Source: an uncultured Verrucomicrobiae bacterium
GTDB taxonomy: Bacteria; Verrucomicrobiota; Verrucomicrobiia; Chthoniobacterales; UBA10450
Direction of reading: 5' to 3'
NCBI GenBank assembly: GCA_963726745.1
Contig: CAVSDR010000003.1
Coordinates: 480,001-544,000, forward strand
Length of the DNA: 64,000 bases
Shown here: positions 1-64,000 of the stretch, one piece after another
Position numbering within the stretch: the first letter of the stretch is position 1
Layout of the letters: every line of letters starts with the position of its first letter
Program-made: the position numbers and the translations under genes
The notes under the pieces: model-generated
The model's database searches: none
What the model was told of the DNA's origin: nothing
The model's input: only the letters and a program-made list of their open reading frames with translations

Positions 1-2749
1 GAAATCGTGCGCCGCAGCCGTCTGCGCCGCGGTTAGGACGCGGTCCACATCCGGCTCCGCATCGCCGAAGGCGATGTTCTTCGCGATCGTCTCGTTAAAC
101 ATGTGGTTCTCCTGCAGCACCATCCCGATATGCCGCCGGACGTCGCGGTAGTTGAGCGTCTTCAGGTCGGTGTGATCGAAGAAAATGCTGCCGGCCGTCG
201 GCTCGAGCAGGCCGGCGATGAGCTTGATCAAGAGTCGTCTTCCCGCAGCCGCTGCGGCCGACGAAGGCAATCATTCGTCCCGGCGCGAACTGCAGGGTGA
301 TGTCCTCGAGAATGTTCGGCGACTCCGGGCCGCCATATTTAAACGACACATTCTTGATTTCGATCCGCCCCTCCAGGCTGTGCACCGGCGCAAGGCGCGA
401 ACGATCCCGCCCTTGCTCCGGCTCCTGCTCGAAGATGTCGTTCAACCGATTCAGCAACACCGAGGCGAGCTGCATGTTATCCCACACGCCGAGGGTGCGG
501 AGAATGCCGCCATAAGCCATCGCCGTGAGCGAACTGAAGGCGACGAAGCCGCCGACGGTGAGGTTGCCGTTCATCACCTGGTTCGCGCCCACCCAGAGGA
601 AAATCGCGGTCGAGAGCATGCCGATCGTCTGCAGCAGGCTGTCGTAGGACATGACGATGAAGTTGCTGCGAAAAATCTTTTTCGAGACCGCGAGGAACTC
701 ATTCAACATCGCGTCGCGGAAGACCGTCTCCGCGGCGGCAGCTTTGACCGCCTCGATCCCCTTGATCGCGTCGATCTGGTGCGAGCTGTATTTGCCCTGC
801 GCTTCTTCCACGCTGCCGAAGAGCGGGCGCAGCACCTTGAAGGAAAAATACATCAGGCCCACGTAGAGCGGCGTGGTCGCGAGAAACGCGAACATGAGCG
901 ACGGGCTGTAGATCATCATCAGCGAGATCGCGCCGAAGAGCGAAACCAAAGCGAGGATCGCACCGATTCCTTGTCCCACGGCGAATTGCCGCACCTGGCT
1001 GGCGCCCGCGAGTCGGCGCTGGATGTCGCCCGTGCGCCGGCTGCTAAAATACGTCATCGGCAGCGAGAGAAGTTGCCGGCTAAGGAAATCGAGGATCGAG
1101 GTGTCGAGCCGCACGGCCGCGAAGGCGAGCAGATATTCCTGCGTGAGCGTCGAGGCCTGCACGAAGAACAAGGCCACGCCCATCCCGAGCAGGATCACCT
1201 TCAAAAGCCCCACGTCCCGCTCCACGATCACCTTGTCCACCACCATCTGGGTGAAGATGGGGAAGAGCATTTGCAGGAAGGTGACCGCGACCGCGAGCAG
1301 CATCACCTGCAGGAGCGTCTTCCGGTGTTTCGCCAAAAACGGGAGCACCCACGCGGCCGAGGCTTTCCCCTCCGGCGTCTTCTCGAACTCGATCGTGTAA
1401 TCGAAAAGCGCCGCGTAGCCCGACCAATTTTGCTCGAATTCCTTGCGCGGAATCTTGCGCAAGCCCGATGCCGGATCGGCCACGCGCACGAACTTTTCGT
1501 TCACGTCGTAGAGCACCATCCAGTGGTTCCCCTCCCAGTGGATCACCGCGGGCAGCGGCATGTTCGGGAGGTTACGCAGCGAGACCTTGAGCGCGCGCGC
1601 CGCCAGGCCCAGCTCATTGGCCGCGCGGCAAATTGCCTTCAAGCTCGTGCCATCGGTCGACGTGTGGCAGAGCTGCCGGATGCGCGTGAGGCTGACCTTG
1701 CGCCCAAAGTGCCGGCAAATCATCCCCAGGCTGGCCGCGCCGCAATCCATCTCATCGATCTGGCGCACATGCGGCACCTTGCGGATGCGGCCCTTCCGCT
1801 TGCGGAAGAATCCGCGCTCATCGGCGAAGGGATCGGTCGCAGTCGCCGCACTCGCGGCCGGTGGCTCGTCCACCGCCACCTTGTTGTGCATCTTCGCTTC
1901 CGCCGGCAGTTCCTCGATCGTGAAATCCAGCGGCAAACGCGCTTCCGTCTTCGCCTCGTATTGCGCCAGCCGCTCTTCCAGCAGGCGGCCGAAGTCCGGG
2001 AAATTGTGCTTCAGTTCCTGGACCGCGGCCGGCTCGAGCGCGAGCAGCCGGCAATCGGAATACGCTTCCACCGAGGCCGCGCGCGGCGAGCCGTTGAGAA
2101 TCGAGAGTTCGCCAAAGAAATCGCCGTCGCGGTAGAAGGCGAGGTTGCGCTCCTTCCCGTTATTCCCGGCAAAGGCACGCGCGCGGCCTTTCTCGAGGAT
2201 GAACATCGGCCCCGCGGCTTCCCCTTGGCGGATGATCAGGCTGCCCTTCGCCACTTCCAAGGGCGAGAGCTTCTCGATCAAGCTGCGCAAGGCTGGCGTC
2301 GGCAGGCGGCCGAAATTGCTGAACTCGTAGAGGAACCCCTGGAGCGAGCGGTGCCGCTTGATCAGCTCCACCTGCTCCTGCAGCTCGGGCACCCGCGCGC
2401 AGAGCGCGAGAAAATCGTCCCGTCCCAGACGCAACGCTTCCACCGCGGTGCTGCAGCGCACCGAGGCATTGCGCGTCCCGCCTTCGCCGAGCGCGGCTTC
2501 GCCGAAAACATCGCCCGGCCGCAAAGTAGCCAGCGCGATCTCGTTTCCGCTCTGGTCGGTCTTGATCGCGCGCGCCCGGCCGGACAGGAGGACGTAGAAC
2601 GCGTCTGCCGGATCGCCCTGGTGCACGATCACATCGCCAAATTCGTAATGCTCCTCCTGGAGGAGTGGGCGGATTTCATCGAGAAATTCCAACGGCAGAA
2701 ACCGGAAGAGCGAGGTCCGTTGGAGGACTTCTTCGTCCTGCGCTCTCAT
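1..2749 (-). CDS. Peptidase-containing ABC transporter: 2x cNMP-binding + C39 peptidase + ABC membrane domain + ATPase; runs off the window start; apparent 1-base insertion at ~231
   Basis: Likely start MRAQDEE at 2749 (ATGA overlap with the upstream gene). Two cNMP-like repeats (GDVFGE..RNASV; GDFFGE..RAASV), C39 motifs QIDEMDCG/NHW/VADP, Walker A GRSGCGKT. After the shift the frame reads LIKLIAGLLEPTAGSIFFD...VLQENHMF to position 1. Confidence 0.9.
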
Positions 2750-3825
2750 GCGGCGGAGACCGTGGGCAAGAGGCGCCATTGCACCTGGTTCGCCGTCAGG
2801 TCGGCAAAGTGTCGCTCGAGCAGGCGCTGCTCGATCCGCGCCCGCACCGGCGGATCCGAGGCCTGTGGCTCGTGTTTCCCGAGCAGCCGGCAAAGGACAA
2901 AACCATCCGCCCGCGGCGTCGGCTCCAGCAAGCTCCCCGGCGTCAGGCTCAGGAACCGTTGCTGCAGGTCCGGCGCGATCTGCTCCAGCGTCATCCCGGT
3001 TTGGCGAAAGGGATACCGCCCTTCCCGCGCCACTTCCTCCATGCTCATCCCGTCGTCGCGCACGCAAAAGAGCGCCTCGCTCGCCGCGTCTTTCGATTCC
3101 AGTTCGATCATCTCCACCTCGAAACGCGTCATCGGCAGGCGCACCGCGCCGAGCTCGCGCTCGATCGCCTCCGGCCGGAGCAGCTGCGCACACCGCGCGC
3201 GGTAAGCCGCTTCCAGCGCCATCATTTCCTCCAGCCAGGCGCGGTCGCGCCCGAGCGCGGCCAGCCAATCCTCGACCGCATCTTCGCTTAACTCATGGCG
3301 CGCGAGAAATTGCTCCTGCTGCTCGGCCCGCTCCGCATCATTTGCTTCGCCTGGCGCCGCCACCCGCCAGGCCAGCGCCAGCGCCATTCGCTCCAGCTCG
3401 CCGGTTAAAACCAGGTGCGCCACCAGCAGCTCCCGCTCATCCGCGTTCGCCTCCGCGTAGGGCCGGCTCTCGGCCGCCATCTTGCCGGCTAAATTTCGCT
3501 GCCAATAATTCCGCGCGAAGAAATTGCTGAAGTCCCCCAGGTCGAGCGCCCGCTCTTCCAGCCAGCGCTCCGTTTCCTCCGCGGTGATTAATTCGTGGCG
3601 ATAACGGAATTCCACCGCCGCCTGGTCGATCGCTCCCGCTTCCGGCTCCGCGCCGCTCGCCTCCGCCTTCCGCTCCGCCGCGCGCGCCGCCTGCAGCGCC
3701 TGCCACGGCCCGGTTAATTCCCCGCGAAAGTGCGCCGCATCGATCACGTCTGCCGCGGTGTATTCCCGCGAGGCACAGGCAAAGAGAATCCGCTGTCCCT
3801 TAGCGGCTGGCGCTGTGCTTGTCAT
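2746..3825 (-). CDS. Hypothetical protein with a degenerate PpiC/parvulin-like C-terminal region (putative maturation or secretion chaperone)
   Basis: Start MTSTAPAAK at 3825. C-terminal 'SMEEVAREG...LSLTPGSLLEP..DGFVL' resembles rotamase-like domains. Stop overlaps the transporter start. Confidence 0.55.
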   Translation of the reverse strand: MTSTAPAAKGQRILFACASREYTAADVIDAAHFRGELTGPWQALQAARAAERKAEASGAEPEAGAIDQAAVEFRYRHELITAEETERWLEERALDLGDFSNFFARNYWQRNLAGKMAAESRPYAEANADERELLVAHLVLTGELERMALALAWRVAAPGEANDAERAEQQEQFLARHELSEDAVEDWLAALGRDRAWLEEMMALEAAYRARCAQLLRPEAIERELGAVRLPMTRFEVEMIELESKDAASEALFCVRDDGMSMEEVAREGRYPFRQTGMTLEQIAPDLQQRFLSLTPGSLLEPTPRADGFVLCRLLGKHEPQASDPPVRARIEQRLLERHFADLTANQVQWRLLPTVSAA

Positions 3826-4139
3826 TCGTAGCTTCGGTTTTAGTGAAAAAGCCGGCGCGTTGTCGAGTGCGGCCTCGCAGGGGTTAAGCGCAGTCCGCCG
3901 GAGAGAACGGCCATCTCGCTGCCTAACGGGTGCAAGCAAAATGCCGCCTTGTCTTCCCCGGGAAATGCTCGAAACTAGCCCGCTCCCGGTTCGTTCCCCG
4001 CGCTCGGTCGAAAGACCGATGGGCGCACGGTCAACGCCAGGCGCCGCCAGTACGGCGCGCGCTCGCCGGGTGGCAGGCGCCAGCTGTTCTGGCGCAGTGG
4101 GTTTCGCGATGGGCGCCTCGGCGGCTCGTCGCCGCATTT

Positions 4140-4358
4140 ATGAATTCCGAAAAAGCAATCGAACTCGAAGGCCGCATCACTTCCGTCCTCGCGGGCACCA
4201 TGTTCCGCGTCCAACTCGCAAACGACCACATGGTCCTGGCGCATATCTCCGGGAAAATGCGCAAACGTTTCATCCGCCTGACCACGGGCGACCGCGTCAA
4301 GCTCCAGATGTCGCCCTACGATGTCAGCAAGGCGCGCATCGTCTATCGCCTCGGTTAA
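4140..4358 (+). CDS. infA: Translation initiation factor IF-1
   Basis: 72 aa; [27 protein letters not shown]...GDRV..MSPYD..KARI.YR. Confidence 0.97.
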
Positions 4359-4382
4359 CGCCCCTCTTTCCTTCCGCCTGCC

Positions 4383-4559
4383 ATGATCAAACGCGTCCTC
4401 GTTCGTTGCCCCTCCACCGCCAAGCTCACGCCCACCGGCCAGACCGTGGACGAGGAACATTGGGAAACCACCAAGCTCAAGGCCCCCAAGAAACTCGAGT
4501 GCCCTCACTGCCAGGGAACGCACGAGTGGACTAAGAAGGACGTCGTCCTCGCTCGTTAG
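4383..4559 (+). CDS. Small zinc-ribbon-like protein (58 aa; not in the ORF track)
   Basis: Translated by hand: MIKRVLVRCPSTAKLTPTGQTVDEEHWETTKLKAPKKLECPHCQGTHEWTKKDVVLAR*. C...CPHC..H pattern; genome-typical codon usage. Confidence 0.75.
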   Translation: MIKRVLVRCPSTAKLTPTGQTVDEEHWETTKLKAPKKLECPHCQGTHEWTKKDVVLAR

Positions 4560-4627
4560 GCAGCGCTTTCGCCGAGAGCGGGATTGACCGCCGCGCTGCC
4601 GCTTGCTTAGATCAAGCCGAACGCGCC

Positions 4628-5078
4628 ATGGCCAAGCAGCGCAAAACCGCGGCGGCTTCCCCCGCCGATGCCCCGAAGACGGAAAACGCCTTCGACGCTG
4701 GCCGTGAAGTGGCCGGCAATTTCTTCCGCGAAGCCGAGGATGCCTCGCCGAAATTAGTCGACGAGATCATGGCCCTGCGGCGCGATTATCTCCGCGCCTG
4801 GTCCGAGGGCGTCGGCTCCTGGCTCGATTTCGGCGAAGAGGTGCTCGAGAAGCTTAACGTCCGCCCGCAGAGTCTCCGCCGACATGAAAAACATGGCCCG
4901 CGACCTCACCGAAGGCTGGCTCAAAGCCGAGGCGGAAGTGCTGCAAAACGCCCTCGGCGTTTCCCGCTCGCTCGTCCAGGCCGCCGCCGCCGGCTCCCAG
5001 GCGCTCAACGCCGCCGGCTTTCGCGCCACCCTCTCCGCGGTCGACCTCGTCCGCGCCCGCGAAACCAAGAACGGCTGA
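4628..5078 (+). CDS. Helical hypothetical protein (phasin-like character), probably one gene split by a 1-base insertion at ~4855-4880
   Basis: Frame from 4628 is protein-like up to EKLN; the +1 frame continues SARRVSADMKNMARDLTEGW...ETKNG*. TTGACC-N18-TAGATC promoter-like sequence upstream. Confidence 0.5.
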
Positions 5079-5095
5079 CGACCCCGCGCTGATCC

Positions 5096-7159
5096 ATGCC
5101 TGGACTCAGCGAGGACGCCGCACCGCCAGTCGTCACCCTTGCCGGGAACCTGGCCGACGCGCTCGAGCGCAGCGGCTTTTGGCCACGCGTGCGCGGGCGC
5201 ATCCTCATTCTCCCGGATCTTGGCTTTTTCTCCGCGGCTGCGCCCACTTTCACGGATCCGCGCCTGGTCGAGGAGTTGATCGATCTCCTGCACGCGCGCG
5301 GGCACAGCGCGGTCACCGTCGGCGCCTCGCCTAACGAGTGGATTCACTGGACGGAAAATCGCGCCGTCCCCGTGCTCGCCGATCTCGCTGGCTATCGCTA
5401 CGTCACCGCGGGTGGCGTGCCCTACGACTTCGTCGATCTGAGCGAGGAAACCGTGGGCGATCTTTTCCCGGCGCACTCCTCCCTGCGCGACCGCGCCCTC
5501 AGCCGGCTTTGGCTGGAGGCGGATTGCCGGATCAACTTCGCCAAGAACAAGACCGACGAAGCCAACGCCTACGCGCTCGGCTTGCAAAACCTCCTCAGTC
5601 TTCTCCCGCCGCCGCGGCTCCCGGCGGAGGAATGCGCCGCCGATCTCCTCCGCTACGCTCCGCCGCACTTTACTTTGATCGATGGCCTCACGAGCAATCA
5701 CGGCGCCCACGGCAGCCGGGCCGCCGCGCCCCTGGAGACAAATACGATCGTCGCGAGTTCGTCGCTCCTCCTGGCCGACTGGGCCGCGGCGCTTAAGATG
5801 GGCCTCGACCCCTACAGCTCGCCATTAAACGCTCACGCGCTGCGGGAAATCGGCCTACCGGCGAGTTATCGAATCGACGGCTCCCTCGCCACCTACCCTG
5901 GCTGGCGCAATGTCCCGCCGCTCGTGCTTGATTCCGCGCGCCGCCGCAATCAATCCGCCGCCTTTTCCCGCCTGGCGCAGCCCTGGCTCCAGCAGGTCGA
6001 CCCGGAGCTTTTCCCTTTCCGGGAATTGCTGCACGAGCGCGCGCACGCCTGGGCGCAAAAATACCTCGGCGCCACCGGGGACAACGCCGCCCTGGTCGCC
6101 TCCGTGCTTGCGAATTACCTCATCGGCCAGGCGCATGCCGGCAGCGAAGCTCTCCGCATTGTCTTCGCCAAGCAGGCGCTCGCGCGCCGCCAGACCGGCC
6201 TCAGCTTCGATCCGCACGATTACTCGTTAGCCGACTACGAGGCGGCCGCGCCCTACATGGAGCAATGGGAGCGCCTTGTCGCCGAGACCGAGCCGCACGA
6301 GTCCGGCCTCCGCTGGCGCTACCTCGATGGCTCGGTCGTTTTCCGGATGGCGCGCGTGCTCCCTTTCCCCTTCGAGCAATGGCGTGCGCGGGTCGACATC
6401 GCCGGCGCGGTCTCGAGCATGAACGATTACCTCGGCGGCGCCTGCGTGCCGGTGCAGCGCGATGCCCTCGGCCTCGTGACCCACCAGGCGGAGCGGAACA
6501 TCTACCTCCCGCAACCGAACTGGATGGCCTTTTTCGGCGGCGCGGCCATCGATGTTTGCAAGCTCGAGCACGTCCGCTACGCGCCCGACTTCCAGCGGAT
6601 TTACTGGCGCACAATCCGTAGCCCTAACGAATCGGCGGAGTTTGACGACGGGATCGTCAGCTTTGCGCGCGCGGGCGAAGACCAAACCGAAATCTCCATC
6701 GTCGGGCGGCAAAAGTTTCGCCTGCCGCTCTTCTGGCAGGCGGTCAACATGGACCTCTGGCCTTCGATCAAGGATGTCCTCGTGACCCATGCCTACGAGA
6801 ATTATTTCCGCGGCACGCTGGCTAATTTTCAGGCGCAATACGAAGGCCGCGAGTTCCGCATCGGCCACACCCCACCTAACGAGGCACCCCCCACCGGCCT
6901 TGAAGCGCTGCTTGAGCTCTTCGGCCTCCAGCCGGCCGACGTGGAGAAATACGCCCACGTGATCCGCGGCGGGAAGGCCGCGCCCGCAGCCGATCCCGCG
7001 GCGACGATCGACGAGCACGGGTTCCGCCATTTTCCCGGCGCCGACCACGGTGCGCTGCCGCCCGATCCGTTCGCCAGCGCCTTTCACGAGAGCCGCAGTT
7101 TCCTCGGCGGATTGCTCCAGGCGATGCGGAAGGATCTCGGCCTCGCGGAGGAAAAATGA
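5096..7159 (+). CDS. DUF362-like N-terminal domain fused to a SRPBCC/START-like C-terminal domain
   Basis: DUF362-like motifs FTDPRLVEELI, INFAKNKT, LIDG...G..G, ASSSLLLAD.AA..KMG.DP; C-terminal helix-grip-like region. 687 aa. Confidence 0.6.
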   Translation: MPGLSEDAAPPVVTLAGNLADALERSGFWPRVRGRILILPDLGFFSAAAPTFTDPRLVEELIDLLHARGHSAVTVGASPNEWIHWTENRAVPVLADLAGYRYVTAGGVPYDFVDLSEETVGDLFPAHSSLRDRALSRLWLEADCRINFAKNKTDEANAYALGLQNLLSLLPPPRLPAEECAADLLRYAPPHFTLIDGLTSNHGAHGSRAAAPLETNTIVASSSLLLADWAAALKMGLDPYSSPLNAHALREIGLPASYRIDGSLATYPGWRNVPPLVLDSARRRNQSAAFSRLAQPWLQQVDPELFPFRELLHERAHAWAQKYLGATGDNAALVASVLANYLIGQAHAGSEALRIVFAKQALARRQTGLSFDPHDYSLADYEAAAPYMEQWERLVAETEPHESGLRWRYLDGSVVFRMARVLPFPFEQWRARVDIAGAVSSMNDYLGGACVPVQRDALGLVTHQAERNIYLPQPNWMAFFGGAAIDVCKLEHVRYAPDFQRIYWRTIRSPNESAEFDDGIVSFARAGEDQTEISIVGRQKFRLPLFWQAVNMDLWPSIKDVLVTHAYENYFRGTLANFQAQYEGREFRIGHTPPNEAPPTGLEALLELFGLQPADVEKYAHVIRGGKAAPAADPAATIDEHGFRHFPGADHGALPPDPFASAFHESRSFLGGLLQAMRKDLGLAEEK

Positions 7160-8181
7160 AAGCGCTCGTCACCGGCGCGAATGGCTTGATCGGCGCGCAT
7201 CTCGTGCGCGCCCTGCTCAGCGACGGCCACCACGTCCGGGCGTTCGTCCGGCCGACGAGCGACGTGAGCACGCTGGCGGGCCTGGAGATTGAAATCGCCC
7301 ACGGCGACATCTTGCTGCCTGTTTCTCTCGCGGAAGCCGCGGCTGGCTGCGACGTTCTCTTCCACACCGCCGCCGTCTACGCCTACCGCGGCTACACCGC
7401 CGAGCAGCTCACGCGCATCGCGGTCGATGGCACCCGCAATGTCCTCCGCGCCGCGCGCGCTGCCGGCGTCGCGCGCGTCGTCCTCACTTCCTCGTCCGTC
7501 GTCCTCGGCTCGAGCACGCAGCCCGCAGTGCGCGACGAATCCCATTCGCTCAACGAAGCCAACGCCCCCGCCTACGTGCGCGCGAAAGCCGCGCAGGAAC
7601 GCAGCGCGTTCGAGACCGCGGAGAATCTCGGCGTCGATCTGGTCGCGGTTTTGCCGACGATCACCGTCGGCCCGCATGATCTCCGTCTCGGCCCGAGCAA
7701 CGCGATCCTGTGCAGCTATCTTCAGGACCCTTGGAAGCTCACCTGGCCGGGCGGTTGCAATGTCGTCGCCGCGGAGGATGTGGCCCGCGGGCACCTGCTG
7801 GCCGCGCTGCACGGGACGCGTGGCGAGCGCTACCTGCTCGGCGGGGAGAATCTCGAGTGGCCGCGGCTCCATCGTCTCGTCTCGGATATTTGCGGCGTCT
7901 CCGGGCCGATGTTGCAGGCTAATCACACCTCCGCCTTCCTGGCCGCGACCGCGCAGGAACTCTTCGCCTGGGCCACCGGGACGAACGCCCTCACGAGTCG
8001 CGCGCAGGCAGCCATGGTCGGCCGCTTCTATTGGTATGACCACGCGCAGGCCGCGGAAAAATTAGCCTACACCCCGATGCCGGCCCGAGCCGCGCTCGCT
8101 CGCGCGCTCGCGTGGCTCGCGACCACCGCACACCTTCCGCCGTGGGTGCGCGGGCGCTTGCACCTCGAACCTGCTGCCTAA
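7156..8181 (+). CDS. NAD-dependent epimerase/dehydratase (extended SDR, HpnA/dihydroflavonol-reductase-like)
   Basis: TGANGLIG, FHTAA, TSS and YVRAK motifs; ATGA overlap with the upstream gene. Confidence 0.88.
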   Translation: MKALVTGANGLIGAHLVRALLSDGHHVRAFVRPTSDVSTLAGLEIEIAHGDILLPVSLAEAAAGCDVLFHTAAVYAYRGYTAEQLTRIAVDGTRNVLRAARAAGVARVVLTSSSVVLGSSTQPAVRDESHSLNEANAPAYVRAKAAQERSAFETAENLGVDLVAVLPTITVGPHDLRLGPSNAILCSYLQDPWKLTWPGGCNVVAAEDVARGHLLAALHGTRGERYLLGGENLEWPRLHRLVSDICGVSGPMLQANHTSAFLAATAQELFAWATGTNALTSRAQAAMVGRFYWYDHAQAAEKLAYTPMPARAALARALAWLATTAHLPPWVRGRLHLEPAA

Positions 8182-8184
8182 CGA

Positions 8185-8697
8185 ATGGAAACGAAAACGC
8201 TCAGCATGGTGCAGCATCCGCGCGACCTCGTCTGGGTCACGATGCGCGATCGCCTCCCGGAAATCGTGGCCGCGGTCGAGGATGTCGAGAGCGTGGCGCT
8301 CGTAAGCTGCCAGGAATTAGCCGGCAACCTCTGCACGGAATATCTCTGGCAGGCGCGACCGAAGTTGCCCGCGCTCGTGGCCGTAAACGTCCGGCCGGAG
8401 ATGCTCCGCTGGACCGATCGCGCCCGCTGGTCGGAGCCGGAGTTCATTTGCACCTGGGAGATCGAGCCGCACGCCTTCCGCGAGAGCATCCAGTGCCGCG
8501 GGACCACGCGCTACGAGCTCGCCATGGGCGGCCGCGGCACGCGGATCACCTTCACGAGCGATTTCCAGCTCGGCCGCGCGCGCGACGGTGCCCCCGGCAA
8601 TCCCATGCTGCACCTGGCCGAGCCGATCCTGCGCGGCTTGATCCCGAAGAACTTCAGCAAAGTCGTGGCCGCGCTGGCCGCGCTTCTCGCTCGTTAG
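8185..8697 (+). CDS. SRPBCC/START-like lipid-binding-fold protein
   Basis: 170 aa; 'HPRDLVW..MRD' start and C-terminal helix typical of helix-grip proteins. Confidence 0.55.
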   Translation: METKTLSMVQHPRDLVWVTMRDRLPEIVAAVEDVESVALVSCQELAGNLCTEYLWQARPKLPALVAVNVRPEMLRWTDRARWSEPEFICTWEIEPHAFRESIQCRGTTRYELAMGGRGTRITFTSDFQLGRARDGAPGNPMLHLAEPILRGLIPKNFSKVVAALAALLAR

Positions 8698-9935
8698 GCA
8701 GCAACTTCTGCCGGCGACGACACCAGCCAACCGTGGTGAAACCCGAGCCGCGGGTCGGCGTATTTCCCGACGTGCGGCGCAAACTCCTGCAGCGGCGGCA
8801 TGCTCACGCGCAGCCGGATTTGGTTCGAGGGATAATCGTAAACCGTGATGTGATTCAGCCCGCGATTCGCGGTGAAGAGGAGCGACTGGTCCTTCGAAAG
8901 CTGGCAGGCGTAGATCGAATCGAGGATCGCATATTGGCTCACCCGGAGCGCGTTCAGAATGTGCCGGCTATTGGTCGACCAACTGGCGCGACCGAAGACT
9001 TCCAGGACCTGCGTGGCGATTTCGCGCGGCCGGCGCAGGAGGCTGGCTGCGTCCGGCGTTTCATCGATCATGCGGAAATCGCGGAAGCTTTCGAGGTCGA
9101 TCATGATGATCGTCTGGCTCGCGCCATTGCAGAAAATCAGCTCGCGATCGGAGATGGTGACGTCGGAATTGATGTGCGCCGGGGTCTCGCGGCTCGCAGT
9201 CCAATGCCGCACGATCCCACCGCTGGGCGCATCAATCTCGAAGGCGTATTCCTTCATGAAGGCGATGGCCCATTCGTGGTAATCCTCGTGGTCCTGCGGG
9301 AGGACGCGGAAGGAAACGGCGTAGAACAGATCCTTCGTCGGATGCGCCACCAGGTGCCAGCAAGTCGTCGGCAATGAGATCCGCGTGGCCTCGCCCGTGA
9401 CCATGTCCCACACGCCCACTTCCTTTGCTTCACCGTCGCGACCGTGCGCCGGATTATCCATCGAGCCGTAACACATGTAACGGCCGGAGCGCGTCAGCTT
9501 CATCCCGTGCGGCAGCTTCACCTTGTGCGGCCCGAGCTTCTCGCCCTTCGAGAGATCGCGGAGGTCGAACTTGTAAAAGTAATCGCCGATCGCGGTGATG
9601 AACTCGTGCGTGTTCAGCCAAATCGCGTGCGTGCTCCCGCGAATCGTGGTGTCGTTAGGCTCGAAGCGCAGGGTGGAGATGCGTTCGATTTCCTCCAGCG
9701 TCTCGGCATCGTAGAAAATGAGATGCTGCCCGGCGTTGCCGAGGTAGCCGTAGCTCGCGGCGGCATTCACGCTGACCGCATGACCCGCGGCCGCGCCCTG
9801 GAAATACTTGATCTTATAGGCGTAGGAATTGTCCGCCGGATCGAAGAGAAAAATGCACGTCCCGGCCATGCCTTCGAGGCCGTTGAGCCCGTTCCCGTCG
9901 AGGGCCACGTGGAAAGCATAGGGGTAACGCTTCAC
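8694..9935 (-). CDS. Beta-propeller (YncE/lactonase-like) hypothetical protein
   Basis: Probable GTG start VKRYPYAFH. Blade-like repeats GHAVSV, PHGMKLT, WHLVAHP, AHINSDV, FHH; His-rich. Confidence 0.6.
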   Translation of the reverse strand: MKRYPYAFHVALDGNGLNGLEGMAGTCIFLFDPADNSYAYKIKYFQGAAAGHAVSVNAAASYGYLGNAGQHLIFYDAETLEEIERISTLRFEPNDTTIRGSTHAIWLNTHEFITAIGDYFYKFDLRDLSKGEKLGPHKVKLPHGMKLTRSGRYMCYGSMDNPAHGRDGEAKEVGVWDMVTGEATRISLPTTCWHLVAHPTKDLFYAVSFRVLPQDHEDYHEWAIAFMKEYAFEIDAPSGGIVRHWTASRETPAHINSDVTISDRELIFCNGASQTIIMIDLESFRDFRMIDETPDAASLLRRPREIATQVLEVFGRASWSTNSRHILNALRVSQYAILDSIYACQLSKDQSLLFTANRGLNHITVYDYPSNQIRLRVSMPPLQEFAPHVGKYADPRLGFHHGWLVSSPAEVAA

Positions 9936-10057
9936 GCCAGCGCCAGCTTGGGCGGTCGCGGTCGGCGGCGTCAAGCTCCGCACCGCGGCGCCGCAACTGG
10001 CGAACGCTCGAAGCTATGCTGGTCGCGCTGCAACTCACGTGCTAGAAGCTCTTTCGC

Positions 10058-10990
10058 ATGAGAACCCTCGCGCCGACGAATTCCTCCAGCGCCGCGGCCT
10101 GGCGCGCCTTTGAATTTCCCACGATCGACCAGGTGATGGTGGAGGAACGCGCGGCCGCCTTCACCAAGCGAAGCATCAAAACTTCCGCCAAGCTCGAGGG
10201 CTTGAAGCTGGCGGTCTCGATGATGGACCTGACCACGCTCGAGGGAAAAGACACGCCCGGGAAGGTGGCCTTCCTTTGCCGCAAGGCGATGCAACCAACC
10301 GATCCGCGCTACGACGTGCCGAGCTGCGCGGCGGTCTGCGTTTACCCGAACCTGGTGCGCGCGGCGAAGAAATTTCTCGGCGATTCCGGGGTCAAAGTTG
10401 CCTCGGTCGCGACCGCTTTCCCGACCGGCTTGATGCCGCTGAAATTGAAGCTCGAGGAAGTGCGCAGCGCTGCCGGCGACGGCGCGGATGAGATCGACAT
10501 GGTGATCGATCGCGGCGTCTTCCTTGCCGGCAATTACGCCAGAATAGCCGACGAGATCGCGGCCACGAAGGAAGCCTGCGGCGAGGCGCACCTGAAAGTG
10601 ATCCTCGAGACCGGCGAGCTCCAGACCTACGACAACGTCCGGGTCGCGAGCGAAATCGCGATGCGCAGCGGCGCGGATTTCATCAAAACCTCGACCGGCA
10701 AGGTGGAGCCGGCCGCGACCATTCCGGTGACGCTGGTCATGCTCGAGGCCATTCGCGATTACTTCTACGAAACCGGCATTCGCATCGGGATGAAACCGGC
10801 CGGCGGCATCCGCACCGCGAAGCAGGCACTGGCCTACCTGGTGATGGTGAAGGAGACGCTGGGCGACGATTGGCTCACGCCGGATCTCTTCCGCTTTGGC
10901 GCGAGCACCCTGGTGAACGACGTCCTCATGCAGATCGTGAAGAGCGTCGACGGCAATTACCAAAGCGGCGACTATTTCTCGCTCCCCTGA
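10058..10990 (+). CDS. deoC: Deoxyribose-phosphate aldolase
   Basis: DLTTLEG.DT, AAVCVYP, GADEIDMVI, LKVILETGEL, GADFIKTSTGK, KPAGGIR, RFGAS. Confidence 0.96.
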   Translation: MRTLAPTNSSSAAAWRAFEFPTIDQVMVEERAAAFTKRSIKTSAKLEGLKLAVSMMDLTTLEGKDTPGKVAFLCRKAMQPTDPRYDVPSCAAVCVYPNLVRAAKKFLGDSGVKVASVATAFPTGLMPLKLKLEEVRSAAGDGADEIDMVIDRGVFLAGNYARIADEIAATKEACGEAHLKVILETGELQTYDNVRVASEIAMRSGADFIKTSTGKVEPAATIPVTLVMLEAIRDYFYETGIRIGMKPAGGIRTAKQALAYLVMVKETLGDDWLTPDLFRFGASTLVNDVLMQIVKSVDGNYQSGDYFSLP

Positions 10991-11005
10991 TCCGGAGAAA
11001 ATTTC

Positions 11006-12556
11006 ATGGCTAAAAAAACTTCCCGTAGCAGCAGCAAAGCCCTCGCGGTTAAGCCGGAGAAAATCCTCACGGGCGGCCCCGTGGCCCTCCCGCCTAACGA
11101 GCGCAAGCTCAACTTCGGCGATCGCTGGAATTACACGCCCGCGCCGGAGGCGAACAACTACATCGAAGTAAAGAAGCGCTACTCGCTCTTCATCAACGGG
11201 AAGTTCGTCGCGCCGCATTCCGGAAAACATTTCCCCTCGATCAATCCTGCGACCGAGGAGCAACTGGCGGAGATCGCCGAGGGCGACGCGCACGATGTCG
11301 ATCTCGCAGTCAAGGCCGCGCGCACGGCTTACAACAAGACCTGGAGCAAAATGCCCGGGCGCGAGCGCGGAAAATATCTCTACCGGATCGCGCGCCTGAT
11401 TCAGGAAAAATCGCGTGAACTCGCCGTGCTCGAGTCGATGGATGGCGGCAAGACGATCAAGGAATCGCGCGACGTCGACCTGCCGCTGGTCGCGGCGCAT
11501 TTCTTCTACTACGCCGGTTGGGCGGACAAGCTGCAATACGCCTTCCCCGGCCGCACCCCGCAGTCGTTAGGCGTCGCCGGCCAGATCATCCCGTGGAATT
11601 TCCCGCTGCTCATGGCCGCATGGAAGCTCGCGCCCGCGCTCGCCTGCGGAAACACCTGCGTGCTCAAGCCGGCCGAAACCACCAGCATCACTGCGATGCA
11701 CTTGGCGGAGATTTTCCAGGAAGCCGGGCTGCCCGATGGCGTGGTCAACATCGTCACCGGCGCGCGCGCCACCGGCCAGGCGCTGGTCGATCATCCGGAC
11801 GTAAACAAGCTCGCCTTCACCGGCTCCACCGCCGTGGGCAAAATGCTCACGCAAGCGGTCGCGGGCACGAACAAGCGGCTCACGCTCGAGCTCGGCGGCA
11901 AGGCCGCGAACATCGTCTTCGAGGACGCGCCGATCGACCAGGCGATCGAGGGGATCATCGGCGGCATCTATTTCAACCAGGGCCACGTCTGCTGCGCCGG
12001 CTCGCGTTTGCTCGTGCAGGAGGGCGTCTTCCCGCAGGTCATCCGCAAGTTGCGCGATCGCATCGCGACCCTGCGCGTAGGCAATCCGCTGGATAAAAAT
12101 ACCGACATCGGCGCGATCAATTCGCGGATGCAGCTGGATAAAATTCACGAGCTGGTCGACAGCGGCCTGCAGCAGGGCGCGGAGCTGGTCCAGCCGCGGT
12201 GCAAGTTGCCGGCTAAAGGCTACTGGTATCCGCCGAGTTTCTTCACCGGCGTGACCGCCTCGCATCGCATCGCGCAGGAGGAAATTTTTGGACCGGTCCT
12301 GAGCGTGATGACCTTCCGCACCCCGGAGGAAGCGATCGAGCGCGCGAACAACACCATGTATGGCCTGAGCGCCGGCATCTGGACGGATAAAGGCAGCAAG
12401 ATCTTCAAGATGGCCTCGAAGCTCCGCGCGGGCGTGGTCTGGGCGAACACCTTCAACAAGTTCGACCCGACCAGCCCCTTCGGCGGCTACAAGGAGAGCG
12501 GCTTCGGCCGCGAAGGCGGGCTGCACGGGCTCGCGCCCTATCTCTCGTTAGGCTAG
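11006..12556 (+). CDS. Aldehyde dehydrogenase (acetaldehyde disposal, deoC-linked)
   Basis: IIPWNFP, LKPAE, FTGST, LELGGK, NQGHVCCAG, EEIFGPV, FGGYKESG. Confidence 0.95.
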   Translation: MAKKTSRSSSKALAVKPEKILTGGPVALPPNERKLNFGDRWNYTPAPEANNYIEVKKRYSLFINGKFVAPHSGKHFPSINPATEEQLAEIAEGDAHDVDLAVKAARTAYNKTWSKMPGRERGKYLYRIARLIQEKSRELAVLESMDGGKTIKESRDVDLPLVAAHFFYYAGWADKLQYAFPGRTPQSLGVAGQIIPWNFPLLMAAWKLAPALACGNTCVLKPAETTSITAMHLAEIFQEAGLPDGVVNIVTGARATGQALVDHPDVNKLAFTGSTAVGKMLTQAVAGTNKRLTLELGGKAANIVFEDAPIDQAIEGIIGGIYFNQGHVCCAGSRLLVQEGVFPQVIRKLRDRIATLRVGNPLDKNTDIGAINSRMQLDKIHELVDSGLQQGAELVQPRCKLPAKGYWYPPSFFTGVTASHRIAQEEIFGPVLSVMTFRTPEEAIERANNTMYGLSAGIWTDKGSKIFKMASKLRAGVVWANTFNKFDPTSPFGGYKESGFGREGGLHGLAPYLSLG

Positions 12557-13615
12557 CTAGCGTTCCGCGCGGGCGTCGAAGTACAGCAGGACAAACGCGA
12601 TCCCAAGCAGCGGCCGCAGGACCGCGTGCACCGCGCTGCTGAGGAGATCGAGCATCGGCGATCTCGCCAGCTCCTGGGTGCGCGCGATCGCCTGCTCAAA
12701 GCTGGTCACGCCTTGCAGGTGGACCATCAGATACGGCACCTCGACGATCGCGCTCGCGAGCACCAACAGCACCAGCCAGAGCGAGGCGATGATCGCGCCC
12801 CGCGCCAGCGGGCGCTCGAGAAAAGGCGCGGTCCGCCGGCTGCGCGCCAGTTCCTTGCTCTCCGCCAGCGCAGCCACGCCGTCGTGGTCGCCGATGGTCG
12901 CGCTCTGTTGCCAGAAGAGAAAATTAATGAAGAGCCGCCCGACCATGTAGACCTGGAATCCGAGCGCGAAGACGGCGAGCAGAAAGGAGAAAATGGATGG
13001 CGAACCGGCCACCAGCGCGACGGCGAGCAAGGGCAACGCGGTCCAAAAAAAGTAATTCCCGTAGACCAGGAGCGAGAGCCGGGCGAGCCGCGGCCAAAAC
13101 TGGAAGCTTCGCCGGAAGACTTCGCCCCATCGCAGCCCGCGTCCCGCGGCCAGATCGAGCGTGGCAAATTGCAGCCCACCGAGAAAGACCGGCCACGCGA
13201 GCATGAGCGCGATGACCGCGGGAATCGCAGCCATCCAGCCTTTGGTCATGCTCAAGGTTTCGCCTTGCGTCAGGTCCGGCAGTTCCAGATTCAGCCGCAG
13301 CAAAAACGACGGCACCGCCGGCAGGAGGGCGAGCAGAAGGAAGAGCGGAAAGCCGCGGAAGTAGATGCGGAAGCTTTCCGCCAGGAGGCCGGCAAAACTC
13401 CGGCGGCGAAAGACAGTCGCGAGTGCCGCCTCATCGGGCGTGATCGTGCGGAAGAGTTCCGGAAACTCCGAGGCCGCGCGCCACTCGGTCGCGTTCTCCG
13501 GGCGCACTTCGTTTTCCGCGATCAAGCGCCCTTCCGCTTTCCATTCCTGGAGCGTCTCGAGGTCGACCGGGCCGTATTCTTTTCCCTGCACGCGCACGAA
13601 CCAATCTTCCGTCAT
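12557..13615 (-). CDS. GYF_2 (DUF4339)-domain multi-pass membrane protein
   Basis: N-terminal W....GKEYGPV...L..W..EGRL..W..A..FPEL followed by several hydrophobic helices. Confidence 0.75.
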   Translation of the reverse strand: MTEDWFVRVQGKEYGPVDLETLQEWKAEGRLIAENEVRPENATEWRAASEFPELFRTITPDEAALATVFRRRSFAGLLAESFRIYFRGFPLFLLLALLPAVPSFLLRLNLELPDLTQGETLSMTKGWMAAIPAVIALMLAWPVFLGGLQFATLDLAAGRGLRWGEVFRRSFQFWPRLARLSLLVYGNYFFWTALPLLAVALVAGSPSIFSFLLAVFALGFQVYMVGRLFINFLFWQQSATIGDHDGVAALAESKELARSRRTAPFLERPLARGAIIASLWLVLLVLASAIVEVPYLMVHLQGVTSFEQAIARTQELARSPMLDLLSSAVHAVLRPLLGIAFVLLYFDARAER

Positions 13616-13702
13616 GCGCGATTATCGACGCGGAAGCGCGCGAATACGAATCGCGCGAAAAAGGCGGGTGAAGCCCGCTGCTGCGTGGCTACGGTGCTCT
13701 TC

Positions 13703-14617
13703 GTGAAACTCCTCCTGGTCGACGGCCATTATTACGTTTACCGCTCGTTTTTCGCTCTTCCCGCGCTCTCGAATTCCCGCGGCGAACCGACGAACGCGAT
13801 CCTTGGTTTTGCGAAGACCGTGCGCCGGATGTTGAAAGATCTGCAGCCGGAGATGGGCGCGATCTTCTGGGATGAAGGTCTGCCGCAAAAGCGCGTGGAG
13901 CTGCAGCCGGCCTACAAGGAAACGCGCAAGGAAATGCCGCAGCCGATGGTCCCGCAGCTCGCGCTCATCCGCCGCCAGCTCACCGGCCTGATGGGCTTCC
14001 AGAACATCTCGCTGCCTAATACCGAGGCCGACGATCTCATGGGCTGCTACGCGATCGCCGCGCGTCGTCGCGGCTGGGAAGCGATCCTGGCGACGAACGA
14101 CAAGGACTTGTTCCAGTTGGTCAACGACCAGGTGAAAGTCTACACCACCGCGAAGGCGGACCTGCTGACGCCGAAGGACACCTACGCGCTCCTCGGCGAG
14201 CAGGAAGTGCTGGCTAAATGGGAGTGCTCCCCGAAACAGATCGGCGACGTGCTCGCGATTGCCGGCGACTCCGTCGACAACATCCCCGGCGCCGGCGTGG
14301 GCCGGAAAGCGGCCGCGGCGTTGCTCCGCGAACATGGCGACCTCGAGACGCTCCTGGCCAATCTCGACCGCGTGAAAAGCGCGCGGACCCGCGAGAAGCT
14401 GGCGGCGGCGCGCGAGCAAATTTTGCAGAACCGGAAAATGGTCGAGCTCGATTGCGACACGCCGCTGCCGTTGCCGCTGGACGACCTGCGCATTCGCCCG
14501 GATTACCCGGCGTTAATCGGTTTCCTGGAGCAGCACGAGATCAAATCCGTCCTCCAGGAGGTGCGCGACGAGGCCGCGAAGGTGGGAATCGCCCAGCAAA
14601 GCGAGCTTTCCCTGTAG
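13703..14617 (+). CDS. Stand-alone 5'-3' exonuclease / flap endonuclease (Pol I N-terminal-like)
   Basis: GTG start KLLLVDGHYYVYRSFFA; EADD, DKDLFQL, GDSVDNIPG.GVG.K.A motifs; no polymerase domain. Confidence 0.92.
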   Translation: MKLLLVDGHYYVYRSFFALPALSNSRGEPTNAILGFAKTVRRMLKDLQPEMGAIFWDEGLPQKRVELQPAYKETRKEMPQPMVPQLALIRRQLTGLMGFQNISLPNTEADDLMGCYAIAARRRGWEAILATNDKDLFQLVNDQVKVYTTAKADLLTPKDTYALLGEQEVLAKWECSPKQIGDVLAIAGDSVDNIPGAGVGRKAAAALLREHGDLETLLANLDRVKSARTREKLAAAREQILQNRKMVELDCDTPLPLPLDDLRIRPDYPALIGFLEQHEIKSVLQEVRDEAAKVGIAQQSELSL

Positions 14618-14686
14618 GCCGGAAAATTCCCGGAAAATTCCTTGAACGTCCGCCGCGGGCCGCTGTCTCACTTATCAGGTTAAGGC

Positions 14687-14754
14687 GATTCGGGCGGCGG
14701 CACGTTTTCCGTATTTGTTGTTTCTCCTACGTGCGTCGCCCGGATCTTTTTTTT
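14687..14754 (+). terminator. Long stem-loop followed by T8 (terminator-like; possible sRNA)
   Basis: gattcgggcggcggcacgt pairs with acgtgcgtcgcccggatc; 23-nt pyrimidine-rich loop; TTTTTTTT at 14747-14754. Confidence 0.6.
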
Positions 14755-14837
14755 GCCATCTCGTCGGCTAAATTCTGAGCCGCACTCCGGAGTTGTCAGG
14801 CTCCTCGCGCTCTGCTGAGGTTTCCCCTCGCCTTTCC

Positions 14838-16166
14838 ATGGAATCCTCTTCTTTCGGCCTGCGTGGCTATGTGATCGATGCGCCGCAGTTCGGCACCTTG
14901 CGCGGGCTGCGCGACGGCGCCGTGGTCGTGGAAAATGGCCGCATCGCCGCGATTGGCGATTACCAGGAGCTCCGCCGCCAGGGCAAGCCCGGCCTGCGCT
15001 GGATCGAGCACGAGGACGCGGCGATTTTCCCCGGGCTGGTTGATTGCCACACGCATCTCCCGCAATACCCGGTAGTCGCCCGCGGGCAGGACGCGCTCCT
15101 GCCCTGGCTGCGCGAGAATATTTTCCCGACGGAGCGCGAGTTCAGCGGGCCCAAGGCGCGTGAGGAAGCGCCGCGTTTCTTCCGCGAGCTCGCGCGCCAC
15201 GGCACCACCACTGCGATGGTCTACAGCGCGATCTACGAGGAGAGCACCGATGCCGCTTTCGAGGCCGCGGAACGGAGCGGCCTGCGCGTGATTCTCGGCA
15301 AGATGATGATGGACCTCGGCTCCTACGGGTCGCTTCAGCCGAAGAAAATCCTCAGCATTTCCCTGCGCGAAAGCGAGACGCTTTGCCGGAAGTGGCACGG
15401 CGCGGCCGAGGGGCGAATAGACTACGCTTTCAGCCCGCGTTTTGCCGTCACTTGCTCGGAGAAATTGATGCGCAGCGCCGCGGAGCTCGCGCGCGAGCAC
15501 GGCGCCTATCTCCAGACGCACCTCGCGGAAAACCGCGAGGAGATCGAGAAAGTGCGCAATCTCTACATGTGGGCGCGCGACTACACCGACGTCTATGAGC
15601 AGGCCGGAATGCTCACGCCGAAGACCATGCTCGGGCATTGCATCCATCTTTCAGCGCGCGAGGTCAGCGCCATCGCCGGGGCGCGCTCCGCGGTCGCGCA
15701 TTGCCCGACCTCGAATCTCTACCTCGGCAGCGGCGTGATGAAGCTCGACCAGCTCCGCGCTGCCGGCATCGCCGTTGGCCTCGGTTCCGACGTGGCCGCC
15801 GGACCGGAATTAAACCTGTGGCAGGTGATGCGCTCCGCGGTGGAATCGCAGCGCGTGCGCGCCTTTTACGAGCCGGAGGTGCAACCGCTCCGCCTCTCGG
15901 AAGCGTTCTACCTCGCGACCGCCGGCGGGGCCCATGCTCTCGGCAAACAAAACGTGATTGGAACTCTCGATGTCGGAAAGGAAGCGGACTTGCTCGTGGT
16001 CGACCTGGCCGCGCTGCATCCGTATGGACGGGAGCGCGCGCGTTTCCTGGAGATGTCGAAAGAAGACGTGATCGCGCTGTGCGTTTACCGCGGCGGCCCG
16101 CATGGAACGCGCGAGGCCTTCGTGCGCGGGCGCTCGGTCTACCGCGCCAACGGAGAGGCGGCCTGA
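14838..16166 (+). CDS. guaD: Guanine deaminase
   Basis: PGLVDCHTHLPQ, LLPWL...FPTE, PRFA.TCS, QTHLAEN, GHCIHL, HCPTSN..LGSG, GLGSDV. Confidence 0.92.
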   Translation: MESSSFGLRGYVIDAPQFGTLRGLRDGAVVVENGRIAAIGDYQELRRQGKPGLRWIEHEDAAIFPGLVDCHTHLPQYPVVARGQDALLPWLRENIFPTEREFSGPKAREEAPRFFRELARHGTTTAMVYSAIYEESTDAAFEAAERSGLRVILGKMMMDLGSYGSLQPKKILSISLRESETLCRKWHGAAEGRIDYAFSPRFAVTCSEKLMRSAAELAREHGAYLQTHLAENREEIEKVRNLYMWARDYTDVYEQAGMLTPKTMLGHCIHLSAREVSAIAGARSAVAHCPTSNLYLGSGVMKLDQLRAAGIAVGLGSDVAAGPELNLWQVMRSAVESQRVRAFYEPEVQPLRLSEAFYLATAGGAHALGKQNVIGTLDVGKEADLLVVDLAALHPYGRERARFLEMSKEDVIALCVYRGGPHGTREAFVRGRSVYRANGEAA

Positions 16167-16169
16167 CCC

Positions 16170-17015
16170 GTGGAGACGCACGATCCCATCGCCGCCGCGC
16201 TCGCCGAGGACATCGGCGCCGGCGACATCACCTCGAAGTATTTCGTCCCGCCGGGCACGCAGGCGCTGGCCCGGATCATCCCGCGCGAACGCGCCATCCT
16301 CGCCGGGGCCGATACCGCGGCGGAAGTTTTTCGCCGGGTCGATCCGCGGCTGCAAGTGCAGGTCTTGTTGGAGGACGGCAGCTCGTTGACCGGCGGCGAG
16401 ACGATTCTGGAAGTGCGCGGCGCCGCCTGTTCCATCCTCACCGCCGAACGCGTGGCGCTTAATTTTCTCCAGCGCCTTTCCGGCATCGCCACGCTCACGC
16501 GGCAGTTCGTGGAAGGTGTCGGCAAATCCAAGGCGCAGATCCTCGACACTCGCAAGACCACCCCAGGTCTGCGCGCGCTCGAGAAGGCCGCGGTCCTCGC
16601 CGGCGGCGGGGTCAACCATCGTCTCGGCCTCTACGACATGGTCCTGGTGAAGGACAACCACTTGATGACGCACAGCGGTTTCAGCGGCCTGGCGGAGGCG
16701 ATCGCCCGCGTGCGCGCGGAACATCCGGAGATGCGGATCGAGGTGGAAGCCGACCGCCTCGACCAGGTGCGCGCGTTGCTCGAGATCGACGGGATCGACG
16801 TCATCTTGCTGGATAATATGGCCCCGGGTGAGATGCGCGAAGCGGTCGCGGTGGGAAAAGCCAAGGGCGTGAAATTCGAGGCCAGCGGCGGGGTCACCCT
16901 GAAAAACATCCGGCAAATCGCCGGCAGCGGAGTCGACTACGTGAGCGTCGGCGCCTTGACCCACTCCGCGCGCGCGATCGATCTCTCGCTGGAACTCACG
17001 CATGTCGCCGGCTGA
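16170..17015 (+). CDS. nadC: Quinolinate phosphoribosyltransferase
   Basis: ALAEDIG.GDIT, ERVALN.LQ.LSGIAT, DTRKTTPG.R, HR.GL.D..LVKDNH, LLDN, EASGG. Confidence 0.97.
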   Translation: METHDPIAAALAEDIGAGDITSKYFVPPGTQALARIIPRERAILAGADTAAEVFRRVDPRLQVQVLLEDGSSLTGGETILEVRGAACSILTAERVALNFLQRLSGIATLTRQFVEGVGKSKAQILDTRKTTPGLRALEKAAVLAGGGVNHRLGLYDMVLVKDNHLMTHSGFSGLAEAIARVRAEHPEMRIEVEADRLDQVRALLEIDGIDVILLDNMAPGEMREAVAVGKAKGVKFEASGGVTLKNIRQIAGSGVDYVSVGALTHSARAIDLSLELTHVAG

Positions 17016-17604
17016 GCCGCTCGACGCCGCCCAGCTTCAAGCCGCGCTCCGCGGCAGCACGCTTGGCCGCGAAGTGGTCGTCCTCGCGGAGACCACTTCC
17101 ACCAACGACCACCTCTTCGCATCGGTCACGGCCATGACGCCGGAAGGCCTGGTCGTCTTCGCCGAGAAACAGACAGCAGGACGTGGTCAATACGGGCGGC
17201 ATTGGGAATCGGCGCCGCGGCTCGGCCTGTGGTTCTCGGTTCTCCTGCGGCCGCGAATATCACCGGACGCGACCCCTCGCCTAACGAGTTGGGCCGCGCA
17301 GGCGATCGCGCGCGCGCTCGCGCCGGAAGCGACGGTCAAGCCGCCGAACGACGTCTACCTCGACGGCCGGAAAGTCGCCGGCGTGCTCCTCGAGATGCGC
17401 GCCGTCCCTGGCCAGCCGCACCTCGGCATCCTGGGAATCGGGATCAACGTCCTCCAGCAAGCGGACGACTTTCCGGCAGAACTCCGCGACCGGGCCGCCT
17501 CGCTGGCGATGCTGCGCCCGGAGGCAAAAATTAGCCGGCAGGATGTCGCCGTGCAGGTGCTTCGCGAACTCGACCGGACCTACCGCGCGGCGCTTAATTT
17601 CTGA
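17002..17604 (+). CDS. birA: Biotin--protein ligase (no HTH domain)
   Basis: STND, QTAGRGQ.GR.W, KPPND, KVAGVL.E, GIGIN. Confidence 0.9.
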   Translation: MSPAEPLDAAQLQAALRGSTLGREVVVLAETTSTNDHLFASVTAMTPEGLVVFAEKQTAGRGQYGRHWESAPRLGLWFSVLLRPRISPDATPRLTSWAAQAIARALAPEATVKPPNDVYLDGRKVAGVLLEMRAVPGQPHLGILGIGINVLQQADDFPAELRDRAASLAMLRPEAKISRQDVAVQVLRELDRTYRAALNF

Positions 17605-18626
17605 AGCGCGCGCAGCTTCTCGAGCGCGCGGCCGCTGTCGATCTGTTCCGCCGCGAGCGCGATCCCGTCCTTCAAGTCGAAGGCCAGGCCCGCGACCACA
17701 AACCCCGCGCCGGCGTTGACCAAGGCGAGGTCGCGTTTCGCCCCGCGCATTTCGCCCGCAAGCAGCGCCGTGAGCGTGGCCGCGTTTTCCGGCGCCTGCC
17801 CGCCGCGCAATTCCTCGCGCGCGCCCTCGGCAATCCCGAGCCAGCGCGGATCGATCACCGCCGCGCTCACCTTCCCGTCGCGCAATTCCGCGAGCGTCGT
17901 CGGGCCGCTGGTGGAGATGTCGTCCACCCCGCCGCCGCCCGCGACCGCGCCGTGGACGATCCAGGCTTTCTCGCGCTGCAATTGCCGCAGCACCTCCGCA
18001 AAAACACTCGTTAGGCGCGGCGCGTAAACGCCGATCAACTGCCGCGCCGGGCGCGCCGGATTCAGCAGCGGGCCGAGCAAATTGAAAATCGTGCGCGTGC
18101 CCGCGCGGGCGAGCTGCGCGCGCATTTCCGCAAGCGCGCGGAAAGCCGGGTGGTAATGCCGCGCAAAGAGGAAGCCGACGCCGATCTCCCGGAGGCTGCG
18201 TCGCAATTCCTCCGGCTCCCACTGCAGCCGGATGCCGAGCGCCTCGAGCACATCCGCGCTCCCGCACGCGGAGGTGACGCTGCGATTGCCGTGCTTGACC
18301 ACGCAGGCGCCGCCCGCCGCGAGGATGAACGTGATCGTGGTCGAGACGTTGAAGAAATCGAGCCCGGAGCCGCCGGTCCCGCAGACGTCGAGCATCGGCC
18401 CCGGCAGATCTTGCTGTCTAATTCCGGGATCGATCGCGCGATCGATCAATTGCTCGACGAAGCCGGCGATCTCCTCCGCGCTTTCGCCTTTCGCGTGCAG
18501 CGCCGTCAGGAAGGCCGCCTTTTGCTCGGCCGGCGTGGTCTCGGAAAGGAGGCGCGCGACCGCGAGCGCAATTTCGCCCGCGTCCAGGTCGGTGCCGCCC
18601 TGGAGCTTTTCCGTGAGGGTCTTCAC
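17580..18626 (-). CDS. trpD: Anthranilate phosphoribosyltransferase
   Basis: DVCGTGG, NVSTT, KHGNRS.TS.CGSAD.LE, RTIFNLLGPL.NP; GTG start overlaps the upstream stop. Confidence 0.95.
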   Translation of the reverse strand: MKTLTEKLQGGTDLDAGEIALAVARLLSETTPAEQKAAFLTALHAKGESAEEIAGFVEQLIDRAIDPGIRQQDLPGPMLDVCGTGGSGLDFFNVSTTITFILAAGGACVVKHGNRSVTSACGSADVLEALGIRLQWEPEELRRSLREIGVGFLFARHYHPAFRALAEMRAQLARAGTRTIFNLLGPLLNPARPARQLIGVYAPRLTSVFAEVLRQLQREKAWIVHGAVAGGGGVDDISTSGPTTLAELRDGKVSAAVIDPRWLGIAEGAREELRGGQAPENAATLTALLAGEMRGAKRDLALVNAGAGFVVAGLAFDLKDGIALAAEQIDSGRALEKLRALQKLSAAR

Positions 18627-19729
18627 GCAGCTTGCGCGGACATGCGCGAAAGCCATTCGCGATAAATCAGCGGCGAGATTTCCGAGGGCTTGATCTCGCT
18701 CCGGCCACCCCAGAAAACGTTCGTGTAGCTCACCGGAATGCCGCAGGCCGCGAGGTGCTGGTCGATCGCGCGCTTATGCTCGAGGAGCAGCTCTTTGTCG
18801 GTCCCGTGCGCCACCGCCATGATGTTCACGTGGCGGAATTCCGCGCCGGCTTCGCGCCAATAGCAATGCGTCAGGATGTGGTGCCGCCCGACTTCGCCGC
18901 CCGCCTCCACTTCGCGACCCGCCGGCACCGCCCAATGGAAGAGCGCGTTGAAGCGGGTCACGCGCACGCCCGTGCCCGAAGGCTTCACGTGCTCGAGGAA
19001 AGTGGAGAAACGGCCGATGACTTTGCGCTCGTTGAGCGACTCCGCGATCCGGCAAAATTCCTCCAGCGACACGCCTGCTTCCGCCGCCCGCGCGCTCCAG
19101 GGTGACGGCTGAATTTCCTCCGGGGCGAACTCGCGCTTCAAGGCCAGGAGCACTTCCCATTCGCGGTCGCTCACCTCAGCCACATGCACCGGCGCCATCG
19201 TCGCGGGCGCGTCCGCTTTGCTCCCGGGCTCGATCGTTTTCCGCCGCACATGCCCGACGCCGAGGGTGAAAATTCCCTTCGCCGGCATCAGGCGAAAGTG
19301 ATCCGCACCGACATGCTGCGCGAGGATTTCGCCATGGCGCTGGAGCGAATAGCCATGCGGCACTTTCACCGTCGTCCAGAGTTTGTAATCGGAGCCGGCA
19401 GTGACCGCATCGGTCGAACGCAGGACCACGTGCCCGGAGAATGGGTCCTCCTGGAACATGTAATCGAAAGCGCTGTCTAATTTCTCCGGCGGCACCTTCC
19501 AGGCGACGAGCGCGCCATCGGCCAGGTTGGTCGCGAGCAAAGTCTGGCGCACCCGGCGGATCGTCCCCGCGCGCAACATCGCCGCGATCCGCGCGATCAC
19601 CGTGGCCTCATCCACCCCGGAGCGCGCGGCGATTTCCGCGAAGGGCTCGCGCACGAACCCGGCGATTTTGTCCTCCGAGATGGCGAGGATTTTTTCGTTT
19701 ACGGGGTCGTTGTGTTCCACGGGCAGCAT
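18623..19729 (-). CDS. Lrp/AsnC-fold two-repeat protein, fused siroheme decarboxylase (AhbA/AhbB, NirDL-like)
   Basis: Two HTH+AsnC repeats (EPFAEIA..G.IRR; PW...A..G.IGRF); NAL..W.VP and THCY.R motifs. Confidence 0.7.
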   Translation of the reverse strand: MLPVEHNDPVNEKILAISEDKIAGFVREPFAEIAARSGVDEATVIARIAAMLRAGTIRRVRQTLLATNLADGALVAWKVPPEKLDSAFDYMFQEDPFSGHVVLRSTDAVTAGSDYKLWTTVKVPHGYSLQRHGEILAQHVGADHFRLMPAKGIFTLGVGHVRRKTIEPGSKADAPATMAPVHVAEVSDREWEVLLALKREFAPEEIQPSPWSARAAEAGVSLEEFCRIAESLNERKVIGRFSTFLEHVKPSGTGVRVTRFNALFHWAVPAGREVEAGGEVGRHHILTHCYWREAGAEFRHVNIMAVAHGTDKELLLEHKRAIDQHLAACGIPVSYTNVFWGGRSEIKPSEISPLIYREWLSRMSAQAA

Positions 19730-19759
19730 CGCGCTTTAATAAGGCGGTCGCGCGGGCCA

Positions 19760-20449
19760 ATGTCCACTGTGAGTGCGGACCTGAAACTGATCACCTTCGA
19801 CGCGGCGGGCACCTTGATCGAGCTGACCGAGAGCGTCGGCTGGCACTATGCGCACGTCGGGCGGCGGCTCGGCCTGCAGCTGGACGCAGCGGCGCTCGAG
19901 GCTGCCTTCGGCCGCGTCTGGAAGGAAATGCCCGCGCGGCCGGCGACCGGCGAACCGCGCGAAGACGACGACAAAGAATGGTGGCGTGTGCTGGTCGACA
20001 GGATCTTCGACCAGGTGGCGCCGGCCACGCGCGACCTCGACCGCGACAACTTCTTCGAGATCGCCTACGAGCACTTTGCCGAGGCTGGCGTCTGGCGGCT
20101 TTTCCCGGAAACGCTCGAGGTGCTGGAGGCATTGCATCGCCGTTACGACCTGGTGGTGATCTCGAATTTCGACGGCCGCCTGCGGATGGTCTTCGAGCAT
20201 CTCGGGATCTCCCGCTTCTTCAAAGCGCTGGCTATTTCCAGCGAGATCGGCGCGGACAAGCCCGACCCGCTGATCTTCCAACGCGCCCTCGCGCTGGGCG
20301 GCGGGGCGCAGCCTAACGAGGCGTTGCACGTGGGCGACGATCCCCGGCGCGACTGGGCCGCCGCCCGCGCCGCCGGGCTGCAGGTCTTCGAGCTCGAGCG
20401 CCCGCGAAACACCCTGCGCGAGCTCGTGGCCGCTTGCGCCGGCAAATGA
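19760..20449 (+). CDS. HAD-IA family hydrolase
   Basis: FDAAGTL, ISNFD, KPDP.IF, HVGDD..D. Confidence 0.9.
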   Translation: MSTVSADLKLITFDAAGTLIELTESVGWHYAHVGRRLGLQLDAAALEAAFGRVWKEMPARPATGEPREDDDKEWWRVLVDRIFDQVAPATRDLDRDNFFEIAYEHFAEAGVWRLFPETLEVLEALHRRYDLVVISNFDGRLRMVFEHLGISRFFKALAISSEIGADKPDPLIFQRALALGGGAQPNEALHVGDDPRRDWAAARAAGLQVFELERPRNTLRELVAACAGK

Positions 20450-20492
20450 TGTAGACTAAACCAAACCTCGCGCCGCTTTCCCGGCGCTGAGC

Positions 20493-20564
20493 GGGTTGGT
20501 AGCTCAATGGTAGAGCAGCGCCCTTTTAAGGCGTTGGTTGTGGGTTCGAGTCCCACCCGACCCA
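20493..20564 (+). tRNA. tRNA-Lys(UUU)
   Basis: Acceptor GGGTTGG/CCGACCC, D-arm AGCTCAATGGTAGAGC, anticodon loop CTTTTAA, T-loop GTTCGAGT; CCA not encoded. Confidence 0.97.
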
Positions 20565-20571
20565 CTTCCGC

Positions 20572-21459
20572 CTACGGCTTTGCCCGCACGATCGTGACCG
20601 GCGTGCCGCGGCGAATGAGCAATTGCAGCTCGGCCAGGTCAGCCGTGAGCAAGGCGATCCCGCGCGGCGGGATCTCTGGATTGCGCGAAGCTTCCTCGGG
20701 GCGCTCGGCTAATTCCACCGTCTCCGGCGCGACGCTCGCGTCCTCATCGATGCCATAGAGGATGTAACCGCCGCGGCCGAGATGGATCCGCGGGTCGGCC
20801 GTCGCTTTCTCCTGCTCGGCATCGGAGGAGACGCGGCCGCCCTCTTTCCAGAAGGTGGTCGCGGTGACCTTGGTTACGACCAGCGCCTGGCGCACGCGCG
20901 GGAGGAGGTGGACGTCGACCACCGGGTATTCCTTGAAGAAGCCGTCGCCGTGATGCACGACTAACCGCTCGTTAGGCAAATCGAGTGTGAGGGTAAAATC
21001 GTTGTCCGGCACGAGCAATTGATCGCCCGGGCGCAGGAGCGAGGACTCGAGGTTGCTCGCGCGCATGATGCTCGCGGGCGTGGAGTCGAGCTTGCGCGCA
21101 ATCCGCCAGAGGGAATCGCCCCGCTGGACGGTGTATTCGCTTTTGCCGAAAAGGCTCTCGCGCGAGAAGAACATCTCGGTGTTAATCTCGCCGAGAAGGT
21201 CGCGCGCGGCCTGGGCTTCGGCCGCATTGGGATACAGGCGGATTTGCTGGCGCAAAAGCGTCTGCGCCTCGACCGGCCGGCCGGCCGCGCGCAAGGCGCG
21301 GGCGGCGTCAATCTGTTTCACCAACGGGTGCACATAGACCGGCGCGGTCTGGCCCCGCAAATGGCGATACGGAAAGAGCAGCGGAACTCCGAAACGGATC
21401 GCGCCGCCGGCGATCGCCGCGGCCAGGACCACCACCGTGAGGAGTTTAAGCTGCTTCAT
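20572..21459 (-). CDS. Membrane-anchored LysM protein with a degenerate YkuD/L,D-transpeptidase-like domain
   Basis: LysM YTVQRGDSLWRIA..IMRASNL..LRPGDQL.VP; YkuD-like LTLDL..RL...KEYPV...GTPVTI. Confidence 0.75.
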   Translation of the reverse strand: MKQLKLLTVVVLAAAIAGGAIRFGVPLLFPYRHLRGQTAPVYVHPLVKQIDAARALRAAGRPVEAQTLLRQQIRLYPNAAEAQAARDLLGEINTEMFFSRESLFGKSEYTVQRGDSLWRIARKLDSTPASIMRASNLESSLLRPGDQLLVPDNDFTLTLDLPNERLVVHHGDGFFKEYPVVDVHLLPRVRQALVVTKVTATTFWKEGGRVSSDAEQEKATADPRIHLGRGGYILYGIDEDASVAPETVELAERPEEASRNPEIPPRGIALLTADLAELQLLIRRGTPVTIVRAKP

Positions 21460-22855
21460 GTCTGACCGGAAGATACACCGAAAACTCCGAGCCTTCACCG
21501 AGACGGCTGCGCACTTCCACCCGGCCACGATGCGCTTCCACGATCGCTTTGACCAAGTTTAATCCCAGCCCGAGTCCCGGTTGCCCGCGACTTTTATCGC
21601 CGCGGTAGAGGCGCTCCCAGATGCGCGGAAGATCGGCCGGCTCGATCCCCTGGCCGGTGTCGCGCAGCCGCACCCGCACTTCGCCGGCGGAGCAATCCGC
21701 GGCCACCGAGACGACGCCGCCTGCAGGGGTGTATTTGATCGCATTATCCAGCAAATTCGCGAAGACCTGGCGCACGCGCGGCGCATCCACCAGCGCCTCG
21801 CAACCGCCGGCCAGGTCGGTCGTGAGATCGATGCCTTTCTCCTCCGCGACGTGCGCGTAGAGCGCGACCGCGTCGTCAATCAGCCGGCTAATTTCCGTAG
21901 GCGCACGCTGCAGCCGCATGAGCCCGGCCTCGGCCTGGGAGACATCCATGAGCGTGCGGATGATGGTTTGCACGCGCTCGGTCTCCTCGAGCGCGGAGCC
22001 GATGCGATCGTGCAACGCCTCCACGTGGCCATCCTCGGCCAGCGCCTCCTCGAGGGTCGCGCGCAAGCGCGCGAGCGGCGTGCGCAGATCGTGCGCGACA
22101 TTATCGAGCGAATCGCGCAGGGCGCGAAAGAGCGCTTCGTTGTGATCGAGCATGCGATTGAAGAGAACCGCGAGGTCGCGCAGCTCGTCGTTCGCCGGGC
22201 GAATGGGCACGCGGACGTCGAGCCGGCCGGTGTCGATGATCGAGGACGCCGCCGCGAGCACGCCGCGCACTGGCTGGGTCAGGCGATTGGTGAAGAGCAT
22301 CCCGCCGACCATTCCCAGCAGCACCAGCGGCAGCAGGACGAGCGCGAAGGTTTGGCGGAAATTAGCCAGCAACTTCGCCCGGCTGTCGCTGCTCCGGCCG
22401 ATCAGGAAGCGCTCGCCATCGGGCAGGGTCGAGGTGGCCACGGTCAGGTCGACCTCGGAATCGCGCGCCAGCCGGCGCCAGCCTTGTTCCGCGCCGGCCG
22501 CGCTGGCCTGCGCCGATCGCAGGTCGCGCTCGCTCCAATCCCCGGGCACGATTTGCAACGCGGGCGCCTGCCCGGCCCGGTCCACTTGCACGAAATATTC
22601 GCGCTGACCGCGCAGGCGATTGATCCGCTCGCTCCATTCCCGCAACGCCGGCAGTCCGCCGTGCTGGTAGACCGAGACGTATTCGTGCAGCCGCGCCTCG
22701 ATCATGTCGCGGTCTTTCCGGTCAATCGCCGCGCCTAACAAGAAGTAAACCAGGACCAGGAGCAAGAGAGCGCTCACCAGGAAAAGCGCAGCATACCAAA
22801 GCCCCACCCGGAAAGTGAGGGTGCGGGGCAGTTCCCTAATCTGCTTCCAGGACAT
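21446..22855 (-). CDS. HAMP sensor histidine kinase (CusS/OmpR-class partner)
   Basis: Two TM helices, HAMP, AHDLRTPL, NLLDNAIKYT, DTGQGI, GLGLGL. Confidence 0.93.
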   Translation of the reverse strand: MSWKQIRELPRTLTFRVGLWYAALFLVSALLLLVLVYFLLGAAIDRKDRDMIEARLHEYVSVYQHGGLPALREWSERINRLRGQREYFVQVDRAGQAPALQIVPGDWSERDLRSAQASAAGAEQGWRRLARDSEVDLTVATSTLPDGERFLIGRSSDSRAKLLANFRQTFALVLLPLVLLGMVGGMLFTNRLTQPVRGVLAAASSIIDTGRLDVRVPIRPANDELRDLAVLFNRMLDHNEALFRALRDSLDNVAHDLRTPLARLRATLEEALAEDGHVEALHDRIGSALEETERVQTIIRTLMDVSQAEAGLMRLQRAPTEISRLIDDAVALYAHVAEEKGIDLTTDLAGGCEALVDAPRVRQVFANLLDNAIKYTPAGGVVSVAADCSAGEVRVRLRDTGQGIEPADLPRIWERLYRGDKSRGQPGLGLGLNLVKAIVEAHRGRVEVRSRLGEGSEFSVYLPVRHEAA

Positions 22856-23510
22856 AGCCCATCCCGCGCCGGGTCCGGATCAACTTTTTCGCAAAGCCCT
22901 TGTCGATCTTGTGCCGCAGGCGGCAAACGAGCACGTCGACCACGTTGGTCTGCGGATCGAAGCTGTAGTCCCAGACGTGGCTCAGGATCATCGTCTTCGT
23001 GACCACGCGGCCGGCGTTGCGCAGGAGATATTCCAGGAGGGCAAACTCGCGCGCCTGCAGCTCGATCTTCTCGCCCGCGCGCGTGACCTTGCGCGTGAGC
23101 AAGTCGAGGTGGACCTCGCCCACGGTAAGCGTGCTCGGCTCCGCCATCTGCGAATGCCGCCGCACCAGTGCCTGGATGCGCGCGAGCAGCTCGGTGAAGG
23201 CAAACGGCTTCACCAGGTAATCGTCGCCGCCGGTTTCGAGCCCGCGCACGCGATCGTCCACGCTCGCCTTCGCGCTCAGGATCAGGACCGGCATGGTGCT
23301 ATGCTTCGCGCGCACCTGGCGCACGAGCGAGAGGCCGTCGATCCCCGGGAGCATCAGGTCGACAATCGCGGCGTCGTATTCCTGCCCCAGGGCCATGGCC
23401 AGGCCTTCATCGCCATCGGTGCAATGGTCGACCGCGAAGCCCGCTTCCACGAACCCCTTCTTGATGAAGGCCCCGAGCTGTTGGTCGTCTTCGATTACGA
23501 GCAAATGCAT
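22836..23510 (-). CDS. OmpR-family response regulator (CusR/CopR-like)
   Basis: IEDD, DLMLP..DG, DDYLVKPF, winged-helix TNVVDV.V.RLR.KID, RGMGY. Confidence 0.95.
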   Translation of the reverse strand: MHLLVIEDDQQLGAFIKKGFVEAGFAVDHCTDGDEGLAMALGQEYDAAIVDLMLPGIDGLSLVRQVRAKHSTMPVLILSAKASVDDRVRGLETGGDDYLVKPFAFTELLARIQALVRRHSQMAEPSTLTVGEVHLDLLTRKVTRAGEKIELQAREFALLEYLLRNAGRVVTKTMILSHVWDYSFDPQTNVVDVLVCRLRHKIDKGFAKKLIRTRRGMGYVLEAD

Positions 23511-23601
23511 GAGAAAAAGCGGACGGCTGGAGCACTCTGGCCGCGGCGCGGGAGACAGTCCACCGGTTAGAATGAGCTGCCCAGCGCGCTCCCAGAAACG
23601 G

Positions 23602-23631
23602 AAAAGGCCTCGCGCCTTTCGACGCGAGGCC
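23602..23631 (-). terminator. Intrinsic terminator
   Basis: GGCCTCGCG-8nt-CGCGAGGCC hairpin with a T-run on the minus strand, downstream of 23656..24855. Confidence 0.7.
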
Positions 23632-23655
23632 CCCCTGGTAAACTTCCCTAGCGGC

Positions 23656-24855
23656 TTAATCGTGGTTCACTTCGTAGATTTCTACCAGCCCAATTCCTTG
23701 GGTGGTGTCGGCCCCGGAGGCGCTCACGATCGTGGTGTAGGCGCCCGGTTCCAGGCGCACGAGCAGCGCCGCGTCGAGGTCGTTCGACGGCGCCAGCTTG
23801 CTGGCGACGATTTCGGACGCGTTGGCGTTCGCCTTCCAGTCATCGTTCTGCGCCAGGAGCGTGCCGTTGGCGTAGAGCTTGAGCGCTGGATTGGCCAGGG
23901 CCGGGGAAACGCCGGCCGCTGCGAGCGACGGCCCGAGCGCGCGGATCATGACCATTTTCGGCCCGCCGGTAATAATGAAACCACCGATGAGCTGGGCCTG
24001 CCCCTGGCCCACGAGGCCGCGGGTGGAGATATTAGCCATCCGGTTCACCAGCGTGCTCTTGAAGCTGTTCACCGTGTAAGTCCCGGCGCTGGTGGTGAAG
24101 CTGCCCTGGAAGGCGCCGTCCACGATGCTGAAGGAACCGGTGATCGCGCTCGTGCTGCCGACGGTTTTATCGAGCGTGAAGGTGTAGCTGGTCGAGGGTG
24201 CCACGGGCGCGGTGACGGTCCCGAAGCCGCCGGTGCGGGTGAAGTTCGGCGCGGTGCCGCTCACCTGGATCATGGCAATGTGCTGGCTGCGATCGATCAC
24301 AAACATCACCCGGCTGTCGCCGCCCGGGCCGCTGGCCACGCCGACGAAGCGGCCGGCCACGCTCTCGTCGCCGCCGAAGTCCGAGGCGCGTCCCGCCTGG
24401 AAGGTGGCGCCGCCGACATTCCCGCTAATCAGGCGCTCGCCCGCAGTGCCCGTAATGGTCTGTCCATTCGAGAGGGCAAAGCTGAAGGCGCCATTGCTCA
24501 TCACGCCTTCGGCATAGCCGACACTTTGGCCGGAGAGGTCGAGCACGTTCACCTGCAGGCGCGTGTCTTTTTCCACGTAAAGCAGCACGATGCTGCCGGT
24601 GGAGGTGGTCCCTTGGTAAAAGCCGTGCAGGCTCAATTTCCCCTGGCTCGATCCGCCGCCGCCACCGCCGCTGCCGCCGCTTCCCCCTCCGCCGCTGCCG
24701 CCGCCGCCGTGGTCGTCAATTGGCGTGGCGCTGGGTGCCGGCGTTGCCGTGGGCGAGGTGCCGGGGGTAGGCGAAGGCGAGAGTTCGCCGGCGTAGGTAG
24801 TTGCGGTTAAGAGCGCCGCCGCGAACGCGGTGGCGAACAGGTTCTGGGTTTTCAT
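23656..24855 (-). CDS. Secreted protein with Pro/Thr and Gly/Ser linkers and a Verrucomicrobia-type 'NISTR' C-terminal domain
   Basis: Signal peptide MKTQNLFATAFAAALL..YA; NRMANISTRGLVG...LIGGFIITG..K.VMIRALGPSL...NDDW...PGAYT..GLVEIYEV. Confidence 0.85.
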   Translation of the reverse strand: MKTQNLFATAFAAALLTATTYAGELSPSPTPGTSPTATPAPSATPIDDHGGGGSGGGGSGGSGGGGGGSSQGKLSLHGFYQGTTSTGSIVLLYVEKDTRLQVNVLDLSGQSVGYAEGVMSNGAFSFALSNGQTITGTAGERLISGNVGGATFQAGRASDFGGDESVAGRFVGVASGPGGDSRVMFVIDRSQHIAMIQVSGTAPNFTRTGGFGTVTAPVAPSTSYTFTLDKTVGSTSAITGSFSIVDGAFQGSFTTSAGTYTVNSFKSTLVNRMANISTRGLVGQGQAQLIGGFIITGGPKMVMIRALGPSLAAAGVSPALANPALKLYANGTLLAQNDDWKANANASEIVASKLAPSNDLDAALLVRLEPGAYTTIVSASGADTTQGIGLVEIYEVNHD

Positions 24856-25022
24856 CTGATGCAGTGTTTGGGTTTTGGCTTGGTTTTTGATTGGTGCGCT
24901 GCAGGAGAATCGGCGCCGTGATTATGGAAATTATGAGCACTTCCCGTTCCTTTTTCCCGCGCGGCCGCACGGCTTTTTGCTTGCCCATCCACCCGCCATC
25001 TCGATAGTGCCCTTCGCCTTCC

Positions 25023-25095
25023 GGGGGTATAGCTCAGTTGGTAGAGCGTCTCGTTCGCAATGAGAAGGCCAGGGGTTCGAATCCCCTTACCTCCA
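25023..25095 (+). tRNA. tRNA-Ala(CGC)
   Basis: Acceptor GGGGGTA/TACCTCC with G3:U70, anticodon loop TTCGCAA, T-loop GTTCGAAT; CCA not encoded. Confidence 0.97.
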
Positions 25096-25234
25096 CTCCC
25101 CCGCCGGTCCCGCGAAGTGCTTGCCAGCCGCGCAACGACTCGTTATACCGCTCGCTGAAACCAGCCCGCCGCGCGCCGGTCTGCGGTGTTGCGAGGGGCT
25201 GCCAAAATCAAACCCACGCAACTCAGCATCCACC

Positions 25235-25745
25235 ATGATCTCAAAATCAATTCTCCTCACCGGCGCGCTCCTGGCCGCGCTTGCCCTCGGTGCCCCCACG
25301 GCGGCCTTTGCCGCGCAAAAGAAGACGGCCGAAACCAGCGCCGCCGCCCCGGCCGCCTCGCCTGCCGCCAGCGCCAATCGCGGCCGCTTCCCCGGCCGCG
25401 AAAGCTCCTCACGCCCTGCCCTTCCACGGCAAAGTCGGCACGGTCGACGCGAAGGCAAAGAGCTTCACCGTCCCCGGCAAGGAAAAGGAACAGACCTACA
25501 AAATCGTCAGCACCACCGTGATCACCAAGGCCGGCCAGCCGGGCACGATCAAGGACGTGGTCGCGAATGAAGAAGTGCGCGGCAGCTTCCTAAAAAGCAC
25601 CGATGGCACCAACGAAGTGAAGACGCTCAAGGTCGGCCCGCTGACCGACGCCGAGAAGGCCGAGAAGGAAGCGAAGAAACAGAAGCGCGAGGAAAAGAAA
25701 GCCGCCAAGGAAGGCGCGGCCCCGGAAGCCAGCCCGAAACCTTAG
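25235..25745 (+). CDS. Secreted Lys/Ala-rich small beta-barrel (OB-fold-like) protein; 1-base insertion at ~25375
   Basis: Signal peptide MISKSILL..AFA in one frame; PFHGKV..VD.KAKSFTV...VRGS continues in the +1 frame to the stop at 25745. Confidence 0.7.
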
Positions 25746-25766
25746 CCGACAACTTCTGGCCTAACG

Positions 25767-25805
25767 AAACCTGCGGCAGGAGCGATTCCCGCCGCAGGTT
25801 TTTTA
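25767..25805. terminator. Intrinsic terminator between convergent genes, probably bidirectional
   Basis: AAACCTGCGGC...GCCGCAGGTTTTTT. Confidence 0.8.
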
Positions 25806-27218
25806 TTTCGCGGCCGCTTTGATGATCCGCAGGTCCTCGAGGAAGAGCGCATACTCGCGCGCGCGCGATTCCTCGTCCGGCTGCCGCAGAAGCGACGACG
25901 GATGCACGGTGGCAATCGTCTGCGCGGAGAACTCCGATTCAAGAATCTCCCCACGCTGTTTCGTTACCCGGAAGTTGCTGCCTAAGATCGCCTGCGCCGC
26001 GGTCGCGCCCAGGCAGACCAGCACCGCCGGCTTCACCGCGCGCAGCTCCGCCTCCATCCACGGGCGGCAGGCGGCGATCTCGCGCGAGTTCGGCTTTTGA
26101 TGGATGCGCCGCTTGCCGCGCGGCTCCCACTTGAAGTGCTTCACCGTGTTGGTCACGTAGACCAGCGAGCGATCGATCCCGGCTTCCTCCAGCGCGCGAT
26201 CAAGCAATTGCCCCGCGGGCCCGATGAACGGCTTCCCGGCGAGGTCTTCCTGGTCGCCCGGCTGTTCGCCCAGCATCATGATCGTCGCTTTTTTTGGGCC
26301 TTCGCCGAAGACGGTTTGCGTGGCGCGTTTGTAGAGGTGGCAGGCGGTGCATGCCTTCGCCGCGTCGGCTAGTTTCTCCAGGCTGGCCGTCTCCGGCACG
26401 GGTGCCGGCTGCCATTCCTCCACCGCATCCGCGGTCTTGCGCTCGCTTTTTTTTACCATCGCCTCGACCCTTCGCGGCGCTTCCTGGAGAAGTGATGGAA
26501 TCAGCACCGCCTCCGGGAGATTGCCCCAATATTTCTTCGGCATCTCCGCCTGCATTGCGTGCACTTTCACGCGACCGGGATTGAAAATGTTCGCGTAGTA
26601 GGTCAGCCAGAGGCCCTCGATCTTGTCGTCTGTCGGCGCCTGCGAACGATCGACGCCCTCGGTAAAAGTCAGCTCGCGCCCATCCCAGTGCGCGCAGCGT
26701 TCCGGGGTCAGGATCGACCAGCGCATCGAGGCAAAGCGATCCACGAAAAAGCCGGCGTTGAATTCCACGATGTGATGCGCCGGCTCGAACCAGGCGACGA
26801 ACCACTTCTCGCCGCCTTCAAGTTCCATCTCCCGGAAGCGGACAAAGGCGCGCATCTTGTGCACGTCGCGCCGGATCGCTTTCTGGAACTCAAAGGCCAG
26901 CGCGGTGTCGGGATCGACCGAAATCTCGAGCAGCTTCGGCTCGCCGTGCGTCAGCCGCCAAACCAGGCGGTAAAGCAAAGCCCAGCGGCGCTCGTCGCGA
27001 TGGAGCGCGACCACGCGCGCCAGCTCCACGAAAGCCTTCGGCACGCGGAAGCGAGTCGTTTCGCTGACCGGCTCTGCTTCTTCGAAAATATCCAGCGCCG
27101 GCTGTTCGCCAGTGAGTTCCTGCCAGACAACCTCTTCCGGCGCGATCCCCGCCTGCAAGGCGCTGCGCGCGGCGCGCTGCCAATCCGCAAACGTCGGGCG
27201 AAAACTGACCTGCCGCAC
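25803..27218 (-). CDS. DUF4130/TIGR03915-like domain fused to UdgX-type uracil-DNA glycosylase
   Basis: N-terminal HKMRAFVRF..WFEP.H.I..RF..M.WSILTP; C-terminal C..C, GEQPGDQED, KRRIH (UdgX signature), HPS. Confidence 0.92.
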   Translation of the reverse strand: MRQVSFRPTFADWQRAARSALQAGIAPEEVVWQELTGEQPALDIFEEAEPVSETTRFRVPKAFVELARVVALHRDERRWALLYRLVWRLTHGEPKLLEISVDPDTALAFEFQKAIRRDVHKMRAFVRFREMELEGGEKWFVAWFEPAHHIVEFNAGFFVDRFASMRWSILTPERCAHWDGRELTFTEGVDRSQAPTDDKIEGLWLTYYANIFNPGRVKVHAMQAEMPKKYWGNLPEAVLIPSLLQEAPRRVEAMVKKSERKTADAVEEWQPAPVPETASLEKLADAAKACTACHLYKRATQTVFGEGPKKATIMMLGEQPGDQEDLAGKPFIGPAGQLLDRALEEAGIDRSLVYVTNTVKHFKWEPRGKRRIHQKPNSREIAACRPWMEAELRAVKPAVLVCLGATAAQAILGSNFRVTKQRGEILESEFSAQTIATVHPSSLLRQPDEESRAREYALFLEDLRIIKAAAK

Positions 27219-27222
27219 GGCG

Positions 27223-28485
27223 CTAGAGCTGGCCGTCGAGCACCGAGGCCTCGGGTTGCGCAAACAAATCCAGTTGCCGCTCCGGCGGCTTGAAGCGCGC
27301 CGGCAAATCCGTGCGATCGATGGCCAGATTGGCCGAGTTGTAATCCGCGGTAATCACGAAGGGCAGCACCTTCTTCACCGAAACGTGGAGCCGCGGGAGG
27401 TCATCGAGTCGCAGCTTGTGCCAGCGGCGCACGCGCACGATGCGCTCCACCGATTTGGTCCCGAGACCCGGGATGCGCAGGAGCATTTCTTTAGGCGCCT
27501 TGTTCAGGTCGACCGGAAATTGCGCGCGATGCCGCAAAGCCCAGGCAAGCTTCGGATCGATCGCGAGATCGAGGTTCGGCGCCGAAGGCGTCGTCAATTC
27601 TCCATGTTGAAATCCATAAAAGCGCACCAGCCAATCGGCCTGGTAAAGCCGATGCTCACGCACCAGCGGCGGCGCGATCAACGGCAGACGACTGGACGCA
27701 TCCGGAATCGGGCTGAATGCGGAGTAATAGACTCGCCGCAGCTTCTGCTTCGTGTAGAGCGAGGTCGCTTGCGCGAGGATGGCCGCATCCGGCGTGTCGG
27801 TCGCGCCCACGATCATCTGCGTGCTCTGCCCCGCAGGCGCGAAGACCGGCGCCTTGCGGCTCTCGCGCCGTTCGATCTTGGACTGCGTGATCCGGTCCTT
27901 GATCTCGAGCATGGCCGCTTCCGTGCGCGCGAAATTTTTCTGCGGCGCCAATTCCTCCAGCGCCACCTTGGTCGGCAGCTCGATGTTGATGCTGATGCGA
28001 TCGGCCCAGCGCCCCGCCTCCGCGATCAAAGCCGGCGACGCTTCCGGAATTGTCTTCAGGTGAATGTAGCCGCGAAACTGGTGCTCGGTGCGAAGAGTCC
28101 GCGCGACCGCAACCACCTGCTCCATGGTGTAATCGGCATTGCGGATAATCCCCGAGCTAAGGAAGAGCCCTTCGATGTAATTTCGCCGGTAAAAATCGAG
28201 CGTCAGCTTGACCACTTCCTCGGCGGTGAAACGCGCCCGCTGCACGTCGCTGCTGACGCGGTTGATGCAATAAAGACAGTCGTAGATGCAGAAATTAGTC
28301 AGCAGGATCTTGAGCAGGGAAACGCAGCGACCATCGGGCGTGTAGCTGTGGCAAATGCCCGAGCCGGTGGTCGAGCCGAGGCCGCCGGCAACGGTCGATT
28401 TGCGCTTGGTCGTGCCGCTGCTGGCGCACGACGCATCGTATTTTGCCGCGTCGGCGAGGATGGCGAGTTTGCTGGCTAAATCCAT
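27223..28485 (-). CDS. Putative DNA modification/repair radical SAM protein (TIGR03916-like) with HhH motif
   Basis: KL.IL.D.AKYD.SC, GICHS..DGRC.SLLK, CIYDCLYC, REHRLYQADWL.RFYGF. Confidence 0.93.
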   Translation of the reverse strand: MDLASKLAILADAAKYDASCASSGTTKRKSTVAGGLGSTTGSGICHSYTPDGRCVSLLKILLTNFCIYDCLYCINRVSSDVQRARFTAEEVVKLTLDFYRRNYIEGLFLSSGIIRNADYTMEQVVAVARTLRTEHQFRGYIHLKTIPEASPALIAEAGRWADRISINIELPTKVALEELAPQKNFARTEAAMLEIKDRITQSKIERRESRKAPVFAPAGQSTQMIVGATDTPDAAILAQATSLYTKQKLRRVYYSAFSPIPDASSRLPLIAPPLVREHRLYQADWLVRFYGFQHGELTTPSAPNLDLAIDPKLAWALRHRAQFPVDLNKAPKEMLLRIPGLGTKSVERIVRVRRWHKLRLDDLPRLHVSVKKVLPFVITADYNSANLAIDRTDLPARFKPPERQLDLFAQPEASVLDGQL

Positions 28486-28532
28486 GAGGGCCCCGAGACG
28501 CAATACGCTGCCAACGCGCCCGAAGACGCTCA

Positions 28533-28546
28533 CGTTCGTTTGAACT
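28533..28546. promoter_or_regulatory. Candidate LexA (SOS) box
   Basis: CGTTC-GTTT-GAACT matches 8/10 positions of the Verrucomicrobia LexA consensus TGTTC-N4-GAACA; ~50 bp upstream of the rSAM-UdgX operon. Confidence 0.5.
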
Positions 28547-29325
28547 TACGCCCGCGGCAAGGCCTGGCGCGCGAGAAACTCATCTGCCAGCGCGCCATAA
28601 GCCTTCGCGCCACTCCCGTTGGGCGCGTAGTCGAAGATCGATTGGGCAAAGCTCGGCGCCTCGCTCAGGCGGACCGTGCGTGGGATGACCGTCTGGTAAA
28701 CCTGCGCGCCGAAATGCTCCCGCACTTCCGCCACCACCTGCGCGCTCAGGTTCGTGCGACCGTCATACATCGTCATGAGAATGCCGCGTAATTCCACGTG
28801 ATCGTTCGCGCCGGAGTCGCGGATTTGCTGGATCACGCGCACGATTTTCACCAAGCCCTCGAGCGCGAAAAATTCGCACTGGATCGGCGTGAGCAACTCA
28901 TCCGCGGCCGCGAGCGCGTTTGTCATCAGGATGCCTAACGAGGGCGGGCAATCGAGCAGGATGTAATCGAAGGTATCGTCAGCGCGCAGTGGCTCAAGCG
29001 TGGTCCGGAGGCGCGTGAGATGATTCTCCATCCGCGCGATCTCGATCTCAGCGCCGGCCAGGTCGAGATCGGCCGGGATCAGAAAAAGGCCGTCCACGCG
29101 TGTCGGCAGGACTTTTTCCACGATCGAAGCCTCGCCCAGGAGCGGCCCGTAGAGACTCTCGCCTTCGAGTTCCTGGAGGCCGAAGGAACTGGTCGCGTTG
29201 CCTTGCGGGTCGAGATCGATCAAGAGCACGCGCTGGCCGCGAAGCGCGAGCGCGCAGCCGAGATTGACCGCGGTGGTGGTCTTCCCCACGCCGCCTTTTT
29301 GGTTCGCGATCGCGACGGTTTTCAT
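28546..29325 (-). CDS. parA: ParA/Soj family ATPase
   Basis: NQKGGVGKTTTAVN, DLDPQGNAT, DCPPSLG, PIQCEFFALEG, IPR.VRLSEAPS. Confidence 0.93.
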   Translation of the reverse strand: MKTVAIANQKGGVGKTTTAVNLGCALALRGQRVLLIDLDPQGNATSSFGLQELEGESLYGPLLGEASIVEKVLPTRVDGLFLIPADLDLAGAEIEIARMENHLTRLRTTLEPLRADDTFDYILLDCPPSLGILMTNALAAADELLTPIQCEFFALEGLVKIVRVIQQIRDSGANDHVELRGILMTMYDGRTNLSAQVVAEVREHFGAQVYQTVIPRTVRLSEAPSFAQSIFDYAPNGSGAKAYGALADEFLARQALPRA

Positions 29326-31478
29326 GAGCGCGGGACGAGCAGGCTCCGCAGCTCGAAGGTGCGGTGTCCATCGGCTTCCTGCCAGCAGAGATGCTCCGGA
29401 TCGGGCAGCATCTCGGTGAGCTCGAGCTCGCCCGCTTTCTTCATCCAGCGATTGAGAATCTCGAGCGAGAGATAGCTTTCGAGGTCGAGGTAGACCGGCT
29501 TGGTGTCCTTGTCGCGACCCTCGGCGCCGCTGCGGCGGAGCGCGCCCTCGGTCGGGCGGAGGTAGACGTAGCGCGGGAGATCGCGCGCGGCGCGGAGTTT
29601 TTCCACCGCGAGGACGAGCGCGGGTGCGACGCCCTGGTAATCAGCAGCCGGCAGATCTTGCTCGCTAATGATCCAGGCCCGGCGCTGCACGATCGCCCGT
29701 CCGCAACGCAGCCGCGGCAGGTGCGGGAGGCCGCCGAAGTGGAACGGGTGAAAGCCCAACGGGATAAGCCAGGCGCGCGCGAAAGAGCCGAGGTATTCCT
29801 TGTTTCCCGCGCGCCGAAATCCGACGTCGCCCGTCGTCTCGTCGAGGAACACTTCCGTCTCCGCGGGCGCGACCTGCCGCCAACTCTTATCGGCACGCTG
29901 GTCGGCGACAAAGTAAGTGAGCTCAGGCAGCGCATCGAACAGCCGCACGGTGGTGTGCGCGGTGAAGTCGGCGGCAAAAAAGCCGTAATGCACGCTCGGC
30001 TTCCCGCCGGTAGTGCGGGCGAGCGCGGCGCGGAGCGCGGGTTTGTCCGGGCAACTCCAGTAAAGCGCGTGATGCAGGAGCGCGACCGGCGGATGGAATT
30101 CGCCCACGATCCACTCGTATTCGCCGAGCGTCACGGCCTCAAAGGAGCGCGCGGAAAGCTGCAGGTCGGCGGCCGGGTAAGTGTATTCGTCGAAGGCGGG
30201 GAACTCGAAATTCTCGCGCACGAAGGCGCAGTCTTTCGCGGTCAGATTCCACTCGGCTTCGTGCGCGTGCGCCTCCGCCATCTTGCGGAAAGCGGCTTTC
30301 ACTTCGGCAAAAGCGATCGCGGCTGGCGCGACCAAGCCGACGCCGGTGAGCGGGAGATTTTTGGCCGCGCAATGCGCGAGGAACTCCGGCAACGGCATGG
30401 CGCCGTCTTTGGCGTCCGCGGAGCGCAGCATCCCGGCGAGCGCCTGGGCCACGCGGTGCGCGACGAAGTTGTAGACGTCGCGCCAAAGGCCAAACCACGG
30501 CTCGATGTCAGCCGTGAGCTGTTCGACCATTTCGTGCGTGATGCTGAAGTTCGCCTCGCGCCGGCATTCCTCGGCGATCGGATTGGCCGCGGCGTAAAGA
30601 AAGCGGCGACCGGTGCTGAGCTTGCCGCCTAAATCATCGAGCGCGCGGCGGGCTTCGCTCATGAGCGCGGCCCGCTGCTCGAGATCGGCCGTGCCAGCGA
30701 AGTTGCTGCCTAACGACTGGAGATGCTGCGCGCGCTCATGCCAGGGCGAGTCCGGCGCCATCTCGCTGGCTAAAATCGCGAAGGCTTCCGGCTCCATCGC
30801 CGGGACCGCGAGATCGCCCGCGGCCGCGGCGAGGGTGTGCGCGGCCCAGCGCTCGAGAAAACTGATTCGCTCCGCGATCCCCGGCTGCGGCTCAAAGCGC
30901 AGGGTGTCGGCAATCGTGCCCCAGGCGGACGGCCCGAACTCGCTGTAGGTATCGTTCTTCCCGCAGACGCGCTGGAGGTAGAGATAAAGGTGACGCTCGT
31001 GCTCACGCGCGCGGGCGTTACGCGGTGGCAGCGGTTCGCCGGCCACGGGCAGGCGGTCGCGGAATTCGCCCGCGGAAAAGAGCAGATAGCCGGGCAAAAC
31101 CGTGCGGCTGGATTCCAACAAGGAAGCACGCGCGGCTTCCATTTCGCGGCTGAGCGTGCTGGCTAATTCCCGCTCGAGTCCGGCCGTTGCTTCGCGTTGG
31201 CGGATGAACTCGGCGAGCGCCCCCGGCAGGTCGGCCGTGGATTTTTCCCCGCCGCGCAGGAGCGCCCGGCAGGCGCGCGATTCCTCCGCGCTGAGACCGC
31301 TCGCGCGCGCGCCGACAAATTCCTCGGCCCGCTGCCGCGCCGCCGCGAGTTCCTTCTGCCTAACGAGCAGTGCACGCGCAAGGCGCGAGCTTTCGCTGGT
31401 GGCGAGCCGCAGAAGATGCTCGAACGGGACGCCCGTCGCCCGAATCAAAAAAGGCGAGGCAAGGGTGACGGACGACAC
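29322..31478 (-). CDS. Lantibiotic-dehydratase N-domain-only protein (small LanB / PEARL-like peptide aminoacyl-tRNA ligase)
   Basis: YLQRVCGKNDTYSEFGP..WG, GEFH, PRL...IVQR..W, LPRYVY, KP.YLD.ES, EMLPDPE.L...G..T.ELR; no elimination domain. Confidence 0.85.
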   Translation of the reverse strand: MSSVTLASPFLIRATGVPFEHLLRLATSESSRLARALLVRQKELAAARQRAEEFVGARASGLSAEESRACRALLRGGEKSTADLPGALAEFIRQREATAGLERELASTLSREMEAARASLLESSRTVLPGYLLFSAGEFRDRLPVAGEPLPPRNARAREHERHLYLYLQRVCGKNDTYSEFGPSAWGTIADTLRFEPQPGIAERISFLERWAAHTLAAAAGDLAVPAMEPEAFAILASEMAPDSPWHERAQHLQSLGSNFAGTADLEQRAALMSEARRALDDLGGKLSTGRRFLYAAANPIAEECRREANFSITHEMVEQLTADIEPWFGLWRDVYNFVAHRVAQALAGMLRSADAKDGAMPLPEFLAHCAAKNLPLTGVGLVAPAAIAFAEVKAAFRKMAEAHAHEAEWNLTAKDCAFVRENFEFPAFDEYTYPAADLQLSARSFEAVTLGEYEWIVGEFHPPVALLHHALYWSCPDKPALRAALARTTGGKPSVHYGFFAADFTAHTTVRLFDALPELTYFVADQRADKSWRQVAPAETEVFLDETTGDVGFRRAGNKEYLGSFARAWLIPLGFHPFHFGGLPHLPRLRCGRAIVQRRAWIISEQDLPAADYQGVAPALVLAVEKLRAARDLPRYVYLRPTEGALRRSGAEGRDKDTKPVYLDLESYLSLEILNRWMKKAGELELTEMLPDPEHLCWQEADGHRTFELRSLLVPRS

Positions 31479-31535
31479 GCGTGCACGAAACGCGCAAGGT
31501 GTGCGACTGACAAGCGAAACCCCGCAGCGTGCCGG

Positions 31536-32688
31536 CTATTTCGGCGGGAGCAGGGGCAGACGGATGGTGAAAGTCGTCCCCTGGTTCGGGGCGCTGTCGA
31601 CCTTGATCGAGCCATTATGATCCTCGACCACTTTCTTGGTGATGTAGAGGCCGAGGCCGGTGCCGCTTTTGCCCTGCTTGGTGGTGAAGTAGGGCTCGAA
31701 GATTTTCGGGATTTGCGCCTCGGTCATTCCGAGGCCGGTGTCGCTCACGCGCACGTCGACGTAAAATTCCTTGCGCACGCAATGCACGGTTACGCGTCCC
31801 TGGGTGTCGCCCGCGGCCTGGATGGCGTTGATGATCACGTTCTGGATGGCGCGTTTAATCTGGAGCGATTCGCCCATCAGGGTGCCGGCGTCCTCGCAAA
31901 TCTCGGTCTCCAGCTCGACGCCATTCTGCGTGGCGATGGGAGCGGCGCCTTTCACGATCTCCTGCACGATCGCGGAGATGGCGATCGGCTGGTGCGGGGC
32001 GGCCTCGACGCTGCCGTAGCTCTGCCACATGGTGAGGAGTTCGCGGCAGAGGCGGACATTCTGCTCGATGATATTCAACTCCTTCGCGGAGGTGGCAGTC
32101 TTGCCGTTCTCGGCTTCGGAGGCCTCGAGCTTTTTCGCGAGCAACTGCACGTAACCCCAGACGATCGTGAGCGGGTTTCCGAGATCGTGCACGAATTCCG
32201 CGGAAGCCTGGCCGAGCGAGGCCAGCCGCTCCTTTTGCGCAAGCTCCTTGAGCAAGCGGTTGTTGAGCTCGCGGATCTCGGTCGCCGCCGTGTCGCCAGT
32301 GCGCTGGACTGCGGGTGCGCTCGACGTTGCGGCTGATGACATCCCGCATTTCATGCGCATCGAAAGGCTTACTGATGTAGTCGTTTGCGCCCAGGCGGAG
32401 CGCTTCCTGCGCGGTCTCGAGCGCGCCAAAGCCGGTGAGCATGATCACGGCGACGTGCGGATCGATCTCGCGAATGAGACGGAGACCATCGATGCCGTTG
32501 GTTCCGGGCATGCGGATATCGGTGATGACCGCATCGGGATGCTTCTCGCGAAGAAGACGCAATCCATTTTCCACCGAGTCGGCCAGATGTACCTGATAGT
32601 TTGGCTTCAGGAGCATGCGGAGACTTTCGCGCGGCCCCATCTCATCATCGATAACGAGGACTTGAGGAAGTTCAGGGCAGGCGGTCAT
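31536..32688 (-). CDS. Hybrid receiver-histidine kinase (REC + HisKA + HATPase); 1-base insertion at ~32310
   Basis: REC IDDE..DIRMP..KPF joins in the next frame to ..VQRTG..FVHDLGNPL..NAIQA..DTG.G..FTTK..GTGLGL. Confidence 0.88.
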
Positions 32689-32710
32689 AGGAGAAAGCAA
32701 AGCCAGAGAA

Positions 32711-32726
32711 AGCTAAGGCCGTGCCG
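32711..32726 (-). promoter_or_regulatory. sigma54 (-24/-12) promoter candidate for the REC-HK gene
   Basis: Minus strand CGGCACGGCCTTAGCT = GG-N10-GC with GGCACG core. Confidence 0.6.
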
Positions 32727-32748
32727 TGGCCGAATGGAATCTTTCGAC

Positions 32749-32764
32749 CGGCACGCTTTGCGCA
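32749..32764 (+). promoter_or_regulatory. sigma54 (-24/-12) promoter candidate for the ketosynthase-kinase operon
   Basis: CGGCACGCTTTGCGCA = GG-N10-GC with GGCACG core. Confidence 0.5.
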
Positions 32765-32919
32765 TAAAATCCGCCGCCGCATTGGCTGCCAAGAAACAGC
32801 CGCCATTGGAAGATGCAACTTGTGAATCCGAAACGATCTGCGCCATATACATAAAGTTTACGAATGCGTAAAGACTGGTTTTGGAGCGAAAACAGCAGCG
32901 CACGTGACAGTTACTGGAA

Positions 32920-34164
32920 ATGCATAAGCGAAATCGGGTGGTGGTGACGGGGATGGGCGTACTCGCTCCAAACGGCACCGGGTTAAAGGCCTTTTGGGAA
33001 TCGCTTCTGGAGGGACGAAGCGGGATCGGGCCGATCACGCTCTTCGATGCCACCGGCTACAAAAGCCGGATCGCGGGCGAGGTAAAAGACTTCGATCCGC
33101 TGGATTATATGGAGGCAGAACTAAAACCAAAGCGGATGGCACGGCATACGCAGTTGGCCTACGCCGCAACCATGATGGCGCTACGCGACGCAGGCCTGGA
33201 CCTGAACAATCTTGAACTCCCGAGCCCGACCCCGGTAATCATCGGGGTAAGCATGAATGCGATGGATGTGGTCGAGCGAGCTTTTCATGTTGTGCAAAAC
33301 GTGAGTCCGAATCGTGCGGCCCCCACAACCTCGGCTGCTTCCATCCCACAAGCGCCGGCGAACGTGATCGCTGATCGCTTGGGTGCCTGTGCGAATGCTT
33401 CCACCGTTTCCTCGGCCTGCCCTTCTGGACTCGACGCCTTGGCCGATGCCGCAGCGATGATCCGCAGCGGAGAGGTTGAATTGGCCGTAGCCGGCGGAAC
33501 GGACGCCCCAATCACTCCATTGGTGATGGCCAGCTTTATCGCCAGCGGCCTTAGTTCGCATAGAAACGACGAGCCCGAAAAAGCGAGTCGGCCCTTTGAT
33601 ATCGATCGCGACACTGGCGTCATTTCCGAAGGCGCAGGCATCATGATTCTCGAAAATCTAGAACGGGCGGAGGCTCGGGGCGCGCGGATTTACCTGGAGA
33701 TCGAGAGCTACGGGAAACAGCGCGACCGCGATCCGGAACGGCCCGCGTCTGGCCTGGAGGACTCGATGCACATCGCGCTGGGTAATGCCGGCTGGACCCC
33801 GGACGACGTGGATTACATATCCGCCTACGGGCCCGGTCACCCGATTCTTGACGCGGCTGAAATCCGGGTAGTGAAGAAATTCTTCGGGGCTCGCTCGTCC
33901 CTGATCCCGGTGAACTCGATTAAAGGCTCAACCGGGAATGCGCTCGCCGCGGGGGGGCCGTTTCAGGTGATCGCCTCCGCCCTCGCGATTCAGCACCAGC
34001 TGATCCCGCCGACGGCCAACTGCGATGTCCTGGATCCGTCCATCGACATGGATATCGTCCGATTTAAGCCGCGCAGGATTAAATTGAGCCGGCTTTTGAT
34101 CAACGTTCGCGGTCTGGGGGGAAGCGCCAGCACCATGGCCGTGAGCCAAGTAAATGGCCGATGA
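32920..34164 (+). CDS. FabF-like beta-ketoacyl synthase with an altered active site (Cys kept; both His lost)
   Basis: RVVVTGMG, SACPSG, SRPFD..R, EGAG..ILE; SAYGPG in place of NAHGTS; KGSTGN in place of KS.TGH; NVRGLGG in place of NSFGFGG. Confidence 0.9.
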   Translation: MHKRNRVVVTGMGVLAPNGTGLKAFWESLLEGRSGIGPITLFDATGYKSRIAGEVKDFDPLDYMEAELKPKRMARHTQLAYAATMMALRDAGLDLNNLELPSPTPVIIGVSMNAMDVVERAFHVVQNVSPNRAAPTTSAASIPQAPANVIADRLGACANASTVSSACPSGLDALADAAAMIRSGEVELAVAGGTDAPITPLVMASFIASGLSSHRNDEPEKASRPFDIDRDTGVISEGAGIMILENLERAEARGARIYLEIESYGKQRDRDPERPASGLEDSMHIALGNAGWTPDDVDYISAYGPGHPILDAAEIRVVKKFFGARSSLIPVNSIKGSTGNALAAGGPFQVIASALAIQHQLIPPTANCDVLDPSIDMDIVRFKPRRIKLSRLLINVRGLGGSASTMAVSQVNGR

Positions 34165-36683
34165 GTGGAGCGGCCATCTCCACCCTCATTGCGATTGCAG
34201 TCCAAGTCGCACTGGGATTAGCGGTCTACCAAGCGAATCGCCACCGTCGAGCAAACCAAAGCTTTCTACTGCTCTCGGGGGTGATTGGCATCTGGCTGGG
34301 AAGTCTCTACCAAACTATGACGGTGAGCCGCAGCGGCGAAGCGCTGTTCTACATCCGGCAAGCATCGGCCGCCGGGGCCTACATCTTGGTTGCTTTTCAC
34401 ATCCTTCGTTTGTCGATGCAGACAGGCGAGCACTCCTGGAAAGTCATTTTTTTCAAGGCCCGCTGGTGGCTGGGGATGGGCACGGCCGTTGCGGTTTTCT
34501 GCCAGACAAACTTTTTCCTGAAAGGAGTCAGCTGGACGCAGTCAGCAACATCTGGAGTTCCGACGCCAACGCCGGTCTACGGAACGGCTGCCTTCGTCTT
34601 CGTGGCCTATTTCATCATCGCGGGCGTTTCCTACGTGGTTGGATATGCCCGCGATCTGCGCCGCTCCAGCGGACGCCAGCAGGCTGAGATCGCCTTTATC
34701 CTCATCGGCGCGGTCGTGACGCTGGCCACTGTGCTGATCGCCTTTGTCCTGCGCTTCTTTGTTGATCAATCCCGGTTGATCTGGTTCGCGCCTTTTCGGA
34801 TCGTTCTCTTCAGCCTCATCATTGCCTACGGCATCGCGACCCAAAAGATCATGGAGGTGGGTCTCTTTATAAGGCGCGCGATTGGCTACAGCCTTCTCAC
34901 CCTTTACCTCCTCGCGCTTTACGGAGTCGTTTGGTGGCTGGTTCTCACCGTGGCGGGGCCCGTCTTTGCCGGTGATGCCTCCCGCATCGCCCATGTCCTG
35001 GCCGCCATCGCGATTGCTTTCGCCATGGCCCCTGCACGGGGAGTTTCTCAAGGCGTGGCCGACCGGCTATTCATAGGATCACGCCGCCTCGATTTTCGCG
35101 CCACGGTGAACAAGGCCATTGCCATCCTCCGGTCAGTCAGCACCATCAGCGAGTTGCTCGAAAAATTTGCCACCACCATCGCCGAGGCGGTGGATACCGA
35201 CCGCATCCTCATTCTGCAGCCGAGTCGCATCGGCTTTGCCCAGCAATACCCCCCATTGCCTGCGACCGGAAGAGTCGGCTTGATCGAGCTGAGTAAAGAC
35301 GATCCGCTGATTCGGCACCTCGAAATGAGTCCGGAACCGATCGTCCTGGACGAGATCAATCTCATCCGGCCGACTCCGCAAATGGAGCGTGTCGCCCGAC
35401 GAATGGGCTCGATTCAGATTGCGGTCGCCGTCGGCATTTTCTCCCGCGACCAACTTGCCGGCGTCCTGCTTCTAGGGCCTCGCCGCTCTGGCCAAATCTA
35501 TGGGAGCGCCGAGCAAAACGCACTGCAAGTGCTTTCGGGGCAGCTCGCGGTGGCGATCGAAAACGCGCACCTCTTTACCGAAGTGCAGAACGCGAAGATC
35601 TACAACGAAACCCTGCTGCAAAACATGACCACGGGGGTAATCGCGGCCGATGTGGACGGGCTGATTTCCGTCTTCAACCGGGAGGCGGAGCAGATCACCA
35701 ATCTGTCCTCGACAAATCTCGTGGGCGAAGCGGTCTACGTTTTACCGCTGGCCTTGCGCGAGGTCATCCAGGACACCCTGCGCTCCGGCGAGCGGCAGGA
35801 GAATCGGGAGCTCGAGCTGCAGGCAAAAGGCGAGGAAGTGATCGTGCGCGCGAGCAGCTCGGTCTTCCACGGCGAGGATGGGACCATGCTCGGCGCGATG
35901 ATGGTGTTGACCGATGTGACCGCGCTGAAGCGCCTGGAATTGCAGATTCGCCGGAGCGATCGCCTCGCCAGCCTGGGCACGCTTTCCGCCGGGATGGCGC
36001 ACGAAATCAAGAACCCGCTGGTCTCGATCAAAACCTTTGCGCAACTCTTGCCAGAGCGGTATCAGGACAGCGATTTCCGCGAGACTTTCTCGAATCTCAT
36101 CGGGCACGAGATCGACCGGATCGACTCCCTCGTGAACCAATTGCTCCGTTTCGCCAAGCCGACCAAGCCGCTCCTCAAGCCCGTGCACTTGCACGAAGTG
36201 CTGGAAAAGTCGCTCATGCTCGTCGGGCACCGCCTCTACCAGAAAGAAATCAAATTAACTCGTTCGTGGAATGCGGATGTGGATACTATCCGCGCTGATG
36301 GCGACCAGATGGAGCAGGTTTTCCTTAACTTTTTCCTGAACGCCATGGACGCGATGCAGCAGGGCGGCGAGCTCACCGTCTCCACCGAAATCCGCCCCGC
36401 AAATGACTGGGCGGCGCTCAAGGGCACCGGTCGCAGCGGCGAAATCCTGCGCGTGACCGTGCGCGACAACGGCGAGGGCATCAAGGCCGAGAACGTGGCC
36501 CACGTCTTCGATCCATTTTTTACCACCAAGGACTACGGCACCGGCCTCGGCCTTTCCGTGGTCCATGGGATTGTGCAGGAACATGGCGGCCAAATCGAAG
36601 TAGAGAGCGAGCTCGCCCAGGGAACCTCGTTCCACATCCTCCTCCCCTTGGTGCGCTTCGTTGAGGAGGTCGCCGCCGCATGA
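34161..36683 (+). CDS. Multi-TM (7TM-like) GAF-PAS sensor histidine kinase
   Basis: About 9 hydrophobic helices, GAF ending AVAIENA, PAS GVIAAD.DG.I..FN..AE, MAHEIKNPL, NAMDAM, FFTTK..GTGLGL. Confidence 0.92.
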   Translation: MSGAAISTLIAIAVQVALGLAVYQANRHRRANQSFLLLSGVIGIWLGSLYQTMTVSRSGEALFYIRQASAAGAYILVAFHILRLSMQTGEHSWKVIFFKARWWLGMGTAVAVFCQTNFFLKGVSWTQSATSGVPTPTPVYGTAAFVFVAYFIIAGVSYVVGYARDLRRSSGRQQAEIAFILIGAVVTLATVLIAFVLRFFVDQSRLIWFAPFRIVLFSLIIAYGIATQKIMEVGLFIRRAIGYSLLTLYLLALYGVVWWLVLTVAGPVFAGDASRIAHVLAAIAIAFAMAPARGVSQGVADRLFIGSRRLDFRATVNKAIAILRSVSTISELLEKFATTIAEAVDTDRILILQPSRIGFAQQYPPLPATGRVGLIELSKDDPLIRHLEMSPEPIVLDEINLIRPTPQMERVARRMGSIQIAVAVGIFSRDQLAGVLLLGPRRSGQIYGSAEQNALQVLSGQLAVAIENAHLFTEVQNAKIYNETLLQNMTTGVIAADVDGLISVFNREAEQITNLSSTNLVGEAVYVLPLALREVIQDTLRSGERQENRELELQAKGEEVIVRASSSVFHGEDGTMLGAMMVLTDVTALKRLELQIRRSDRLASLGTLSAGMAHEIKNPLVSIKTFAQLLPERYQDSDFRETFSNLIGHEIDRIDSLVNQLLRFAKPTKPLLKPVHLHEVLEKSLMLVGHRLYQKEIKLTRSWNADVDTIRADGDQMEQVFLNFFLNAMDAMQQGGELTVSTEIRPANDWAALKGTGRSGEILRVTVRDNGEGIKAENVAHVFDPFFTTKDYGTGLGLSVVHGIVQEHGGQIEVESELAQGTSFHILLPLVRFVEEVAAA

Positions 36684-38686
36684 CCCTGCCTCCGGTCTGC
36701 ATCTTGTACAGTCAGGATGCCGACCTTGTCCGGCGCGTAAAAGCCTTCCTGCGGCTCGTCGCCCAGGTGCGTCACGTCGGCCAACTCGACCGGCTCGATG
36801 CCGTCCTGCAACAGGCCAGCCCGGCGTTGCTCTTCCTTGACCTGCGCGCGGAAGGCGCGCGCGATCTCGTCGGCCAGGTGCAAAAGGAGTGGCCGGAAGT
36901 TTTACTCACCGCGCTGGGTGCGCCGCGCTCCGAGCCGCTGCGCGAGGCCGAACAATGCGGCATCTATGCGGTGGAGGATTTGCAACTCGATCGCCGGCGC
37001 TTCCAGGCACTCGTTAGCCGCGGCTTCGATCACCTCCGCTTGATGCAAGAAAACCGCGAGCTGCGCGACCAAAACAACGCCACCCCTACGCCGGAACCGC
37101 CGCGCCGGCTGGACCAGACGCCCGACCGCTACGCCCCTTCCATGCCGCTGCTGCGCTTCCCGCGCGTCTTCCGCCGCTTCGATAATGTCGAGACGCTGCT
37201 CGCGACCGTCGTGGAAGGTGTGGCCGATGCCGCCGGGGTCACGCGCGTGGGTATTTTCTCGCGCATCCGCCAGAGCGATCGCTACCGCCTGCGCGCCGGG
37301 CTGCGTTGTCTCCAGGAAACTTACGAGATCGAATATGGCGAGCGCGACGCCCTCGTGCGCTGGTTCGAGCTGCATGCGCATTTGATTTGCCGGAACAATC
37401 TCGCGCAGGCTTCCGATGCTCCGCAGCGCGCCCTCATGCGCCGCGCGCTCGATACTTTTGGCGCCGAGGTCATCGTCCCGCTCTACGCTCGCGGGAGCAT
37501 CATCGGCTGGCTCTTCTTTGGCCACAAAGTCACCGGGCAACGCTTCGAATATCCCGACCTCGAGAACCTGATGATGCTCGCGGAGCATGTCTCGACCGTG
37601 CTCGAGAATGCCCTCCTCTACGAGGAAGTGACGGTGCAGAAAACTCTCGCCGAGACGCTCCTGAAATCGATTCCGCCGGGCATTGTTGCGACCGACGAGG
37701 ACGCGATCATTCGCTGGTTCAACCCGACCGCCGAACAAATCCTCGGCCTGCGCGCGGAGGACGTGATCAACCATCCCGTCGAGGCCGCCGGCACCCGGCT
37801 CGCCTCATTCCTGCGCGAAACTCTCGAGGCGAAATCCCATCTTCCTTCGCAGCAATGGATCGACGCCAACACCCGGCGTTCTCTCTCGGTGGAGACGCGG
37901 CGCCTCGTCGGCGAACGCACCCCATTGGGCGCCGTTGCGGTAGTGCAGGACCTGACGAACGAAGAGAGCCTGCGGCAAAAGAAAGACCTGCTCGATCGCG
38001 CCGCTTTCTGGACCGATCTGGCCGCAAGCATGTCGCACGAAATTCGTAATCCGCTGGTCGCGATCAAAACCTTCGCGCAGCTCCTGCCGGAGCGCTTCGA
38101 GGACGAGGATTTCCGGCGCGACTTCAATCACATCGTCGTCGAGGAGGTCGATCGCCTCGATAAGATCATCAGCCAAATCAACGACTTTGCGCATCCGCCG
38201 GAGTTGATCATGCGCCCGATCGACCTGCGTGCTTCCGTGCGCCGCGCGCTCGAGGTCGCACGTGAGAAGTTTCACACCAATGGCACCCCGGTGGAAATCG
38301 ACCTGCCGCCCGATCTCCCTCGCGTCCTCGGCGATGAAGGCGCACTCACCGAAGCCTTCGCCCATCTCGTTGCCAATGCCGCCGAGGCCACTCACGGCCA
38401 GGCGAAACCGAAGATCACCCTCGCGGCCAAATCCATTCGCACCGGCGAGGCCACCAGCGGCGTCGTCGTGATCGTGCAGGATAACGGCGGCGGCATTTCG
38501 CCCGATCTGAAGGACAAAGTCTTCTCGCCTTTCTGCACCACCAAGGCCCGCGGCATGGGCCTGGGCCTCCCGATCGTCAAGCGCACCGTGTTCGATCACA
38601 ACGGCCGCGTGGACATCGACTCGAACCCGCAGGGCACCTCCGTCAGCGTCATGCTTCCGGTGACGGAGTTGCGGCTTTCTTCCTAG
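36680..38686 (+). CDS. Soluble kinase: degenerate receiver + GAF + PAS + HisKA/HATPase
   Basis: N-terminal REC-like fold without the acidic pair or KP; MSHEIRNPLVAIKTFAQLLPER; DNGGGI, FCTTK..GMGLGL. Confidence 0.88.
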   Translation: MTLPPVCILYSQDADLVRRVKAFLRLVAQVRHVGQLDRLDAVLQQASPALLFLDLRAEGARDLVGQVQKEWPEVLLTALGAPRSEPLREAEQCGIYAVEDLQLDRRRFQALVSRGFDHLRLMQENRELRDQNNATPTPEPPRRLDQTPDRYAPSMPLLRFPRVFRRFDNVETLLATVVEGVADAAGVTRVGIFSRIRQSDRYRLRAGLRCLQETYEIEYGERDALVRWFELHAHLICRNNLAQASDAPQRALMRRALDTFGAEVIVPLYARGSIIGWLFFGHKVTGQRFEYPDLENLMMLAEHVSTVLENALLYEEVTVQKTLAETLLKSIPPGIVATDEDAIIRWFNPTAEQILGLRAEDVINHPVEAAGTRLASFLRETLEAKSHLPSQQWIDANTRRSLSVETRRLVGERTPLGAVAVVQDLTNEESLRQKKDLLDRAAFWTDLAASMSHEIRNPLVAIKTFAQLLPERFEDEDFRRDFNHIVVEEVDRLDKIISQINDFAHPPELIMRPIDLRASVRRALEVAREKFHTNGTPVEIDLPPDLPRVLGDEGALTEAFAHLVANAAEATHGQAKPKITLAAKSIRTGEATSGVVVIVQDNGGGISPDLKDKVFSPFCTTKARGMGLGLPIVKRTVFDHNGRVDIDSNPQGTSVSVMLPVTELRLSS

Positions 38687-38755
38687 AAATCAGCCGGCGC
38701 GCTCGCAGCCGCCTTTAGGCTTTTGCCGGGAAGCTTTTCGGTTAGCTTCGAGCCC

Positions 38756-39703
38756 ATGATCGTCACCACCGACCAGCTTTACAAAGTCGCCTACAAGAAA
38801 TTCGCCGTCGGCGCTTACAACATCAACAACCTCGAGCAGACCATGGGGCTCTTCCGCGGCAACGTGCAGAGCAAAGCCCCGTTCATCATCCAGCTGTCTA
38901 AAGGCGCGCGGAATTACACCGACAAGCGCATGCTCGAAGCGATCATCCGCACCGCGGAGGAAATTTTCCCCGACGCAATCTTCGCGGTGCATCTCGACCA
39001 CGGCGACGAACAGACCTGCTACGACTGCATCGATAGCGGCTTCTACAGCTCGGTCATGATCGATGCGAGCCACGAGTCCTTCGAGGAAAACATCGCCATC
39101 ACCAAGCGCGTGGTCGAGCGCGCGCATGCCAAGGGCATCAGCGTCGAGGCGGAGCTCGGGATGCTCGGCGGCGTGGAGGAAGACATCAAAGTCGACGAGA
39201 AACACGCCTGCCTAACGAACCCTGAAGAAGCGGTCGAGTTCGTCAAGCAAACCGGCTGCGACTCGCTCGCGGCCGCGATCGGCACCAGCCACGGCGCCTA
39301 CAAATTCAAGGGCCAGCAGTCGCTCCGCTTCGACGTCATCGAGGCGATCTCCCAGAAGTGCCCCGGGATGCCCATCGTGATGCACGGCAGCTCCAGCGTG
39401 CCGGTCGAAGAGGTCAAACGAATCAACGCAGCCGGCGGCCAGCTCGACCCGAGCGCGCGCGGGGTGAACGAAGAGGAATACCTTCCGGCCGCCAAACTCG
39501 GCGTGACCAAGGTGAACATCGACACCGATGGCCGCCTCGTCTGGACGCGCGTGCACCGCGAGTTCTTCCGCGACAAGCCGGCCGAATTCGACTTCCGTCC
39601 GCCGGGCAAAGTTTTCATGCAGGCCTACGCCGATTTCATCGCGCACAAGAACGAGAAGCTCGGCTCGGCCGGCAAGCTCGACGAGATTCGCGCGAGCCTG
39701 TGA
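38756..39703 (+). CDS. fba: Class II fructose-bisphosphate aldolase
   Basis: HLDHG, SSVMIDASH, VEAELG, GTSHGAYK, VMHGSS, KVNIDTD. Confidence 0.95.
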   Translation: MIVTTDQLYKVAYKKFAVGAYNINNLEQTMGLFRGNVQSKAPFIIQLSKGARNYTDKRMLEAIIRTAEEIFPDAIFAVHLDHGDEQTCYDCIDSGFYSSVMIDASHESFEENIAITKRVVERAHAKGISVEAELGMLGGVEEDIKVDEKHACLTNPEEAVEFVKQTGCDSLAAAIGTSHGAYKFKGQQSLRFDVIEAISQKCPGMPIVMHGSSSVPVEEVKRINAAGGQLDPSARGVNEEEYLPAAKLGVTKVNIDTDGRLVWTRVHREFFRDKPAEFDFRPPGKVFMQAYADFIAHKNEKLGSAGKLDEIRASL

Positions 39704-40720
39704 CGTTTACCGTCCAGGAATTGGCGGCGATTTCCGGCGGTGAGATCGTGGGCGATCCGCAGCAGTGTGTCACCGGCGCGGCGCCGCTCGGCGAGGCTGG
39801 CGAAGGTGACCTGACCTTCTTCGGCCACCCGAAATACGCCGCGCAACTTCGGCGCACCAAAGCGTCGGCTATTTTTGTCCCGGCCGATTTTGCCGAAGCG
39901 ACACCAGCGGTCCAAATCCGCGTGGAAAATCCCGCGAGGGCGTTCCAGGAAGTCGTCCTCAAGCTCGCGCCCGAGCCGGTGCGTTTCGCTCCCGGAATCC
40001 ATCCAAGCGCCGTGATCGCAGCGGACGTGAAGCTCGGCGCAGATGTCTCCGATCCAGCCGCATGCGATCATCGAGGCAGGCGTGGAAATCGCCGAGCGCA
40101 CCGTCATCGGCGCGAACTGCTATCTCGGTCACGGAACGAAGGTCGGGGCGGATTGTTTGCTCTATCCAAACGTTGTCGTCCGCGAACGCACCGTCATCGG
40201 CGCGCGCGTGATCTTGCACAGCGGCGTGGTCCTCGGCGCGGATGGTTTTGGCTTCGAGATCGTGGAAGGCCGCCAGCAAAAAGTCCCGCAAATCGGGATC
40301 GTGCAGATCGATGACGACGTGGAGATCGGCGCGAACAGCACCGTGGATCGCGCACGCTTTGGCCGCACCTGGATTCAGCAAGGTGCGAAGATCGACAACC
40401 TGGTCATGATCGCGCACAACGTCGTGGTGGGCGCGCATTCCGTGATCGCCGCGCAGACCGGCGTCGCCGGCAGTTCGCGCCTCGGCGCTTATGTCATGAT
40501 CGGCGGGCAAGCCGGCATTACCGGACATGTGGAAGTCGGCGAGCAGGTGATCATCGGTGCCAAAACCGGCGTCTCGAAAGATCTTCCCGCGAAGAGCGGG
40601 ATCTGGTGGGGCATCCCAGCCGCGCCCATTCGCGAGTCGCACGAGCAGCTCGCGTGGATTCGCCGGCTGGGGAAACTCTTCGCGCGGGTAAAGGCGCTGG
40701 AAGAGAAGCTCGGGAAATAG
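39700..40720 (+). CDS. lpxD: UDP-3-O-acylglucosamine N-acyltransferase; 1-base insertion at ~40050
   Basis: TFTVQELA..G..GD..GIHPSAVI in one frame; hexapeptide repeats, G.DGFGF, KVPQ.G.V, GANSTVDR, KIDNLV.IAHN in the +1 frame. Confidence 0.93.
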
Positions 40721-40796
40721 CCGGCAACTTCACGCCGCCTAACGAGTCCCCGCTTTTTCCGGGAAGAACCGGCGCAGCGTGAAGCTTGCGCGGCCG

Positions 40797-40812
40797 TGGC
40801 AAGGCACCTGCT
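40797..40812 (+). promoter_or_regulatory. sigma54 (-24/-12) promoter candidate
   Basis: TGGCAAGGCACCTGCT = TGGC-N9-GC followed by AT-rich sequence; ~35 bp before the ATG at 40848. Confidence 0.6.
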
Positions 40813-40847
40813 TTATAGTAATTATAAGCCGAACCAGCCACCCAACT

Positions 40848-41297
40848 ATGAAACTTCTCTCCCGCGCCGAGACCGAATTCCTCATCATCGACGACGATCC
40901 CGCGATCGCGAAATTCCTCGTCACCTACCTGCAGCAAAAAGGCCACACCTGCGAGTCGCTCACCGAAGGCTTCCGGACCGCCGCTTGGCTCGAGCACAAT
41001 CGTTGCGACGTCGTGATTGTGGATTTGAACATGCCCAAGGTGGACGGCATCTCGCTGATTACTTACATCCGCGAAATGAGCACCACGCTTCCGATCATTG
41101 TCTTCACCGGCGTGGGCTATGATGAAGAGCGCATGCACACCGCGCTCCGCGCCGGGGCCAACGGCTACGTGAGCAAGAATCTCCCGGTGGAACAACTTTA
41201 CTGCGTCCTCTCCCGCGTCCTCGCCACCTGCCAGCAGCGCGCCCGGCGCGATGCGCTGAACGTCCGCGCGCACCACGCGCTTGCCGGCGCCGCCTAA
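40848..41297 (+). CDS. Single-domain response regulator
   Basis: IIDDD, DLNMP..DG, FTG, YVSK. Confidence 0.9.
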   Translation: MKLLSRAETEFLIIDDDPAIAKFLVTYLQQKGHTCESLTEGFRTAAWLEHNRCDVVIVDLNMPKVDGISLITYIREMSTTLPIIVFTGVGYDEERMHTALRAGANGYVSKNLPVEQLYCVLSRVLATCQQRARRDALNVRAHHALAGAA

Positions 41298-41698
41298 CGG
41301 CTGCGCTGCTCCGCAAGCAGGGCGCGCAGTCCATCCGAGGAAATGTATTCCGCGCCGCAGGCGCTCACGGTTTCCTGCTCGAGGTAGTCGTCGGTCGCGA
41401 CCAGCAGTTGATACTTGGCGGCGTAGTTGCTCGCCAGCCGCTCGATGATGGCGTCGGCTGTTTGCCCGGCGCGCGAATAAAAAATCTGGATCTCGCCCGG
41501 CTCGGCGGCGGTGTCGACCGCGGTCCCTTTGCCGTCGAAGACCGCGATCACGCGCACGCCGGTCCAATCCTGGTAATCTCGCAGTTGCCGAATGAGGGCA
41601 TCGCGCGCGAGCGAGGTCCGGCGTTGATGGAGCGCGCGCAATTCCGGCCAGGCGAAGATGACGCTGTGGCCATCGACGATGAGATACTCCACCTGCAC
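41294..41698 (-). CDS. NYN/YacP-like PIN-fold ribonuclease
   Basis: LIVDG.S, VFDG, TADA.IE, VAT.D. Confidence 0.85.
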   Translation of the reverse strand: MQVEYLIVDGHSVIFAWPELRALHQRRTSLARDALIRQLRDYQDWTGVRVIAVFDGKGTAVDTAAEPGEIQIFYSRAGQTADAIIERLASNYAAKYQLLVATDDYLEQETVSACGAEYISSDGLRALLAEQRSR

Positions 41699-41761
41699 GC
41701 TGGCACCTATAGAGGCAGCGAGGAGCGGCGCAAGAACGCGGGCGCAGCCCGCGGGGGCGGC

Positions 41762-41953
41762 TTACTCAGCGCTCGCGGCTGCGGCGGGAACGGGAGCAGG
41801 CGAAGCCGCGGCTGCGGACTTCTTGCTCTTGGCCTTGGCGGCCGGGCGACGGGCACCTGCAGCGACGGCGGCTTCTTTTGCCTTCGCCTTCTTGCGCTCG
41901 AGATAGGCTTCGCGCCGCTTGCGTTTCACTGTCCTGCGATGTTGCTGACCCAT
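41762..41953 (-). CDS. Small very basic protein (63 aa)
   Basis: MGQQHRRTVKRKRREAYLERKKAKAKEAAVAAGARRPAAKAKSKK...; occupies its own intergenic slot (tail of the spurious 41762..42646 ORF). Confidence 0.7.
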   Translation of the reverse strand: MGQQHRRTVKRKRREAYLERKKAKAKEAAVAAGARRPAAKAKSKKSAAAASPAPVPAAAASAE

Positions 41954-42089
41954 AACCACGTTCCCTATAGGCGGCGGCGAGACGCTGCGCAATAGGAAGT
42001 GCGCAAACTTCTCCGGCGCACGCGGTTCGAGGTTGCATTGATTATCGCATCCCGCTAGAACTCGCACTCCTGCCGCCGGCAGCCTCCCC

Positions 42090-42866
42090 ATGCCCAAGAT
42101 TCTCATCAGCATCTCGATTCTCTTTCTGACGCTTTCCGCCGTTTTCGGGGTGATGAACGCGAACAAAGCGCACGCTCTACGCGACCACGCCGAGCGCACC
42201 GAGGCCGCCCGCGCGCAGGCGGAGCAGGCCAAGCTGGCCAAGGAAAAGGAACTCAAAGCCAAGGAAGTGGCCGCCGCCGCGGAAGCCGCGAAGAACGCGG
42301 AGGTGATCGCGAATGCCGAGGCCGACCTGGTGAAGTCGCAGACCGAAAAGAGCGAGTTGCAGGCTAAATTGCAGTCGACCCAAAACGAAATCGCCGACCT
42401 GCGCACGAAGCTCGATGAAGCGATGACGAAGTTGCCCGTCTCCGACGGCACCGGGTTGCCGATGCCGGGAGCCGACAACCTCCAGGTGCAGCTCGAGGAA
42501 ACGCGCCACCAACTCGAGAGCGCGGAGCGCGAGAAGCAGGTCCTGGCGGACAAGATTCGCGAAGTCGATGCGCAGAAGGAAGAGCAGCAGCGCCGGCGCG
42601 CCGTGCGGAACAGCCCGGGCCTGCGCGGGACCGTGCTCGCGGTCAATCAGGCGTATAACTTTGTGGTCCTCAATCTCGGCGCCCGCCAGGGCGTCGAAGC
42701 GAACAGCGAGCTCCTGATCCTGCGCGGCGGGAGCATGATCGGGCGCATCCGGATTTCCTCGGTTGAACCAGCTACCGCCATCGGCGATATCATCAGCAGC
42801 AGCCTGCCACGCGGTGTGCAGGTGCAACCTGGAGATACCGTCATTTATGCTGGCACGAGTTCGTAG
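42090..42866 (+). CDS. Membrane-anchored coiled-coil protein with a C-terminal beta-barrel
   Basis: N-terminal TM helix, long coiled coil, G.VLAVN..YNFVVLNLG..QGV...GD.V. Confidence 0.75.
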   Translation: MPKILISISILFLTLSAVFGVMNANKAHALRDHAERTEAARAQAEQAKLAKEKELKAKEVAAAAEAAKNAEVIANAEADLVKSQTEKSELQAKLQSTQNEIADLRTKLDEAMTKLPVSDGTGLPMPGADNLQVQLEETRHQLESAEREKQVLADKIREVDAQKEEQQRRRAVRNSPGLRGTVLAVNQAYNFVVLNLGARQGVEANSELLILRGGSMIGRIRISSVEPATAIGDIISSSLPRGVQVQPGDTVIYAGTSS

Positions 42867-43071
42867 TTCTTCTTTCTATCGGTTCACCATGGTGACGCTG
42901 CTCGCGGGCAGCACCCTTCTCTGCGCTTCCTGCGCGACCAAGCAGGACCCACAAATCGTCTCCGATGGCACACCGGGACGCGAGTCCGCGCTGCCGTGGA
43001 ACAAGCAGGAGAAGTGGGAAGGCGCAGGGCAATTCGGCGGTCTCGCCGAAGGCATGCAGGGCCGCCGCTAG
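42847..43071 (+). CDS. Small lipoprotein
   Basis: Lipobox LCASC; S.LPWNK.E.WEG.G. Confidence 0.65.
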   Translation: MLARVRSSSFYRFTMVTLLAGSTLLCASCATKQDPQIVSDGTPGRESALPWNKQEKWEGAGQFGGLAEGMQGRR

Positions 43072-44366
43072 ATCCAGCAACCCGCGGGAATCACCGCGTT
43101 CTTCGGCACCACCACGATGCCGTCGCGGATGAAGTAATTCTCGCCGTCGAAGTTCTCCGGCTTCCCTTCCGGGGTAATGACCACGCCGTCGGCGATGCGT
43201 GCGTTTTTATCAATGATCGCGCGGTCGATCACGCAATTGCGCCCGATGCCCATCGGCGGCAATCCCGAGGGCACGGTCTCGGGCTCGATCTCGTAGTAGT
43301 CCGCGCCCATGACCACGCTGTTGCGAATGGTCGCGCCGGACTTGATCACGCTGCGCACCCCGATGACCGAGCGCTCGATGTGCGCATCGGAAATAATGCA
43401 GCCATCGGCGATGATCGCCTGCCGCAGCGCCGCGCCATTGATCTTGCTGCCTGGGAGAAACCGCGGGTGCGTGTAGATCGGCGCCGCCGCCTCGAAGAAG
43501 CTGTATTGCGGGAGGAGATCGGTCAGGTCGAGATTCGCTTCGTAAAAGGCGCGGATCGTCCCGATGTCTTCCCAGTAGCCGTCGAAGATGTAGCCGCTGA
43601 CAACTCGCTGCTTAATTGCCTGCGGGATGATGTGCTTTCCGAAGTCTGCGAGATCGTTCGCGAGGCATTCCACGAGCACGTCGCGCGTGAAGACGTAGAT
43701 GCCCATCGAGGCCTGGAAAAGGTCTTCGCCCTCGGGCGCGCCGATGGATTCGCGCAGCTCCGCCCCGAGCTTCATCTCGTCCAGGATCGCCGGGTCTTTC
43801 GGCTTTTCCTCGAAGCGCGTGATCCGGCGATTCTCGTCGCTCTGCATGATCCCGAAATCGGAGGCGAGCGCGCGACCCACCGGTTTCATCGCCAGGGTAA
43901 TGTCCGCCTTGGAAGCGATGTGTTGATGGAGCAGCAGGCGGAAATCCATCCGGTAAAGCTGATCGCCGCTGAGGATGAGAAAGTAATCATACGGCTGCTC
44001 GAGGAAGTAGCGCATGTTCTGCCGCACCGCGTCGGCCGTGCCCTGGTACCACTCGGAAGTTTCCGGGGTTTGCTGGGCCGCGAGAATGTCGACAAAACTG
44101 CGCGAGAAGTTGTCGAACTTGTAGCTCGCCTGGATGTGGCGATGGAGCGACATGGTGTTGAACTGCGTGAGCACGTAGATCGAGCGCAGCCCGCTGTTCA
44201 GGCAATTGCTGATCGGGATGTCGACCAGCCGATACTTCCCGCCCAGCGGCACCGCCGGTTTCGCGCGGTCCTTCGTCAAGGGAAACAAACGCGTGCCCGC
44301 ACCGCCGCCCATGACGATGGCTAAAGTTCGTTGAGTCGTTCCCGGTGGCAGCGCAGGCGTTTGCAT
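43068..44366 (-). CDS. glgC: Glucose-1-phosphate adenylyltransferase
   Basis: GGGAGTRLFPLT..RAKPAVP.GGKYRL.D, WYQGTADAV, LSGDQLY.MD, F.EKP, YWEDIGT. Confidence 0.97.
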   Translation of the reverse strand: MQTPALPPGTTQRTLAIVMGGGAGTRLFPLTKDRAKPAVPLGGKYRLVDIPISNCLNSGLRSIYVLTQFNTMSLHRHIQASYKFDNFSRSFVDILAAQQTPETSEWYQGTADAVRQNMRYFLEQPYDYFLILSGDQLYRMDFRLLLHQHIASKADITLAMKPVGRALASDFGIMQSDENRRITRFEEKPKDPAILDEMKLGAELRESIGAPEGEDLFQASMGIYVFTRDVLVECLANDLADFGKHIIPQAIKQRVVSGYIFDGYWEDIGTIRAFYEANLDLTDLLPQYSFFEAAAPIYTHPRFLPGSKINGAALRQAIIADGCIISDAHIERSVIGVRSVIKSGATIRNSVVMGADYYEIEPETVPSGLPPMGIGRNCVIDRAIIDKNARIADGVVITPEGKPENFDGENYFIRDGIVVVPKNAVIPAGCWI

Positions 44367-44489
44367 TTCTTGGCTCACTTCTTCGCACATCCCTGGCCGC
44401 TTTGTCTCCCTCGAATCCTGCGGGCGCCCGCTGCTGCTCAGCGCGGTGGTCAAGGGAAGATGGAGGTGCTACCATGCGCCCTCTCTATT

Positions 44490-46362
44490 ATGTGCGGCAT
44501 TGTTGGCTACGTAGGTAAGGCGCAGGCGGGTCCGATTCTTCTCGATGGGCTCCGCCGCCTGGAGTATCGCGGCTACGACTCTGCCGGGGTCGCGATCGTC
44601 AACGGCGCCGGCATCGAGACGCGCAAATGCGCCGGGCGCATTGCGAATTTAGCCAGCCTCATGACCGAGCAGCCGCCCTCGGGCCACTACGGCATCAGCC
44701 ACACCCGCTGGGCCACGCACGGCGAGGTCACGGATGAAAACGCCCACCCGCACTTCGACCAAAGCGGCCAGCTCGCGCTGGTGCACAACGGGGTGATCGA
44801 GAACTACGCCGCGCTCAAGGAAGACCTCTTGCGCGAGGGCGAGCACACCTTCGTTTCCGAAACCGATACCGAAGTGCTGGCCCATCTCATCGGCAGCCTT
44901 TACGACAAGTCGGCCGCGGGCAGCCCCGATCCCGACGAAGGACAAGGCGCGGCTCGTGAACGCCGTCCGCGCCGCCTTGAAGCAGGTCATCGGCACCTAC
45001 GGGATCGCCTTGATCCATCGTGACATTCCCGATTTTCTCGTGGGCGCGCGGCGCGGCTCGCCACTCGTCCTCGGCGTCGGCAAGGAGGAGAACTTCCTCG
45101 CCAGCGACGTCAGCGCCGTCGTCGCTCACACCCGCGACGCGGTTTACTTGAACGACTTCGACATCGTCGCGGTCGAGCCGGACAAATTTGAGATCAGCTC
45201 GGTCCGCGGCGAGGCCGGCAATTACACCCTGAGCAAAGTCGAGTTCTCCGATGAGGACATTCGCAAGGGCGACTTCCCGCATTACATGCTCAAGGAAATC
45301 TTCGAGCAACCCTCGAGCGTGCGCGACGCCATGCGCGGCCGGCTCAACGCCGACGAGTGCACCGCGAAAATGGGCGGCTTGAACATGACGCCGGAGCAGT
45401 TGCGCGATGTCAGCCGCATCGTCCTCACCGGCTGCGGCACCGCGCTCCACGCCGGCATGATCGGCGAATACATTCTCGAGCAGCTCGCGGGCATTCCTAC
45501 GGAAGTGGAATTTGCCAGCGAGTTCCGCCATCGGAACACGCCCATGATTGGCGGCACGCTCGTCTTTGCCATCAGCCAGAGCGGAGAAACAGCCGACACG
45601 CTGGGCGCCTTGCGCGAAGCGCGCCGCAAAGGCTATCGCACCCTCGGCATCTGCAACAACGTCGCGAGCACGATCGCGCGCGAGAGCGACGGCGGCGTCT
45701 ACATGCACGCCGGGCCGGAGATCGGCGTCGCCGCGACCAAGTCCTTCACCTCCCAGGTCACCATCCTCACGCTCCTCGGCCTCTTGTTAGGCCGGATGCG
45801 CCACCTCTCCACCTCCGAGGGCACGCGCATCATCGCCGCACTCGAAGCCCTGCCCGGCCAGATCGAGCAGGCGCTCAAATTAAGCGACGAGATCAAGCGC
45901 ATCGCGCAAAAATATGTCGCCGCCGAAGGGATGCTCTTCTTTGGCCGGCAGTTTAACTATCCAGTCGCGCTTGAAGCAGCGCTTAAGGTTAAGGAGATCA
46001 CCTACCTCTTCGCCGAAGGCCACCCGAGCGCGGAGCTCAAGCACGGCATCATCGCCCTGGTGCGGCCCGAGTTGCCGTCTGTTTTCATCGCGCCGGACGA
46101 CGCCGTCTTTTCGAAGAACATCAACAACATCGAGCAGGTCAAAGCCCGCCGCGGCCCGGTCATCGCCATCACCACCGGCGAAGGCGCCGAGCGTTTGCAG
46201 AGCGTCGCCGACGACATCATCACCCTCCCGGCCTGCGAGGAATTTATCAGCCCCATCCTGACGGTGATTCCCACGCAATTGCTCGCCTACCATCTCGCGG
46301 TCGAGCTCGGCCGCGACGTCGACAAGCCGCGCAATCTTGCGAAGAGCGTGACCGTGGAATAG
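44490..46362 (+). CDS. glmS: Glutamine--fructose-6-phosphate aminotransferase; 1-base insertion at ~44935
   Basis: MCGIVG, HTRWATHG, HNG.IEN; +1 frame has SQSGETADT, ATKSFT, E.ALK.KE, DKPRNLAKSVTVE*. Confidence 0.96.
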
Positions 46363-46382
46363 CCAGCGCTTTCCGCGCGCGG

Positions 46383-46916
46383 CTAGATCTTCGCGTAGAC
46401 GCCGATCAAGCGGCGCTTCGACGGGACGTGATTGCGAAAATCGCTCACGAACCCGGTCTTGTTGCGGATTTCCACGTGGCCCGCACCGCGGCCGCCATAC
46501 ACGAGGACGGCGCCAATCGGGGCCTGGAAGGGATCGCGCACCGCCAGCTTCTTGAAGCCGTAGCTGCGCATCAATTCATCGCCCGCCTGTTTTGCGTAGA
46601 CGGTTTTCGGGCGGCTGCTAACGGCGCCGGAGGCAAGGAGCGCATCCTTCACGTAATGCCAGCAGCGCGACTTCGAATGCGCCCGGGCCCGCTCTTGCGC
46701 GATCGTCGCTGCGCGAAGCATGCGCTTGTCGAGGCGCGGATCGATTTTAGCCAGCGGATAGACGATGCGGTCATGGCGAAACTTCTCCACCACCGGCACC
46801 GCGGTCAGGCGGCCAGTCTTGCGGTCGTGGTAGACAAACTTCGACTTCGCCTGCGCAGTCCCGAGCGAGCCAAGGAGGCAAACCGCCGGGAGAAGAAAGA
46901 GGGCAAACCGCTTCAC
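46383..46916 (-). CDS. Secreted Cys-His (CHAP/NlpC-P60-like) putative peptidoglycan amidase, copy 1
   Basis: Signal peptide; SKSRCWHYVKDAL...GAVLVYGG.GAGHVEI...FVSDF. Confidence 0.6.
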   Translation of the reverse strand: MKRFALFLLPAVCLLGSLGTAQAKSKFVYHDRKTGRLTAVPVVEKFRHDRIVYPLAKIDPRLDKRMLRAATIAQERARAHSKSRCWHYVKDALLASGAVSSRPKTVYAKQAGDELMRSYGFKKLAVRDPFQAPIGAVLVYGGRGAGHVEIRNKTGFVSDFRNHVPSKRRLIGVYAKI

Positions 46917-47008
46917 TGCGCGCGGTTATGCCGGAAAGAGGAGCGCAGGGCAAGCCTGCTTACCAGAAATTATAGTCCGGCCTCCGCTGCCGCGGAAAAT
47001 TTAGCCAG

Positions 47009-47579
47009 CTAGATCTTGGCGAAGACGCCGATCAAGCGGCGCTTCGACGGGGCGGTGTTGCGGAAATCGCTCACGAACCCGTTCTTGTTCCGGATCTCGA
47101 CATGGCCGGCGCCTTTGCCGCCATAAACCAAGCACCGCACCGACCGGCGCAGCGTAGGGATCGCTCACCGGGAGACGCTTGAAACCGTAGTTGCTGACCA
47201 ATTCCTCGCCCGCCTGCTTGGCGAGCGCGGTCTTCGGATACGAGCTCACGGCGCCAGCGGCCAGGAGCGCTTCCTTGACGTAGCGCCAGCAGCGCGACTT
47301 CGAGTGCGCGTGGGCCCGTTCCTGGGCGATCGTGGCCGCGCGGACCATCAGCGGATTCATCTTCGGGTCGACTTTAGCCGGCACGATCTTGCGCTTGGCG
47401 GAATCGTCCACCAGCGGCACGGCGACGGTCTTGCCCGCGGCGTCCTTGATCACAAAAGCGGACTGCTCGGCTTTCGCCTTGGGGTTGTTCCGCACCGCGT
47501 CGAACGATGGGAGGGCGGCGTGGAGAGAAGCAGCCGCAAACGAGCAGCAAACAATGGTGCAAAGGGTAACTTTTCGCAT
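47009..47579 (-). CDS. Tandem paralog of the putative amidase, copy 2; 1-base insertion at ~47130
   Basis: SKSRCWRYVKEAL; the restored frame ends VYGGKGAGHVEIRNKNGFVSDFR..SKRRLIGVFAKI*, matching copy 1. Confidence 0.65.
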
Positions 47580-47736
47580 CAGGAGCGCCCCATATCGGCT
47601 GGAATGAAGGGGGAGGCAACCAGTTTCTTAGATTTTTCTCCGCTCGCGGAAGAACTCCGGCGCCGTCCAGCCTGTGTTTGCGTTCGCAAAGGGATTGCCG
47701 GCGGCCGCGCGCCCTCGCTATTCTAGCCAGCACTTT

Positions 47737-49389
47737 GTGAGACCCAACGGCCGCAGCGGAAAGGTCAGCTTCATCCTGGCGTTCGTCTTTGCCGGGCTCG
47801 GTTCCGTTGGCGCGCGCGAGCCGTTTTACGAAGGCCTCGGCGATTACACCCGCAAGGTCACCACCGAGTCCGCGGAGGCGCAGCGTTACTTCGATCAGGG
47901 ACTCGCCTTCCTCCACGGGTTTAATCACAGCGCCGCCATCCGCTCGTTCCAGCAGGCGGCGGAACTCGATCCCGCGTGCGCCATGGCCCACTGGGGCATC
48001 GCGCTCGCCTCGGGGCCGCACATTAATTACCCGCTTGTCCCGCCGGCCGCCGCCGCGCTCGCTTCCCGGGAAATTGCGCTCGCGCGAGAACACGCGGCCA
48101 AGGGCACGCGAGTCGAGCAGGCGTTGATCGATGCCCTCGCCCGGCGCTACGCCCAGCCGCAGCCGGAAGATCGTGCCCCGCTCGACCAAGCCTACGCCAA
48201 GGCGATGCGCGCGGTCTGGAAACAATTCCCCAAGGACCCCGATGCCGGCGTGCTTTTCGCCGAGGCGATGATGGACCTCGCGCCGTGGAATCAATGGACC
48301 CCGGAAGGGAAGGCCAATCCCGGGACCGAGGAGATCATCGCCACGCTCGATGCGGTCTTGAAATTGAATCCGCGCCATCCCTTCGCGAACCATCTCTACA
48401 TCCACGCGGTCGAGGCCTCGCCGCATCCGGAGCGGGCCGACGCCGCCGCGGCCCGCCTGCGCCGGCTCCAGCCCGGGCTGGCGCACAACGTCCACATGCC
48501 TTCGCATATCGACATCCGCCGCGGCCGCTGGCAGCAGGCCATCGCGAGCAACGCCCAGGCCATCGCGGACGACCGAAAATATCGCGAGCTCCTCGGCGCG
48601 AAAGCGCCTGGCCTCGTCCCGCTCTACGCCGCGCACAACCAGCACATGCTGGCCTACGCCGCGCTCATGACCGGGCAAAGCCAGCTCGCGCAGCAAACCA
48701 TCCGGGAGATGGTGACCGATTTGCCGGCTGATTTCCTGCGCGAGAACGCGCCGATGATCGAGACCTTCGTAGCCCTCCCTCTCGAAGTCATGATTCGCCT
48801 CGGCCGCTGGGATGAGATTCTCGCTGAGCCGGAGAATTACCCGGACTACATGCCGTTCACCCGCGCCTTCCACCACGCGGCGCGCGCGGTCGCCTTCGCT
48901 GCCAAAGGCCAGCCGGAAGCGGCCCGCAAAGAGCAGGCTATTTTCCGGGAACGCGCCGCCGCCATCCCGGAGGAGACCGCGCTGGGCAACAACACCGGCC
49001 AGGCCGTCCTGGCCCTCACCGGCCGCATGCTTGAAGGCGAAATTCTGGTCGCGGAAAACCAGGTCGAGCAGGGGCTGGCGGAATTGCGCGCGGCCCTCGC
49101 CCTCGAGGAAGGGTTGAAGTACGACGAACCGCCTTCCTGGATGATTCCACTGCGCCACGCGATCGGCGCGAACCTGATGCGCGAAGGCCGCTTCGCCGAG
49201 GCCGAGAAAATCTATCGCGAGGACCTGCAGCGCCTGCCCGGAAACGGCTGGGGACTCTTCGGCCTGGCCGAAAGCCTGCGCGCCCAGAAGAAGCCGGAAG
49301 CCGCCGCTGCCCGGGCACGCTTTGAGAAAGCCTGGTCTCATGCCGATCTCCAGATCACCAGCTCCTGCCTTTGCCGGCCGGGTCTTTGA
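47737..49389 (+). CDS. Secreted TPR-repeat protein with His-rich motifs
   Basis: AQRYFDQGL..F.H..A.RSF..A..LDP.CAMAHWG; HP.ANHLYIH; H..HMPSHI; PGNGW.LFGL. Confidence 0.8.
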   Translation: MRPNGRSGKVSFILAFVFAGLGSVGAREPFYEGLGDYTRKVTTESAEAQRYFDQGLAFLHGFNHSAAIRSFQQAAELDPACAMAHWGIALASGPHINYPLVPPAAAALASREIALAREHAAKGTRVEQALIDALARRYAQPQPEDRAPLDQAYAKAMRAVWKQFPKDPDAGVLFAEAMMDLAPWNQWTPEGKANPGTEEIIATLDAVLKLNPRHPFANHLYIHAVEASPHPERADAAAARLRRLQPGLAHNVHMPSHIDIRRGRWQQAIASNAQAIADDRKYRELLGAKAPGLVPLYAAHNQHMLAYAALMTGQSQLAQQTIREMVTDLPADFLRENAPMIETFVALPLEVMIRLGRWDEILAEPENYPDYMPFTRAFHHAARAVAFAAKGQPEAARKEQAIFRERAAAIPEETALGNNTGQAVLALTGRMLEGEILVAENQVEQGLAELRAALALEEGLKYDEPPSWMIPLRHAIGANLMREGRFAEAEKIYREDLQRLPGNGWGLFGLAESLRAQKKPEAAAARARFEKAWSHADLQITSSCLCRPGL

Positions 49390-49432
49390 GGGCGACGAAT
49401 CCGGGCACCCACTCGCTTGCGAACTGTCCCTG

Positions 49433-49894
49433 ATGAACACCGAAGACCGCGAAAAAATCGTCACCGAATTGAAGCGCGCTTACGCCGCCGAGCTCGAGAC
49501 GGTGCAAAATTACCTGGCTAACTCGATCGACCTCGATGGCGTCCGCGCCGAGGAGATCAAGAAAGCGCTCAGCCTCGACATCCAGGAGGAGCTGGGCCAC
49601 GCGACCATGCTCGGGAAGCGGATCAAGGTCCTCGGCGGCCGCGTTCCCGGCTCGCTCGAGCTGGAGCGCCTGCAGAAATACATGCAGCCGCCGGAGAACT
49701 CGACCGACCTGACCGCGGTCATCCGGGGCGTGATCGAGGCCGAGGATGCCGCGATCGCGCAATACGAAAAGATCATCAAGCTCTGCGACGGCGCCGATTA
49801 CGTGACCCAGGACCTTGCGATCACCATCCTTGGCGACGAACAGGAACACCGGCGCGCTTTCGTCGGTTACCTGACCGAGTTTGAGCGCAAATAG
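49433..49894 (+). CDS. Ferritin-like (bacterioferritin-related) protein
   Basis: E.E..NY, EE.GHA, E..AI..Y, DE.EH di-iron pattern. Confidence 0.85.
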   Translation: MNTEDREKIVTELKRAYAAELETVQNYLANSIDLDGVRAEEIKKALSLDIQEELGHATMLGKRIKVLGGRVPGSLELERLQKYMQPPENSTDLTAVIRGVIEAEDAAIAQYEKIIKLCDGADYVTQDLAITILGDEQEHRRAFVGYLTEFERK

Positions 49895-49905
49895 ACAGCA
49901 ATCTC

Positions 49906-50427
49906 TTGCCTCCCCCACCCGCAGCCACCACTGCCCTTCCCTGTGACCTTCGGCGCGCGACCACGAGCGACGCCGGTGTGATCGCGGAGCATCGCGCCCG
50001 CATGTGGCAGGACATGGGCGACGTCACGCCTAAGTTTTTCGAGGATCTGCGCACGCAATCGGAAGCCTGGCTACGGCCGGCGCTGGCAAGCGGCGAATAT
50101 GTCGGCTGGCTGGCGCATGTCACCGGCGAGATCATCGCCGGCGCGGGCGTGCAACTCCGCCGGGTGATGCCGCACCCCGCAAAAAGAGACGGCCAAACGA
50201 TGCGCGTGGCCGAGGGCCGGCATGGCCTCGTGATCAATGTTTTCACCGAGCCAGCCTGGCGCCGCCGCGGCGTTTCCGGGGCGCTCCTCGCGGAGATCAT
50301 TCGCTGGGCCACGAGCGAACAGCTCGACCGCCTGACGCTGCACGCTTCGCCCGCCGGCCAGCCACTTTACCAGCGCTTTGGTTTCGTCCGGACGAACGAG
50401 ATGCGGCTCGAGCCGGGCGCGCGCTAA
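49906..50427 (+). CDS. GNAT acetyltransferase
   Basis: NVFTEP.WRRRG, LHAS..G..LY.R.GF. Confidence 0.85.
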   Translation: MPPPPAATTALPCDLRRATTSDAGVIAEHRARMWQDMGDVTPKFFEDLRTQSEAWLRPALASGEYVGWLAHVTGEIIAGAGVQLRRVMPHPAKRDGQTMRVAEGRHGLVINVFTEPAWRRRGVSGALLAEIIRWATSEQLDRLTLHASPAGQPLYQRFGFVRTNEMRLEPGAR

Positions 50428-50496
50428 ACTTGCGCCGGAATCCGCCCGCGCTTACCAGACGTTTCACCAAAGAACCTCAACCGGAGATAAAAACTT

Positions 50497-50925
50497 ATGC
50501 CAGCACGTAAAGGATCAGCAGTTTGGGAAGGGACCCTGAAAGAGGGCAAAGGATCGATGAAACTCGGGAGCGGCGCCTACGAAGGACCGTTCTCGTTCCA
50601 CTCGCGCTTCGAGGAAGGCACGGGCACGAATCCCGAGGAATTGATCGGCGCGGCGCTCGCCGGCTGTTTCTCGATGGCGCTTTCCGCGAACCTGGAAAAG
50701 GCCGGCAAACCCGGCAAGCGCGTCCAGACCACAGCGAATGTGAAGCTGGAAATGGTCGATGGCGGTCCGAAGATCACCACCATCGAACTGGTGAACGAAT
50801 CGGAAGTCCCGGGAATGGATGACGCCGCCTTCCAGGAGCAGGCCGAGAAAACCAAGACCGGCTGCCCGGTTTCCAAGGCCCTCGCTGGAACGGAAATCAA
50901 GCTGACCGCAAAGTTGGTTGGCTGA
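50497..50925 (+). CDS. osmC: OsmC family peroxiredoxin
   Basis: A.WEG.LKEG.G, SRFE...GTNPEELI.AA.A.CFSMAL, CPVSKAL. Confidence 0.93.
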   Translation: MPARKGSAVWEGTLKEGKGSMKLGSGAYEGPFSFHSRFEEGTGTNPEELIGAALAGCFSMALSANLEKAGKPGKRVQTTANVKLEMVDGGPKITTIELVNESEVPGMDDAAFQEQAEKTKTGCPVSKALAGTEIKLTAKLVG

Positions 50926-50950
50926 CCTCTTCGAACTCCCGCAAACAAAT

Positions 50951-50988
50951 CGGGCGGCAGGAGTTCATCCTGCCGCCCGTTCTTTTTT
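50951..50988 (+). terminator. Intrinsic terminator
   Basis: CGGGCGGCAGGA-gttca-TCCTGCCGCCCG followed by TTCTTTTTT. Confidence 0.85.
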
Positions 50989-51005
50989 GGCCGTGAAGTC
51001 GTCGG

Positions 51006-52506
51006 CTATTTCCCCAGCTCGTAGAGATATTCCACAAACGACATCGCCGCCCCGTCGAAGCCTTGGATCTTCGGGTTCGCTCGACTCGATCAGGTAATAC
51101 TCATCCGGCGCGTGCGCCCCACTGCCGTGGCCGAGGCCGAAGTGCCCCGAGGCGAGGCTGAGCGGCGCATTCGTGAAGACGTAACCCGGATACGAACCGG
51201 CGTTGCGGGGCCACATGATCGCCTCAATCCCCATGCCCTTGAGCGTGGCGATCTGCGCCTGGATCAGAGGCGCGCTCGCCGGCGTGCTCGTCGGATCGTA
51301 GCCGCCGCTCATGTTTACCTCGATGTCGCCAAAGCCCTTCTTCTGCAGGTGCGCTTTCAACGCCGCGATCGCCCCGTCCGCGGTCATGCCGGGAACCAGC
51401 CGCAGGTCGAGCTTCGCCTCCGCGCGATGCGGCAGCACCGTCTTCCCGCCGGGCCCGGTGTAACCCGCGACCAAACCCTCGATGTTCACCGTCGGCTGCG
51501 ATTCCAGCCGCTCGTTCGCCTCCACCCACGGGAGGTCGCCGATCCATTTTTTCACCCCGAGCTGCTCCTTGCTCTGCGCTTCGCTACGAATCTTGGCCGC
51601 GTCCGCGATCATCTTTTTCTCCTCCGCGCTGATCGGCGTTGGCTTCGGATAACCCTCGATCGCGATCTCGTTCCCATCGTCCGAAACGAGGGTGTCGAGC
51701 GCCTTCACTAAATGCCAGACCGGGCTGTCGACCATCGCCTTGAGCGACGAGTGGATGTCTTTCGCCGGGCCGCGGCCCCACTTTTCGCCGCTGGCAATGA
51801 GCTGGACCTCGATCACGCCTTTCGCGCCCAGGCTCACCTGCACGTTGCCCTCGCGATCCTGCGTCGCCGAGGGCATGAAAACGCCGACTGTTTTCTTCAA
51901 GGCCGCTTCCACTTCCGGCGTGTGCACGATCTGGCCGATGTGCGGCGAGCCGATCTCCTCCTCGCCTTCCGCCACCAGGACGATGTTTACCGGCATGGTT
52001 TTGCCCGCGCCCTTGATCGCGTGCAGCGCCGCGAGCAACGCGGCCTGCGGACCCTTTTGGTTGACCGCGCCGCGGCCGACGATCGCCTTGCCCAGACCGG
52101 GCTTGTCGACCAGCGCGGCATCGAGCGGGGGCGAGGTCCACTCCTTCGGGTCGAATTGCTTCACGTCATACATGAAATAAAGGCCCACGGTGTTCTTCGC
52201 GCCCGCATCGAGCGTAGCGAAGACGCCCGGCTTGCCCTCGGTCTTGATCACTTTCGCCTGCTGAAAGCCGGCCTCCTTGGCCAGCTTCATCATATACTCA
52301 GCGCCTTCTGCGGAATTCAGATCCTCCGCCGCGATCGAGGGCAGCTTGATCCAATCTTGCAGGCGCTTGACCGCTTCGTCGTGGCGCTTGGCGATCTCCG
52401 CCTTGATCGGCGCGAGGTCGGTCTCGGCAGCTCGCAGCGGCGGCGCGAAAGTGCTGGCTAAGGCGAATACGGAGAGGGTGGATGCGACGAGGAAAGTTCG
52501 ACTCAT
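51006..52506 (-). CDS. Secreted M20-family peptidase; 1-base insertion at ~51078
   Basis: MYDV, GRGA.N.KG, EGEEE.GS, AHAPDEY; the restored C-terminus NPKIQGFDGAAMSFVEYLYELGK* ends before the terminator. Confidence 0.85.
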
Positions 52507-52589
52507 GACGTTGGATATCGACCTCGCCGCGCCGCGGCGCAACCGCCTAAAGGCATGGACTCGTTAGCCGGGCAGCGCATACTTCCCGC

Positions 52590-53720
52590 ATGGAGAAAGC
52601 GAACGTCAGCCGGGCCAGCTTCCGCACCGCCTTTGTTCTCCTGCTCGTGCTCGGCGTCTCGCTGCTTTTTCTCGCGGTCATCTGGCCGTTTGCGAAGCCG
52701 CTCCTCCTGGGCGCACTGCTCGCCGGCCTCTTCCGTCCGCTCTACCACTGGACCCTGCGCCGCCTCGGCGGGCGCGAATCGCTCGCCGCCGCGCTCACCC
52801 TCCTGATGTTGTTCCTTCTCATCGTCGGCCCGATCAGCGCCTTTCTCGGCGTGGTCGTGCAACAGGCGGTGAGCGTCAGCACGGAGGCGCTGCCTTGGGT
52901 GCAGGATCACCTCGGCTCAGCCAGCGCTTTCAACGCGCACGATTGGCTCGTGGGCCGCTTCCCGAGCGTGGCCAATTACATCCCGCAGCAGGAACGAATC
53001 GCCGCCAACGCCGCGCGCCTGGCCAAGGCGGCCGGCAGCTTCCTGGTGGCCGGGGCGACCCAGTTCACCGCCGGCACCGCGGCCTTTCTCCTCGATCTTT
53101 TCGTGATGCTTTACGCGATGTTTTTCTTCCTGCGCGACGGCCGGAAAATAATCGAGCGCGTCTTCTATTACATCCCGCTCGATCATCGCGACGAGTCCCG
53201 CCTGCTCGAGCGCCTTTCCTCGGTCACGCGGGCCACGGTCAAGGGCACGCTCGTCATCGGCATCATCCAGGGCGCGCTCGCCGGGCTCGCCTTCTGGGCT
53301 GTGGGTCTCGACGGCGCGGCCTTTTGGGGAACGCTCATGGCGCTCCTCTCAGTGGTGCCCGGGATTGGTTCCGCGCTCATCTGGGTGCCCGCAGTCATCT
53401 ATCTCTACGTCATCGGCGAAACCTTGCGCGCCACCTTGCTCCTCGCCTGGTGCGCCGCCGTCGTCGGCACGATCGATAACGTCCTCCGCCCCACCCTCGT
53501 GGGGAAAGATGCCAAGATGCCTGACCTTCTGATCCTCGTGGGCACCCTCGGTGGCCTCTATCTCTTCGGGCCCATGGGCTTCATCGTCGGCCCGCTGGTC
53601 TGCGGACTTTTCCTGACCGTCTGGGGCATCTACGGGACCACCTTCAAAGACATCCTCCCGTCAGTCCGTAATCTCGAGACCGGCCAACTCGAAAAGCCCA
53701 CCGATACCATGCGCGACTAG
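52590..53720 (+). CDS. AI-2E family transporter
   Basis: Multi-TM; FF.LRDG, QG..AG, PG.GSAL.W.P, IDN.LRP.L, GG..LFG..G.I.GP. Confidence 0.9.
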   Translation: MEKANVSRASFRTAFVLLLVLGVSLLFLAVIWPFAKPLLLGALLAGLFRPLYHWTLRRLGGRESLAAALTLLMLFLLIVGPISAFLGVVVQQAVSVSTEALPWVQDHLGSASAFNAHDWLVGRFPSVANYIPQQERIAANAARLAKAAGSFLVAGATQFTAGTAAFLLDLFVMLYAMFFFLRDGRKIIERVFYYIPLDHRDESRLLERLSSVTRATVKGTLVIGIIQGALAGLAFWAVGLDGAAFWGTLMALLSVVPGIGSALIWVPAVIYLYVIGETLRATLLLAWCAAVVGTIDNVLRPTLVGKDAKMPDLLILVGTLGGLYLFGPMGFIVGPLVCGLFLTVWGIYGTTFKDILPSVRNLETGQLEKPTDTMRD

Positions 53721-55858
53721 AGCAGAAGACTTTCCTGCTGCGGCGCTTTCGTCTCGGCGGTCACGCCGGCAAATTTCTTCACCAGGTCGTCCAGCTTCCC
53801 GACGTAGTAGTCGACATTTTCATCGCGCGCCTGCGGGTCGAAGTCGCTGGCTAATTTCGCCGCCTCATAGGCCGCGACCTTCTTCGGCGTGGCCTTGATG
53901 TAGTAGCTGATCTGGTCGCCCGGCTTGTAGTTCCGGCCGCTGGCCAGTGCGAGTTCGTAGGCCGCCGCGCGGTTCCGCCCGCCGCCGCCGATCTTCGCGC
54001 GATACTTGTCGAGCGAGTCCTGGAGCGTGTCCGTCTTCATGAGCAACTCGATCGGCATCTCGCCGCTCCGCATCCGCTGCTCGTATTGTTCGCGCAGTTC
54101 CGGGATCGACTCCGGTTTCCCCTGCATCAGGAGCTTGATCATCTCCTCGAGGAAGACGCGCTGGAATTTCTCCAGCCCGCGCGACTTGAGCGCGCCGCCC
54201 TTGATGATCACCTCGCCGTCCTTCGCGAGGAGCGCGTAGTTCTTCGCCTTGTAGCTGAACATCGCCTCGAATTGCTCGTCGAACTCCACCTCGATCCCTG
54301 GCGGCAGCTCCTTGCCTAACGAGTCGCGCAACTGCTCCGCGTCCGCTTTCGGCGGCGGGACAAAATAAATTCCGTCGGTGTCGACCTCGATTACCTGCGC
54401 GCCCTGCGCCTTCAGCCATTCGATCATCTGTCGGAGCAGGTCGCGCCCGATCTGGGTCACGCGCGCGGCCGCGTCGAAGTCGGCGAAGTTCCCCTGCGCG
54501 AAGCCGAGGTAGCCGTAGAAGCTGTTGATCAGGATTTTGAAAGTGTTCTGGAGCGCGTGGAAATGCCGCTGCCGCGCGGTGTCCTTCTCCGCGCGCATGC
54601 TCGCTTTCGCCTCCAGCCGAAAGGTGCGCAGATCGGTCAACAGATGCCGGAAGATCTGCAGCTGGTCGGTCGTCGGGAAGCAATCGAACTGCAGCATCAC
54701 GCTCGGGTAAAGCGAAGCGATGTCGCAATGCCAGACATCGCGCGCCACGCCAGTAAAGAAGATGTCGGTGTAGCCGCCCTCGAAGCCGCGCGCCGTCGGC
54801 ATCTCCGGGATGCTATGGCGCTGGCGCAGGTATTCGCGCAGGAAGAGCGCATTGATCCGGGTGGCGTTTCCGCGCACGATCACGTCCTGGTAGTTGTAGG
54901 GAAAAATTTGCGCCTGGATGAAGTAGCTTGGGCTCAGTAACTCCGCGATCGCCCTTGTTTCCCGCACCGCGCAGAGCGCCGGAGCTTCCGCTTTTTCGCA
55001 GAACCCGAAATGCTGCGCCACGTCCGCCCGCTCGAAGCCGCTGAGCGCGCGCATCCCGACGTCGTAAAACTGCGCGAGCAGGAAAGTGTCGACAAAATGC
55101 CGGCCATCGACCGCGAACTTCGGGTAATCGATCGTCTTCTCCGCGATCTGCAGGCGCGACGGGCGCGAACGGAGGAAGCCACCACTCCGGCCCCAGTCGA
55201 GCTTGGTCTTCGCCTTGCGTGCGCGGGCCACGAGATACGGCAGATCGAAGCGAAAGAGGTCGTGCCCCTCAATCACGTCCGGATCGCGCTCCTTGATCAG
55301 ACTCGTTAGGCGCTTGATCGCCGCGTGCTCGGACGCCTCGGCGTTGTCCGCGTCGATCACGATCAACTCCTCCCAGCCGCTGTTATCCGAAAGCGCGATG
55401 CTGGCGATGGGCTGCTGCGAGGCTTCGGCCAGATCGCCTTCGCCGGAGAGCGGAATAATCTCGAGCTGCAAGCGCTTCAATTCCTCCAACGCCATCCCCT
55501 TGAAAAGCGTGCGCCCGGTCGCGCTCAAGTAGTGTTGCACCGGATCGCTCAGGGCAAAGAAGTCGCGCCCGGCTTTCTTCAAGCCATTGCGCAGCGCGAT
55601 CAATTCCTTCCAGCTCTCGACCGTGACCAGCCAGTTGTAGCGCAAGTCGCCGGCTAATTTCTCAGCGTTCGTTAGGCCGAGATCGGCCACGTCGCCATCG
55701 GCCCAGAGGAAAGGCCGGAAGGGCTCGACCTCGACCGCCGTGCTGCCATCCTTTTCCCGGCGGTAAACCCGCATCGTGCCGGTGTCGCCTAGCTCGAGCG
55801 CGACGATGCGCGCGCTCGGGTCCGCGCCGAAGAGCAATTGGTTGTCCTCGAAAGCCAC
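53717..55858 (-). CDS. Family B DNA polymerase
   Basis: Motif A DIASLYPS, motif B KILINSFYG, motif C DTDGIYF. Confidence 0.92.
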   Translation of the reverse strand: MAFEDNQLLFGADPSARIVALELGDTGTMRVYRREKDGSTAVEVEPFRPFLWADGDVADLGLTNAEKLAGDLRYNWLVTVESWKELIALRNGLKKAGRDFFALSDPVQHYLSATGRTLFKGMALEELKRLQLEIIPLSGEGDLAEASQQPIASIALSDNSGWEELIVIDADNAEASEHAAIKRLTSLIKERDPDVIEGHDLFRFDLPYLVARARKAKTKLDWGRSGGFLRSRPSRLQIAEKTIDYPKFAVDGRHFVDTFLLAQFYDVGMRALSGFERADVAQHFGFCEKAEAPALCAVRETRAIAELLSPSYFIQAQIFPYNYQDVIVRGNATRINALFLREYLRQRHSIPEMPTARGFEGGYTDIFFTGVARDVWHCDIASLYPSVMLQFDCFPTTDQLQIFRHLLTDLRTFRLEAKASMRAEKDTARQRHFHALQNTFKILINSFYGYLGFAQGNFADFDAAARVTQIGRDLLRQMIEWLKAQGAQVIEVDTDGIYFVPPPKADAEQLRDSLGKELPPGIEVEFDEQFEAMFSYKAKNYALLAKDGEVIIKGGALKSRGLEKFQRVFLEEMIKLLMQGKPESIPELREQYEQRMRSGEMPIELLMKTDTLQDSLDKYRAKIGGGGRNRAAAYELALASGRNYKPGDQISYYIKATPKKVAAYEAAKLASDFDPQARDENVDYYVGKLDDLVKKFAGVTAETKAPQQESLLL

Positions 55859-55915
55859 GGTGGACGGTGCCCGACTTCCCCGCCGCTGACAACCGTGCGC
55901 GCGCCGCCGGCGCGC

Positions 55916-57158
<1,243 letters not shown>

Positions 57159-57175
<17 letters not shown>

Positions 57176-58745
57176 AGCCAGGGAGAGTGAGGAATTCCGC
57201 AAAGTCATCGTCGGTCGTGATCCGGTCGAACAGCTCCCGCGCGTCTTCAAAACGGTCGCCTTCAAAGCGTTTCACCCGGCCGAGTTCCTCGGCGAGCACG
57301 CTCCGGAAAAGCTCCTTCGTCACCTTCCGCCCGTCATCGAGTTTGCCTTCGGGATGGCGAATCCATTGCCAGACCTGCGCGCGCGAGATCTCCGCAGTGG
57401 CGGCGTCTTCCATCAAATTAAACAGCGGGACGGCGCCGCTCCCGCGCAGCCACGCTTCGAGGTATTGCACCCCCACGCTGATGTTCTGCCGCAGGCCGGC
57501 CTCGGTGATCGGGCCGCTCGGGCCAAAGTCCAACAAGTCGTTAGCCGACACTTTCACCTCGGCGCGCGCGCGGTCGATTTGGTTCGGCTCGGGCATCGCC
57601 GCGTTGAAAGCCTCGAGCGCGAGCTGGACCATGCCGGGGTGCGCCACCCAGGTGCCGTCGTGCCCGTCGGCCGCCTCGCGCTCCTTGTCGGTGCGCACCT
57701 TGGCAAAGGCGGCCGCGTTCGCGGTCTCGTCGTTTTTCACCGGGATCTGCGCGGCCATGCCGCCCATCGCGAAGGTCTTGCGCCGGTGACAGGTCTGGAT
57801 GCAGAGGAGCGAATAGGAATGCATGAAATGCGTCGTCATCGTGATCAAGCCGCGGTCGCCTAACAAGAAGTCGGGCTTGTTCCGGAAACGCTTGATGCAG
57901 GAGAAAATGTAATCCCAGCGGCCGCAGTTCAGCCCGGCGGAATGCTCGCGCAGCTCGTAGAGAATTTCGTCCATCTCGAAGGCGGCCGGGATGGTCTCGA
58001 TGAGCACGGTCGCGCGGATGGAACCTTGCGGCAGACCCAGTTCCTCCTGCGCGAGCCGGAAGACGTCGTTCCAGATTCGGGCCTCGAGATGGCTCTCCAT
58101 CTTCGGCAGATAAAAATACGGGCCGCTCCCGCGCGCGCGCAGTTCCTGCGCGTTGTGAAAGAAGTAGAGCCCGAAGTCGAAGAGCCCGCCGCTGACCGGC
58201 GCGCCATCGACCAGGAGGTGCTTCTCCACCAGGTGCCAACCGCGCGGCCTAACGAGCAAAGTCGCTGTCTGTTCCTTGAGGCGGTATTCTTTCCCCGCGG
58301 GATTGGTGAAGCTGATCGTGCGCCGAATGGCATCGCGCAGATTGATCTGCCCCTCGACCATGTTTTCCCACGTGGGCGAGTTCGCATCCTCGAAATCGGC
58401 CATGAACATTTTCGCGCCGGAGTTGAGCGCGTTGATCACCATCTTGCGATCGGTCGGGCCGGTGATCTCGACGCGGCGATCGCGCAGGTCGGCCGGGATG
58501 GAGGCGCAGGTCCAGTCGTCTTCGCGGATCGCTTTGGTTTCCGCGAGGAAATCGAGCGTGCCGCCCGCGTCGAGCATCGCCTGGCGTTCCTGCCGACGCT
58601 CGAGCGCTTCGCGGCGGCGGGCATCGAAGGCGCGATGCAACTTCGCGACGAAGGCGAGCGCCTCCGGCGTGAGGATTTCCGCAAAGCCGGGACGGAGCGC
58701 GCCGCGCACTTCAACGCCGGGAGGAAGCTTGGGATCGTGAGCCAT
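57159..58745 (-). CDS. aceB: Malate synthase A
   Basis: [56 protein letters not shown]. Confidence 0.97.
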
Positions 58746-58835
58746 AGGTTCACTAACGAATCGCCTGCGCCGGAGTCTTCGCGCTCATCTGCATCCCGTT
58801 TGGCGAGGCGCGCAACCTTGCGTATGCTCGCGGCC

Positions 58836-60173
58836 ATGAAGCTTCGCCTCCTTTTCGTGGCCGCGCTCGCGCCCGCGCTCTCCACCTTCGCCCAGCAGAC
58901 CCCGCAACAGATCGCGGAGGCGGAGTTGCCCTCGCTCCTCACGATCTACAAGGATCTCCATGCGCATCCGGAATTGTCCGGGCATGAGGAGAAATCTTCT
59001 GCGCTGATCGCGAAGGAACTGAAGGCGCTCGGCGTCGAGGTGACGGAGAAGGTGGGGAAATACGAAAAGCCGGGGAGCGTTCCTTTCGGTGTCGTGGGCG
59101 TGATGAAGAACGGCGCCGGCCCGACCGTGCTCGTGCGCACCGATATGGACGCGCTCCCGGTAGAGGAGGAAACCGGCCTGCCCTACGCGAGCAAGGACAC
59201 GGCGAAGAACGACGAAGGCAAGGAAGTAAAAGTGATGCAGGCCTGCGGACACGACATTCACATGTCGTCGTTTATCGGCGTAGCCCGCGCCCTTGCGAAG
59301 CTGAAGGATCAGTGGAAAGGGACGATCATTTTCGTGGGACAACCGGCGGAAGAACTCGGCACCGGCGCCCGCGCGATGCTGAACGACGGCCTCTACACCC
59401 GCTGGCCAAAGCCGGATTTTGCCATCGGATTTCATGACAAGGCCGACCTGCCCGCGGGGAAAATCGGCGTGACCGAAGGCTACACCTACGCGGCGGTGGA
59501 TTCGGTCGACGTGACCGTGCACGGCATCGGCGGCCACGGCGCCTACCCGCACAAGACGAAAGACCCGGTGGTCATGGCGGCGGAGATGGTCATGCTCTGG
59601 CAGACGATCGCCTCCCGCGAAAACAACCCACTCGACCCCGTGGTCGTAACCGTCGGCTCGATCCACGGCGGGACGAAGCACAACATCATTTCCAACGAAG
59701 TGAAGATGCAGCTGACGGTGCGCACTTATAAGAAGGAAGTGCGCGACCGGGTGCTGGCTGCGATCGCGCGGATCGCCAAAGGCGTAGGTGTCGCCGCCGG
59801 CCTGCCGGACGACAAGCTCCCGCAAGTGACGGTGCGCGAGGGCGAGTTTACACCTGCGACTTACAACAATCCCGAGCTGACCAAGCGCCTCGTGGCCGTG
59901 TGGAAGAAGTCGTTAGGCGCGGACAACGTCGAGATGGTCGATGCGACCATGGGCGGCGAGGATTTCTCGGAGTATAGCCTGCCGGATCACTCCATCCCGG
60001 CGGTAGATTTTCACGTGGGCGCGGTCGCACCGGAAACGATCGCCGCCGCGCAAAAGAACGGCACTTCGCTTCCCAGCCTGCACTCGAGCAAATTCGCGCC
60101 CGTGCCCGAGCCGACCATCCGCACGGCCGTGATCGGCGTGACCGCCGCGGTGCTCGACTTGATGAAAAAGTAG
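58836..60173 (+). CDS. Secreted M20D amidohydrolase
   Basis: LH.HPELS..E, RTDMDALP, ACGHD.H, QPAEE, G.GGHGA.PH, MGGEDF, LHS. Confidence 0.92.
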   Translation: MKLRLLFVAALAPALSTFAQQTPQQIAEAELPSLLTIYKDLHAHPELSGHEEKSSALIAKELKALGVEVTEKVGKYEKPGSVPFGVVGVMKNGAGPTVLVRTDMDALPVEEETGLPYASKDTAKNDEGKEVKVMQACGHDIHMSSFIGVARALAKLKDQWKGTIIFVGQPAEELGTGARAMLNDGLYTRWPKPDFAIGFHDKADLPAGKIGVTEGYTYAAVDSVDVTVHGIGGHGAYPHKTKDPVVMAAEMVMLWQTIASRENNPLDPVVVTVGSIHGGTKHNIISNEVKMQLTVRTYKKEVRDRVLAAIARIAKGVGVAAGLPDDKLPQVTVREGEFTPATYNNPELTKRLVAVWKKSLGADNVEMVDATMGGEDFSEYSLPDHSIPAVDFHVGAVAPETIAAAQKNGTSLPSLHSSKFAPVPEPTIRTAVIGVTAAVLDLMKK

Positions 60174-60458
60174 CGCGCCCACCCTGCGTGGGTCTTCCCT
60201 GCGCAGTTCCTTGGGTCGTCGTCATAGAAGTGCAAAAAATGCACCAATACGGCGCACCGATAGAGATTGCTTTTCTGGCGTCCGGCCGTCACGCTCGCGC
60301 TCACTAAGGAGGGCTCGACGCCCTGTGAAGTTTTCGATTCAGCGGCAGACTTTAACTCTCCTAAGCTCCCTGCGGCTGATGTGCCCGCGGGTTTTGGCAA
60401 ACGCTTGGACCGTCACCCGAAGTAAGCCGGTCGCACCGGCATTGTGCAGTTTCTTCGT

Positions 60459-63400
60459 ATGAAAGCTTTCACTGCAAAATATCGCTCGGGCTTGGTCGTT
60501 TTTTCGCTTCTTGGAGGTCTGGCCTTGCTGGCTCTCGCGCAGGGAGACTTCTTTAAGAAGTCAAGTAGGCCGGGCAGGAAGCTGAGTCGTAAGGAAGCCG
60601 CGGGAGACCATCCGGATGAAGCCCTGAGATTTCGTCAGCTGCAATTGCAGGATGAGAATGGCGAGATCGCGCCGGACGGGTTGCAGAAAGCGCTGGATCA
60701 AATGGCGGCCATGAACGTTGCCCAAGCCAGGGAAGCCAAAGCCTCCGGCCGGGCCGTGCCACCCAAGGTCGCCGGAATCGATCCCGGCGCATGGACTTGG
60801 CTGGGCCCGGGCAACATTGGCGGTCGCATCCGCTCGATGGTCATCGATCCCACCAATGCGAATAGAATTTGGGTCGGCAGTGTCGGCGGCGGCATCTGGC
60901 GTTCCACGGATGCCGGGGTGTCGTGGCAACCGGTGGCAGGTTTCAGCGCCAACCTCGCGGTATCGTCGATGGTGATCGATCCCACAAACGCCAGCGTGCT
61001 TTACGCCGGGACGGGCGAATCCTTTGCGGCGAACACGGGCTCGTCCGAAGGCCTGAACCCGGCCGCAAACGGACTCCGTGGAAACGGCGTCTACAAGTCG
61101 ACCGACGCGGGGGTTACTTGGAGCCAACTTCCGACCACAAGGCCGGGTGATCCCGCGGTGTGCGGCGGTGGACCAGCGCCGACCTCGGGTTGCCCGTGGT
61201 CCTACGTCAACCGTCTCGCCATTTCTCCGGATGGCAGCACTCTCTTGGCGGCGACTGTCAATGGCACCCAACGATCCACGGATGGCGGAGCGACCTGGAG
61301 CGCCACCCCCAGCTTTAGCGGCAACATCCAGGATTGCCGCTTCAGCCCGACGAACAGCGGCCGGGCCATTGCCTCGCGGCCTAGCCCGAGCGCGGCCAGA
61401 TATTCCACCGACGGGGGGCAAAGCTGGATTTCCGCCACCTTCACGCCCCCGCTTAACGCCAGCGCCGGCGGGACCGGGCGGATCGAGTTAGCTTACGCGC
61501 CGAGTAATCCTTCGATTGTCTACGCTTCGGTCGATCAATTCACCGGGGCAGCTCCTAATCAAACTCAGGGCGATATCTACAAGAGCCTCGACGGTGGACA
61601 GACCTACACCAGAGTGAATGCCTCGAACCCGGGCAATACCTTCCTCGGCGGGCAGGGCGGATATGACAACGTCATTTGGGTGAATCCCTTTAATCCTAAC
61701 TTTGTCGTCCTCGGCGGGATCAACATTTATCGCAGCACTGACGGGGGACTGAACTGGACTGCCATAGCCAATGGAGGAAACGGATCGGCTCATTCCGATC
61801 ACCATGGGATCTTCGCTTCGTCGAACTTCGATAACACGAGCAATAAAACCGTCTATTTCACAAACGACGGAGGCATCTACCGCGCGAATGATGTTTCCAC
61901 CGTCACTCTTACGAGCGGCTGGCAGGCGCTGAACAATACCCTGGGGGTCACCCAGTTCTACGGCGCAACCGCCAGCGCGGACGGTGTCATCGTCGGCGGC
62001 ACTCAAGACAACGGCACGGTCCGCTACACCGGTGATCCGCAAGCCTGGACAACTATGTTTGGCGGTGACGGCGGTTTCTGCGCCGCCGATCAGACCGATA
62101 ACACTTACTTCTACGGCGAGTACATCAATCTAGGAATCGTGCGAAGTAACGATGGCGGAGCTTCAGCGAGCTATATCTATTGCAACCCCGTTCCGACGTC
62201 TCCCAATGGCGGGCCCTGCACCGGCGCTGGAATTACCGACGCTTTCAACGGCGCCAACTTCATTGCACCCTTCATCCTCGATCCGAGCAACCAAACCACC
62301 ATGCTCGCGGGCGGCCTGAGTCTCTGGCGAAGTAACGATATCAAGGCGGCCGGTCTGCCCACGTGGGCCGCGGTTAAAGCCCCGACCGGAAATGCCAGCC
62401 CCGTTAGTGCAATTACCATCGCGCCGAACAACTCCGATTTTGTGGTTGTCGGGCACAACGACGGGCAAATCTTCCTGACCTTCAACGCCACCGCCGCCAG
62501 CCCGAACTGGAGCAAGGTAAGCAACGGCACCCCCGCTCGTTTCGTCACGCGCCTGGTGATCGATAGCACCCGCAGCCCGAATTGGATTTACGCCACTTTC
62601 GGGGGGTTTAGCTCGGACAACATTTATCGTTCTCAGGATTTCGGCGCCACCTGGACTTCCGTTGCAGGCGCCGGTGCGACCGGCGTCCCCAGCGTACCCG
62701 TCCGCAGCCTGGTGATTAATCCCCTGCGCGCAGATTATCTCTACGTCGGAACTGAAATTGGCGTCTTCGCCTCCGAGGATGCCGGGGCCACATGGAAGGT
62801 CCCGCACGACGGTCCAGCAAACGTTTCCGTCGATGAGTTATTCTGGCAAAAGAATAACCTAGTCGCGGTCACTCACGGCCGCGGCCTTTACCGTGCGGGC
62901 GCGAGCCTTAACTGGACGGGCTCGGGCAATACTAATCGCTGGTCGAACGCGGATAACTGGGGTCCGGCGCCGCCGGCCACCGGCGATACACTCGCTTTCG
63001 GGGCCTCTCCGCAAACGATGATTCTGGCGGATTTCAGTTCGCGCTTGACCTCTGATCCCGCCGCCAACGATCGGCAGCCGGCGCTAAGTCTCTCGTCGAT
63101 AACCTTCGCCAGCGGCGCGCCTCCTTACACGATCGAGCTTTATTCCGCTGTCACCGGCGGTTTCGTCTACAATGCAAACCTGATCCTGACCGGCCTTGGT
63201 GTAATCAACAATTCGGGCCAGGCGCAAAATTTCCTGCTCGATGCCGGCACCGTGGGCATCAATGCGCCGGCGGCGCCGGCCAGCACGATGACGTTCAGCA
63301 ACAGCGCCTCCGCTGGCAGCGCCACTTACACGCTCAAAGGCGGCGAGACCACCCAGTTGAATCCGGGCATCGGCCTGCTCCGCTCAGAGGCGGCCGCGCT

Positions 63401-64000
63401 TTTTTTCAATAACACCGCCACGGCGGCCAGCGGAAATTTCGTGGTCAATGGCGGAGCCGGCAACGGCGGACGCTGGGCCCGGGTGGAGTTGCACGACGCG
63501 ACCACCGCGAGCACCGCGACCTTCACTAATGGCGCCGGTCGACCGGGACCGAACTTCCAAAACCAATCACCGGCCAGCGTGGACGGCTTTGGCGGCCAGA
63601 CCAATTTCTACAACAATGCAGTCGCCGGCACGGCTCGTTTCACCAACCTGGGCGAGACGGCCACGGGCGGAAACGGCGGCGGCACGCAATTCTTCGATAA
63701 CACCAACGCCGACCACGGCGTTTTTATGAACAACAGCAGCCCGTCCGGTAACGATGGCGGGACAGGTGGCTTTACCTCTTTCGCCGGCACGGCCAGCGCA
63801 GGCTTCGGGGTTTTCATCGGTCAACCAGGTCTAGGAACTTTCAGCCGTGGACAGACTGGCTTCTTCGAAAACTCCACCGCCGGAAACGGCACCTTCGAGA
63901 ACACCGGCGGCGACAATACTTACAGCTCGGGCGGCGTGACCTTCTTCCGCGACAATGCGACCGCGGGAAACGGCACCTTCAATAACTACGGCACCGGGCA
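60459..64000 (+). CDS. Large secreted protein (>1180 aa, runs off the window end): BNR/Asp-box beta-propeller followed by autotransporter-passenger-like beta-helix repeats
   Basis: Absent from the ORF track because it has no stop. MKAFTAKYRSGLVV..., W..LGP.NIGGR, repeated S.D.G..W boxes, THGRG at ~62870, then NWTG..WS...NW and F..N.TAG..TF repeats; still in frame at 64000. Confidence 0.88.
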   Translation, partial: MKAFTAKYRSGLVVFSLLGGLALLALAQGDFFKKSSRPGRKLSRKEAAGDHPDEALRFRQLQLQDENGEIAPDGLQKALDQMAAMNVAQAREAKASGRAVPPKVAGIDPGAWTWLGPGNIGGRIRSMVIDPTNANRIWVGSVGGGIWRSTDAGVSWQPVAGFSANLAVSSMVIDPTNASVLYAGTGESFAANTGSSEGLNPAANGLRGNGVYKSTDAGVTWSQLPTTRPGDPAVCGGGPAPTSGCPWSYVNRLAISPDGSTLLAATVNGTQRSTDGGATWSATPSFSGNIQDCRFSPTNSGRAIASRPSPSAARYSTDGGQSWISATFTPPLNASAGGTGRIELAYAPSNPSIVYASVDQFTGAAPNQTQGDIYKSLDGGQTYTRVNASNPGNTFLGGQGGYDNVIWVNPFNPNFVVLGGINIYRSTDGGLNWTAIANGGNGSAHSDHHGIFASSNFDNTSNKTVYFTNDGGIYRANDVSTVTLTSGWQALNNTLGVTQFYGATASADGVIVGGTQDNGTVRYTGDPQAWTTMFGGDGGFCAADQTDNTYFYGEYINLGIVRSNDGGASASYIYCNPVPTSPNGGPCTGAGITDAFNGANFIAPFILDPSNQTTMLAGGLSLWRSNDIKAAGLPTWAAVKAPTGNASPVSAITIAPNNSDFVVVGHNDGQIFLTFNATAASPNWSKVSNGTPARFVTRLVIDSTRSPNWIYATFGGFSSDNIYRSQDFGATWTSVAGAGATGVPSVPVRSLVINPLRADYLYVGTEIGVFASEDAGATWKVPHDGPANVSVDELFWQKNNLVAVTHGRGLYRAGASLNWTGSGNTNRWSNADNWGPAPPATGDTLAFGASPQTMILADFSSRLTSDPAANDRQPALSLSSITFASGAPPYTIELYSAVTGGFVYNANLILTGLGVINNSGQAQNFLLDAGTVGINAPAAPASTMTFSNSASAGSATYTLKGGETTQLNPGIGLLRSEAAALFFNNTATAASGNFVVNGGAGNGGRWARVELHDATTASTATFTNGAGRPGPNFQNQSPASVDGFGGQTNFYNNAVAGTARFTNLGETATGGNGGGTQFFDNTNADHGVFMNNSSPSGNDGGTGGFTSFAGTASAGFGVFIGQPGLGTFSRGQTGFFENSTAGNGTFENTGGDNTYSSGGVTFFRDNATAGNGTFNNYGTG

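Follow-up and report, generated by a model that had tools for sequence, protein, structure and literature searches.

What does an enzyme related to the lantibiotic dehydratases do when its gene lies between sensor-kinase genes and parA? All characterised PEARLs that we know of are encoded in secondary-metabolite clusters. The 64,000-nt stretch of a Chthoniobacterales genome analysed here (the window) carries a gene for a PEARL-like protein, hereafter the ligase, which an initial annotation, made from the letters and their open reading frames, had described as an orphan small-LanB enzyme coupled to parA. The locus presents a known kind of enzyme in a non-biosynthetic, regulatory setting. The reading that we favour, with modest confidence and on the strength of sequence comparisons, is that of an active ligase of the PEARL type whose substrate is cellular rather than a RiPP scaffold peptide, and which belongs to a six-gene block (Table 1).

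Table 1. Positions in the window of the ligase gene, its neighbours and predicted regulatory elements.
Feature	Position	Strand	Remark
Radical-SAM gene TIGR03916 (27223-28533) and TIGR03915/UdgX fusion (25803-27263)	25803..28533	minus	DNA-repair pair
parA (Soj-type, 259 aa)	28546..29325	minus	ATG overlaps ligase stop (ATGA)
PEARL-like / LanB-N-like ligase gene (P0001)	29322..31478	minus	718 aa, GTG start
Receiver-histidine kinase (REC-HisKA-HATPase)	31536..32688	minus	one 383-aa ORF in 11/11 relatives read
Sigma-54-like -24/-12 element GGCACGGCCTTAGCT	32711..32725	minus	22 nt before receiver-kinase ATG
Imperfect palindrome TTCACAAGTTGCATCTT	32810..32826	minus	about 85 nt upstream of -24/-12 element
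FabF-like KS	32920..34164	plus	divergently transcribed
Sensor kinase HK840 (7TM-GAF-PAS-HisKA-HATPase)	34161..36683	plus	
HK840 last four codons, V-A-A-A-COOH	36669..36680	plus	conserved Ala-Ala C-terminal tail
Sensor kinase HK668 (GAF-PAS-HisKA-HATPase)	36680..38686	plus	start overlaps HK840 stop

The ligase protein and its relatives

The ligase ORF is real and encodes a divergent protein of the LanB-N/PEARL type. All motifs quoted for it in the initial annotation were recovered, at residues 167-183 (YLQRVCGKNDTYSEFGP), 459-462 (GEFH), 660-665 (KPVYLD), 689-692 (EMLP) and 709-711 (ELR). The only Pfam family matched was Lant_dehydr_N (PF04738; 39.5 bits against a cut-off of 28), over residues 583-642; orthologues scored 50-61 bits against the same model, with more of it covered. 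Lant_dehydr_C (PF14028) had no Pfam match in the protein, the NCBIfam search and a PDB search with the single ligase sequence returned no match, and the ESM Atlas returned generic Lant_dehydr_N clusters only.

Profiles placed the protein more closely. A profile of the ligase family matched the split LanB TbtB (6ec7) in the PDB at E 1.4e-33, and its closest solved relatives in this search were split LanBs, TbtB and the goadsporin protein. Aligned by hhalign with a bona fide full LanB, the family gave a probability of 99.45% (E 4.8e-22) over 644 columns, and the alignment stopped at LanB residue 775 of 1090, where the ligase protein itself ends. We found no longer, fused forms among the relatives, an observation that counts lightly. 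The PF14028 elimination domain had no match anywhere in the genome (94.7% complete) and two in a sister genome that served as positive control. The PEARL-type identity without an elimination domain proposed at the outset is thus borne out by PF04738, by the lack of PF14028 and by the active-site residues described below; an elimination gene or precursor cluster elsewhere in the genome, which had also been considered, did not turn up.

In consisting of the LanB glutamylation-like domain alone, the ligase resembles TglB and BhaB-C(Trp)/(Ala) as these are described in PMC11962472 and PMC11117183. It shares a fold family with TbtB (6ec7/6ec8), the goadsporin protein (9jhq) and full dehydratases (NisB type; P0277 of the sister genome), and an adenine-binding Arg, an aromatic residue and a C-terminal Glu are common to it and to split and full LanBs. 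Those proteins, however, need an elimination domain or partner, which the ligase genome lacks. Unlike the pearlin PEARLs, the ligase is highly divergent, with Pfam covering about 60 residues; unlike them, it is accompanied by no scaffold peptide, protease or tailoring gene and is a core gene of its family within a receiver-kinase/parA operon.

Following residue 221 or so, most orthologues have an insert of about 85 aa, seen in 75 of the 103 proteins and 64 of the 79 loci that could be judged; the window ligase is without it, and the insert was lost at no fewer than five places in the tree. Pfam detected no PqqD domain in the isolated insert or in five long orthologues, and a profile of 40 inserts returned from the PDB no PqqD, just a spurious ubiquitin-like match. 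We call the insert RRE-like in a weak sense, because what speaks for that identity is solely that the wider ligase profile, A2, matched PqqD entries (E 0.034 and 0.083). An RRE-like module is described as dispensable in TglB and BhaB (PMC11962472, PMC11117183), and in the ligase family it has gone repeatedly. Its absence here and its recurrent loss therefore make a peptide or protein substrate bound through an RRE less likely.

Putative ATP- and tRNA-binding residues

Published work gives the residues by which PEARLs and LanBs can be told apart. Asp542 and Arg803 of TglB are PEARL-only, with Tyr and Leu at these positions in split LanBs, whereas Arg743, Phe783 and Glu851 of TbtB are common to PEARLs and split LanBs, the shared Glu being Glu801 in TglB (PMC11117183). 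The ATP/CCA site of BhaB comprises Arg34, Tyr205, Arg208, Asp558, Glu575, Arg715, Phe755, Glu813 and Arg815, and the tRNA 3'-CCA contacts are Tyr205, Arg208 and Arg429 (PMC11962472). PEARLs have been argued to descend from ATP-grasp enzymes (PMC11117183).

We examined the corresponding ligase positions across 79 aligned full-length sequences, drawn from the family and from remote relatives and down to about 20% identical; correspondence with TglB and BhaB was set by published residue numbers, by spacing and by the TbtB and LanB alignments rather than by an aligned sequence of a characterised PEARL. Asp438, Arg599, Glu709 and Arg711 were each identical in all 79 sequences, Glu460 in 78 and His462 in 76. 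Arg170 (79 of 79) and Tyr167 (74 of 79) form a Y-x-x-R with the same spacing as in BhaB, and position 639 was Tyr or Phe in 77 of 79. Arg307, the candidate for the third CCA contact, was retained in only 62. The distance from the Arg to the aromatic residue was 40 residues in all three proteins compared; the Glu-x-Arg of the ligase is C-terminally placed, and its Asp-to-Glu distance of 22 matches that of TglB. A true LanB has no equivalents of four of these residues, carrying Met, Gly and Asn at the positions of Asp438, Glu460 and His462, and Ile at that of Arg711.

The ligase keeps, like TglB and BhaB as described, the Asp/Glu/His and Glu-x-Arg assigned to ATP-grasp-like phosphorylation, a putative counterpart of the Tyr-x-x-Arg assigned to the tRNA CCA end, and an N-terminal Arg. 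The catalytic residues whose loss had been contemplated when the gene was first annotated are present on alignment. We infer an active enzyme that would use tRNA and ATP.

Inheritance and the six-gene block

The ligase gene is single-copy and occurs in 129 of 151 genomes, and in 31 of 36 genera, of one Chthoniobacterales family; a search of 179 genomes from 15 further families of Chthoniobacterales found no copy. Among 301 genomes sampled from the phylum three had it, all from this same family, and every locus that a metagenome scan retrieved had the block of this family. The ligase is a fixed core gene of one widespread family of soil Verrucomicrobia, passed on vertically throughout that family's history. 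With its vertical inheritance and a GC3 of 0.81, resembling that of the neighbouring genes, the long residence suggested earlier is upheld. Homologues occur beyond the family as well, one of them under the name Kofleriaceae.

The genes around it are conserved in a layout in which HK668, HK840 and the KS-like gene diverge from receiver-kinase, ligase and parA. The receiver-kinase gene lay upstream of the ligase in 67 of 70 loci, the KS-like gene was divergent in 53 of 54, and parA followed in 88 of 88 judgeable junctions. One metagenome locus (L102) has ligase and parA beside HK668, without receiver-kinase, KS-like gene or HK840. In five of five genomes of one genus no orthologue of ligase, receiver-kinase, HK840 or KS-like gene was found, and parA was kept. 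The label of orphan or stand-alone enzyme is therefore one that we abandon, both for the fixed placement with three kinases and a KS-like gene and for this joint absence.

The stop of the ligase gene overlaps the parA start as ATGA, as read directly in the sequence (...CGC TCA TGA AAA...). The proposed link between the two genes holds as gene order and not as a general overlap: stop and start overlap in 53-54 of the 88 junctions, and 23 have a spacer of 85-217 nt. The parA product has the KGGVGKT motif and matched Soj of T. thermophilus (1wcv; E 2.2e-67); it is the only Soj-type ParA of the genome, with parB on a different contig. Around parA in five genomes of other families of the order, the gene stood solo and in changing contexts.

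A predicted sigma-54-dependent promoter would start the receiver-kinase/ligase/parA operon. Of 60 distinct relatives, 45 showed the strict GG-N10-GC pattern of the -24/-12 element, placed 15-24 nt ahead of the ATG, and rpoN is present in the genome. The palindrome is conserved, with a strict core that recurred in 20 of the 60, and possibly serves to bind an activator. One extra base at about 32310 breaks the receiver-kinase gene of the window into two frames. Part of the module could be in decay in this genome, or the break may be an assembly error; three soil DNA runs of one study contained about one tenth of the sampled words, and their contigs do not reach 32310.

The surroundings are those of a locus outside natural-product clusters, as first proposed: kinases, ParA, DNA-repair genes and the KS-like gene. 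Neither a precursor nor a protease or tailoring gene lies beside the ligase. The gaps of 57 and 12 nt are too short for a small ORF, and we found no LanC cyclase or precursor within the window. Among 13 wider receiver-kinase/ligase gaps of relatives there was no conserved small ORF; one gap held a transposase-like ORF. The radical-SAM/UdgX pair is co-oriented and downstream, its position varies in relatives and it falls outside the conserved block. The sister genome has a real lanthipeptide cluster, with a LanD-LanC fusion and a LanB, at another locus. A C39-peptidase ABC exporter is encoded 26 kb from the ligase in the window. Our literature searches found nothing joining a lantibiotic dehydratase with ParA in Verrucomicrobia, and nothing on such a clade under small LanB, glutamylation domain or housekeeping. 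For genome mining there is a warning here, in that "lantibiotic dehydratase" matches in Chthoniobacterales are not RiPP clusters.

Candidate substrates and rival explanations

Because the ligase is fixed and vertically inherited between sensor-kinase genes and parA, it probably acts by modifying a target within the cell and not in natural-product synthesis. If it is active, that target belongs to normal cell physiology, and the block itself supplies candidates: the HK840 tail, ParA, the receiver-kinase and the product of the KS-like protein. That the substrate is a protein C-terminus is a tentative proposal, one that we take seriously while holding it short of probable.

The chemistry would run as follows. 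ATP would activate a carboxylate by turning it into an acyl phosphate; an aminoacyl-tRNA would attack this with its amino group, after which the tRNA would be released. A ligase so equipped would have become domesticated as a core gene of the family. Its operon, with the receiver-histidine kinase gene ahead of it and parA behind it, would be transcribed from a sigma-54-type promoter, and it passes down as a single block together with two further sensor kinases and the KS-like protein. Its substrate would be the C-terminal carboxylate of a cellular protein, in the first place that of HK840 (...VAAA-COOH), whose Ala-Ala ending is degron-like, and the added residue would alter recognition of this tail.

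The last residue is Ala in all of 36 distinct HK840 orthologues, and the last two are Ala-Ala in 34; their codons differ by synonymous wobble changes. The tmRNA tag of this genome itself ends in ...LALAA, and clpX is present; the key ClpXP determinant is Ala-Ala-COO- (PMC7652416). The tail coincides, however, with the ATGA start of HK668 and with a stretch that is Shine-Dalgarno-like, and constraint at the RNA level could partly explain its conservation; in addition, about 3.5% of the long ORFs of this genome have Ala-Ala endings in any case. HK840 is the best single candidate and still an unlikely one. The complete scheme, in which a recruited PEARL-type enzyme uses charged tRNA to extend a protein C-terminus, best that of HK840, and so tunes stability in a circuit under sigma-54 control on which parA expression also depends, is somewhat less likely again.

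RimK and tubulin tyrosine ligase, which are ATP-grasp ligases, join free amino acids to protein C-termini. In ribosome rescue, alanine tailing depends on tRNA (PMC7652416). With both, the analogy is functional only, in the addition of C-terminal residues with a regulatory or degron effect; the families differ from that of the ligase, and alanine tailing takes place on the ribosome. Were the HK840 tail the substrate, the ligase would stand as a tRNA-dependent parallel in bacteria to tubulin tyrosination or alanine tailing. The question thereby raised is whether tRNA-dependent, ribosome-independent C-terminal extension serves bacteria as a regulatory protein modification.

The alternative that fares best, although it too is unlikely, is that the ligase acts on a small-molecule carboxylate, for instance by aminoacylating an acyl or beta-keto acid on which the KS-like protein acts, to give a signal of the lipo-amino-acid type sensed by the 7TM/GAF/PAS kinases of the block. 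The sna-cluster enzyme and SinB1/SinB2 of sinefungin are described as performing PEARL chemistry without ribosomal scaffold or RRE contact, the former on a non-ribosomal substrate in an NRPS-PKS cluster with a PKS-type partner encoded nearby (PMC11212132) and the latter on a nucleoside (bioRxiv 10.64898/2026.05.21.726688). The near-constant KS-like gene, absent together with the ligase from the five ligase-less genomes, fits such a role, as do the dispensability of the RRE-like insert and our failure to find a precursor peptide. The KS-like active site is non-canonical, Cys/Tyr/Asn in place of Cys/His/His (the Cys kept, the first His replaced by Tyr and the second by Asn), which suggests acyl transfer over decarboxylative condensation. 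Against this, the block contains no ACP, adenylation, thioesterase or export gene, and most orthologues still have the insert. The sna and sinefungin enzymes, moreover, are reported from classical actinomycete secondary-metabolite clusters, whereas the sole biosynthesis-like neighbour of the ligase is the KS-like gene among sensor kinases.

That ParA is the substrate or a stoichiometric partner, with coupled translation serving C-terminal tagging or regulation of the ATPase cycle, is improbable. The invariable gene order, the frequent overlap and the standing of this ParA as the only Soj-type copy, unlinked to parB, speak for it. The spacers in 23 junctions speak against it, and the ligase-less genus retains ParA at 74-75% identity. 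A conserved recognition motif in the ParA tail was considered and rejected, as the tails vary in length and sequence and are similar in genomes without the ligase. Since ParA persists without the ligase and its tail is unconserved, nothing points to it as the substrate suggested in the initial annotation; with ParA solo elsewhere in the order, the adjacency may go back to an insertion of the block in front of parA that has since stayed frozen.

A ligase that has lost catalysis and acts as a scaffold or adaptor, to the kinases or ParA for instance, is more improbable still. The window copy has lost the RRE-like module, its receiver-kinase is frame-shifted and no substrate gene is visible, all of which would suit such a role; yet the putative ATP/CCA-site residues are invariant or nearly so down to about 20% identity, a median dN/dS of 0.124 over 254 pairs indicates purifying selection, and the window copy deviates at 3 of 163 otherwise invariant columns (0-6 in other copies), no more than its orthologues. 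A displaced piece of a RiPP cluster, namely a split-LanB glutamylation subunit using Glu-tRNA on Ser/Thr with partners elsewhere, has the Pfam class, the nearest solved structures and the C39 exporter in its favour and is largely refuted, by the lack of PF14028 under a working positive control, by Asp and Arg at both PEARL-only positions where LanBs differ, by the vertical inheritance of a single-copy gene that keeps its place among housekeeping and signalling genes in 31 genera, and by the separate locus of the sister genome's own lanthipeptide cluster.

One further neighbour is a tRNA-Ala(CGC) gene, the only good CGC isoacceptor in the genome, which lies downstream of the block in the window and in 10 of 13 scanned loci, and at neither of two parA loci of the ligase-less genus. 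As a dedicated partner of the ligase it was rejected, there being no joint absence: all five genomes of that genus hold a 99-100% identical tRNA-Ala(CGC) elsewhere. Its linkage to the block is probably plain synteny.

A predicted PEARL-type ligase of the LanB fold

The gene for the ligase (P0001), a PEARL-like protein that also resembles LanB N-terminal regions, starts with GTG and stays open for 718 codons, and every motif that the initial annotation had quoted lies within this ORF. Pfam reported only Lant_dehydr_N (PF04738; residues 583-642, 39.5 bits, cut-off 28), with no match to Lant_dehydr_C, and no NCBIfam model matched the protein. A PDB search with the ligase sequence alone returned no match; a profile of 27 orthologues matched the split LanB TbtB (E 3.4e-06), and a wider 42-sequence alignment reached E 1.4e-33 for TbtB and E 2.4e-19 for the goadsporin glutamylation protein. 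Aligned by hhalign with P0277, the full-length LanB of a sister genome, the ligase gave a probability of 99.45% (E 4.8e-22); the 644 aligned columns stop at the beginning of the LanB elimination domain. P0277 carries both PF04738 (515 bits) and PF14028 (231 bits) and adjoins a LanD-LanC fusion. No PF14028 match occurred anywhere in the genome containing the window (G000; 3.41 Mb, 7 contigs, 94.7% complete); the same search found two in the sister genome, which shows that the method works. In that sister genome (G328), which also has the PEARL-like gene, the 1090-aa LanB and the flavoprotein (LanD)-LanC fusion belong to a classical class I lanthipeptide cluster at a different locus from that gene, and the second PF14028 match is on another contig.

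We compared the ligase with residues assigned in characterized enzymes. In PMC11117183, TglB Asp542 and Arg803 are described as kept in PEARLs only, being Tyr and Leu in split LanBs, and TbtB Arg743, Phe783 and Glu851 as common residues; PMC11962472 assigns to the ATP/CCA/peptide site the BhaB residues Arg34, Tyr205, Arg208, Arg429, Asp558, Glu575, Arg715, Phe755, Glu813 and Arg815. Our alignment comprised 79 full-length sequences, five of them orthologues and the other 74 representatives collected by an exhaustive profile search, reaching down to about 20% identity. Among the candidate equivalents in the ligase, R170, D438, R599, E709 and R711 were present in all 79, E460 in 78, a Tyr or Phe at position 639 in 77, H462 in 76, R13 in 75 (with four gaps) and Y167 in 74. 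The Arg-to-aromatic spacing is 40 residues in the ligase, BhaB and TbtB alike, the Asp-to-Glu spacing of 22 residues is that of TglB, and the C-terminal Glu-x-Arg and the Tyr-x-x-Arg spacing both agree with published PEARL numbering; in the HMM alignment, R599 and Y639 stand opposite the TbtB Arg and Phe. The true LanB P0277, in contrast, shares the Glu, with Ile in place of R711 and Met, Gly and Asn in place of D438, E460 and H462. As mapped through published numbering, spacings and the TbtB and LanB alignments, the ligase shows the PEARL pattern. Combined with the LanB-fold profiles and the lack of PF14028, this pattern supports the initial assignment to a predicted PEARL-type class without an elimination domain.

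Most orthologues carry an additional stretch of 85-107 residues after the FLERW motif (75/103 judged proteins; 64/79 judged loci), which is absent from the window ligase and several other lineages, the short forms falling at no fewer than five separate places in the tree. The wide profile places this stretch against TbtB and, weakly, against PqqD (E 0.034 and 0.083); as the PqqD match is weak and neither Pfam nor an insert-only profile confirmed it, "RRE-like" is a weak label. Its repeated loss agrees with the dispensability of the RRE reported for TglB and BhaB in PMC11962472.

A conserved block with a predicted sigma-54 promoter

The initial annotation had called the ligase an orphan, a label contradicted by its distribution and its neighbourhood. 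A receiver-histidine kinase gene lies directly upstream; beyond a 220-bp divergent region are a KS-like (FabF-like) gene and the large sensor kinases HK840 and HK668; parA follows, and downstream of it a radical-SAM/UdgX DNA-repair pair. The remainder of the 64-kb window consists of ordinary housekeeping genes. The parA product is of the Soj type (259 aa; AAA_31, E 2.2e-55; T. thermophilus Soj, 1wcv, E 2.2e-67), and the ligase TGA overlaps its ATG as ATGA, as first described; the ORF, motifs and overlap of the original observation were all confirmed.

Coordinates of features in the window and of compared loci
Feature	Location	Strand	Remarks
Exporter-like gene	98-3268	-	cut by window start
tRNA-Ala(CGC)	25023-25096	+	
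Radical-SAM/UdgX pair	25803-28533	-	12-nt gap after parA
parA	28546-29325		
Ligase (P0001)	29322..31478	-	
Receiver-kinase frameshift	~32310 (32300-32320)	-	one extra base after ...ERTR
-24/-12 element	32711-32725	-	GGCACGGCCTTAGCT; 22 nt before receiver-kinase ATG
Imperfect palindrome	32810-32826	-	conserved; ~85 nt upstream of -24/-12 element
KS-like gene	32920-34164	+	
parB of G000	C6:895820-896098		another contig
Lanthipeptide cluster (L042)	1375-6779		in G328:C3:84000-96000
Rearranged block (L102)	262-4352		metagenome
Broken-frame locus (L022)	8001-10203 and neighbours		long-contig MAG

Searches with P0001 as query, whose tallies take in a few genomes flagged unpublished, found the ligase in 3 of 301 genomes sampled across the phylum, all three within one GTDB family of Chthoniobacterales. 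Within that family it was present in 129 of 151 genomes and 31 of 36 genera, and in 15 other families of the order it was found in none of 179 genomes. It is single-copy in G000. In a FastTree phylogeny the family's ligases form one clade (100% support) nested among metagenomic representatives, with LanB on a long branch. Median dN/dS was 0.124 (range 0.062-0.315; 254 pairs, 488-codon block), and the window ligase deviates at 3 of 163 otherwise invariant columns, its orthologues at 0-6.

Gene order was read in 100 loci, 20 from genomes and 80 from metagenomes. In all 88 judgeable junctions parA came next after the ligase: 53 have the 4-nt ATGA overlap, one overlaps in another way, 11 have a gap of 0-30 nt and 23 a spacer of 85-217 nt; the remaining 12 loci lacked the ligase 3' end or had too little downstream DNA. 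Of 70 loci judged for the receiver-kinase gene, 67 carry it upstream of the ligase in the same orientation (exceptions L014, L100 and L102), and of 54 judged for the KS-like gene, 53 have it divergent. HK840 and HK668 come after the KS-like gene, their stop and start codons overlapping. The ligase was missing from 13/13 genomes of one genus of the family, with profile searches also negative in 5/5. In these five, matches to the receiver-kinase, HK840 and the KS-like protein were only paralogue-level (29-37% identity). The genus retained ParA (74-75% identity) in a different neighbourhood. This joint absence, with ParA retained, indicates that the ligase, the kinases and the KS-like gene are inherited together and that ParA can do without them. 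In three genomes read from other families of the order parA stood alone in varied contexts, and in G000 parB is unlinked to the window parA. We regard the ligase as fixed in a conserved block, and the comparisons support a PEARL-like enzyme, of a kind already known, fixed in what appears to be a regulatory, non-biosynthetic operon across one bacterial family.

Neither a sigma-70-like promoter nor a minus-strand terminator was predicted in 25500-33200. A -24/-12 element lies in the divergent region and is the only match to this pattern in the whole 64-kb window, against 0.37 expected by chance; 45 of 60 distinct relatives have the strict pattern in the same position, most of the others being one base off, and rpoN is present in the genome. 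From sequence we infer that receiver-kinase, ligase and parA form a predicted sigma-54-dependent operon. Such promoter elements imply that the family's parA expression would depend, at least partly, on an enhancer-binding activator.

Several further features of these loci were recorded. Across the order, parA was a solo gene, with a changing neighbourhood, in the five genomes besides G000 for which its surroundings were read. L102 shows a rare rearrangement of the block, with HK668 directly divergent from ligase-parA and the receiver-kinase, KS-like and HK840 genes absent from the locus. In L022 the ligase, HK840 and KS-like genes are each broken into several frames, a pattern more suggestive of indel errors in the assembly than of pseudogenes. 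The receiver-kinase is a single 383-aa ORF in 11/11 relatives read; in the window its receiver and kinase halves are in different frames, either through a real mutation or an assembly error. The radical-SAM/UdgX pair (a TIGR03916 gene and a TIGR03915/UdgX-family fusion) is a putative DNA modification/repair pair; relatives often have a short UDG gene instead, or insertions in between. The tRNA-Ala(CGC) gene, the sole good CGC isoacceptor of G000, is found downstream of parA in the window and in 10 of 13 scanned ligase-bearing loci, at a distance of 0.7-6.6 kb and in either orientation; since the ligase-less genus has it elsewhere, its linkage to the block is probably plain synteny. The large protein at the window start combines an ABC transmembrane region with a C39 peptidase domain and two cyclic-nucleotide-binding domains, the make-up of a bacteriocin-type exporter equipped with cNMP sensors; housekeeping genes separate it from the ligase, 26 kb away.

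Candidate substrates

No small conserved ORF that could encode a precursor was found in the 13 wider receiver-kinase/ligase gaps read, and we compared the C-termini of the block's proteins. Those of ParA, the KS-like protein and HK668 are variable, and that of the receiver-kinase is RLPL followed by 2-6 residues. The HK840 C-terminus reads LPLVRF-x-x-(E/K)-V-A-A-A, with a final Ala in 36/36 distinct orthologues and Ala-Ala in 34/36; third-codon positions of the tail vary freely, as do the three linker residues preceding it. The tmRNA tag of G000 is ADHQDLALAA, clpX is present, and the terminal Ala-Ala carboxylate is given as the main ClpXP determinant of ssrA-like degrons in PMC7652416. The likeness of this tail to a degron, together with a C-terminal ligase in the same inherited block, makes the ligase a plausible, putative editor of the HK840 tail. 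However, the tail shares its DNA with the ribosome-binding stretch and start of HK668, Ala-Ala is in any case the ending of 3.5% of the genome's long ORFs, and L102 has the ligase without HK840.

Alternatively, the ligase may act on a small molecule rather than a protein, as some published PEARLs do. Consistent with this, the KS-like protein of the block is non-canonical: it retains the Cys, with Tyr for the first His in six of seven block copies aligned (His in one) and Asn for the second in all seven, the three FabF-type paralogues of G000 being Cys/His/His. For ParA, proposed initially as a candidate substrate, nothing speaks beyond gene order.

The KS-like gene has a GC3 of 0.69 and lies in a stretch (32-36 kb) with a local GC of 0.59, both lower than in its neighbours.

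Follow-up and report, generated by a model that had tools for sequence, protein, structure and literature searches.

A FabF-like ketosynthase gene with an altered active site accompanies histidine kinases in Chthoniobacterales and in distant bacterial lineages

Genes and features of the locus

The window, as the whole 64,000-nucleotide stretch of analysed DNA is called here, derives from a soil bacterium of the Chthoniobacterales. It holds a FabF-like ketosynthase (KS) gene and two sensor-kinase genes, HK1 and HK2, in a single operon, with a third kinase gene, the REC-kinase, on the opposite strand (Table 1). The gene coordinates agree with the original prediction, as do two ATGA overlaps, both read directly: at 34161 the KS stop codon overlaps the HK1 start codon, and at 36680 the HK1 stop codon overlaps the HK2 start codon. 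The four-nucleotide HK1/HK2 overlap recurs in 11 of 11 genomes of the Chthoniobacterales family. The lipid A gene lpxD, its frame broken in the assembly, lies 1 kb downstream of the locus, and a stand-alone receiver is encoded at 40779-41297.

Table 1. Coordinates of the genes and candidate regulatory features in the window
Feature	Position	Strand	Details
Divergent REC-HisKA-HATPase kinase (REC-kinase)	31536..32688	-	Frame broken in assembly; REC in frame A, HisKA/HATPase in frame B
Divergent intergenic region	32689..32919	.	Block (GCAAG..TGCAACTTGTGAAT) conserved ahead of the KS operon; 11-genome alignment
Sigma-54-type -24/-12-like element	32711..32726	-	CGGCACGGCCTTAGCT; lies 38 nt before the start of the REC-kinase
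FabF-like non-canonical ketosynthase (KS)	32920..34164	+	414 aa; PF00109+PF02801; Cys167, Tyr303, Lys335, Asn340, NVRGLGG
HK1, multi-pass membrane (HisKA_7TM)-GAF-PAS-HisKA-HATPase kinase	34161..36683	+	840 aa; Pfam
HK2, atypical receiver-GAF-PAS-HisKA-HATPase kinase	36680..38686	+	668 aa; Pfam

Pfam recognises a two-domain fold in the KS (PF00109, E 1.6e-47; PF02801, E 7.8e-21), and its AlphaFold model is confident (pLDDT 94.7) and matches FabF structures with TM scores of 0.94-0.95. The protein scores 350 bits against the fabF equivalog TIGR03150, under the NCBIfam curated cut-off of 493.75. Its Cys-His-His triad is incomplete: Cys167 is present, and His303 and His340 are replaced by Tyr and Asn. 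These residues had been predicted from the sequence and are confirmed both by the codons, read directly (TGC at 33418 for Cys167, TAC at 33826 for Tyr303, AAA at 33922 for Lys335, AAT at 33937 for Asn340), and by alignment to the solved FabF 1j3n, in which INAHGTSTP faces ISAYGPGHP, STKSMIGHLLGAAG faces SIKGSTGNALAAGG and NSFAFGG faces NVRGLGG. The same alignment bears out the predicted absence of the DAYH loop, with a four-residue deletion in the window KS at the DAHHIT loop of 1j3n that shortens the DAxH(I/M)T loop, and the replacement of NSFGFGG by NVRGLGG, which alters the gating Phe pair. The protein does not fit the description of a chain-length factor or KS-beta; its Cys is present, and the locus has no further KS gene that could serve as a KS-alpha partner.

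The hydrophobic segments of HK1 fall within residues 1-294, and boxes H, N, G1, F and G2 are conserved among 11 orthologues. Its description as 7TM-like holds: HisKA_7TM (PF16927) scores 30.4 bits on residues 1-320 against a gathering threshold of 28.6, 27.1 bits on the whole protein, and 41.1 bits on the HK1 orthologue at a distant locus (L059). The H-boxes read MAHEIKNPLVSIKTFAQLLPERY in HK1 and MSHEIRNPLVAIKTFAQLLPERF in HK2. The label of pseudo-receiver given to the N terminus of HK2 needs qualification. The β5 Lys is replaced, but the first 150 residues are confidently predicted to adopt a receiver fold (pLDDT 92.8; HupR/NtrC1 receivers, TMq 0.76), and D54 at the acceptor position is invariant in 53 rows, as is G80, with D13 and S84 nearly so. 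The Pfam REC model (PF00072) has no match in three of four HK2 orthologues and scores 17 bits in one.

The REC-kinase is present and divergent as predicted, but one extra base near 32310 divides the gene between two frames. In each of the 10 relatives a single frame stays open throughout, with a length of 380-385 aa in 9 of them. The break is probably an assembly error, because the nearby lpxD is broken likewise, the two single-base frameshifts falling within 32250-32350 and 40000-40100; contig-set pieces from four runs of one study leave 32079-32331, at the frameshift site, without cover. The REC domain is 66% identical to that of the REC-kinase of a distant module. Two named kinase identities were rejected: PrsK (TIGR02916) scores 86.7 for HK1 and 99.2 for HK2 against a cut-off of 300, and AtoS (NF008468) scores 346.8 and 232.5 against 646. 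PrsK is tied to PEP-CTERM genes, with no mention of a ketoacyl synthase in the accessible portion of the source (Haft 2006).

On the REC-kinase side of the intergenic alignment, the best conserved block is the sigma-54-like element; at the score threshold used, 9 of the 11 genomes of the family have it, between -32 and -42. The genome contains rpoN. A strict sigma-54 motif has 4 matches genome-wide against about 3 expected; it was rejected as a regulon marker, and the argument for the element is thus its positional conservation. A crude scan with rough start codons places sigma-54-like sites before FadL, a channel gene of the distant loci described below, or before the upstream gene in 3 of 20 such loci. 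In relatives, the conserved block upstream of the KS operon is followed by another copy of GTGAATAA and by elements resembling TATAAT; in the window these have degenerated.

Conservation of the active site

The KS gene is not decaying and encodes a folded, selected protein. Relaxed selection, against which the original prediction had warned, is not seen. The Cys-Tyr-Lys-Asn-Arg signature is present in 121 of 121 close homologues, the reading frame is unbroken in all 11 genomes of the family, and dN/dS is 0.05-0.11 in the three of eight pairs for which it is computable, values that are rough and upper-type because dS is saturated or undefined in the other five.

Column counts for 100 KS proteins of the module separate a constant part of the active site from a variable one. 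Cys167 is found in 100 and Lys335 in 96, and Asp311 and Glu314 are retained. Position 303 is His in 85, Tyr in 11 and Asn in 4 (Trp is also met among homologues), counts that are skewed to His because the pattern used in the scan that collected the loci contained His. Position 305 is Pro in 92 where FabF has Thr, position 340 is Asn in 88, Cys in 4, His in 4, Ser in 3 and Asp in 1, and position 397 is His in 86, Arg in 12 and Tyr in 2 where FabF has Phe; the loop is four residues shorter in 84. The thioester-forming Cys is the sole invariant among the tabulated catalytic positions across the whole clade. The second His, both Thr of HGTST, the DAxH(I/M)T loop and the gating Phe, which make up the malonyl-decarboxylation apparatus, are replaced across the clade.

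The proposal that loss of both His accompanies kinase adjacency stands for the Chthoniobacterales family but not for distant kinase-linked KS, which are Cys-His-Asn. Since these relatives retain the first His, the loss has a two-step history, with Tyr303 as a late step specific to the family. Within the genome itself the odd active site does go with kinase adjacency, as had been suggested: the four other KS paralogues all have canonical sites and are located elsewhere, and none of the four has a kinase core within 6 kb.

Linkage across relatives

As the original prediction held, no gene of an ACP, fab or PKS family is adjacent; none is found among the ORFs scanned from about 17.6 to 49.5 kb of the window, and the KS-kinase locus contains no acyl-activating gene. 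Gene order is identical in 10 of 10 family relatives. Family synteny also reaches unrelated flanks (ParA, fba) and is therefore weak by itself, so the argument for linkage turns on distant loci.

Of 69 distant loci with sufficient sequence, 62 have the 7TM kinase directly downstream of the KS, and the receiver-GAF-PAS kinase follows in 46 of 56, the order seen in the window and in all 10 family loci. The stop and start codons usually overlap: in 49 of 66 distinct loci the kinase start overlaps or abuts the stop codon of the KS. A divergent REC-HisKA-HATPase gene is present in 47 of 56 distant loci. The trio and its divergent partner are thereby conserved from the Chthoniobacterales family to Kiritimatiellia, Lentisphaeria, Omnitrophota and Ratteibacteria, whose KS relatives are 42-57% identical, and the full module is present in cultured Pontiellaceae and Kiritimatiellales isolates. 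A failure of the linkage outside the window, another outcome that would have told against the prediction, is not what these loci present, and the association of KS and kinases is ancient.

Distant operons hold further genes. FadL/TodX lies between the REC-kinase and the KS in 49 of 56 loci, and a sigma-54 NtrC-type regulator follows HK2 in 36 of 51. A tailoring gene stands behind the REC-kinase in 26 of 30 distinct distant loci, being a FAD-linked oxidase in 17 and a methyltransferase in 9. FadL (PF03349) has no match at the window locus or in the genome, which is 94.7% complete. No module regulator occurs in the window locus, where fba follows HK2, and the best matches to it in the genome are generic NtrC-type genes, 35-43% identical. 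The tailoring gene is likewise gone from the family's module. The Chthoniobacterales family carries a stripped core of the KS and three kinases, and the KS stays with the kinases where FadL, regulator and tailoring gene are gone. LanB-like, ParA and rSAM genes occur only in loci of the Chthoniobacterales lineage, including L078, and were rejected as module parts because they are absent from all other module loci.

Proposed role of the ketosynthase

The KS and kinases probably form an undescribed lipid-linked signalling unit, and their pairing recurs across an entire superphylum. Literature searches found no published description of a KS-linked multi-kinase module, consistent with the original view that the system is undescribed. 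The core of that view survives each check that it had named as able to refute it, and its account of the His loss requires correction for the distant Cys-His-Asn proteins.

The preferred reading, given slightly less than an even chance, is that the KS is a non-elongating, acyl-loading partner of the kinases in a multi-kinase signalling module. The KS would perform the loading half-reaction alone, with Cys167 acylated by acyl-ACP or acyl-CoA, and the co-translated kinases would read its loaded or unloaded state, or an acyl hand-over. Phosphoryl groups would then travel from HK1 to the receivers of HK2 and the REC-kinase. In the ancestral module, the sigma-54 activator would switch on the FadL/REC-kinase operon. 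The Chthoniobacterales module would instead report an endogenous acyl pool and act through an unlinked regulator, because no FadL was found in the genome and the locus has no regulator.

Several observations sit uneasily with this reading. The oxidase or methyltransferase and FadL in distant loci look like the making or converting of a small molecule and not like pure sensing. KAS III and chalcone-synthase enzymes use a Cys-His-Asn triad, so the distant KS may be true catalysts, and Tyr303 could still hydrogen-bond an oxyanion. Neither an ACP nor an acyl-activating gene is in the locus.

The main rival, possible if on balance unlikely, draws on several of these observations and makes the KS a signal synthase of a quorum-sensing-like system. 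The KS would condense, by non-decarboxylative chemistry or with Tyr/Asn or His/Asn as oxyanion hole, and yield a lipid-derived signal. In the full module the oxidase or methyltransferase would tailor the signal, FadL would provide re-entry and the 7TM region of HK1 would sense it, much as in PhcB/PhcS/PhcR or CqsA/CqsS. A synthase beside a membrane kinase is an established layout, as in the phc operon, and the frequency of FadL and tailoring genes in distant loci fits, as does the distant Cys-His-Asn; the title of one paper reportedly ties FadL to extracellular long-chain AHLs. However, positions 303, 340 and 397 drift in the clade and the Cys does not, which is unusual for a conserved synthase, and the Chthoniobacterales family keeps its KS under selection without FadL, tailoring gene or regulator. 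The want of a carrier-protein or acyl-activating gene in the locus counts against a synthase as well. An unlikely reading places the sensed event on the KS itself, as a covalent lipid receptor: loading of the Cys thioester by acyl-ACP or acyl-CoA would be what is sensed, and the acylated KS would switch the kinases. Were this true, the KS would be an enzyme-derived, covalently charged sensor subunit of a histidine kinase, of a kind not yet described, and the Chthoniobacterales family would hold its minimal working core, without channel, tailoring enzyme or dedicated regulator.

The remaining explanations give the KS either a metabolic task or none. It could be a lipid-metabolic enzyme that shares an operon with the two-component system controlling it and that, for example, remodels or degrades an imported hydrophobic compound. 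With FadL, a KS and an FAD oxidase or methyltransferase, the full module does resemble a cassette for uptake and conversion, but across phyla the KS leads the kinase operon and is translationally coupled to it, a place that targets of regulators rarely take, and the KS-kinase trio stays in the Chthoniobacterales family where the other "metabolic" parts are lost; this explanation is improbable. A non-catalytic scaffold is also decidedly improbable. Such a pseudoenzyme would bind acyl groups or ACP non-covalently, or not at all, and serve as an adaptor that assembles or gates the kinases. The loss of both His and the altered gating Phe pair in the family would suit it, as would the tight co-translation of KS and HK1, yet the invariance of Cys167 and the retention of Lys335, Asp311 and Glu314 argue that active-site chemistry is still in use. 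A decaying FabF paralogue or chance neighbour, for which the lost catalytic His and the score below the fabF cut-off might speak, is refuted and retains next to no probability, given the intact frames, uniform signature and low dN/dS described above, the confident fold, and a linkage held across classes and phyla at the identities given above.

If the signalling unit proposed here is real, two-component signalling in much of the PVC superphylum and Omnitrophota has taken on a fatty-acid-synthase fold as a constant component; to our knowledge these groups count few cultured representatives, and hardly any of their signalling is characterised. Either cells would have a new means of reading their acyl pool, or a new family of lipid signals would come to light. 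In its reduced Chthoniobacterales form the module shows which parts it cannot do without, and the hypothesis lends itself to direct tests with four proteins, soluble or membrane-bound.

Comparison with known systems

FabF/KAS II (TIGR03150; PDB 1j3n, 4jpf and 1kas) is a close structural comparison. The window KS shares its two-domain thiolase fold, at 33-40% identity, and its nucleophilic Cys, Lys335, Asp311 and Glu314. Unlike FabF, the window KS has Tyr for His303, Asn for His340, Pro for Thr305 and His for Thr307, and it lacks a fab/ACP context, standing as the first gene of a kinase operon.

Ketosynthases with incomplete active sites are familiar from polyketide assembly lines, either as built-in domains or as obligate partners. 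The KS0 domains found in trans-AT polyketide synthases keep the Cys, lose a His and only pass the chain on; KS-beta proteins, or chain-length factors, keep the KS fold and lose the Cys. The window KS resembles KS0 in the partial loss of Cys-His-His, and the half-reaction of KS0 is the one proposed here. It differs from chain-length factors in keeping the Cys, and from both groups in being free-standing, with no PKS, ACP or second KS gene nearby. An anammox FabF heterodimer is reportedly a KS/CLF-like pair and not a KS-kinase module.

In α-hydroxyketone signalling, represented by CqsA/CqsS-LuxO of Vibrio and LqsA/LqsS of Legionella, the gene for an acyl-chain-condensing enzyme adjoins that for a multi-pass membrane kinase, and output runs through a sigma-54 NtrC-type regulator. 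The distant full modules resemble these systems in their sigma-54 NtrC-type regulator. However, CqsA is PLP-dependent and not a thiolase-fold KS, the window module has two extra receiver-kinases, and the regulator and FadL are missing from the family locus.

A parallel in layout is the Phc system of Ralstonia. As described in PMC8578825, the phc operon contains phcB for a methyltransferase, phcS for a kinase, phcR for a protein with both a receiver and a kinase domain, and phcQ; it unites the enzyme for a lipid signal with a sensor kinase and with a soluble receiver-kinase for which no DNA-binding domain is described. The enzymes differ: Phc uses a methyltransferase whose substrate is a 3-hydroxy fatty acid, and the window has a KS. 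The likeness drawn here is one of layout. A methyltransferase is absent from the Chthoniobacterales family and present in the minority of distant modules counted above. The unusual receiver-kinase layout of PhcR, as that source presents it, is matched in the window by both the REC-kinase and HK2.

Active site and fold

With 350 bits, the FabF-like ketosynthase-related protein (KS) stays below the cut-off of 493.75 for the fabF equivalog model, and it fails four of five FabF-defining features. Alignment to solved FabF structures and direct codon reading show that Cys167 (TGC 33418) and Lys335 are kept and that the two catalytic His positions are occupied by Tyr303 (TAC 33826) and Asn340 (AAT 33937). 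In the same alignment, YGPGHP replaces HGTSTP, NVRGLGG replaces NSFGFGG, and four residues are deleted at the DAHHIT loop. AlphaFold models KS with high confidence (pLDDT 94.7), and the model overlays FabF with a TM of 0.94-0.95; as modelled, KS is a FabF relative by fold.

The kinase locus

KS, the 7TM-GAF-PAS kinase HK1, the receiver-GAF-PAS kinase HK2 and a divergent REC-HisKA-HATPase gene (REC-kinase) are four genes belonging together, in a window of 62% G+C. Both the KS/HK1 and HK1/HK2 junctions are ATGA overlaps when the codons are read directly, and the H-box ...IKTFAQLLPER... is common to the two kinases. The original prediction was correct in all it said of the KS residues, the overlaps and the shared H-box. 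Its description of HK1 as 7TM-like likewise holds, as the N-terminus scanned alone exceeds the HisKA_7TM threshold (30.4 vs 28.6 bits). HK1 and HK2 are ruled out by score as PrsK or AtoS.

The N-terminal domain of HK2, labelled "pseudoREC", is non-standard in lacking the beta5 Lys, and the Pfam model is nearly blind to it. The predicted structure is nevertheless a confident receiver fold (pLDDT 92.8) with HupR, NtrC1 and NtrX receivers as best structural matches (TMq about 0.76), and across 53 orthologues D54, at the acceptor position, is invariant and D13 and S84 are conserved. "Atypical receiver" is the better term.

Features of the KS locus and of the same genome assembly (G000; window positions unless a contig is named)
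Feature	Position	Strand	Basis
Radical-SAM protein with helix-hairpin-helix motifs, adjoining DUF4130-uracil-DNA-glycosylase fusion	25803-28533	-	
LanB-like protein, 718 aa	29322-31478	-	Pfam, atlas
REC-kinase, divergent from KS operon	ends 31536	-	gene call, Pfam
Intergenic region aligned with relatives	32689-32919		
KS, FabF-like, 414 aa	32920-34164	+	gene call, both ketoacyl-synthase Pfam domains
HK1 kinase, 840 aa	34161-36683	+	gene call, Pfam
HK2 kinase, 668 aa	36680-38686	+	gene call, Pfam
lpxD	39694-40717	+	
Stand-alone receiver	40779-41297	+	
Second CGGCACG-N4-TAGCT-type copy	G000:C2:125859	-	
Sigma-54 AAA+ activator-like stretch	G000:C3:477418-478371		
NtrC-type regulator adjoining rpoN	G000:C6:972601-976042		

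The LanB-like gene starts 58 nt past the REC-kinase stop, and ends in a 4-nt overlap with the start of ParA. Pfam recognises in its product only the C-terminal end of Lant_dehydr_N, at 39.5 bits, and the atlas groups it among the stand-alone "lantibiotic dehydratase N-terminus" proteins (score 0.98). Its surroundings showed no lanthipeptide genes, and its synteny is confined to the Chthoniobacterales lineage. The radical-SAM and DUF4130-uracil-DNA-glycosylase genes presumably resemble a DNA repair or modification pair and seem unrelated to the KS module.

The REC-kinase is present as predicted, though not as a single open frame: receiver and HisKA/HATPase lie in different frames, with one extra base near 32310, where relatives read ...ERTR-VQRT... 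straight across. In 10/10 relatives the gene is read in one open frame (380-385 aa in 9 of these). The frameshift site falls outside the public contigs. In the essential gene lpxD, 1.4 kb past HK2, an extra base near 40051 likewise divides the coding sequence between two frames (GADVS / IQPHAIIEAG); in three relatives this gene is one uninterrupted frame of 337-347 aa. Since both genes are broken alike, these are probably single-base insertion errors in the assembly. The REC-kinase frameshift is thus a likely artefact, and the kinase is not read as a pseudogene.

Selection on KS and conservation of its linkage

That KS is a decaying FabF paralogue is hardly credible. KS is intact with the same signature in 11/11 sequences of the window's Chthoniobacterales family, and Cys-Tyr-Lys-Asn-Arg recurs in 121/121 sequences, namely the query and the 120 top-ranking homologues from the database (identity 70-100%; entries with a name are labelled Chthoniobacterales MAG proteins). 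Rather than relaxed selection, dN/dS is 0.05-0.11 in the 3/8 pairs where the ratio is computable, dS being saturated. At E<=1e-100, orthologues occur in 10/11 other genomes of the family and in 0/109 genomes from the order's other families. Each of the genome's four other KS paralogues has the canonical Cys-His-Lys-His set and the gating Phe, and no kinase core lies within 6 kb of any of them.

The order ParA, LanB-like, REC-kinase | KS, HK1, HK2 is identical in 10/10 family genomes, which is weak proof taken alone because this synteny spans unrelated flanks too. The deciding evidence is more distant: a phylum-wide search found KS relatives at 42-49% identity in 38 genomes, all beyond the window's class. 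In 20/20 of the distant loci retrieved, two ORFs of about 813-895 and 656-1002 aa come after KS; in the 8 analysed by Pfam, these are the same HisKA_7TM/GAF/PAS and GAF/PAS kinases. Downstream in the 8 lies a sigma-54 NtrC-type regulator (a short REC-HTH_8 protein instead in the distant locus L061), and divergently a FadL/TodX outer-membrane channel gene, then a REC-HisKA-HATPase gene. A one-genome-per-species scan added 80 module loci, by record name from Kiritimatiellia, Victivallales/Lentisphaeria, Verrucomicrobiota, Omnitrophota, Ratteibacteria and one Armatimonadota MAG.

The linkage is old and conserved: counting only loci with sufficient flanking DNA, the HK1 N-terminus is directly 3' of KS in 62/69 distant loci, the HK2 N-terminus comes next in 46/56, and the sigma-54 regulator follows the kinases in 36/51. 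FadL is divergent in 49/56 and REC-kinase in 47/56. The misses fall mostly in the most divergent Omnitrophota/Ratteibacteria branch and may be query failures. Of 66 distinct loci, 49 have the conserved N-terminus of HK1 beginning no later than the KS stop codon; the others show gaps of 1-30 nt (9), 31-100 nt (3) or >100 nt (5). Past REC-kinase, 30 distinct loci (35 ORFs, 5 from genomes fetched twice) carry a FAD-linked oxidase (FAD_binding_4, about 535 aa; 17), a SAM methyltransferase (9: 6 class I, 2 O-MT, 1 PEMT/ICMT) or another gene (4: 2 PHP, 1 Rce1-like, 1 without a hit). Four distant loci from one family of the phylum (L061, L063, L071, L072) form a module subclade with the KS signature Cys-Asn-Arg-His-His, in which HK2 is followed by a REC-HTH_8 regulator of about 192-199 aa without a sigma-54 AAA+ domain (by Pfam in L061 only).

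History of the active site

All of 100 non-identical module KS keep Cys167. At position 303, 85 have His, 11 Tyr and 4 Asn, the His count being inflated because the collection scan's pattern contained His; Trp occurs in some representatives. Position 340 is Asn in 88, Cys in 4, His in 4, Ser in 3 and Asp in 1, and the 4 with His340 carry Asn at 303. Pro stands at position 305 in 92, where FabF has Thr; at 397, where FabF has Phe, 86 have His, 12 Arg and 2 Tyr; and the loop is shortened by 4 residues in 84. The 20 loci collected without bias divide into 16 Cys-His-Lys-Asn-His and 4 Cys-Asn-Arg-His-His. The stated refuting case, retention of His-His beside such kinases, thus does not hold for most of the clade.

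In the tree, the family's Cys-Tyr-Lys-Asn-Arg sequences group in a single clade (SH-aLRT 97) with L078, a Chthoniobacterales MAG locus that is Cys-His-Lys-Asn-Arg and shares the family's ParA/LanB-like/fba flanks; this clade is nested within Cys-His-Lys-Asn-His sequences. The active site therefore changed stepwise. Replacement of the second His, of the Thr pair, of the loop and of the first gating Phe dates to the ancestor shared by all of the kinase-linked clade; His397 became Arg, and FadL and the regulator left the locus, in the Chthoniobacterales lineage; His303 to Tyr was the final step.

The reduced module and its possible regulation

No FadL-family gene was found in the 94.7% complete assembly by tblastn and Pfam model, and the module regulator has only generic NtrC-type matches (35-43% identity). 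Of the ancestral cassette, the family thus retains KS, HK1, HK2 and REC-kinase, with hardly anything beyond these four. The genome has rpoN. A sigma-54-type -24/-12-like element, CGGCACG-N4-TAGCT, lies 32-42 nt before the REC-kinase start in 9/11 family genomes at the set threshold; on the REC-kinase side of the intergenic region no block is better conserved. Across the genome the strict motif occurs no more often than chance would give, so the case is one of positional conservation only.

On another contig, 13 nt ahead of an open frame of 412 aa, there is a second exact copy of this type; the two may reflect a shared regulator, or chance. Upstream of the KS operon, the intergenic regions of relatives L016-L022 carry GTGAATAA twice as direct repeats, spaced by about 20 nt, and TATAAT- and TAGAAT-like elements come after them; only the first repeat survives in the window. 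Repeats and elements may be a regulator binding site with a sigma-70 promoter.

The stand-alone receiver two genes past HK2 is syntenic in 8/10 family loci (67-82% identity), is only 22-29% identical to distant relatives' module regulators, and might serve the module kinases as phospho-acceptor or phospho-sink. Outside the window lie the activator-like stretch, 1.6 kb before the window start and matched from the AAA+ domain onward only, and the NtrC-type regulator beside rpoN, by score the genome's second-best hit to the module regulator (43% identity over 357 residues).

Proposed function of the module

A full-text literature search, whose coverage was not exhaustive, found no paper on the KS-kinase module. 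New in this analysis are the family's reduced module, the order in which the active site changed, the HK2 receiver fold and its conserved Asp, the oxidase or methyltransferase gene that recurs in distant loci, the conservation of the sigma-54-like element, and the frameshifts that are likely artefacts.

KS combines an intact FabF fold and an invariant nucleophilic Cys with a replaced decarboxylation site; it is co-translated with two kinases across phyla, the module includes two receiver-kinases, and exactly KS and the kinase core are retained where other module parts are lost. Our preferred reading, held tentatively, is that KS performs only the acyl-loading half-reaction, or acyl hand-over. 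The kinases would read its acylation state or product, HK1 would feed the receivers of HK2 and REC-kinase, and output would pass through a sigma-54 activator, locus-encoded in most distant relatives and unlinked in this family. That KS is instead a metabolic target regulated by the kinases is improbable, and a non-catalytic scaffold slightly more so. The main rival, itself rather unlikely, makes KS a signal synthase in a quorum-sensing-like loop. The supposed catalytic residues drift, and in this family KS survives without FadL, oxidase or methyltransferase, both of which weaken this reading; what favours it are the FadL and oxidase or methyltransferase genes of the full module and a parallel with phcB-phcS-phcR-phcQ, where PhcR is a receiver with a kinase domain (PMC8578825). 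HK2 and REC-kinase share that layout.
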